From positions 1 to 50,945 of the forward strand of contig JYFJ02002786.1 of assembly GCA_000934665.2 (NCBI GenBank): DNA of 50,945 bases, read 5' to 3'. Shown piece after piece: positions 1-50,945 of this stretch. The DNA is from Catajapyx aquilonaris. Taxonomy: Eukaryota. A model generated the notes under the pieces. It saw only the letters and a program-made list of their open reading frames with translations, was not told the DNA's origin and searched no databases. Position 1 is the first letter of the stretch. The number at the start of each line of letters is the position of its first letter. A program made the translations under genes and the position numbers.

Positions 1-543
1 TTCATTATATTACAAACACAACAAATAAAACACGTTCCCACGGCAACGACGTTCCATCGCGGTCTACAAGCAGTTCCATAATCTACAGCGGCGCATTAGC
101 AAAAAAAAAAACCGTAACAATGAAGCCCTTTGCGACGACCTAAACAAACTCGCTTATGCATGGGCAGCATAATGAGGAGCGGCAAAGCAAAACCCGCAAG
201 ATCCAATGTTGGCGGGAAACGAGTTAGGCATGGCACATTGTCCATCACATAGGGTGTGATGCGGTGTTAAAAGCTGGTCGGGCAAAATGTGCTAGTTCCA
301 TAGTATATGAGCCCAAAAACTGTCGATTCAAGCAAATACCGCAAGATTCAGCATCATAGTGCAAGCAAAACCAGCAAGATCTATAGCTAGAATAGTTCGT
401 GATGGATCTTGCGTATTGTGTACTCTCTTACAATCTGACATCCGCAGTTTGGTGTTTGGACTTCATGCAAATGCAATATGCTTCATGTAACAGGTAGCCT
501 ATGCCAACATTGTATAGCCATAATTATGTCAAAGGTTACTACC

Positions 544-611
544 AAATCAATGACTTACACCTACATGGAAAAGTATTTTCATAACCTGAGCAACGCCGGG
601 TATCCTGCTAG
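544..611 (+). mobile_element. Helitron-like 3' terminus in a PI3K intron
   Basis: Short imperfect hairpin acctgagcaacgccgggt followed by CTAG (608-611) and a T; about 65 bp resemble 13937-14001. Confidence 0.55.
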
Positions 612-686
612 TAGCAAATATTTACAGTATTCTTTCACGCCATATCAATGGTCATCTGGCAAAAGAAGCAAATTTAATCATACTTA

Positions 687-4808
<4,122 letters not shown>

Positions 4809-5246
4809 CTCTGTTGCTGCTCTGAACGCTACACACTAAGGAACTAGCAGTCCTTTGCTAGCTTATCCTGCACAAGGATGATCATGATTACAGTGAGCGT
4901 AACGGATCGCTTCAACAACTATATCTTCTGCATCTCCTACATATCTAACTAGCCCACGTATGACCCAAGCATGTTTCAAGTACCCTCGAAAAGGTCATAA
5001 GCTTACATACAGTGTGTATGGGATTATCCGATCCCTCTTCCCCCTTCCAGTCCTCACGTCCTCTGTCTGGCTCGACTCCTCCTTCTCGCCCCAGGGTCTG
5101 CCCCTGGGTCCGGCCAGCAGCGGGCCCTCATCCCTAAACAGACCAGGGGCCAACACCACCCAGCAGCAGATGCGACAAGTGAATCTGTTTTTCGGACAGT
5201 TGCAATAGCGATCGTTTTGACGATTCTATCGCTCATCCCGACCATC

Positions 5247-5393
5247 TGGCAACACTGGAAATCAATTATTCACGCTTTGATTCACATGAAAATCAATTCT
5301 GCACTTATTATAATAATAGATAAATGTAATTTTTAATTGGTTTGGTTAATATTTTATCCAAGCCTGTTGCAGACAAGTTTATGTGTGACGTCA
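5247..5393. promoter_or_regulatory. Candidate PI3K promoter elements
   Basis: TGGCAACACTG at 5247-5257 and a perfect CRE palindrome TGACGTCA at 5386-5393, just upstream of a probable 5'UTR exon (minus-strand donor near 5053-5057). Confidence 0.35.
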
Positions 5394-5954
5394 TAGTTGT
5401 CGGTTTGAATTTGAAGCGGGATTTGTTGGGTTCAGACGGACGTCGTTGTGTGACACAATATGTAGAATTGCTGGCTGAAAATGCTGAAAACACTTGCATG
5501 CTTTGAGTGATGTTTCAGTTGCATCGCGTCCAAGGGTCAGTCCGTACCGGTCCGTACTCCGCACTTCAAAAATGTACTCGCCTCTATTGGATCAAAATGT
5601 GAATGAATATAATTACATGTGGATAACCATGCAATAAGAAAGTTAAATAAACTACATTTGAGTTTAGTAAGCAATTCTGCGGAAAAAGTGATTGTGTGAA
5701 AAGGTTGGATGAAATACATGAAGCCTGAATAAACTCATTTTATTATGTGTGTTTAATTCTGAATATTGCATTTATTAAACTCGCAGAAAGACGGGGGAAA
5801 AAAATATTATTACGAATATCATGATTTTTAAACGCTTCTCATTCCATACTGCACATTAACAATTGTGATCAACTTTCAAATAATTAGAACTGAATACTAA
5901 AACTAGACACAAACAAGGATTATTTCGATATCAAACAAGAAATCCTGGCATAAA

Positions 5955-7886
5955 CTAATTACTACGCCGCCTCTTTTTCGGTGGTGGTGGAATCACCGTG
6001 TTAAGAGCCTGTGCGCAGGGGATAAGCCTGTTCCTCTGCTCAGGCGGCAAGTATTTGGCTATGGCATAGTTGATCTCCAGCTCGGACTCGAACAAACCCA
6101 TTTCAGTGAAAAGCGACTTCAAATCTTCCACTTCAATAGTGTTGCCTTCCTCTCCCAGTTCTTGGTCCATTCGGTTGAAGATGAAATTCATGAACTGATT
6201 TCCGGATCGGTGGATTGCATCCAGGCATTCCAGAGGGATCTTGAACCCAGGTGAAAATTTAGCAATCAAGTCTTGGGTAAGTTTGAGTGGGAAACAGGTT
6301 GCTGGACCTGCTTTCTCCTTAGAGGCTTCTTTAGTTGCCTTTCGCTTTGGCGCCACTCTCTTAGGTGCAGGCTTCTTAGGAGAAGGAGCTTTGGGAGTAC
6401 GTGCAATCAGCGATGGGAAGTACTTCTCAAGGACCTGTTGTGTCTTGGCCTTGTTCTTCTCTACGTGGGCCTCAATGGCCGCAACAAGATCTTCTTCCAT
6501 GTCCGAGTCAGCTGTGTCATAGGTCGCAGCTTCCTCATCCTCACTCTCTGAAAAGGACACAGTGGCAGTGGCTGAATTGCGATGAACTGCTGATGCTGAA
6601 CCATCATGAACCATCGATGATGTATTTTGGGATATGGACAACTCAAGACGAAAATCACTTGTAGCCAAGGCAGGGGATTTACTCTTCTTGGATTTTTGCT
6701 TATTCTCTGTTCCCGATGCACCTTCCAAGTTGTCTGCAACATGCGAGGTGTCTTCTCCTTTGTCAGTTTCTTTCTCTGATGTTGAAATGTCATCATCATC
6801 GTCATCATCTTCAGCTACGTCTTCATCCTCTTCCACTTCATCCTCTTCATTGGCTTGACTCTTCTCAGGCTCCTGATTATTGCTCTCAGCTGCTCCTTGA
6901 GTTGTCCCTGCTTCAGATTTGTTACCAGTTTCATCTGCTTCTTCCTCATTTTCTGTCATCGTTTCTGTTACCTGTCCTGTTTCTTCTTCCTCACTTTCCA
7001 CTGTTTCTTCAGGTTCACTCATCTCTGCTTCTTCCTCTGTTTCCACTTGCTCTGCCACTTCAGCTGCAACCCCTTTGTTTTCTTTAACCACCCTCTCATT
7101 TGCTACATTCCCGTCAGCACACTCATTAGCAGATGGCAATTCATCTGCAGATTCTGATGTCGAGCTTGATAAAATTATTAGTTGCGGCTCAGTTACTTCC
7201 TGTGCCTTCTTCAATACTCGTGCTTCTTCCACTTCTTGCGATTCTTCCACTTCCTCTGACTCATCTACTCCCTGCGATTCTTCCACTTCTGCTGTCTCGT
7301 CCACTTCCGCCGATTCTTCTTCTTGTGATTCTTCCACTTCTGCTGTCTCTTCCACTTCCGCCGATTCTTCTTCTTGTGATTCTTCCACTTCTGCTGTCTC
7401 TTCCACTTCCGCTGATTCTGCTTCTTGTGATTCTTCCACTTCTGCTGTCTCTTCCACTTCTTGCCCTTCATCATCAGCTTCTTCATCAGAACTTGAAGCA
7501 GCTGAGGCGCCTCCTTCGGCTACTTCCGACACACGTTGCATGTTCTTAAATTGCTCTCGAAGGAACCCAGGTCGTTTGACCCGCCTTCCCTTCACTGGCA
7601 TCACTGTCATTGAGATGTCACTGGAACTCTCCTCACTTAGACAGAACGAAGATGGAGGGAACCGTGGGCTCACTGCTGTTTTCTTCAGCCTCTCATCGTT
7701 GGCTCCCTTTTCGTCCACATGGGCCACAGAATGGATGGTCACAGGTCTGAAGGCCCGTCGTCCACGGCGGCCGCGGGTAGCAAGGCGGGGGGTTTCAACT
7801 TTCACCATGCTCTCCGTCAGAAATGGGTGTTCATCAGCACGGGGGGACTGTGACAAGGCCCCTTCATCTGGTAAATTGGAAGCCAT
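5955..7886 (-). CDS. CENPT: CENP-T-like kinetochore protein: long acidic low-complexity region plus C-terminal histone fold
   Basis: Uninterrupted ORF from ATG at 7886 (MASNLPDEG), preceded by a tttcag acceptor at ~7899. C-terminus TIEVEDLKSLFTEMGL...KYLPPEQRNRLIPCAQALNTVIP aligns by eye to vertebrate CENP-T TVKPEDLELLMRRQGL...RHLPLEYRQLLIPCAYSGNSVFP. Ends in an NLS-like PPPKKRRR. Confidence 0.75.
   Translation of the reverse strand: MASNLPDEGALSQSPRADEHPFLTESMVKVETPRLATRGRRGRRAFRPVTIHSVAHVDEKGANDERLKKTAVSPRFPPSSFCLSEESSSDISMTVMPVKGRRVKRPGFLREQFKNMQRVSEVAEGGASAASSSDEEADDEGQEVEETAEVEESQEAESAEVEETAEVEESQEEESAEVEETAEVEESQEEESAEVDETAEVEESQGVDESEEVEESQEVEEARVLKKAQEVTEPQLIILSSSTSESADELPSANECADGNVANERVVKENKGVAAEVAEQVETEEEAEMSEPEETVESEEEETGQVTETMTENEEEADETGNKSEAGTTQGAAESNNQEPEKSQANEEDEVEEDEDVAEDDDDDDDISTSEKETDKGEDTSHVADNLEGASGTENKQKSKKSKSPALATSDFRLELSISQNTSSMVHDGSASAVHRNSATATVSFSESEDEEAATYDTADSDMEEDLVAAIEAHVEKNKAKTQQVLEKYFPSLIARTPKAPSPKKPAPKRVAPKRKATKEASKEKAGPATCFPLKLTQDLIAKFSPGFKIPLECLDAIHRSGNQFMNFIFNRMDQELGEEGNTIEVEDLKSLFTEMGLFESELEINYAIAKYLPPEQRNRLIPCAQALNTVIPPPPKKRRRSN
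7225..7460 (-). repeat. Coding minisatellite, 51-bp unit (EVEETAEVEESQEEESA), about 4 copies
   Basis: Repeated ttccacttctgctgtctcttccacttccgccgattcttcttcttgtgattc units inside the CENP-T-like ORF. Confidence 0.9.
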
Positions 7887-8126
7887 CTTCAAGGCTCGCT
7901 GAAACATAAGAAAGTCCCAAATCAAGCAGGGGTCATTTTCTCATGCTATGAATTTATTGAGTCCTCAATCCAGATGCATAATCCATGGCGAATTTTATTC
8001 CGGTTAACTTGAGATATGAAACCAACTGTTTTGTTGCTACATTTCAGTATAGTTATTAATACTGTATGCTTCTACAGCACTGATCAAAAGCAAATGAAGC
8101 GGCATGCCATGTACTACATTCATTAA

Positions 8127-9396
8127 CCTCTTTGCTACCAGCCAGGCCAAAAACGCCTAGATTTTCACTTACACGTACTTTGAAGATACGGAAAAGATAT
8201 TTTGCAAATATTAACAACTGTACTCACCCATTCATGCAAAACACTATGAATGTGTTTGGAACAATTTTCCCCATCCAGAAGTCCATAAATTAATTTCAAA
8301 AATATCGCCGTCAAAACTCAAAATTCAAGTACTGCCAGCCAATTGTTAGACTGCTTTAATTATGAAATATTATAATTATTATAATTATTTTATTTGATAC
8401 CCTGTAGTACTGGAGCCTTTTGGCTACATGAGGGGGGCTGAATACAATTATTTCTTACGAATTTTCTTTCGCATGTTTCTCTCCAGTGCAGGGATGAGGA
8501 TAGAGATTTGTGAGGAGGGTACACTGGTGCAAGTGTGTTGTCTTTATGTTGGGGGTCAGGTTGCAAGACAACCCCCTAGGTCCTATTATTTATAGAATCA
8601 ACCCCAGAATTTTCCTGGAAGGACCGTGGGAAACCACAGAAAACCACGGTCAGGATCGCCGGCCGCGGGACTCGAACCCAGGACCTCCCGATTAGCAGTT
8701 GGACGCCTTATCCACTCCACCAACCTGCTTCGGTTTTAATTATGAAATACGTTAAAATATACTGAACATCTACCTTGAGACCCCTGCCAGACGAATTTGC
8801 TAAAATCGAGAAATTAATTAGTTAAAGTTAAGTTAAGTTAATTAATTAAATTAATTAGTAACTGTGGCTTCCTAGCACTTCGGAAAACTCATTTTTTCTT
8901 TTTTGCGAAGCACAACAATGATTTGTGTAAATCATCAGGCAAGGTTCTCAATGTAAAGTTGTAAATGTTCCATATGTTTCATTGTATTTCATAATTAAAT
9001 TAGCCTAACGGTTGGCCGGTAGTGCTTGAAATTCGAGTTTTTATAGCGATCTCTTTGGAAATCAATTCCGGAAATTCTAGACAACTAAAATTGTTCCAAA
9101 CACATTCATGGCGTTTTGCAAGATTGTGTAAGTATAGCTGTTATTATCGGTATAACATATTGTCCTTACTTTCAGAATGAGGTATGTATAAAGCCAAAAT
9201 CTAGCCGATTTTGGTATGGCTACTCTACACCGTTCTTTTTGGGGGGAAAAATTCAGGAACTTCTAGACGTGGGAAATTGTTCCCAACAACAGTACAGCTA
9301 TGATTATTTGTAAAATATCTTGCTTTTATCTTCAAAGTATGTGCAAGCGAAAATCTAGGCCTTTTTTCGGGCGAGGTGTATCTGGTAGCGAACGTG
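8127..9396. mobile_element. Non-autonomous DNA transposon with long imperfect inverted arms, piggyBac-like left end
   Basis: TTAA (8123-8126) then CCTCTTTGCTACC; right end GGTAGCGAACGTG. 8134-8290 is an imperfect reverse complement of 9250-9390 (gcctagattttcacttacacgtactttgaagata vs tatcttcaaagtatgtgcaagcgaaaatctaggc); 8236-8268 also pairs with 9078-9110. No TTAA at the right end. Confidence 0.6.
8370..8734 (-). mobile_element. tRNA-derived SINE
   Basis: Minus strand has A-box-like TGGTGGAGTGG, B-box GGTTCGAGTCC, core GGTTTTCTGTGGTTTCCC and an AT-rich tail; flanked by the 15-bp direct repeat tttaattatgaaata (8355-8369, 8735-8749). Confidence 0.85.
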
Positions 9397-10000
9397 CCCC
9401 ATACAGTGCAACGCTATACCTCTCCAATACCTGTTCCAAGGCCTATTCTGCTCCACTCTGGGCACACGGGGAGCTGTGATATGTGCCTGAAATCTCAACT
9501 GGAGCCTCAGAACAAAGCCGTTCTTCTTTTTTCCAGCGCCCTTCCCGCCTGCCTCGCCAACGTCTTCCACTGGCAGGGTTGCCAGATTGTGCCAGGGCAA
9601 ATAGATGCGCAGCAGCTTATCTTTCTAAAATAGCGTGCAGCTATTTCAAGGCAGAAAACATCGAAAAAATGAAGCGCAGATTTACCCCCCAAATGGTTTG
9701 GGATTTATGAGCTTCTAGTCAGATACATGGCGGCTCGTTTATGCTGGTTCATGCATCATGCCTATGTATACTTGCAGTGAATGCGACCATCCAGTGACCA
9801 TGAATGCGACTGCTATATTAAGCTGCTTAAATGGTTAAAATTGTACAAAATAGTTTGCAGATTTGTAGATTTTGGTGTAAACTGAATGCATCATATTTTG
9901 AGCAATTTCTTAACGTCCAGAAAGTGTAATATAATCATGAATATAATCATATAATTAATGCATATTATTTGTAATTTGAAATGCGTTTCAAAATTTGGCA

Positions 10001-10192
10001 GGCAACACTGTTAGATTTCATGTAAAACTCAATTATTTAACAAAATAACCAATGCCAAAGCAAAATAAATATATTTGATGAGATAATAAATACAACCGAT
10101 ACTTATTAAACCCGTGTTCAATTATGTCAATAAAAATTGTCTTCCACAAAAAAAAGAAAATAATAATGGACGTACATTTTAAAGATGGCGGC
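10001..10192. promoter_or_regulatory. Candidate (possibly bidirectional) SMG8 / CENP-T-like promoter
   Basis: GGCAACACTG at 10001-10010 (also upstream of PI3K) and a perfect YY1/Pho-type AAGATGGCGGC at 10182-10192, about 60 bp before the SMG8 start. Confidence 0.4.
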
Positions 10193-10249
10193 AGACGAAA
10201 TCTGATCCTGAATTTGAAGCGTTTATTTTCCGCCTTTTAAAAAAGACAG

Positions 10250-13200
10250 ATGCAAATCATGAAAGTTCTGAGCCACTTCAGGTTCCAGCTGCCGCATCAA
10301 ATTCCAGCCAGGTACACTGCATGTACCCATTACAATCCACTCATAGATGGAAAAAAATGTGTATAGTCAGTCATGAAACTCAGCACATGTTCAGCTGTAA
10401 GAAAAAAAAAAGGTTCACACTGATGTCGTTCGTCTTTGTCTTTGGACGATGTTGGTTGGAATCCATCGGAAGGACAACAATTTGCCAAAATTGAAGCCTG
10501 GCATTTTCTGTAAATTCTTATTTGTATTGAGCATATGCTGTAGTGCTTGCTAATGCTAGTTACGTGGCTTAATTATAAACATGTAACTGAAGTGACCACT
10601 ATGGAATTGTCCATAAAAAATGAATTATAAATATTGTATAATTTTTTTTCCGCAGTGCTGAATCCCAACTGGTGAAAAAAGTGTGTGTGATATCCTTCTG
10701 GGGCAAGTCCGCATACTCTGACTTTGGTTGTAAAGCAGCCCGGATTGATGACCTGCTGTCGTGCCAGATATTCTGCCCAGATGTGGCGTCACGACCAGAT
10801 CCTCTCAACTTGGAAGCGCCGTTTGAGCTGAGCGGATTCTACAGCCAGTCTGAACGTTGCATTTTCCTTCACCTGCGGGGCGTGTATGACCCTTATATCC
10901 TGTCGCAACTGTGCTCTGAAGTGTGTGAACTGGATGACCACAGTTTTTTGGGCACCTGGGGACATGGACGGTATCACTACGCACGTGCTCTGCTCTTCTT
11001 GTTCTCCGTCTCACACGTACTAGTTGTGTGCAACCCTTCCCCCACATTTGACCTCACATATGTGCACTTTTTCCGTGCGCTTGAGTGTGCTCGTTTGAAG
11101 CTGCAGGGCCATGTTGGGCGACTGATTCAGGACATTCCAGGATTGCCCAAGGACTGGTCGAATCATGGGCGGTTGTGTTCACCCCGTGTTTTGTTCCTAT
11201 TCGAGAGGTGTCCAAGGCACTTGCGGTGTAGTGGAGAGGAGGAGGCTGAAAAGGCCAGGAAGGTGGTGGAGGTCAATGGAGCAGGTGGTAAAGGAGGAGG
11301 AAGGGCAACGAGTCGAAACCCACCCATCAAGAAGCTGGAGATGGCTTTGGAGGACCAGATTTACCATGTGTTGAGAAGGAGTAGGGTCATTACGAATATC
11401 AGGTTCGTTTATTACTGAATTGCCTCACTACATGAGAATCAGATGTTGACTATTCCATGATTTTTTTTGTTGGGGTAATTGTGATGTAAGATTTTATGGG
11501 TTTGTTGACAGTGCAAACTCCTTGTTTGCGATTCCGGCCAATCTGGAGTTTGTGTACATGTGCAACGACAGTCGCTGGATGACGGACCCGGCAGTCTCAC
11601 TGGTTGACGAGCTGACCAGAATATGTAGAGAAGCACGAGAAGGTGCTTCCGCTGCCTCTTTGGCTTCAGCTCTGGCTGCTGTATCCGTATCTGGTCCACA
11701 TACATTTCCGGATGTACCTAGTAAAGAAATCCCAGGTATTGTCCTGCCTTAATTTGTATCACATTACAGTGTGTAAATTATTGAGTTTAAATTGCAATAA
11801 AGTCATGTAAGAACTCCATAATCATACTCAGCTGTTCTCTCTATCCAGAGCACAGCTTCCACAAGTTCCTGCACCAGCATATACACCAAGCCATGACAAA
11901 AGGGTTTGAGGACAACGTTGGGAGACATGTGGCCCCGTCATTCTTCGAGATCCCGTCAGCAACTGCGTGGTTCCAGGCGGCTAACCGCCTTTATGAATTT
12001 TTCACCGGAAATTCCCCAGAGTCTGACTACAAGTCTAAGCAAGTCTTTAGTAACCTGAGGGCTTCCTTGGATGTGGATGTCCGCTTCAGTGAAGGAAGAA
12101 GTGCCAAAGTGCTTCCTTTAGCTTTGGCTGCTTATCAGGACAAGTTGCCCTCACATTACACACAGGCATACCACGAAACAAAGGTGTGTTAAGACTGTCG
12201 TTAGCAGGTGTGTAGCAGTTTCACGCTGAATTTTATGTCTTTTCTTGAAGCTGGGAAGAGCGATCACTGTGCTGTGCCTGCATGCCAGGGGTCCAGCTTG
12301 TGAGAGATATGTTACGCAGCTAGAGGATGAATGTGACAACATATGGCGGAATGGACGGCAGATGTGCGAGGCACTCAGCCTAAGGGGAAACCATTGCACC
12401 AACCCAGTACATCAGGTGTCACCTGACGAGGATGCCTTCGGAGATGAAGACAAGTAATCCTGCGATTTTTATTTTGCCACACAATACATGGGTTAAAATA
12501 TAAAGCCATCCTTAAAAAAATATCAGCTGCTTTGTAGCAAAAATCTGCCACAAATAGGACTTGCATGGGATGGTAGGCATTATTTCACAGGCTAATATTG
12601 TCCACTGAACCGTTTTTCTCAAGGGAGAAGAGCCTTACTGTCATGCCGCACTCAAGTGGAGTTCGATACGTGACTGTGTGCAACTGCGGACGCAAGCAAG
12701 CGACTAGAGATGACCCCTTCCTGGCCAGATCGGCCAATTATGACTTCTACAGCGCAATGGCAAAGGAATGCTGCTTCCGCCTGGAGAGCTTTTCTTTCCC
12801 TGTTTTTCAGCCGTCCATCAAAGAATACAAAGCAGCCATGCTTTCTCCCAGTGGAAGGGAGATTAAAGAAGGGGAAGGTGAAGCAAAGAAAAATGGAGCT
12901 GAAGGAAGTAATAACACCAAAAGAGGGCCTAGCCCAGGAGTGGAATTAAGTTACGGTAAGTGGCTTTGTTGACATTAGTAGAACTAACTCACTTTGTCTT
13001 TTGTCAGCTGGGCCATCTGGAGGAAACAGTGCGACTGAGGCCTCAAGGATGTCCAACCAACCAGCAGCCACCCAAGATATACAGCAGAGTGCAACAGAGC
13101 AGCAGAAAGTCGTCATTAATGTCACCGAATGCAACACTAATGAAGGAAAGGGTATGAAGAACTGGTTTTTCTCCATCAATAAAATACACAATTTCATTTT

Positions 13201-14393
13201 CAGTGTGTAATAATTTTCTTTGTTATCTTCTCACTCCAGACAAGTGGCTTGTCCGCCAACCCTCGACAACAGAGTACCTCCCTGGTATGCTCCACACAGA
13301 GTCTCCTCCAGGCCTCCTACCCCGCTTCCCATCCTGGTCACTGGTGTGTTTAGGTCCCTCCTCCCTGTATTCCCATAACTCGGGACTGCATCATGACCAG
13401 CCTGGATTCTTGCCTGGAACCTCCTACCTGCTGCCGTGGGATGTAACCATCAAGGTGGAGAAAGGCATGGCAAGAGAGTCAAAGGAGAGAGGGTGGAAGG
13501 TGTATGGGGGTGGCGGAGGATCGGGGAAGGGAGGAGGAAAGAATAAGGGACGTGGTGGAGCTGCTGCTGGAGCTGTGGCTGGAGCTGTGGCTGGAGCTGC
13601 AGGTGGGGCTGGAAGCAGTAGAGCTGATACGACAGGAGGAGGTCCAGGGGAAGTGGCGGAGATCATGGTCAAGATCTTCATAGGTGTGGAATACGAATGT
13701 CCAAGAGGACATAGGTTTATGTGCACTGGACCAGACAAGGTGTTGAGGACCACTGGTGCAGGGCTGGTTAAGGATACAGCCAACCGGGTCACTTCTAGTG
13801 ACATGCCTCTCTACTTCCCCTGTCCGTGCAGGTGAGACTTCCAGGGTATAACATCCCTCGAATGCATGCCTATATGCAGTAATTGCATCATGATTTTTTA
13901 AAAGGTTTTTTCATTGTATGCACAGTCACCTGGGTCAAATCAATGAGTTACTCTTATGGAAAAGTATTTCATTACTCGAGCAACGCCACGTATCCTTCTA
14001 GTGTTTTTTTAAGCCTTCATTATATGATTGGACAGTTTGTTCAAATTCCTGTTTTAATAAATGTTTCTCTTGGTCTTCAACAGCTCAAATCCTCGCAACA
14101 ACAAGCAGCTGACAGCACAGCTGATGCGCATTCATGTGGTGACTCCAAAGGCTCCTGTGCACGTAACAGTCAACCCTCGTGTGCAGCCTGCTCCAAACCC
14201 ATGCCCAGTCTTTGTGTGTGGGGTGCAAGAACCAATCAAGCTCACACAGAGCGCTTACTGGGTGTTACGACTCCCATATTCTTATGTCAGTGACCAAGGA
14301 CCATACCTCCCACCAAAGGAACCTTTCAATCCTGGTTTTGGACGTGTATTGAAAGGCGTGTATGGGATAGTGCCAATGTCCACTTCTGATTAA
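10250..14393 (+). CDS. SMG8: Nonsense-mediated decay factor SMG8 (multi-exon)
   Basis: Start ATG 10250 or 10259; exon 1 ends 10311 and splices in frame to 10656. Motifs: VCVISFWGKS, LLFLFSVSH, GRLCSPRVLFLF, LEDQIYHVLRRSRVITN, DVRFSEGR, HARGPA, CNCGRKQATRDDPF, STTEYLPGMLH...LLPRFPSWSL, EYECPRGHRF, SDMPLYFPC, AQLMRIHVVTPK, WVLRLPYSY; stop TAA 14391-14393. Confidence 0.95.
13937..14001 (+). mobile_element. Second, more decayed Helitron-like 3' terminus (last SMG8 intron)
   Basis: aaatcaatgagttactcttatggaaaagtatttcattactcgagcaacgccacgtatccttCTAG|T resembles 544-611. Confidence 0.5.
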
Positions 14394-14403
14394 AAACCAC
14401 TTA

Positions 14404-14562
14404 GGCCGCGTTTACATGTGCGATGTGCAGCGATGAGCCTCGCTGAGCGATGTATCCAATTGTTTGGGATGAAAGTAACAATAACGTTTTGCTGCCAAAC
14501 AATTGGATTCATAACTCAGCGAAACTCAACGCTGATAAAATCGCTCACATGTAAACACGGCC
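14404..14562. mobile_element. PIF/Harbinger (Tourist-like) fold-back MITE in the SMG8 3'UTR
   Basis: TIRs ggccgcgtttacatgtg / cacatgtaaacacggcc, TTA on both flanks (14401-14403, 14563-14565), internal arms gctgagcgatgtatccaattgtttgg / ccaaacaattggattcataactcagc. Confidence 0.8.
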
Positions 14563-14886
14563 TTAAACATTCATTGCTGTGTAGCTGTTGATAATATTAG
14601 TGTGCATTATTGTAAATTCATTTTTACCATTAAATAAAAATATCCTTTCAACCTTTGGGATGAGTTATGTCATTGATCTGATGATTTTTGGTGTCAGCTG
14701 AGGTATTTCCAGAGTTCCGGTGCATTGTCAATGTCAATGTTGATTGACTTCCATGTCTCTATAGATCACAAACTTACGTGAACTCTACCCAGCTTATTTC
14801 AGCATCAGTCACTAACATCATAATTGAAATTAATCCACTCACAGAACGAAAACATCTACATTTTATTGGCTCAGTCTTGACTAATG

Positions 14887-17615
14887 CTAGTTACACTTGC
14901 CATGATACGTTCTTGCCATTAGACAAAGTAAGGCTATGAGGCGGCATGCGATAATGAGTGCCAGGAGACAAGCTATGTCTAAGTAAAAATTGCTTTCGCT
15001 GAAACTTCGGCTGTGTAGAACGCTGGTGCCGTCTGGTTGACACGGTGTGCCTGGTGGGCCACACTCAATATTGTCCACACCTGCCCACTGGTTGACGTTT
15101 AATGCTTCGTTCGCATAAAAATAAAATGACATGTATTTCACCCAAGAGAAATACACCGGTATTGATCTGAAAAATATTCACATACAGTATTACTTTGCAA
15201 TCATCTCATTCCGTACACAATAGAGACTTTCTGAACTAGTACGGTAAGTCTCTAATATATTAAGTTATACTTACGCGACATTTAAAAAGAAGCCTCCAAA
15301 TATGAGGAATATAGTGATTAAAGTGTCGCTCATAGCAAATACATATTTTATGTTCTGGTTCATGCAAGATATCATGTAACCTGTAAATAGAAATAAGAGC
15401 AACTGTTGTGTTAGTACAATATTATTCATTGATTGAAATCTTACTTTTCACGTACCGAAAGAAACTGCAGAATTGGCTACCAATACTATGATGACCACGC
15501 ACATGATGAACCGCTGGATATCTGGATTTAAGCCAATTAAATAGTACGCAATGCATGTGTAAGTGACTGGCGCTATGACAAATATTGGGAGATCCGCCAG
15601 AGTTTTGCTTAGAAAATATACATCCGTCCTGTACATTTTCATCGAATTTTCTAGCAGAAAAACTGGCAATTCCTCGCAGAAAACCTGTGGGAACAAAAGG
15701 TTAAGTGTTAATTGGATTATTATCTTTTTGCATCTAAATGTTTCATGCTCTGTTGAATGCAAACTTAACAAACTGGCCAAATACCTTGCAAAAAAATTAG
15801 GAATTGAGTATCATAATTAATTAATTATTATAATAATACCAATTTCTGCACATACCGTTGCGACAGCAATCATATTTTGAAATGACATGTTTCCTATGAG
15901 CATGACAAGTGCTCCGCTGATGTTCATCACACCTTCCTGATTAAACTTCTGCCCGAAGTAAACACTCCCACATATTAGCGACAAAAGCTAGAAAACATCA
16001 TCAGGTTTCAAATGAACATGTCCGAAACACATAGCTTAATTTAAAAAATAAAAAAAAACATACGATTGCGTGCGCAAATCGAATCTTCAAGACAATTGGA
16101 TCTTTCCGGACGCTCAGCCAAGATCTCCATAAAACAGCCCCGAATTGCTCTGTCCACGGCATGTTGTATGAAGGCCCTCCGTCTTTAACAGCAGCAGTAG
16201 GAATTTCCTCTTTAACGTCAACAGCTTGAGAGTCACTATGACGTCGAGCTGACTTGAAATCTTCCTGTTCCTGGTAGACAGCACGGAGTGTCTCGATGCG
16301 ACCTCTGCAAGCCTCCACACAGCCCTGTTTGACCGTGACCTGATCCACAAAGAAATCTGATGGATTGTAGTTAGGCGGACACACGATTCCCTGAGAAGCG
16401 AAGAAGTCGAATGCCTCTTGGGGACTCCCGCAGAAGACGATTTGTCCATCTGAAAGCAGCAGCATTCGGTCGAAAAGAGAGTAGACTTGAGAGGACGGCT
16501 GGTGGATGGTGGCCACGATGCTCTTTCCTCTGTCGGCCATTGATTTCATGGCTTGCACCACACTCAGAGCCATGAAGGAGTCCAACCCTGAGGTGGGTTC
16601 GTCGCAAAACAGAAGCTGAGGGTCGGTCAGTACTTCGCAAGCAAAGGCCAGTCTCTTCTTCTCACCACCTGATATTCCTTTCAACCGACCGACTACGCCA
16701 ATCATCGTGTCTGCACACTTGTTTAATCCAAACTGGAAAGAGCCATTGGTTTGAAAATGTACAAGAAATTCTATTTTGAACAAATACTCACCTCTGATAT
16801 CACTTCTTCTACTCGCTGCAATCTTCTGCTTCGAGGTATACTGTTGTCCATTCGTACTAGTGCCTGTCACAGTGTCAGAGAAGTACCGTCAGACGGGATG
16901 AGATTGTGCCACACATAAAAATTTATATCTCCCCCTCCCTTAGAGAGGCTAATAAAAATTTATTATTTTCACACATAAACTGAAAGGTGCGATGTGCAGC
17001 AATGTTGCTTACGAAGGATGTTACAGTATAAATTATTCTGGTTTTCTCGTATGAAAAACCGCAAAATGTGGCACGGCAATCTCATGGCGGTATTGTCGTT
17101 AAAATATAGCCTATCTACAAGCGAGTTTCATATAGGCCAGACCAACCTGGAAAATGAGCTGTTCTCTAACAGTGAGAGTTCCGATGAAGAGATCGTTCTG
17201 TTGTATGTATCCAGATGTGGAAGAAAGTATTGTCTGATTGACAGGCTGTCCATTCATTCTCCTTTGACCTGTGACCTGTACGTTGGAAGCCTCGTTTTGC
17301 AGTGTGAGGGCGTTGAGCAAAGTTGTCTTTCCTGCCCCACTAGGACCCATCAAAGCCAAAAGTTCTCTTGGACGTACTTCGCCAGACACTGGTGAAAATA
17401 AATAGTAACATAACTCGTACGTCATATTCCTCCCAAAAATCCACTTTACACTTACCATTTTTCAGGATCATTTTGGGGGTAGAAGTCGAGCTGCCTAATT
17501 TTTTTCGTCTGAAAGGACACCATTGAGGGAACCACTTGGACATGCCATCAGGTTTTTCTTCCACTGACACGTCGATGTTGTTCCATGTGTAAGTTATTCC
17601 TTGTTCTTGGTACAT
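14887..17615 (-). CDS. white: ABCG half-transporter, white-like (multi-exon)
   Basis: ITYTWNNIDV start; Walker A GPSGAGKTT; GYIQQNDLFIGTLTVREQLIFQ; small exon 16792-16863 ALVRMDNSIPRSRRLQRVEEVISE; signature ISGGEKKRLAFACE; CDEPTSGLDSFMA; TIHQPSS; CPPNYNPSD; TM exons FCEELPVFL, FGGFFLN, SWVKYMSFYFYANEALNVNQW. ABCG is secure; white versus scarlet orthology is less so. Confidence 0.85.
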
Positions 17616-18897
17616 CTTCCAGACTGGCAGTCCCGACTGTTACAGGCTGCAGGAGCTATAATTAATTATCCTGCACTCATATATTAACAGGAATGTTCGT
17701 ACTGTCACAGGATTATTGCAAGACAGAGCAGCACATGCAACACTCACTGTATGTAAATTAATAATTATTAGCCCTATATGGAGCAGTAATAGCTTCAGAG
17801 CTATGCATATGCACCTGTTATTTCGACATCTGTCGATGAACAGACCCACACCACTGTCCCCAAGGTCATTGTAAGATAAACTGCAACAACAAACTTTCAC
17901 GGATAAAATATGTGGAGACTTTGCAAACACTGATAAAGAATAAGGTGGTAGGGAACTATAGCGATTAGAATAATAGTATTACTATACTCTTACATCACCA
18001 TGTGCAGGGTGCTGCCAAAGATGCACACTTTTTATGAAACTGACTAAGAAAAAAATATCACTTTATGTAGGTTATTTTGGCTTCAATAGGCATGCACTCC
18101 TCTGCCAGATTACTCTGATGGTTATCTCTGTATTGAAGTAACACGTGCAGTTACTTGTTACTCCTCTTATGGAAGTAACGAATCAAGATTTAGATTTATT
18201 TTCATTTATTTCAGAAAGAATAATGAGCAGGCTATGTCCTAAGGTAACACTGTTACTTCTCTATAAGGGCCACTTTTTCCGATAAATTTACATCTATTAG
18301 AGATAACCGAAATGAGGGTGTGCCGAAGTTCGTCTATCGGAAATGAGGGAAATCCCACCCTAGACGAAGCCGGAGATGCCACAGAACTCCGCACGAGAGG
18401 AAAGGGTGGGAACGCCTGCTGGGCTTTGTTACCACCCTGTATTACACTGAGACATTCAGGTGAGACATGGTTTTTGGACTGGTACTTTGAACTTACTACT
18501 TGTTCAAAATAATCTTATCTGTCAGTGTTTCTCCGACGATGTTCGTAAACATTGTTATCCCTAGGGTCAGGCACCCGTGACTTGAACGATTCCCGATATG
18601 AATGTAGTCCAACAATAACATTTTCTGAGTTAGCATGATCAGCATTGCCCCTTATCAGTACGACTATTACAGTTCTGTCTTGTCAATAAAATAGTGAGAA
18701 ATTCAAGCCATAAGTCTGCAGGTCAGCGAGAGAAATTCTCTTTTGGCACTTCTCATATTGTAGTGCCATCACTGCCAAACTGCGTGCAATTTATTGGCAA
18801 TTGCAAGAAATGTGCACAATTCAACGCATACCTTTAATCATTGGAAATACAAATAGTATGGTCGAATCAACGGAACATTCCGCATATCCTGGGCCTC

Positions 18898-21632
18898 TCA
18901 AATGGTGAAGTCTTCCATCATGCCACTGTCGCCCTTGAATTCGCCCTCGGCGTCCCTGCTCCTCTTAAGTATGGCTGCTGGCGACTCCCTCTTGCAGAGC
19001 ACCTGGACGTAGACTTGCAGCACTTCCAGAAGGGTGGTCTCAACGTTGAACACCGGGCAGAAGGGCATCCTGGAGGTGAATCTGAAGTTCTTGAGCACGT
19101 TGTTCATCCCAATGGGCAGCGCATAAGCGCTGTGGTGCACCAGCTCGTCCAGGGTCTCCGCAGTCATGGTCCTCCTCTTCCAAAGCACCATGCCTCTCTC
19201 CACGTCCGATCCAGGCACCGTCACGTCCAGGAAGAGGGCCAATATGAACGAAAGTATCATAGGGTTCGTGATGATGAGGCGGATTAGGACGTCGGCATAG
19301 TCCAATCCAGTGTGGAAGTACTTCATCGCGTCTTTGTGACTTTCAAGATACTCCGTGCAGCCCTGGAAACATTTTTCGGATAAGGCTATATTGTGTCAGA
19401 CGATTTGGCTCATTTTCTCACCAAGGACAAAAGTAAGACGACTCCTGCCAAGTGCTGGTTCCGCCTGTTCTTCATGTCGGCGTACTTGAGGAAGCCCATC
19501 CCTTGCGCCAGAGTGTTGGCGTACAGCACGGTCATGACTGCGGCCAGGATGGGCTTGGGCATGTGGATTATGTAGTACGACAGCTTCGGAGAGAATGCCA
19601 GGAAGATCAAGATGAGTCCCACGGAGTATCCCACCCGTCTGGAGGCGACCATCGTCATGGTGAAGCATCCTCCTGAGGTCCTGTACCCGACCGTCGATCC
19701 GAGGGAGCCCCACAGGCCTCCAAAGATCGTCCCGATGCCGTTGATGCCTATTCCCCTGTTCATGGCGTGGACTGGAGGGGTTGAAAGGCCGGATGCCACG
19801 GCCACGGCATAGTACGTGCCCACGGAGGTCAGCATGTTTGCCAGGAGGGACACCAGCAGGGGAAGGACGTAAGGGAAGGAGGGAAACTCCGGGGCGCCGA
19901 ATTCACCTGGTGTTCAGAAGAATATGTGTCAGAGTTTATTATAGTCTTGTCCGTTGAAATGTTTGTTAACCTGGAGAGTTCATCCGGAACCACAGCCCTC
20001 CTGCAGTGTCGTCGTACGGGGTTACTGCAACTTCGCCCTTTTCGGTGAGTGTGTTGGGCAATTTCTCGAGGCCGACGATATACCATATGGGAAGCACAAT
20101 TGCCAAGGTTAGGTGAACCTATACCATTGCAGTTTTTGTAACGGGAGGAAAGCAATAATGTTAAACAGGTAACCATTTTTTAAAATTGTAATGATATTTT
20201 TACACTTACAGAGTAAAGTTGAAAGAAGTAGTGACGCTTGAAGTGCCAACGGGAGCTCTTGGAAGAGGAATGAGGGATTCGGATCTTCACGTTTCCCATG
20301 ATAAAGGAGAAGAAACCCATGAGGCCTATTGTCCTGAAAGTATTTTAAACCGGATTTACCAAAGACCCACCAATAACGTGGATCTGCCCAGTACAAAATG
20401 CAAGACCCAATAACAGCAAAATGTTAGGCTAGAGACTTATCATAAAATTCATCAAACCGAGGCAATATATTCTTACATAAGAGAGATGTGCAAATACGAT
20501 TTCATGTAGCTGATTAATTGCCTGATCATCATAATTGGCACGATCATGAGGCTGGTTCCGATCACTAGAGGCGAAAGGCTGTTCAAGATGATGTTAGTCA
20601 GACCTGAAAATATGAAAACGCATATGCAATACATTCGACTCTAATGCTGGAAGGGCATTACCCTATTAGCTAGTATTTTATAAGTAGTCTAACCTAACGT
20701 GCCAATAAGAAATTCCATTATTCCGGTTATAATGACGCATCCTTGGAAGGTGGCTAAGACCTTGAGGAACCTCTTTTCTATCAGCACTTGGGACCAACCC
20801 CTCGTCCTGCTGCATGTCAGCCTGTGCTCTTGAGGAATCACAGAATTCACTATGTGCAGGATGGTGAGCGTATGTGGAGTATCAGCACCTGACACCGTCG
20901 GAATTCTGTAAGATTCGCAACCAGTTCTCACTTTAATGGCATTTTCTTGGAGAGATGTGATGAAGAGCATGTCGTCCACTCACCTGACGCCTACCAAGGT
21001 TTGTGTGAAATTGATCACTCCGGTGATAAAAAAGCATGATGCCAGGAGCGTCATGTAGGACGACAACATAGGCGCACAAAAATACGGCTCACTGGCGTCA
21101 AATACATCCCTCATGTAAAATACTGCCACAAGACAGTTCTGAAAATTTAATCGTAATTCATTACGAATACAGGAGTTGTGGGCATGTATTATCTTCATTA
21201 TTAAGTCTTACCTGAGCGGCGGTGATGAAGCAAAAGATCCATCTCGGGCTGTCATTCGGCTTGTAAATGAGATGCTTTACAAATGACTTCGCATCGAGTC
21301 CAGGTATCGAATGAGTTAGAGAGAGACGCGACTGTCTCTGAGACAGGCCCTGTCAAATTACAAGAAACTGTATATAGAGATATGCTTTTGTTCATACGGG
21401 ATTGCCGAAGATTCGCGTGTTTCATTATAGGATAATGACTATAGAGTGTCGGGCAGTCCCAAGACCGAGATGTGTCAAAAATGCTATTCCGATAATAATT
21501 TTAACTTAATTGCTCGGTTATAACGCAGGACCAGCAAAAACAAACCTTTTCTTCATAATATGATTTTAGAGACGATGCTGAACTATCAGGAGGCGTATAT
21601 TCTTCTCTACTACTGCCATGCACTTGATCCAT
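18898..21632 (-). CDS. SLC23 / nucleobase-ascorbate transporter (NAT) family member, divergent (multi-exon; an upstream exon is possible)
   Basis: Spliced reading gives LIYKPNDSPRWIFCFITAAQ|NCL, FFITGVINFTQTLVGVR, FQGCVIITGIMEFLIG, LTSVGTYYA, PPVHAMNRGIGINGIG, VASRRVG, GMGFLKYADMKNRRN, LALFLDVTVPGSDVERG, YALPIG...MPFCP, all SLC23-type landmarks. Confidence 0.85.
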
Positions 21633-23374
21633 TCTGTTCCAGTCCAACCTTCGAAATAAATAGCTCACTGACAATATCAACTCCATGACAACAACCCTCT
21701 CATCAGTTTTAGAGACTTTTTTTCCATTATAATGGTGTTATCATGAGTATTATCAGGTGGAAGAGAAACAATGTGTTTGGTTCCTACATTTCAGTGGCAG
21801 CGTCATTTTTTCAGTAAGACAAATATGGGTCATCCTGTACTGTACATCAGGCGATCCGTATTTCAAGAGAGGTTGTAATAACCCGAAAGAAGAACTTATT
21901 ACATGCATGTGTGAGCCAGAATGAACAAAGATTTTCGTCTTAGAATAACTCCAGGTACACCTACAGGTAGAAAAGAAGTGCACACCTTTGGCACTACATT
22001 GTATATGCATGCAGGCCAGTACAATCCAATTACATATATGCTGAATAATCAATTGCATAGGTCATAAAACGCGCCTTCATTTATTATTACATTTCGCAAT
22101 ATCCGAGAGTATGCTGTAATACTCCGTATTGTCTCACAGACCTCTTTCTGTATTGCTGATGCCTGTTTTATCAGATGTGTCAATTGGCTGGTATTTAGGG
22201 GATCCAGGTCTTCTGATGACACCCACAACCAAACCGACAGATCATTGATCAATGGTGGCAGCCAATCTGGTGTCCACTAAAATATTCAAGGGAGAAGGAT
22301 GGGAAAGAAAGAAAGATGTTGTGCCCAGTCTGAAATACAAACTATCCCCGAGATGTCCTGGAATTGACTGGAGAAAACCCCTAGTCAGGGCCATATGACT
22401 GCCCAATAAACCCTAAATCTCCTGAATGACTATTGGCCCGCTAAGGCCTAACCTCCTCTCAAGAGAATTAGTTACCTCAGTCGTCCAAAAATAAAGCTGT
22501 CCTCATAGTTCATGGCAACACACGCGTATTTCCTATCAGATAGTCATCTAACTTCCAGGATACCTTTATGACTTGCGAGTGACAAAATTGCACCACCATA
22601 ATTGCTTCATTATTGTTACTGAAGATAACCTCGCCTTTATAGTATCAGAGAACTTCAAACTCATAAAACTACACAGACATACTCCAAAAATGTGGAGATA
22701 ATTACAGGTTAGCAGCATCCTCTGCCCCCCCTCCATTCTATACTCATTCGTCGCATTTTAAAAAACAGAACAAAGTTTTTGGAAAAAAATCTGACACCAC
22801 TAATAGATTAAAACTAATTTAGCCACATGTTATTACAGAGCTTCACTATCCATGATAACTACACCACCTGCAACCTAACCTGTAATAATCAGACTCACCA
22901 AAATTGACATGTACAGTACCAGAGGTAAACACTTTTCCTAAAAACACAAAATGCTGTATTTTCTTAAGGACTTGTACAAAACACACTGATCATTGAAACA
23001 CAACACCAAATATGCACCATGATTGTCAAAAATATTCTGAACCTTACAAAAAGAGAACTACAGTATGGTAGACTAATCACTATTTTGTTGATCTCAGCCG
23101 AACCTCCAGAAGCTCATCTCATTCAACAGCCTCCCTCACCTGACACCAGCAGTAATACTGACTTTTCTCTTTCGGAATAGATTCTGGTTTGTTAACCTTA
23201 GCAGCAATGTATCAGCCACACTCCAGCACCAAAGTAAGTCCTGGCAGAATTTGTATCCAGTAAATGCCTTTTACTTTTCATAATTATATTAATCTCAAAC
23301 ACTTGTTTGTCTGCAAAAAAAAGCAGATACATCATTTGACCATGATTCTTCGACCATTCTGTGCAGAGTACTTT

Positions 23375-26300
23375 TCAGGGATCTACAAAAGAGATCAGGA
23401 TATAACGAGTGCCTGTTTTGACAGGCAGACCTTCATGATAGTGAGTAAGACGTCCAGGATGCATCAGCAACCATCCTGGACGGGTGTCGGTAACACTGCA
23501 GTTGTACCGTACAAATCTGCAACCACCACCCTGAAAGATTACAAGGGTCCATAAGTAATGTTAGTAAAATTTACAAAATAATTCAGTACTGTACGAGTTG
23601 TGGGAACATACCTCATAATCTACGCCAAACTTATTGAGAGCAACATTAATGGTGTAAGTGGAAGAGTCATGATGGGGACGCAAGGCTGGCTGCTCTTCAG
23701 GCTTGTAGCGTACCACAAAGTTCATGGTGGCTTGCGGTGGCTGAAAAATAATTCAGATGTGGTTTCTAATACAAGTTCACAATGCAGTTGATTTAGTACT
23801 GTACCACAACCATGCACTCCTAGGACTGTGCTAAATAATAAGACATTCTGCAACTACACGTCTACAAAATAATGTCATTCATTTTGCAAATCCATCACCA
23901 TACAATTATTCTTTCACCATCACTTTCATGTGTGTAAAGATGACCAACCCTTGATTCAGGCTCTGGAAATAATAACTGTCACCTGCATCATCAATACCAT
24001 TGGTACCAAGTAAGATCAAGAGCATTTTAAAAGTACCAACACAGGTAGTCCATGAAGAATGAATAAACCTGAGTTAAATGAAATGTGGATGGATTGACAA
24101 ATAAATATCTGCAACCACACCTATGCGGAACAGCAAAGGTTAAGGAAATTAAAAGCTGTGCTTTCCCTTGAGAATGTGACGCAATGTCTTCATGCATAGG
24201 CTCACAGCCAGTACTTCAATCCATGGGCATATACTTACCCCTAAACACATACCACCCCCTCAAAAAAACCACAGTGGTAAAATAAAAATATAAAATAAAT
24301 GTGAATAAAGACATAGAAGGGGACAGTGGAGGTTGAAGAAGTCTTAGACTCTTCCACCAACCCACACCAGCACCAGGACCCACAAGGAAGAAAATGCTTT
24401 TTTTGTTTTCCTTACATCATCGTCATAACCGGGATAGACTCGCAACAGCAAGGGGAGGACGTACGATTTTAGAATCTCAAGCCAGTGTTCATACAGTCCG
24501 ACTTGCTCCATGTGAATGTCAACAGTTGGAACTGGGTCATAAGTGTATCCACCCTGTTGAGGAGAGATGGAGGAGTTCAGGTATAGGACACCAATAACAG
24601 GTAGTTCACAGGCTTTTTTCACTGTGCTTTGGCTCATAAGAAGGAAGAAACCCCACGTTCTTCCTTTTTTTTTCAGATAGAAGGAACAGCTGCTGACTGC
24701 TTTAGGAGAACATACTGGGACAGCGTTAAAACAACTTATTATAATCACAGCAGTATGCTAACTACCACACTCATATTTCTCAGCATTCAAAATGCACTTA
24801 TTTTATGTCAGACATAGCAGCTATTCTTTCACGATGGTCCCAGTGCCGACGGTCTCCTTCGATGGCCTTGCTTCAGACAGCACACAACATGGACAATCTT
24901 TGCACACTTGAATGCCTGTACATACATAATGGAAATAGCCTGTGAAGGCTCGGCTCTGCAGAGGCTCTATAAACAGCCGAAGGATTTCCAAAAACACCTT
25001 CTCCATTCCTATTTGCTTCATGTGGATGTCCACCGTAGGCACGTTTTCATACCCGCCATCCAGCCTCGTATCCTGTGAACCAGTCTCACCATCTTAACAA
25101 ACAGAACCTGCTTTTTTTTGCAGTGGGGCTATTAGGCATTTACATTCCTTGTTTACTCTTAGCCTTGTGAGCAACTAAATTAATCTCTATATGTCATATC
25201 AAAAGTGCATTTATAAATTATTGAAATTGCATCTGAATAATCAGGTAATCAAGCTTGAGATAGGCTATAATTTGATCAAAATTAACATTATAATACACAG
25301 AATATGTGTTGTCATTTGATGTTCATAATTATGTCAATTAATTTGTCAATAATATTTTTTACGTCCAACTTACATAGTTGCTGCCGTCTGACCACTTGCC
25401 ATAATTCTCCATCTCGGCAATCAGTTCATTGCACCATACCCTCTTGAATACAGGAAACCAGTAAACATCAGGACAGGGCTGCAAAGAAAGCAATATATTA
25501 TTAGGAACCTGTCTCACAATTTGAAATATGTGACAAAATATATTTTTTAAAACTTACTTCCTGGATAGTGTTGTTCATATTCAAACTCTGGGAGTAGTTC
25601 TCGTGCACGTATCGCACCTCCCAATCCCAGCGGTTGTCAAACAGCTGGTACAATTCATTGTGAACATGAGAGGTGTCGAAGTTCTCAGCATTGATCAAAT
25701 GCCCCCAGTCCACTCTGTTTGTCACGTACATAAATATGTCCTGAAAGACAGTGTCAAGGTAAAAACCTATACATGCTTGCAAAAGGGCAGATAACTAGTA
25801 CCTTGTCTCGATTATTCAGACAGAATGCCATATCTGCATCCAACAAATTGCTGATAAAGCTTGGCCTGCTTTCTTTCTTGCGGATAATAGTGGCATTTAC
25901 TAAATAGCTGCCAGCAATGAATGGGACATTCCACAACCCTCTGGAAAGTAAAGAAGCACTTTGTTAATGCCCTACCAATCAAGTGATGGCTTATTATCTC
26001 AAATATTCAAATGACCCTGACATGGCTCAAATTGCCCGTCAACCTGGAAAAGCCCCTCCTGTGACAATAACTACTGAAGTTTGCAATTCCCACAATCAGG
26101 GGCAGACCTTGACAATGACATGTCAAGTTGAAGGAGTGCAAAAGTTCAAATCCATTTCAGCCTCAATTCGCAGCAGCGTAGTAGGGTGCATGAGATAGGT
26201 TAGTGGTATGAAATAGTCCCCTCCTCTCCACGCCACTCTGAAGGAAATGGCTTTGGATTTAATGAGGAAGCATCACTGATGGCCAAGGGCCGAGGGGGTT

Positions 26301-29300
26301 GGTAGGGGAGGAGGAGGAGGCCCCACCATTGGCAGAAGGGAGACAAGAATAGTCCAGAAGCAGCAGACAAAGCAGTCATCTGACAGGCTACGAAGGTGGT
26401 GGCCTGGTTGTCGTCCAACCAGAGGAAACTACTACTGTGTTATGGTGCTGGAGGATCCCAGATAGACCGGAATGAGCCCGAGACTGCTGCAGCTCTCCCT
26501 TGTCCTAGCCCTGTTGCTGATCCTGCTGCCCGACACTGCCTATGGACGGAGGGGCAGGGGAAGAGGAAGGGGTCGAGGTTCCAGCACTAGGATACAAACC
26601 AGGATCATTCCCTACCGAAACACAGCCAGTGCACAATATTACGACAACCCCAACGTAAGTCAAGTTTGTCTATGACTGCAGAGTCAGCTTTTAACTGAAT
26701 CGATGGCCACAGGGAGCCAGAATCCTGGAGGCATCCCACTTTGAAGCTGATTACATCCTGGGAAGAAAGATCACCTTTTCCTGCATCGCTCAGGGTGAAC
26801 CCAGGCCACACATCACCTGGTTCAAGGACAGTGTTGAGCTATACTTTCACGACTTTTTCCAGGTGGCCCTTTGCGAAAAAAAAAATTGCATGTTTCTAAG
26901 CGGCGCCTGTTCACTTCCGCTGTCTTGCAGGTACATGAATTCAAGGAAGGTGATGACACCATCCGATCCAAGATGGAGATTGATCCGGCAGCTCAGATGG
27001 ATGCAGGATTTTACGAGTGCCAGGCTGACAACAAGTATGCGGTTGACAGGAGAGGCTTCAGGACCGATTTCCTGGTTGGTGATTCCCCTTTTTCGAATAA
27101 GTGCTGCTGCATGATAGTCACTAAAATCGCGTCTCTTTTTCAGTGAGCTCAGCTTCTCCAGCCTAAACCATGCACAGCACTAGTTTGCCCCAAATATATA
27201 TCTCAAAATTTTACTATCCTCCAAGGCAAATAAATCTGTTGCTGAATTATGAATAGTTGTGATTGCCAGAAAGAACCTAACATCTCTCTTCAGGCTTGTA
27301 ATGCATGTTTCACAAATGCTGTAGGTCATCTCAATATAGTTCATGCCCATCCCTCAGGTCGTTTAAAATTTATGGCCGGGAGGATGTGGCCAGAATCATA
27401 CCTAAGTGTGCAACGAAAGGTCGCCATATCACGACAATGTAATAAGTCACGTGTGATTAGTGACGCACTTGCTGAAATACGAATGTCCCATTTCGCATTT
27501 TTTTCCTCGACATTTTTTTTTTTCGGAGCATAAATCTGTGCACATGTACATCCGCATTGCCGACCATCATCGATCCGGGAGGCAGCCGAAGAAGTAAAAG
27601 TTTAACGCCCTAGTCCATCAGGTATGTGTTACCAATGTCCCTTAGGTTCCAGGGCAGCCCCATCCGCCACCTTCCACCCCCAAACCCCCGAAACCCCCGT
27701 CGTCCCCCTGCCCTGCCCTCCCCGATATAACCCAACCTTCAGCAAATCAGTGGAAGAGCAGAGGTATAGTAGGTGGGGAAGGGGGACATTGCGTCAGAGG
27801 AACCAGAGGATACGCAAGCAGATCCGTATGGCGGGTTGCTGGATGACATCGCTTCTGTCTCCGCTACTCATCCTTTGCATTCTCCTGGTGCTTTTGGACA
27901 ACTCAGGTGTTGGCGCCAGGAGGTTCACGGGGCGCCACCATGTCAGACCACCCATTTACAACAGGGTCCACAAGCCAGTCGCAGGACGATGGCACAACTC
28001 GGAGGCAGAGCGGTACTACACCAATCCTGACGTATGGTTTGCCTTCTTTTTTTCATTCATTGCTTCCTAACATTATTTGGACGATTAGGTGACACACTGT
28101 TACATAACAATCGCATCTGTCATATTCACCTTCTGATGAGTGAAACCATTTTGGAAAATAGGCAACTTGAACGACTGTGCGGTCACATGTCAATGGTACT
28201 TGAAATAGTGCATCGGCTTTACACCAATTCGCTAATGTATTCTGACTTTTCGGCGTACATGTGTGACGGAACAGGGACTGAAAAGGGTTAGCAGATTTCT
28301 TGATAAAAATAGCGATGTAACTGGTGCAAAATCGCTCTACTCAAACGGGAAATCGAGTAGTTGTCATCAAATATTAATCCAAGTGCAGATATAAGTAACA
28401 TTCGGAAGCAGAAAAAAATCACGATGACACAATCGGCTTATTGACCGCCTTCGGTCCGTATCCTTTTTTAAGTATATACCATGACGATAAGCTGCGTCGA
28501 GTGATGTGTATTGCTGGTGTACTACGCGACAGGATAATTTATTGCCGCCATTACTCCGCATTAAAAACTCGCGATGGCTGAGTACAATATGGTACAGCTA
28601 CTCAGCAAGACATCATTGCATGAGAAAAATATCGTAATATCACGATCCCTAGCACAAAATAATGTAGCGTGTGGCACAAATTAACATTCGGCATGATCCT
28701 GTTACGTAACACAATTGCGAGAGAGGAAATTGTCTCTCTGCTCTCATTGGCACACGTGACAACTCGCACAAAAATCAAATTGGACTGATTTTATTATAAT
28801 AAACAGCAGTTCATTCACTACAAGCTTGAAAGTCAGCTCGCAAATTGACGGCAAAAATCTTTCAGTGTTGTTGCTGGTACTGTACGTACACGCCACATTA
28901 AGTCCTTGACTTTGACCATTCGATCACCCATTTAAAAAAGGGTATATTTTTGGTAAAATGTTGCAACGCCATCTGATTCGATAATCACTTCCCCTCAGGG
29001 AGCCAAAATCATAAAATCCTCCCACTTCGATCTGGAGTACATGTTGGGCCATAAAATCGCCTTCATTTGCGTGGCCATCGGGAGCCCACGTCCGCATATC
29101 ACTTGGTTCAAGAATGGCATCGAGATGGTCAATCATAAATTTTTGCAGGTTTGTCGCCCAGCCAGCTACATACGCACCTGGCCTCTTGACTGATTTGCAC
29201 TCATCACCATTTCTAGGTGCACGAGTGGCAACAGGGCGACGATCAACTCAAATCCAAGATGGAAATTGACCCAGCAACACAGATGGACGCAGGGATCTAC

Positions 29301-32300
29301 GAGTGTTTGGCAAACAACAAGTACAGCCTGGACAAACGCACTTTTCGCACTGATTTTGAAACCACGTTTGATTAGACGAGCACTGCCAAGAATGTTTCTG
29401 CATTTATCTCACTCGTTATATTTTGTTGTTGTTGTTATTGTTGATGTTTTTCAAATTCAGGATGCCTTTTGGGGCAAGCGTGTTGGTATGCTAAAATTGT
29501 GATCCAATCAGGGTTCTTGCAATGTAGGGTCTTCTCGCATGCAAAAGTTGATGGGGTTTGAGGGGTATGGGGCTTATCTCGTTTTCAGAGTCGTGGCCTT
29601 GAGGCCTCTAGGGACCAGGGTTATCGCAGGCAACTTGGCGGTTTGGTCGCGTATCACGAAGGCACGATTTTCCAGAATGGTTTGCTTCCTGACAATTTGT
29701 TGCCTATCGATCCTCCCTGAAGGTCGCTACCAAATTGGCCCAACGAGCAGCATCCTGGGGGACTTACCCCACCCTGTGCCAACCCTCCTCATCACCAACA
29801 ACCAATACTGTTAATGAAACCATTCTCACCTATTACCTTCCATCAATGTCACGTGCAGAGATTCAAACAAACACCAGGTAGAATACGCATCACCAGCCAT
29901 CTGATGTTAACTTATTTATGCTTATCCTCTGAGGTGACAATCTATTTTGGATCCATGGTAGTTGATTATAAACTTATGGATCGAATAAGTCTTTATATTA
30001 TTGCTCATTTAGTGAGCAACTTAAGAGTTTAAAAAGTGGTTATGTCCAGCAAGGTAGAAGTTTGATATTATTATATGTGGTGTTTATGGGTCCTATTTCT
30101 CACAGCACACACATTGCCATTCCACATATTTTAACAATATACTTGCAATCAGTACTTTCAGTGTGCTACGTTGTGTCTTATAGTCTGTGGCAAATGCAAT
30201 CATTCACTGCAGTTGCTCCTTTGACGTGGTCTTAAATATTCTGGATACTGATAGCCTATTAGCATTCGTACATGCAGAACAGAAACAAAGTTCTTACCTT
30301 CTCTCATTCTTCACTATTTCCATGTAATCAGTAGAACGTGCGTAGAAGCCTTCTGCTGTAAGCGCTCCCCAGAAATTGGACCAGGCTTTGTATGGCCGCA
30401 CAAGCATTGGTGCCACAACAGCCCTAGGGATTTGCCAAAAATTATCCTTGACAAATACTGCACTGGCAAAACAGAACTCTAAATTTTATATGCAAATGTT
30501 GATTGACATTACCTGTTCTGCTCAATGAGTAACTTCAGTGTATGAGGATTATCCAAATGTGCAATAGAATCCACAGAGAGAAAGTAATCACAGTCCTTTT
30601 TCAAGCATGTCTCCCTGCAAAGCAAATAATTTTGTACATTATTAATACCATAACTAAGAGTGGAACTTCTCAACATAAAAGCAGACTTACAGAGCAAGAT
30701 TTCTGGCATGCCATTCCTTGATGTTATCAGTAACGGTTATTTCTTTCATGCTTCGGTAAGCCGCTTTATTTTCTTCTATAAAACTAGAAATGAACTTCAC
30801 ATGATATTCTGCCTGTAAGAATATGAGAATAATGGCATTAATTCTTGTTGTCACTATAATCAGTGTTCATGAACATTATAATTGCAGGTGATCATAAGCA
30901 CTTACGGTGTTGTGAATAAATATATCAATCTTATTCTTTGGGTAGTCCATGAGAAGGATTTTGTGAAAGAACTCCTCCAGAAATGGTGTAGGCTGCTCAA
31001 TAAAAACGCCCAAAAGTACTAGAGGATAATCCTCTTCCTGTAATAAATATTGCACACTTATTTGGAGAAACCCATTTCAAACTGGTACTGCTGCTTGAAC
31101 ACTTCATTCAGTTACCTTGACTTTTTCCAGGCTGATCATGTTATCCCAGCAGGACAAGCACCCATCATCTTCATTCCAGCTGTTTGCCAAGTAATTTCCC
31201 AGATTGTTCAGCACCACTTTAGAAGGACCATTTCCATGCAGAATAAGAGGTACAGTGTTGTATGCTGTATTTTGAACATATGCTTCCTTTCCTTTGAACC
31301 GTAATTCAACATCGCCTGAAAAATTCGCGCCAATATTTAAGACATATTATTCCAATCAATGTCAGAAGCTACAAGTTGTATTACTCACCAACTGCACCAT
31401 TCAAATTTTGAAATATCTGCGCCTTATTGTCCAATTTAATATTCAAAGTTTTTCTCAGTTCTGTATTCAAGAACGCCTTGGTGTAAAACAACTGGTCATC
31501 ATCGTTATCCTTCACCTCTGCATTTGACACAATCGAGTACAAGTCCGGTGCGTATCCCATAAAGCCTGCAACGTATTTATACATTGTAAATTATGGGAGT
31601 AATGGTCGACTTGTGGTTGGGCATGTCGCGTGTTAGGCTACTCACCTCCAGAATTCAGGTAACGTTTTCCTCTCAAAACCGCAGGGTATTCGGAAGCCAA
31701 AGACTCATCGGGCCAGCAAAACCCTTCTGCCGAAAACACGACTCGTGCATTCAGTTGGGTGAACTGCGACAGAATTTTATCCACGGTTCCTAGAAACACC
31801 ACGTCGTAGCTGCAAAAAAAAAAAAAAAAATTAAAAATTTAATCCCCAAGTTCATTTGTGCCCCTCAGTTCGATCATATCATTCTTTACCTATCAGTAAA
31901 CATGACGATCTTGTTACTCATAGTCTTGTAATTTTCCAGCTCCCTTTTAAGTAGGTTAATTTTTTGACCCCCTCCTGCGAATTTTTTAACTTCCCCGCCT
32001 TTCCACGCCTCTCCCATTCCCAAAACCTGGAACGAATTCGGAAATGATGTCACACTCTCGACACGCAAATCCTCGAAATTTTTACACCCACCTTGACTGG
32101 AATCTTGTAAATTTCAGCCGAACGCATGAACCTCTTGAACCCATCGGTTTCATTCGTAGCCACCGTAAGTACTAGAAAATCTGTGGAGTGAAGAAAACGG
32201 GGACATTATTGCACATACTCTCATGTGTATCCATTTATTTAGTACACATGGCGGTACCCTCCTTTGCAATAAGAGGACAGGAAAAACAGGTGTAGTGAAT

Positions 32301-35300
32301 ACACGAGCTGACGAGGTCATTCGCTCTTCCTCCGGTTCCGTTATGTTATACCAGCGGGCAATTTTTGTCTGCGAACCTACTTCCAGACACAATCGTGGAC
32401 ATGTCATATGCATTAATGTCATTCATCCATAATGGAAAATGCAGCGTTTGAGACTCAACAGGATTCGTTTTGGTTCCACGTCAGCGTCTTTGAACGAGAC
32501 CCAAATGACCTCCACTTCTGAGGAACATATAAAAAAAAGGAGAAGCAACACAAAAAACCTGTTTCTCATTCCTCAACACGTGTGGCGAGCAGTGCAACCA
32601 ACTGTGGCACTACATGAACCTAGGTCAAAATCGCTATACATTATAAGGATACAGCTACCACTATAGTCACGTGCCACGTCACATTCGGCTATTTTGCAGT
32701 CCGTGCTTATATGACCTGTGATACGAGACATGTTTTCCTTTTCCTGCAGAAAAGGGCTATTGTTCGATTCATAAGAGGCAAATTATACTGCAACATAACC
32801 CTTAATGTGACAGTGGGACTGTACTCATTAGGACGAAACTTCGGTTTATTTACGTACCGGTAGCTATTTTTATAATGCGACAACTAAGATCTCATTCATA
32901 GGGGAGGCTACAATAAATATACCAATTACAGGCCTCAACTGGTATCATGCCAAGTGTAACTCTGATACAGTTCGTATAATTATCGTCATTATTATTACAG
33001 TATAACTAGACGACTTTGCAGTACATTGTCAGGTATGCAGCCGGAAGGATGATAAAGCAAAAGGTGGCCGTTACTTCCAGACACAATGAAAACCTGAAGA
33101 GGGCAATAATTCACTTATTGGTAACTCACCTGGGAGGTTACTGCACGCCATAAAAAAGGTGGATTTTATTATCATTTTTTAAAAGTGACACAATCATGCA
33201 CCAACCAGTCAGGCAATGAGGCGAATCTCGACCATTTTGTGATAATACCCGATTCCTTTCACCAAAACTGTTAATTAAATTTTCTAGTTGTCCCATTGCA
33301 CAACTCACAAAGTCATTAGCAGCAAGAGCAGGAAATGCTGCTTAATCACAGCCCCGTAGTTTTTTTCAGGAAGCTCCTGATAATGAGTCTGAAAAGGAGG
33401 ATTCAAGACATGTCGCCCTGTGAGTCTCTCCAAGGAGACCTCAGAAGCTTATTACGACGATTTCCATCATTTCTCGCCTGGCTGGGGACGGAAGCTCCCA
33501 CGGCTGCAACTCTTGTGGAAAAAAATAATAATAATTTGCAAGCTAAACCTAATGGTGACGCAGAATTTGCTCGACACTTTTATTTAGACATTTTTGAGGT
33601 CACGAGTTCCCATGGCAGATTGCAAATGTGAACTTGGTCACCCTGTTATTCCATTTGGAACACAAGAGGCGTTGCACTGCTGGCAATGAATTTGCAAAAC
33701 AGCCCATCAGTTTGCAAGAAAAAAAAAGGACTTGTCACGATTGGGGTCGCATCAGTGCGCTATTGACCTCGTATTTTCTTAAGTTTGCCCACTGTTCTTA
33801 GGCCAGTGAACTCGTGAGTACACTGTAATCAGAAGGTACCGAGCAGACGGACAAAAAGTGAATTCGTGTGAACCTTCTCAATTTTCGTCTTAAGAATCGG
33901 AGGGGATTGGCCCTAACATATGGCAATTTCCAATCCCGATGTCTGAATGGCTGCCAACCACCACAAAACAACACCTTCTGGCTTCCAAGCACAAAAAATT
34001 CAAAGGGTGAAAAAATGTGGTTCCCGTGTATAAGCTTCAGTATAGGTAGGTGCATGGGTATAGTAGGAGGTTCTTATACTCTGAGGGCCCATCATTCCGG
34101 TTAAGGTCAGTGACCGGGCTGGGGCGTTGGCCTTGACCATGCCAACCTCTTCCGTGTTTCTTACGTGGCCACCTTCACGTAACAACATTTATGCCGAAAT
34201 CTTCCCTTTCACTCTTTCCTGCTTCAAATTAAATTCAGCACATTCAGTAGGTAATCAAGCAAATATGCCCATGATTTTTTTTTAAGTTGCAATAAATGAC
34301 ATATTGAGCACACACTGTGTTACCCAAAAGTAAGCTTAAGAAAAATTGAGTTAACTACACTGCATATTTTAACAATCCTAATTTAAATTCGGTTGCTAAA
34401 TATTTTAAATTTATCTTTAACTGTACCAAAATTGTCTGTCGAGCTCGGGATAAATCCACACATTTATTCGCCCAATGGGCTAAAGAATTACTTCTTAAAT
34501 ACAGAAAATATGGGCGGAGTTTTCGACCCACTGCTAGTTATTGCTAACTTAGCAGTACCATTGCCAACACCGCTAAGTTAGCAGTAACTAGCAGTGGGTC
34601 GAGAATTCTGTATTTAAGAAGTGCTAACTTATCAGTGCCAGTGTTGGAAATGGTACTGCTAAGTTAGCAGTAACTAGCAGTGGGACGAAAATTCTGTCTT
34701 TAATGTTAATTAATTAACTGCACTTATTAAAATCATCTTGAATCATCCTAAAATACCATTAATTCAGTACCACACGACTGAACTTCTCAAATAATGATGC
34801 ACACTTTTTTTTTTAAAGAAAGTACCCTGTATAAATGCATGTAAAACCAACATGGCCTAAATCTTGCAAATTGAACGTGACAGCTGTGAATTGTTGCGTT
34901 CAGTGCTGGTGACAACGCAAAATCGGAATTACCACGCGGTGTATGCTTGCAAAATGCACATTTTTTTGTTTAAAAAAATAAATAAGAGAGCTGGGGAAAC
35001 AGCCTTGTCATTCAGTGGACCCGAACCAGATTCCGGATACAAACTAGGCGGGAGGTCGCCCCCGCGTCCTCACGATTATCGCGATGTTTATTTCCATGCA
35101 AGGGCGTTAAGAACAAACTATGCAAGACTGGCGCAAGGACGACCTAATTGGTTACACTGCAGCCAGGCATGACTTGACCATCATTTCACACCCAACCCAG
35201 CCAGAAAATTCGCCAAAATATATGGGCATTTGTGATATCTATGCGGTTTGGAGCCTGTCAAATTTCATCTTCGGATATTTCTGGACACGCCTGAAGGGCA

Positions 35301-35864
35301 GCCCTAACCTACTTCCCAGTTGGCACCAGTTGGTGATCCGAAAGATCTTTCAGCATCCTCCAGAGTGAATGTATAGGAAGAGGTGATCCGAAAGATTCTT
35401 CCACAGCATCCTGGCCAGTGAATGTAGTGAAGAAGTGGGTGCGAAAATGCTTCCTAACGTAAACAACCTTCAGGGGGCATTTTTAAACGTGGCCTAAAAC
35501 TCTTTTTTAGGCGAACATTGACCCGGACATTACCGTGTACCTTCTAAGTTATTCCTATTGCCCACTCTTTTCACGGTGGCTTCCGCCTGATGAATAGATC
35601 TGTTTGTAGGGAGTGCCGCTCCAGGAGTTTCACGGTCTACAGGTGCAAATCGATGTGTGAACTCCGCATTTAGCATGATCGTGATTGTCCCTCAGCGTCT
35701 GTATACCCCGACAGCCCGACCTTGAAATGTGTATCCTCCACATCAGAGAAACACTCACCGTCTCCTGCTCCGGGTTGCTCTTCCTGGGCCTGGACCATCG
35801 CGAGGACCCCCATGAGGAGGAGGAGGAGGGTCCACCTCCACCTGGTCCAGAGCACGGCTGCCAT
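23375..35864 (-). CDS. Plod: Procollagen-lysine,2-oxoglutarate 5-dioxygenase / lysyl hydroxylase (multi-exon)
   Basis: Signal-peptide exon 35759-35864 splices in phase 1 to [18 protein letters not shown] (from 32180); then [133 protein letters not shown]. Confidence 0.96.
24416..24553 (-). CDS. Plod: Duplicated alternative Plod exon B (paralog of exon A at 24926-25072)
   Basis: Pyrimidine-rich acceptor ctctcctcaacag, donor gtaagg, 138 nt, phase 0-0, no stop: [46 protein letters not shown]. Confidence 0.8.
26472..27146 (+). CDS. Secreted single-Ig-domain protein, oig-4-like copy 1 (nested in Plod intron)
   Basis: Exons 26472-26654, 26713-26862, 26931-27074, stop 27144-27146. Signal peptide, RGRGRG tract, then [39 protein letters not shown]...[35 protein letters not shown]. 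Confidence 0.9.
27828..29375 (+). CDS. Secreted single-Ig-domain protein, oig-4-like copy 2 (nested in Plod intron)
   Basis: Exons 27828-28031, 28999-29148, 29217-29375 with the same intron positions as copy 1: [40 protein letters not shown]...[35 protein letters not shown]. Confidence 0.9.
34490..34700. repeat. Compound inverted repeat: one left arm, two right arms
   Basis: cgacccactgctagttattgctaacttagc is complementary to gctaagttagcagtaactagcagtggg, which occurs twice (~34572 and ~34658); acttcttaaatacagaa pairs with ttctgtatttaagaagt. Confidence 0.8.
35332..35433 (+). repeat. Two-copy imperfect tandem duplication, ~50-bp unit
   Basis: ggtgatccgaaagat...cagcatcct...agtgaatgta occurs twice in Plod intron 1. 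Confidence 0.75.
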
Positions 35865-38800
35865 GGTGTCCACTACCACTAGGAGATGCGAGGATGAAGA
35901 ATCTAATCCTTCACTGAACGCCGACTGTTTCCTTGTGGCCTTCCTTTCCTTCCACACCATGCGTCCTCTCCTCTCCTTCTCTTCGGCCACCAAACGAGGG
36001 AGACATCTACAGGCCGCCGGGGATGCACACTGCTGGCATCTGGCGGGGGATTAATGCAAAAAAAAAGGAGGGGTGTTGCACCCGCGCGATGTCGCGAATA
36101 TTGCTTCCGGATAAAATTCGCACTTTTCTATTTTATTGGAGGGACAATCACACAATATGTGACGGGGATATCGGTTCAGGCGAAAGTTACAGGTATTGCT
36201 TCCTATATTGTTAAGGGGGATGGGCGTACATACTGTAATTACTGGAGTCGGTTGATTGAGGGGGGGGGGGGGGNTTAAAAATGAGATTCCTGATTCAAAT
36301 CGTTTAATAGTGGTTTTCACTATTGTGTGACCAACAATTCGCCAATAAATTGGTTCAAAATGAACGTGATTGTGAATGTGGAAATACATTGCTGTATCAG
36401 TTGTAATTATGAGGTGTAATATGATCCGTCATCTGCACCTGCGTTTTAACCCAGAGAGCAGAAAGTAGAGTCCGAATTTTTAGGCGCGAAAAACTCCTGA
36501 AATAGGGACGAAAAAAAGTTGTGGTGTGCATTTCGAACTGGGCGACCTTACTTGAGCAAATCTTGCGATAATATTGAGGGCATCTGATGATGGACTTGGA
36601 CTACTATTGAACAGTCCGTTATGTAGTAGATTATACAGCCCCAACTGCCTCGTTTTTAGATTTAATGAAAGAATGCAAAAAGGCCAACAGACAACAGCAA
36701 AACACTATGCTTAGACTATACCGGAAGTAAATGGGCGTGAAATGGGTGTGAAACTGGCACGAATTTGTGCCAAATATTTGTTATTTACACCGGATTTTAA
36801 TGAGATGACTACTCCTCTCACTCTCAACTGTCCTCGAAAAATGTATACTGAGTTTACTTTCCAACAATAGTTCTGTATAACATTTTTTAAAACTCACAAT
36901 AATATTGAGGTTGAGAGACTCTTCCCATGGGTTGGTTTGAAATTTAACCACTGCTTTCAGAGGAGTCAGAAAATGTCCTGTACTTTTTTGGTAGTGAGAT
37001 TCTGTGTGAGTGAAATTTCTTTAGATTGGATTTAGTTCCACTGGAAATGGGGCATTACATGTGCAATTATTGTTTGTCCTGTACTTCAGGAAGGCGTAAT
37101 AAATAAAACATTGCATAACAACTAGGAACATAGAGAAGTGGAGACCGCCACATTTCACAAAATAATATTGTTGCCATTCCAGTAACACTATACATCATTT
37201 CTTAATTTTACGCCGCAGCAAGTGAACGGTGGCAAAAACCTTTAGAGAACTATTCTTTAAAATTATGCAATGCTATAAGAGGCCTACTTGGTCACGGTGC
37301 GCTGGTCTTCGGTTACGTCCCATCACTTCTAGGCGACAATTATAGTGACACTTCTCCAATGACCCATTTCCCATGATGGCCACAAAAAGCCCAGAGAATG
37401 ACGAGGGAGTCTCCGGCAATGGTTTCTCCTTTTACTTGGAGTGAAGAATGTCCATTTCCGTGAAACCGTAAAAAGTCAGCTTTCCCGAGACCAATCGGAT
37501 TCAAAGACCCCAACGTCATGGGCATCCGGATTAGTCCAGCCATATAACATACAGGCTTTAAAGTACAGTAGGCTTACACATTTATCATACCGAACAGTTG
37601 AGCAAGTGACAGTAAATACTCTAAAAGATATATTCCACATATTATAAGACTAAATAATAATATTCATGTTACGGATGCGTGAACCGATTTTGTGTCATCA
37701 TTTTGTCAGTTTGAGCGGATGTTTCATTATCCCTTATGATGTTTTTTTTCTTTCTTGCACGTATTTTTCTAGGGTGTCTGTAAGAAATCTCATTTGACAA
37801 TAAAAAGTTATATATTACTTTGAGGACGATGTTAAACTAAGCCTAAATATATTTTGCCTGAAATGTGTATATGCATACAATAACCCTCATTGCCAACTGC
37901 GATACTTAAAGATATCCACTTGCTTTTCGCAGAAGGAAAGGTATAGGAGGTAGATGAAATATTCATCAAATATGTCATCAAATAATGCGGCATACAAATA
38001 CAGGTTGCTTCAGGGTTTTGCTTGATATGCACTTGAATCGGGACATTTCCGTTTCCTCAGCATACAGTATGCTTAGCTGATATAAAGCTTGGGCAAGTAA
38101 CGTATACATAACAGCAGTAAAGCATACACGCAACAGCAGGTTTCATATTGGCAACATGATCCATTTTACATGAGGTGTTACTTCCTTACTCACTGTCAGT
38201 ATTTTTGAGAAAGTGTCGAAGTAAGATGATTATCAAGGAATTACCCAATATTGTGCAGATAATTATTTTGTATTGTTCTTTTTATCTGATTTTGATACAG
38301 TATGCTCTCCTTAATATAGCCTACTGACCATGAATAATTGCATAAACTCCAAACTGGGAACTCGCTCGCCACTACTCCAGAAACTATTTTAAACTGCTAC
38401 AATGCTTTGCGGTTGGGCAAAGTGCTTGGAAATGCATGGGTAGACAACCGATGTGCTCGGGTGGCATTTAGCATCCACAAGGAGAACGGCATTAATGTAG
38501 CAGATAAGCTGCTCTACACTGACTGTATATTATGTCGGCCTACTGTGCTCTGTGAAACGGAGTTTGATGAGATAATATGTCAATATGAGAGAATGTGATT
38601 GTATCCCTTGGCATTTATAAAATTTAATAGTGCAGGTCAACAGGTAAGGTTGTATAGAACAAATTTAAAACATTTAATATTAGTAATATTATAAGTAGAT
38701 TTTACTTATGTAGCAGTATAAAACTTGCAGAATATGTGTACGTTTGATTGCTGTTTGCGGTAGTTTGCGGCAAAATCCACCAAAGAACCATCAAGCCACT

Positions 38801-39339
38801 TGCGCCACCTAGTTTTGCCTCTGGTAATTTCTATTTGAGCTCTTGCTGGTTGGCAACTGGAAAGTTGTCAGCTGTTTGCTACAAACTGCCACCTAGCGTC
38901 AGAGAACTTCTACATCACATTCCAATTATGCATTTACAATAATTGCCTGTACAAAATAATATTCATTATATCTGCTGTAAAGTCACGAGGAGATGGCTTT
39001 TAATAATTTATTGTCTTGTTTTATATCCACTCTATATATAGCGTTTGTTTTGTAGGCTACATATGCCACTATTATTTTTATAAAACTTGTTACAGAAAAT
39101 ATGGCCATATTGGCACTCCAATAACTTGACATAAGTAGTGATAAGGAACATCTGCTTTCGAAGATTTGTAATTTAAAAATCCTCATTCTGCATCGCAAAA
39201 GATAGGTCTGTACACTCGAGGTATTTTTGGGTCGCAAAACACGTAACGAAAATAGCACTATGGCCGTCGGCCTCTCATCAAGACACACTTCGCAAAGCAT
39301 CCTCAGTGCGTTTCGTCTTGTTTTTTGACAACTCCAAAA

Positions 39340-40509
39340 ATGAATGATGACGAACTCAACGAATTGGTAAGAATGAACATTTTATATGGCCATACAGTAA
39401 CGAGACAATACGAGTTATTCTTATTGTTATGTCTTAACTCAGCTCAACAGCAAGAACCCAATGGACTTGAGGCAATGTCGAGGCCTTTCCTCCAAAGTTG
39501 CCCTCTTCAACAAAAAGGCAGACGAACACCAAGAGAAGCAAAAGGTGAATCCCTTTTCCGGAAGCTGGGAGGGTGCCAAAGGTCATCATCAAATCAGCAA
39601 AGACGACGCCAGATATGGAAGGTTAGTCACATTTCTCTGACAGTGCAATAAGTGCCGCTGACCCTTTGCCCTTGGCTACATTTTTCCACGCACTTGGAGA
39701 ACTACATTTGTACATTGTACATTGTAGAAGAAAATATAGCAGACACTACCAAATAGCACAATGGGTATAATGCACAGTGTGCAATATTAGCGTCACAAAA
39801 TTCAAGATTTTAAGGTTTATGCCAGCTGAGCATATGACATAATATGTTGTAACGTGTTAAATGTGCACCTAACACCAGTTGTAGGCCATATGTGAATATT
39901 TTAGGCCAGAGGAAGGATCCAAAACAGCAACTCGAGGAAAGAAAGCGTTGACTCTAATCAGCAAGGAGATCCTGCAACTTTGTGACATGATCAATGAGTA
40001 CGGAGAACAATACGAAGATGGAACTGCTGCTATTAGTTTCGGCGAACTATTCCAGGTCGAAATTCACTTTCCATTTTGCACTGTTCCATCAGTGTTCCTC
40101 ATAAGATGCGCAACATAAAAATAAATATTTCTTTCTCAGATTTACACCTGCATTTCCAGTAAAGTTGTCGGTTTGCTGATCCGCGCCAGAAAGCACGGCT
40201 TTGTACAGTTTGAAGGAGAAACACTGTTTCAGGTAGGCTATAGGCCCCCCCCCCCCACCCCCCAAATACGAGAAAGTTATTCATATTAAGGCGTACGTGA
40301 CCATGAAATGTTATGATTTTTTGCTGTGTTCATTACAGAGACGGGACGACAATGTTCCCATATACCTCCTGAAACCGTTCTCAGAAATTCGAGCCGAGTT
40401 CAAATCTCAGAATAAAGAAGACGATGAACCAGAAGTGGATCACACACATGCAACTACTGATGAACCCTATTCTTTTGACGCAGGCGCAGGAGCTAGTTCC
40501 AGCTTTTAA
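39340..40509 (+). CDS. ABRA: Actin-binding Rho-activating protein (ABRA/STARS-like, Costars domain), 5 coding exons
   Basis: Spliced: MNDDELNEL|...KVALFNKKADEHQEKQKVNPFS...YG|RPEEGSKTATRGKKA...ISFGELFQ|IYTCISSKVVGLLIRARKHGFVQFEGETLFQ|RRDDNVPIYLL...; stop TAA 40507-40509. Confidence 0.92.
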
Positions 40510-40655
40510 AATTAGCGATAATTGCTCTTGCAAAAACAACAATTCAAAATTTTGTGATAATATTTATCTCACAAAAAATAATTTTGCCTAATAAAGAAAA
40601 CTGCCAATGTCAATAAATACATAAATAACGGATTGTGATTACTTATGTACTGTAC

Positions 40656-40715
40656 ATTAAAAATAGTAAATCAATAGTTTACACGCATGTAAACTATTGA
40701 TTTACTATTTTTAAT
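40656..40715. repeat. Perfect 28-bp inverted repeat with 4-nt spacer
   Basis: attaaaaatagtaaatcaatagtttaca-cgca-tgtaaactattgatttactatttttaat. Confidence 0.95.
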
Positions 40716-41583
40716 TAATTATTGCTGAGAATATGCTACTTAATGCTTAATAATTTGTTACCGAGCTGTGCATATTTTGTTGGGCCAGAAAACAAGTGCA
40801 GGATATTTTTATGTAGCGGATAATAATTAATTATATACAAATAATCGATTTGAGAATACACTGGAATGTCTTTTTCAATCGTAGTCATACTCAAAATTGC
40901 ATACTTGCCTCTTTACCCTAGGCTATTTGCAGGAGGTGGCTTGTCCTAACACACATTATTCCCAAAATGCCGGACAAGTTTGTGAGAATTTAGCCTCCTT
41001 GTAAGGTGGCTTAAGAGGGTCATCATTATGTCTGGGACTACTGACCATAGGAGAGGAGGGTGTTGGATTCAACCTTCTACCGAAAACTGGAAGTCCCTGG
41101 CTGCGTCCTTGTCCACATATGAGCAAAGAATATGACATTCGAAGGTCTTGATGGAGATCATCTGTTGAGGACAGCATGTGCTTGCATTTTATCAAACAGC
41201 AAATAAAAGAACATGAGAAACACTACTCCAAAAACTCCAGCTGTGCTAAACTGGGCATATTATTATGATTTACAGGTGGAACACAGTAATTTTCATGTTG
41301 ATTTTTTCACTATATTTTCAGTGTTATACGAGTATAGTGTCTGCACTACTTCCTGATGCGTGATACAACCAATCACAAGATATATAAATATTTGGTTAAA
41401 ATTTTAGTTTGCATTATTTGAATGGAATTTCCGATAGTTTTTGCACGTACAGAGATCGTCCTTATTATATCCTTATTTGCGTGACAAGTCCTACAGCCGG
41501 TAACATTGATGCACCGAAACCTTGATGTATTTTCGTATACGTTTGCCCAGTAATTTGTTTGTATGGTCTCAGTTATACTGTAA

Positions 41584-41890
41584 CACGGAAGTCATATAGT
41601 GAAAACCCAAGGTCACACATTAAACTATGAGAACTTATTTATCAGCTTTGAAAGGGCCTTAATAGTATAGTTAGCCTACTACAATCCGTTTCCTATACAT
41701 ATATGTCATTCGTTTGAAATTGACTATCTGCAGTTATCTCACTTATCTGTAGTCACAAGTGTCACTATCTCCTTCCTGTCGCCTGGTTATCTTATTCAGA
41801 TACTAGGGAAAAACTAATTCAGCAAAACGTGAGTCACCTTATGTGATCGACTATAGGTTAGTATCACCTCCACGTGAAAATGTGATAGCA
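41584..41890. promoter_or_regulatory. GATA-dense candidate enhancer upstream of progranulin
   Basis: Seven WGATAR matches (41639, 41724, 41734, 41743, 41765, 41787, 41883), ETS-like CGGAAGT (~41586), AP-1 TGAGTCA (41830) and E-box CACGTG (41871). Confidence 0.4.
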
Positions 41891-43752
41891 GGTGACGGTA
41901 TCTATCGAAATGTCACAAAGGTATAACAGTCATTAAGGTACTTCAAGAACGTACGAGTATCAGACAATAACTGATATTTTGAGACATTATTAACAATACC
42001 ATGCATTATTAGTTTATTACAAATGCAGGGTGGTAGAGTACACTGCCCCAAGCAAGAGTCATTACTTCTTATATTTGCCACTACATTATTGGCCCAAGTC
42101 CGAATTGAAAAGATATTAAGGAATAAAATAATTGTTGTGAGTTTACGGAAACAACCTATTTATATCGAAGAAACCCCTTGAAAGAGTATCAGCCCGCATA
42201 GTCACCCGTCGCGATTAAAAGTACTGAGTGGATATATTGTGCACATTTCAAAAGAAGCCGCATATGTAGAGTAAAACAAGCCTATACTGTTAGGCAATTC
42301 CATGATTATTATTATTGATCCCCAACACCGTTAAAAAATACAAGTGTATTATTCCTCTTGATGTATATAGATCACTATATTTTCAGGGATAGCATTCTCG
42401 CAAATAATAATCAGCAAGTCTACTTCAAACCTGTTTGCGAGTAGGGCCTAGAGCACGAAGTAGATCATACAGGCACAGTCTATCTTTGGCCACTGAGCAA
42501 GTTTTTGATAGCTTATCACAACTTATCCATACATTGAAAAGCACCTGAATTTCCTTGTCAGATTAGGTTTTTTTAAAGGTAAAATCACTAAAATGTGTAC
42601 AAGTAGGCCTATGGAAGGAAATATGGTGTCGTTGTACAAACCGTTAAAACGTCTGATAAATTTTGCAGGCATTTCTGAGAAGGCTCACAAATATTATTGT
42701 TGTCGAAAAAAATACACTATAGTGTCCAAACCAAGCCCATGGAAAAGTACAGTAGGCTATAATTACAAAATAAGAAGAATTAAAGCATAAGTGAGTTTAT
42801 CTGGTGGAAACGCTCGTAAATAATCCACGATTTTTTTCAGTAGTAAGGTACAGAAACATTTATTATGTAGCCTACGCATTAAGTGAATCACAGTACAGGA
42901 TGTTATAATATTGCACAGACGAGTTCAATAGGCTACTTTACCTCAGAGAAAAAAAGATAGCAACATCTAATTAGAAAATTTGAATAGTTGAGCAAGTTTT
43001 CCACCAACTTGATTACTGAAAGTAGACCAGTACGAAAATATCTGAAAATAATTTAATCAGCCCAACATATTTCTTTGGGTTCTCTAGATTACGAAGGTCA
43101 AGAGATTCTATGTATTTACGGAATAGTGACGTTAGCTCAGACGTCAGTTTAAAAAAAAAATACACTGCAGCTATTGAAACAGCAATGGAAACAACCAATT
43201 CATATGAATAATCGTGCAGCCTTATCTGTGGTGACCGATGTACCCCGATTGTTAGCAGCCATGGTGCCATGGCAATAACTGCTGGTGATTTCCCGTCACC
43301 CAGTATCAGCACAATAAACCCATCGTGTGGTGGTATTAACTGCAATTTTCAGAAGACCTGTAGTTAGTCATCAAAGGCCTTCCCAGATGTTCAGAGATAG
43401 ATTCCTGTGGAAAAGCCACGCATTCGTAAAATCCCGCCATATATGACCACCGAGCAGGGGTGCCAACGTTGAATTTCAAGTAAGTCTCAACTGGATTTCG
43501 CACGAACTTTGTCACCTGTGAATTCAGACAATAAATCCGGATGCATCCCCTCCCACTGCCGGGTACTACTTCCCCTCCCCGTACAAAAGGCCGGCTGTAT
43601 GTGTTATCTAAAGAGCGACACAAAAAAAAATCCAGCCAGTCACGCGACTCCTGGCAATCTCCAAAGGGACACAAACACAACAGGCAGGATAAAAACCACG
43701 CGCCTGCCCCTCGCAGCCATCCACTCAAACGGACTGCAACCGGCCTGAGAAG

Positions 43753-46724
43753 ATGCAGCCTCTTCTACTTGTAGTCTGCCTGGCTTCGGCCCTGGCCGTC
43801 TGTGGGGCCACCGTCTGCCCAGGGGGAGACGTCTGCCCTGGAGACCAGACCTGCTGCGCTACAGCCTCCGGAGAAGGGTGCTGCCCCTGGGCCAACGCTG
43901 ACTGCTGCAGCGACATGCAGCACTGCTGTCCGGCAGGGTACTCTTGCGACCTGGCTGCTGGGAAGTGCTCCAAGGGAGAAGGAGACAGCCTGGAGACCGT
44001 CGACTGGATGGTCAAGCTTGGACAGACTAAGAGGAGCAAGCCCATAGCGCAGAGTATGTATTGCAGTGGTTGGTTGGTGCAGGGAAGTATTTATCATAGC
44101 CAGATCATAGCAGCATTTGCAGAACATAAGAATCATGGACGTACCACATACAGTTAATGTTATTGTTGGAATAGAGGGATAAGTACACGCATACCGGTAC
44201 ATTCAACATGATCCGATCGCAAAACTTTTGTAATGTGTGAATGCAAGTCACACTAGTTATCAAAACCAATATTTTCTATGCTGCTTGACGTGATGTTTCA
44301 AATATTATCTGAATGTGAATGTCTGGCGTTTTCCTTGTGTCAATTCTAAGCAGTTGCAATGGGGTAACTTTGATGATAGAATAGGTTCGTCTAACTAAGC
44401 ATGTTAGGATTCCATGTGGGAGTAGCTTAGCAGCTCTGACACATTCATGGCATTTAGGAGGATGCAGGATAAATTATAGCCTCTGAAATGTGTGCAGTAT
44501 TTCCACATAGTACTGTACTGTTGGTCTGTTGCTGCATCATGTAGTAGTTTTCAGGGTCATCCACAAGCACTTGCAAGGCCACTTGCCCAGCCACTGTAAT
44601 TACTTTCCTGGCACCTCTCTAGTTACTGCAGTGACCTGTAATGTCTATTGCTCTACCTATCGAAAGTGTACCATTAACTAGAATAATTTAGATCTTGATT
44701 ATGGCCTACTTAAAAAGGCAAAGTCTGATGGTGAAGCATTCCAACCGTTTCCAAGCTCTGTTGATCACTTTGGAGTGGGGAATTCCCTTGGAGTGGGGAA
44801 TTCCCTAGGGCCGGGGTCTTTGTTAGCACTGGGAACAAGTCCTATCATTCAGGAATTTCTCACAGCTTGCAGTCTGGTCAGATGTCAAGAGGGGAACCTA
44901 GGAGCATCTGGTGTGGAGCTTGGAGCCATGTTTGTTGAGCCTGCATGCTTATCATGAGATTTTACATGCTAACTCCAGATAAAGTTACTAACAACATGCA
45001 GTGTTAGCTTTCTCTTGGCAAAATCATTCAGGGGGCATGTTTTCTCATGTTAATTTTTGGATTCTTCTGTTTGATATGAGTACTTGCAAATTTTGCTAGC
45101 CATTTCCTAGTTCCACATAAATTTACCACATATAAATGCAAATTGATCTTGCAGTGGCCAACAGGGCATTGCTGTGGCTTCAGCAAAACTAAATTGGCCG
45201 CAGAGCAGCAATCCACAATGCAGAAAGGTTTCTACAGACTCCCCATTAAAATTGAGCTTATCTAGATGTCTGAAATAGTGTTTGTCAACCTTCCTGACCA
45301 TCTGCTACGTACATTCAGATAGATTGACATTGCTAGTATACAGTAGATAAAGCATGGAATTGAAGGACAACCAGATTGTATGCCACTAGCATGACTTCCT
45401 TCAGTCTGCTTGTCCCAAGGGGAGAGCCTCAAATGGAATTTGAAACAAATGGCACTACCTTGGTAGATTTTTTTAAATTTTATTTACCCCTTGATAGCCT
45501 TAACGCTTTTCGGGGGACATTCCCCCAGCAACAACTTGGTAGATATATTAGATGGCATAATACCTCCTGATGCATTTGTAATATTTTAAATACATTTTTG
45601 AGTTCCAACATGGAGTAAAGCATCAAAAGCTCAGGAGGGTTGTGTAATGTCATTTGGTGCTAACTGAAGGATGACAGTTGAAGGGTAGTACAGTACATTT
45701 TGTGCACCAAAAGTGGGATCTTTCCTAGATGCTTGACACACCGCTTTCAGTGGGTCCCTATTCTACCAGGAGATTGAACGTTTGGTTCCTTGCAGACTTG
45801 ACTGTGGGAAGCCACATGTGTCCAGACCAGCAGCAGACTTGTCCAGATGGATACACCTGCTGTGCCCTGTCTGACTCAGGGTACGGATGCTGCCCCTTCG
45901 GAAATGCTGTTTGCTGTGCTGACAAGATTCACTGCTGCCCAGAGGGACAGACATGCAGCTTGGAGGAGCAGCGTTGCACACAAGTTAGTACTGATCAGAC
46001 TTATTTGAAATTTCCGGTACTATAACATGGAATATATTTACAGAAAATAACTGTCATGAGTGTTCCCAAGAAGGTGGAGGACAATGGTATCTGCCCTGAT
46101 CACTCCTACTGTGCTGGGAGTTCCACCTGTTGCCCCATTGGTGGAGGACACTACGGTTGCTGCCCTCTCGTGGCGGTAATTACTATGTCATATTTTAGTC
46201 AAACCAGTGGATAACATTGCTGTTGTGCAAAATTTTCAACTCGGAACAGGTTAGAATATACAAGTATTGTGGGTGACAAAAATACACTGAAAATCATTTG
46301 CTGGAACCAAACAGCAATTTCAATGTACTATATCGCTCAAAAAGATAGAGACGATTGGCATTTGATTCAAGTGCAAGTTGCACTTGAGTCAAATGCAAAA
46401 TCGTCTCTATCTTTTTGGGCGATATAGTACAGGTGTCACTGTAATTTTTGTAGTAACTGAAATAAGTCTCAGGTATCTGAGAATTGAGAATTGGGTCACC
46501 TTCACTAGTTAGCAGCTGTAATATTTGCCATATGAGGTTACATTTATGTTCTGGCACCAATGTTGCAACATTTGAAGTCATTTTACAAATATCTGTTTCA
46601 GGCCACCTGCTGCCCTGACATGCAACATTGCTGCCCCCATGGTACTTACTGCACTTCTTCTGGATTCTGCGTACGGCAGAAGGGAACCCAGAATGACATT
46701 CCACTCATCTTCAAGCTCCGCTAA
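43753..46724 (+). CDS. GRN: Short progranulin: signal peptide plus three granulin domains
   Basis: Exons 43753-44053, 45796-45983, 46044-46175, 46602-46724 join in frame; each domain shows the C-C-CC-CC-CC-CC-C-C pattern (e.g. CPDQQQTCPDGYTCCALSDSGYGCCPFGNAVCCADKIHCCPEGQTCSLEEQRC). Confidence 0.92.
44770..44805. promoter_or_regulatory. Tandem 18-bp duplication carrying two perfect kappaB palindromes
   Basis: ttggagtggggaattccc twice; GGGAATTCCC at 44778-44787 and 44796-44805 in progranulin intron 1. Confidence 0.5.
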
Positions 46725-47005
46725 ACATATGGCAGCAATGCAACTTAAAAGATATTGCCATGTTGTGATTGAAGACCTGCCTTATATGTGTTATGTCTGA
46801 TGTGAAATTGTACGCTTTTGATTATTCAGATGAATGTGATGCGTGTGAAAGCACTTTATATCTCAGGACCAATAATAAAATAAGACATTTTGTTTTAACA
46901 TGCAGAACATATGGTTTATTCTTAAACAGCAATTGTATTAGTAACTTGAACATGTGACAAAGAAACCCATAAAAAGTATTTTTAAAAGGATCAATTTAGC
47001 GCAAC

Positions 47006-49723
47006 TTAGAAGGTCAGCATGAAGGAACGTATCTGGAAAGGTCTGAAATGGACACTGAAATTTTCTGCAGATCCTTCAACTTCCACGTCAGCCATGATCT
47101 CCTCTAGTCCATTGCATTCCTGAACTCCAACAGCTGGGAAACTTGTTTTGACCCTGAAAAAGAGTGCCACAGGTAAATCACACCTGTTCGTGAGTAACCA
47201 TCCATTATTGCAAAATAATGGTAGAGCTGCATTCTCTTTACCTGGCTGTGACCTGGCTGCCAAATGCCTCATACATCCTGATGACAATTGCATTTCGCTT
47301 TGACTCAGCTGGCTTGATTGTCTCCACAACAATGGACTTGGAAGTAACAGACACCCAACTGGATGGTAGCCTGCAAATATTGATTGCTCTAGTCTCTCAG
47401 GCATCAACTTCATATGAAACAGCAGTTAATATTATTCAATGAAAGTTACCCAGTACATCAGTATAAATAAAGTACTGTATTGTTACTTAAATTACAAAAC
47501 ATAGTTCCAAATCAATCGTGGCATGATTCTAGGTAAAATTGTAAAATTAATTGATTATTGGGAGGCTCGCTGTAATAGAATGTGACAGAGGAGGGACAAA
47601 GAGGAATAAAGCTGCAGGAAATACAGGCTTTACTGCTAATATTTTTGCATGAAATGAAAGAGGTGAAAGGTAAAAGGATTCACTCACATTTCAGGTGTAA
47701 TAGACACTTGCAATGGCTCCATCTTATTGGCTGCATAGTAATTGAACTCATATGCATGTTGAATTACTCCAGCAGATTGAAAGCTGCCTAGAAAGCAAAT
47801 CATTAATGGTCTCTATACAGTAAAGGTAGTATAACATGCCTCCGAGAAAGTAAATTATCATGGTTCCTGTATAAAAAAAAGGCTCCTCACAATTGAAATT
47901 TTGAGTATTAAACATTCGCAAAGGTAACGTCTATGAAAGGTAATTTCATGTATTTTACGTATTACGTGTGGAGTTTTATAATTACCTGAGTGAGGCATAA
48001 CTGCATAATGGAAAGTATGCAAGCCCATGTCACAAGTTGCATCAGGTGACTTGGGTGCTCTGAGCAACGACATCCTGATGACATTTCCCCTGATGCACCA
48101 ACCGTACTTGCTGTCATTGAGAACAGCAACTCCATATCCGTGCTCAGATAAATCAGCCCATTTGTGACCACACACCTCAAACTGGGCTGACTCCCATGAC
48201 GTGTTGGTGTGAGTAGGGCGTTCCAGGTGGCCAAACTGAATCTCGTATGTAGCTCGCCTAGAGTGCACATTCACTGGAAACTCCACCTGGAAAAGATGTC
48301 AGCAAATAACTAATGATAAGTACAGTACCTCAAATGTGAAAAAATGGTATGATGCTACAAAGGTATAAATTGACACAGTATTTCCTTGTCAATAAAACCA
48401 AGATAAAACTCGTAGGATGCATATTTTTTATTGTAGTGCTGGCACACCAATTTTGTGTGCATCCCGCCCTTGGACGAGTTACTCTTCCTCTCATCTCCCT
48501 CTCCTCCTTTATTCATCTTTTTATTATCTTTCCTCAGATCTTACCTTGAGAAACTTTCTGTTTTCACCCCATTGGACTTGTGTCTGAAACTCCAGGTAAG
48601 GTGAGTCTGCTCTGAGGACAACATGCTGTTGCAAGAAGCTGTCTTGACCCACTGGCATGCTCCACTTCAATATCCCAGCCAATGGTCCTGATGCTATCAC
48701 TTCCACATGTCTCACTGAGCTGTTCTGGAGTGTCAGAAAGACAGTAACGTGTGCAGTTAAATCAGATAATGATGACAACTCACTTCACTGTGGTTGAGAG
48801 GCTGGCGTGTCTCCAGGTGATAGTCCATACAGTCCCATGCATCCCAGTACAGTGGAATGTCATCAAACATCACAAACTGATTTCCATGATACTTATGCCC
48901 ACCAGCAGAAACAAAGGCATCTCTTAGGTCACCAGAAAGCTTCATACTAACAATGCATCCAAATCGATCTATTTGCACTTCCAAGATTCCATTGGTCATC
49001 TTGAAAATGCCATGTTCTTCCACTGAAATTACAAGATAATTATGAATATATGAAGCTGTTCGTCGCTGTACAGTTTCATTACTATGATGGGCCAATGATC
49101 ACTATGCGAATTTTACCTACCAACCGTCACAGGAACAGATGGCTTCAAAGGTGAAATCTGGGTGTACCCACATGGCTCCATCTCTACCAGATGGCAGTCA
49201 AAAACACTTGGAATTGTGAATTCCCTTGCAGCAGCAGGGAATTCTACATGTATGTCAGGCACTAGTGTCACATTCTGCTTAAATTCATTGTGCACTTTGC
49301 CCTCCTCAGAAAACATCACCATCCTAACTCTCCATGGCAAGTAGTTTATGATGACTGGGTTGCTTCCCGCACCCAGAAGTCGGGTTACATAGTCTTCTCT
49401 GATGGAGGTGAGTTTAGAGCACACATCCTCATATATCGTGAGAGCGTCTTTGTAGACAGCACCAATTGATGATCCGGGAAGAACATCATGGAACTGATTC
49501 AACAAGAACTGCTTCCATGCCGAATCCAGCACGATTTTGTCTCTATAAAGTTCCTCAAATTATTTTCTAACTTCTGAATTACAAATTTATTTCAAATCAT
49601 GTGGCACACGTACCCTTGAAAATCATCCTCACTGATTTTTCCAAATGCAACTGCAGCAGCCATCAACATTTCACAGTTATGCAGCATGAACTCCCCATGA
49701 CGGTTCCACCACTTCACATTAGC
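47006..49723 (-). CDS. MAN2C1: Cytosolic alpha-mannosidase 2C1 (GH38), 3' part; 5' exons beyond the window
   Basis: [141 protein letters not shown]; stop TAA at 47006. Confidence 0.95.
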
Positions 49724-49802
49724 CTATCAAAAGGGGGAAGTTAAGGTACAAGTGACTCAAGAGATGGGTACTGGAAAGAGTCAAAAACCTGCTAAAACAT
49801 TT

Positions 49803-50423
49803 GAAGACCTCTGGAGAAAAATGATCAAGGTCCACCTCAGGTGAAACTGAGATAATTCAATTTTAAATTTCAAAGGCCCATAAGGCTCCATTGTAAATCC
49901 CACTTTCGGGGCCTTCCATAGTGACATATGATCATTACTCGGGGAGGTGTGGTGGCCGTGATGGTAACGTCGCGGTTTGCTGAGTGAAAGGCCCCAGGTT
50001 CGATCCCCGCCTGGGGAACTTTCCTTTCACCTGCGTCGGGAGGGTCTCTGACCTGCACCAAGGAGGTGTCTGGCAACCTAACCTCCTGGGCAACAGCACA
50101 TGACCCATGTTGTAGACAATGCACTTGCACCCCATGTTCCCTCCCCAAAAATCCCTACCCCTACCCTACATCCTTGACTCCTTGCACCGGTGACTGAAGA
50201 AAAATGACAGAGAAAACTGATGGTGGTGTGCCACCCCCCAAATAGGCCATTGATGCCTGGCACGGGGTAAATTAAATAAATAAATAAAATAAATAAAAAT
50301 ATGATCATTACTCCACAACCACGACCAAACCATCATATTCTGCACTAGTGAAAGTATCTTCTGAGATATGTAACTCATTTTTGACAAAAAGTGGACCTTG
50401 ATCGTTCTTCCACCGAGGTCTTC
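49803..50423. mobile_element. Non-autonomous TIR element with 4-bp ATTT TSD (Sola1-like), interrupted by a SINE
   Basis: gaagacctctggagaaaaatgatcaaggtccac at the left end vs gtggaccttgatcgttcttccaccgaggtcttc at the right end; ATTT at 49799-49802 and 50424-50427. Confidence 0.65.
49941..50298 (+). mobile_element. tRNA-derived SINE (second family)
   Basis: A-box-like TGGCCGTGATGG, B-box GGTTCGATCCC, (TAAA)n tail, perfect 15-bp TSD atatgatcattactc (49926-49940, 50299-50313). Confidence 0.88.
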
Positions 50424-50570
50424 ATTTATACACCCAAGAGGTTATCAAAAATGAATTAGCATTAATATTACATGAAGAAGTTTTTTATACACTAATAAGG
50501 TCTACTTAAGAGTATTTAACACTCCATAAATCCTAGTACAGTAATATCAACTGCTGAATGCCTAGATATC

Positions 50571-50735
50571 CAGAGTTGGGTAGTAACTGAGTAGAAATAA
50601 CGCGTTACTAGTAACTAGTTACTTTTTGAGTACTTTTCCCGGTAACTTCGTTACTTTTGTGCACAAGTAACTAGTACTTGTAACTAGTTACCTTTAAACA
50701 GTAACTTTGTAACGAAAGTTACTAAGTTACTTTTT
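50571..50735. repeat. GTAAC/GTTAC-rich repeat, probable end of a non-autonomous hAT-type element
   Basis: Begins CAGAGTTGGG and contains about a dozen gtaac/gttac motifs forming short palindromes (gtaactagttac). Confidence 0.5.
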
Positions 50736-50945
50736 CGTGCAGGGTTTGAAAAGCACCTATTTTAAAGGGACACTCCACTTAAAAAAAAACAGTTTGGCTC
50801 TAAAAATCGGGCAAAAAAAATCCTGAATCGGAAGGTGCAATCCGTTTCTCGCTACGCGGAACGGTAATCCCAGGGCGAGGGGTCAAAGTGGTGAAATTCA
50901 AATAGTGCGCTAGAAGCTGGCCGTCCGCCAGCGTCGCCCTCGGGA

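Follow-up and report, generated by a model that had tools for sequence, protein, structure and literature searches.

The Plod gene of Catajapyx aquilonaris probably contains an expressed pair of mutually exclusive exons, A and B, which is older than the split from Folsomia and exchanges a segment with most of the gate loop of the lysyl hydroxylase domain. According to this reading, A and B share their constitutive neighbours, and each mRNA would contain one of the two. The window, i.e. the whole stretch of 50,945 nucleotides that was analysed (contig JYFJ02002786.1 of assembly GCA_000934665.2), was compared with protein families, with the human LH3 structure, with database proteins and with transcript contigs.

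Plod gene and its tandem exons

The 725-aa protein P0153 matched the Pfam families GT_PLOD (7e-90) and 2OG-FeII_Oxy (1.6e-11), and a tblastn search placed its residues 53–725 on the minus strand of the window, from 32029 to 23378; no match to the first ~50 residues (signal peptide exon) was obtained in this search. The three-part PLOD architecture is present, with a glycosyltransferase domain, an accessory domain and a C-terminal 2OG-Fe(II) oxygenase domain. Judged by these similarities the gene is Plod (procollagen-lysine 5-dioxygenase). The named genes most closely related to it are those of springtails (Collembola). Against human LH3, the upstream constitutive exon aligned to chain positions 539–571 (E 1.3e-11), the downstream constitutive exon to 624–664 (E 1.3e-16) and the last coding exon to 666–715 (E 7e-22). 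LH3 numbering was obtained by adding 23 to the PDB chain index, which is consistent for Asp597, Arg599, Asp611, His613, His667, Asp669 and His719. The catalytic Fe2+ triad is present in the motifs RPHHDSS and THYHEG (chain positions 644, 646 and 696, corresponding to LH3 His667, Asp669 and His719; residue numbers as given in an excerpt of PMC9453210) and lies in downstream exons that are common to both isoforms, so the catalytic core is kept in the A and B forms.

Exons A and B had been proposed in the earlier note, and their positions, splice borders and both peptides were reproduced exactly, on the minus strand (Table 1). Exon A lies between ...ttcacag and gtatgt, exon B between a pyrimidine-rich ...ctcctcaacag and gtaagg. 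The two exons align without gaps with 20 of 39 residues identical (51%, E 4e-15) and qualify as tandem exons, being adjacent, homologous, of like length and equal phase and equipped with their own AG/GT splice sites. No further copies were found when the whole window was searched by tblastn with A and B (next match E 0.15). Exon B keeps VPTVDIH, with counterparts of Asp611 and His613, as well as the helix after it; in the loop part it is 3 residues shorter than A, and its end is acidic (...GYDDD).

Table 1. Positions of exons, introns and inverted repeats in the window
Feature	Position	Strand	Length and phase	Remarks
Exon A	24926..25072	-	147 nt, 49 aa, phase 0-0	canonical version
Exon B	24416..24553	-	138 nt, 46 aa, phase 0-0	alternative version
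Intron 5' of exon A	25073..25373	-	301 nt	GT..AG
Intron separating A and B	24554..24925	-	372 nt	GT..AG
Intron 3' of exon B	23741..24415	-	675 nt	GT..AG
Upstream constitutive exon	25374..25478	-		ends ...WSDGSNY; from LH3 alignment and spliced contigs
Downstream constitutive exon	23611..23740	-		RPHHDSS with catalytic His667 and Asp669 equivalents
Last coding exon	23375..23529	-		THYHEG (His719 equivalent) and stop codon; end from the list of open reading frames
Inverted repeat I1	24790-24817 / 25185-25212			could loop out or mask exons
Inverted repeat I2	24605-24626 / 24925-24946			could loop out or mask exons
Inverted repeat I6	24266-24282 / 24614-24630			could loop out or mask exons

The exchanged segment and its counterparts in Pancrustacea

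In excerpts of published LH3 work (PMC6082870, PMC9453210, PMC13382579), residues 590–610 form the capping loop, a second Fe2+ is bound by His595, Asp597, Asp611 and His613, and Arg599 mimics the substrate lysine; the flexible capping loop, lysine-mimicking Arg and iron-binding Asp named in the earlier note match these descriptions. Exon A aligned residue for residue with LH3 597–643 (PDB 6FXK; 6fxk_A chain positions 574–620, E 8.6e-13) and carries equivalents of Asp597, Arg599, Asp611 and His613, the former two being its first and third residues. Exon B aligned to chain positions 581–620 (E 2e-9) and contains the Asp611 and His613 equivalents only; its lack of the DxR residues, pointed out before, thus corresponds to missing counterparts of Asp597 and Arg599. 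The exchanged segment extends from LH3 597 to about 645 and comprises the mobile two-thirds of the capping loop followed by a helix; it holds three of the four non-catalytic Fe2+ ligands (Asp597, Asp611, His613) together with Arg599, and spans most of the 640–646 patch, which is a contact for the loop of the partner monomer. Whereas this segment is fixed in vertebrates, here there are two spliced versions, with a shorter loop in B. The position of His595 in human LH3 is occupied by Asn, encoded in the constitutive upstream exon, so the human four-ligand iron site is incomplete in both isoforms; Asn was also found in most arthropod proteins extracted, and sequence comparison suggests that iron gating of the human LH3 type may be inoperative in arthropods altogether.

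Such a pair is not confined to the gene in the window but was found widely in Pancrustacea, where it already appears as RefSeq isoforms. Among database proteins, A followed by B was detected in Folsomia, Timema, bees, ants, an ostracod and a copepod. Both copies are contained in one protein in Folsomia candida (OXA56714.1) and Timema podura (CAG2059778.1), and also in proteins from Darwinula, Tigriopus, Dufourea and Camponotus; the order was A then B in all seven database proteins with both copies, as in the window. Separate A-only and B-only RefSeq isoforms were present in Tigriopus (XP_059089132.1/XP_059089133.1), Cherax (XP_069940623.1/XP_069940625.1), Procambarus and Daphnia (D. magna, XP_032785138.2/XP_032785142.2), and RefSeq B-type isoforms also in several insects; the Folsomia RefSeq protein contains A only. 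These other pairs occupy the same position in the protein and are ~49 aa long, and most of their B exons (Folsomia, insect, copepod, ostracod, Daphnia) keep the Asp-x-Arg start, which B of the window (46 aa) has lost, and mostly also GGYE.VPT.DIH; the loss of the motif is thus lineage-specific, and in general the switch does not serve to remove DxR. Elsewhere, the helix and the end of B differ consistently from those of A, examples being QVGL..., PLQQ and a short or acidic end (...GY(D/E)) vs ...GY(F/Y)H in A. Loop or metal-ligand positions are altered in crayfish B exons and in the B-like open reading frames P0087, P0106 and P0026.

Two metagenome matches to exon B with two flanking codons per side were rejected: one (L001) is an intronless, Plod-like gene with 31% identity on a 54.9 kb contig and is not an arthropod ortholog, and the other (L002) is a match over 25 residues only. 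Ten candidates for longer proteins homologous to exon B, all without a score, were likewise set aside as weak evidence.

For the activity of the two isoforms, it is tentatively proposed on the basis of sequence that the A isoform behaves like canonical LH3, whereas B, with its shorter loop, its acidic end and no counterparts of Asp597 and Arg599, would be less able to lock shut, so that its Fe2+-dependent self-inhibition would be weaker and its turnover open or uncoupled to a larger extent. The different collagen-site preference of the isoforms and the parallel with vertebrate paralogs that were suggested in the earlier note are speculative. In the published excerpts, human LH3 D597A folds normally and has ~1.5-fold coupled and 3- to 5-fold uncoupled activity, the latter with weaker inhibition by high Fe2+. 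By analogy with LH2, in which mutation of the residue equivalent to Arg599 perturbs activity and leads to Bruck syndrome (excerpt of PMC6082870), B could also be a weakened enzyme, not an ungated one.

It is unlikely that B is functional through its helix and C-terminal patch instead, by altering dimer contacts, stability, partners or substrate class or by acting as a low-activity subunit that modulates heterodimers with A. This explanation would fit the retention of Asp-x-Arg in most pancrustacean B exons, whose consistent differences from A concern the helix and the end, the mapping of the exon end to the 640–646 contact in trans, and the pathogenic LH2 mutation; against it, the most striking difference between A and B in this genome is the missing Asp and Arg, and the crayfish B exons and the three B-like reading frames are also altered at loop or metal-ligand positions. 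A broader form of the gate-loop proposal, which is doubtful though somewhat less so than the helix-and-patch explanation, is that pancrustacean Plod possesses an ancient exchangeable 'gate module', a single exon that would encode the mobile capping loop together with the docking patch for the loop of the partner monomer. Alternative splicing would then produce two lysyl hydroxylases from a single gene. B of the window, having lost the self-inhibitory Asp and Arg, would be constitutively open and insensitive to iron and might serve a particular class of substrates or a particular tissue, and the pair would be a splice-based counterpart of the division of labour among vertebrate LH1, LH2 and LH3.

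Age, expression and exclusive use of the pair

For tree inference, 60 exon-sized rows with 49 columns were used. Exon A grouped with Collembola A exons (support 96/89), exon B was the sister of the Folsomia B exon (support 82/68), and the B rows required 7 changes on the tree vs a mean of 17.4 after shuffling. With 49 columns, neither the constraint of all B in one clade (p-AU 0.214), as expected from a single ancient duplication, nor that of all springtail A and B in one clade (p-AU 0.369), as expected from a duplication within Collembola, was rejected. According to these groupings, the A/B pair is older than the split of the window species from Folsomia, and it may date to the pancrustacean ancestor.

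Synonymous sites between A and B are saturated (pS 0.81, 21.5 of 26.5 sites) at a pN of 0.33, and different codons are used at 12 of the 20 residues identical between the exons, which indicates that the copies are old and that both have been retained by selection at the protein level; pN is far under the saturated pS, in line with the purifying selection suspected for the diverged exon B. Between the window and Folsomia, 24 of 43 residues are identical in B (56%) and 37 of 49 in A (76%), so B evolves faster in springtails. Identities were 35 of 43 for B and 41 of 51 for A between two crayfish, and 49 of 49 for B and 45 of 49 for A between two Daphnia species; at the protein level, B is conserved as well as A in these two comparisons.

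Transcript data were taken from one public run (X1, kind unrecorded) as contigs, which are spliced; the contigs drop rare forms, and the junctions counted are those listed. Both A (25373|25071 and 24926|23740, depth 7.9) and B (25373|24552 and 24416|23740, depth 4.0) were joined to the upstream and the downstream exon, i.e. all four junctions by which the earlier note had proposed to check exclusive splicing were present, with the neighbouring borders named there (25374 and 23740) in use. Other exon junctions were 25478|25558 and 23529|23611, and an unspliced contig covered 25126–25343 in the intron 5' of A (depth 2.4). No A-to-B junction was found among the X1 junctions listed, and the A-only and B-only junction pairs correspond to transcripts with exactly one alternative in the contigs of this run. 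The summed depth of A and B (11.9) is close to that of the flanking contigs (9.77 and 11.3), as expected if the two exons exclude each other, which had been suggested in the earlier note.

That B is a decaying duplicate spliced in as noise, giving an mRNA without function, is very improbable. Its faster evolution in springtails and expression evidence from one run only speak for this, but B contributes about one third of the depth, its reading frame is uninterrupted, with phase 0-0 and good splice sites, it has a Folsomia ortholog and counterparts across Pancrustacea, and it differs from A at a pN far under saturated pS. Some co-inclusion of A and B in transcripts may occur, but frequent co-inclusion, by which the segment would be duplicated in the protein, is more improbable still: double inclusion would be in frame, the 372-nt GT-AG intron would be no bar and some database models contain both exons (Folsomia OXA56714.1, Tigriopus isoform X1), whereas the A and B contigs each continue into both flanks at a summed depth near that of the flanks, the A|B junction is absent among those listed and a second copy of the segment would be inserted in the core of the LH domain.

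As to how exclusivity could be enforced, the intron between the exons is too long for steric exclusion, GT-AG at all borders argues against U2/U12 incompatibility, and exon lengths that are both multiples of 3 argue against frame-dependent nonsense-mediated decay. Around the exons, 21 inverted-repeat pairs were found, of which I1, I2 and I6 touch the A–B intron without reaching significance. Duplex energies were judged against mononucleotide shuffles, and none was unusual: the best duplex between the 5' splice site of A and the intron had -24.8 kcal/mol vs -19.7 +/- 3.1 for shuffled sequences (6 of 100 shuffles as low), and for the combinations U-M, M-D, U-D and A 3' end-M, 73, 10, 50 and 6 of 100 shuffles, respectively, were as low.

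Comparable splicing systems and significance

Tandem clusters of mutually exclusive exons are known in arthropods from Dscam and 14-3-3. In muscle myosin heavy chain genes, too, homologous exons with the same phase lie in tandem and a single one is used per mRNA, and splice variants of one gene with such clusters replace a vertebrate gene family in arthropods (excerpt of PMC2257972). The Plod pair differs from arthropod clusters in having two alternatives only, and its inverted repeats and duplex energies gave no sign of conserved docking/selector RNA pairing. The one splicing event of a lysyl hydroxylase that has been studied well concerns exon 13A of vertebrate PLOD2 (LH2a/LH2b), which likewise adds or alters a loop for which capping of an active site has been proposed (PMC8055892). 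Exon 13A is a cassette exon of 21 aa, situated close to the glycosyltransferase site within the accessory domain; it is not duplicated, not mutually exclusive and outside the hydroxylase domain. Full-text literature searches found no paper describing the Plod A/B exon pair. Annotation pipelines already list the A and B isoforms. In Drosophila, one Plod gene with no coding splice variants is on record (PMC3044864), which may be a reason why the pair went unnoticed.

So far, human point mutants and simulations have been the only approaches to the capping loop of lysyl hydroxylases, which they treat as an iron-sensing, self-inhibitory gate and as an obstacle to drug design. Arthropods seem to offer natural, selected alternatives of the loop segment, in some lineages, that of the window among them, without the key Asp and Arg, and comparison of the A and B isoforms would be a direct test of the role of the loop in vivo. 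If true, the proposed exchange would also explain by what means a single Plod gene could provide an animal with diversified collagen lysine hydroxylation.

Exon pair and gene context

P0153, a full-length Plod relative of 725 aa with the Pfam domains GT_PLOD and 2OG-FeII_Oxy, was used as tblastn query, and its residues 53-725 matched exons on the minus strand between 32029 and 23378; the signal peptide exon, the first of Plod and lying upstream of 32205, was not found. Two tandem paralogous phase 0-0 exons with canonical splice sites, A and B, had been proposed in this gene in an earlier note; their coordinates and borders were borne out, and the window translations matched the proposed peptides exactly. 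The A and B peptides were identical at 20/39 positions in a gapless alignment (E 4e-15), and each alone matched LH3 (human PLOD3) among solved structures (6fxk_A, chain positions 574-620, E 8.6e-13 for A and 581-620, E 2e-9 for B). A third copy of the segment was not found by tblastn of A and B against the whole window (next match E 0.15). DNA identity over the 39 aligned codons was 66/117, with saturated synonymous sites (pS 0.81) and pN 0.33, and different codons were used at 12 of the 20 identical residues. These values point to an old duplication with both copies held by protein-level selection, as had been suggested for B. Origin by recent copying or gene conversion was ruled out by the saturated pS and the differing codons.

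Features of the window and their positions
Feature	Positions	Strand	Description
Exon upstream of A	25374-25478	-	aligns to LH3 chain positions 539-571
Exon A	24926-25072	-	147 nt, phase 0-0, open; preceded by ...ttcacag, followed by gtatgt
Exon B	24416-24553	-	138 nt, phase 0-0, open; preceded by ...ctcctcaacag, followed by gtaagg
First exon downstream of B	23611-23740	-	aligns to LH3 chain positions 624-664
Second exon downstream of B	23375-23529	-	aligns to LH3 chain positions 666-715
Intronic I-set genes	26363-27143 and about 28957-29400	+	Pfam I-set, E 5.7e-06 and 4e-06
ABCG-type half transporter	15000-17500	-	ABC_tran, ABC2_membrane_7
Nucleobase/ascorbate-type permease	19000-21000	-	Xan_ur_permease, E 1.5e-29
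Granulin-domain gene	43693-44157	+	E 1.2e-11

Two paralogous genes with immunoglobulin I-set domains lie in the Plod intron 25941-30297 (4357 nt), on the strand opposite to Plod; the first of them is spliced (junctions 26654/26713, 26859/26928 and 27073/27143) and has contig depth 46 in X1, a public sequencing run kept as contigs, about 4× that of Plod. A near-perfect long hairpin repeat (...cgacccactgctagt...actagcagtgggtcg...) lies in two tandem copies at 34526-34700, with contig depth up to about 940 and many loose ends in X1; comparison of both strands with miRNA families gave sub-threshold matches only (best 43 bits, gathering score 139), and the element looks like a foldback or MITE-type repeat. 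At about 36277, X in the ORF translations of both strands marks an ambiguous base or small gap.

Junctions of exons A and B

Splicing was assessed in the assembled contigs of the single run X1 (kind not on record). Of the words sampled from 23300-26100, X1 contained 35%, a share roughly equal to the proportion of exon sequence there, and its contigs over 23000-36500 were spliced at GT..AG borders throughout the Plod gene. All four junctions leading from the exon ending at 25374 through A or B to 23740 were present: 25373/25071 and 24926/23740 for A, each at depth 7.9 in one contig, and 25373/24552 and 24416/23740 for B, each at depth 4.0 in one contig. From the equal depths we infer that both junctions of each pair lie on one contig. 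The short side of these junctions was 28-30 letters, as expected from a bubble in a k=31 assembly graph, and bin depths were consistent with exon A at 7.9 and exon B at 4. Since the two depths sum to 11.9, close to those of the flanking constitutive exons (9.77 and 11.3), A-only and B-only mRNAs both exist, at roughly 2:1 in this sample, and the mutually exclusive splicing proposed earlier is thereby supported by RNA-derived contigs. An A-to-B junction was absent among the X1 junctions listed; low-level co-inclusion of A and B may still occur, because this is one run, contigs drop rare forms and the listing leaves out four junctions. All borders are GT-AG. A steric block between A and B is unlikely to act because their intron measures 372 nt, and the choice is not policed by reading frame because both exon lengths are multiples of three; candidate RNA pairings in the introns were no stronger than in shuffled sequence.

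Gate segment encoded by the alternative exons

According to the available portions of PMC6082870, PMC9453210 and PMC13382579, LH3 residues 590-610 form a flexible capping or gate loop that can obstruct the active site. A second Fe2+, non-catalytic and bound by His595, Asp597, Asp611 and His613, locks this loop shut, and in the locked state Arg599 salt-bridges 2-oxoglutarate and mimics the substrate lysine; the properties of LH3 given in the earlier note were thereby confirmed. The same portions describe D597A and D611A variants with normal folding, weaker binding of the extra iron, about 1.5× coupled and 3-5× uncoupled turnover and less inhibition of uncoupled activity by high Fe2+. Bruck syndrome results when the residue of LH2 that corresponds to Arg599 is mutated (PMC6082870, available text), and by cryo-EM the loop is displaced outward without the second iron (PMC11897130, available text).

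The PDB chain index and the published LH3 numbering differed by 23, consistently for Asp597, Arg599, Asp611, His613, His667, Asp669 and His719; the catalytic triad, carried by RPHHDSS and THYHEG, therefore falls in exons common to both isoforms. With this offset the counterpart of the alternative exon in LH3 runs from 597 to about 645 and spans 14 of 21 loop residues, Asp597, Arg599, Asp611, His613, the next helix and the greater part of the 640-646 contact patch. The exon forms a self-contained gate module. Exon A retains equivalents of all four named residues; exon B keeps those of Asp611 and His613, and its alignment to LH3 agrees with the earlier statement that the DxR residues (Asp597, Arg599) are absent. 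The loop part of B is three residues shorter, and the segment ends ...PGYDDD in B vs ...TGYFHY in A. The position of His595 is Asn in the constitutive upstream exon of the window, and also in most arthropod Plod proteins extracted (WSDG[ST]N). Both isoforms are accordingly predicted to lack the complete four-ligand iron site seen in human LH3, which corrects the earlier picture; iron gating in arthropods is an assumption.

Distribution, age and predicted consequence

An exhaustive phmmer search with exon B over 1.84 billion representatives gave 213 matches at E <= 1e-3, of which 150 were listed; at least three matches hold two copies of the segment, namely Timema podura CAG2059778.1 and two contigs. 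The neighbouring exon matched best a 725-aa protein (75% identity), followed by a cockroach, the springtail Orchesella dallaii (67%) and a crayfish. P0153 at full length matched 1429 proteins at E <= 1e-20 (best 120 listed), and segments were extracted from all retained proteins of 390 aa or more and from cluster members. A followed by B, always in that order, was found in single models of Darwinula stevensoni (ostracod, a member of Oligostraca), Tigriopus californicus (copepod), Dufourea (bee), Camponotus (ant) and Folsomia candida (springtail, OXA56714.1), with a partial A/B fusion in Trachymyrmex. Separate A-only and B-only RefSeq isoforms are listed for Tigriopus, Cherax, Procambarus and Daphnia magna/pulex, and B-type 'isoform X2' entries for Zootermopsis, Thrips palmi, Cloeon, Ischnura and several ants; being database entries, these show that the alternative is already known to annotation pipelines. 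Full-text literature searches, judged by title and opening of the abstract and in one case by the paper itself, gave no description of alternative exons in arthropod Plod; the single Drosophila melanogaster Plod gene has two annotated transcripts differing only in the 5'UTR (PMC3044864, available text). A 54.9 kb metagenome contig (L001) carries at 1501-3381 an intronless Plod-like gene with glycosyltransferase and hydroxylase parts, 31% identity to the arthropod protein and a divergent loop; this gene may encode a collagen lysyl hydroxylase of the giant-virus type.

In a tree of 60 exon-sized rows and 49 columns, with many forks open, exon A of the window was nested in the springtail A group (support 96/89) and exon B was sister to Folsomia B (82/68). 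The majority of insect B exons grouped together (94/88), joined by those of crayfish on a very long branch, and ant B exons formed a separate group (95/98). The B label required 7 changes vs 17.4 with shuffled labels. A single B clade was not rejected (p-AU 0.214), and neither was the grouping of every springtail A and B exon in one clade (p-AU 0.369), which would imply duplication inside Collembola. The pair predates the split of the window's species from Folsomia, and a pancrustacean origin is compatible with the constant order of A before B and with the traits that B exons have in common (QVGL, an acidic or short ...GY(D/E) end).

Constraint on B varied with lineage: identity between B exons was 35/43 for two crayfish, 49/49 for two Daphnia species and 24/43 for the window vs Folsomia (A exons: 41/51, 45/49 and 37/49). 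The Asp-x-Arg start is kept in B exons of Folsomia (VDSR...), insects, copepod, ostracod and Daphnia, and its loss in B is specific to the window's lineage. In crayfish B the Asp is gone and the VPT.DIH motif is lost in large part; the Cherax and Procambarus B exons (P0296, P0301) are extremely diverged (PRYKDGPPQ.E...SVGL...), yet their identity across genera indicates that the derived gate segment is conserved. B-like ORFs P0087, P0106 and P0026 have altered loop or His613 positions and, together with the window and the crayfish, suggest that the loop end of B is freer to change than that of A.

If the LH3 D597A data are taken as a guide, the loop of the B isoform would be held shut less well, because the Asp597-type ligand and the Arg on 2-oxoglutarate are missing, the loop is shorter and the trans-monomer patch is altered. 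That B is less self-inhibited and more open is a tentative reading, which we place somewhat below an even chance. As the main alternative, the key difference may lie in the helix and segment end (dimer contacts, partners, substrate class), or B may be a weak subunit tuning A in heterodimers; retention of Asp-x-Arg in most B exons elsewhere and the pathogenicity of the Arg599-equivalent mutation in LH2 favour this view. The data show that one gene gives two mRNAs and two proteins, which share the catalytic core and differ in their gate modules. The pair belongs to an alternative that is widespread in arthropods and already listed in databases, and the DxR-less B is its lineage-specific twist, with a functional consequence that is predicted by analogy.
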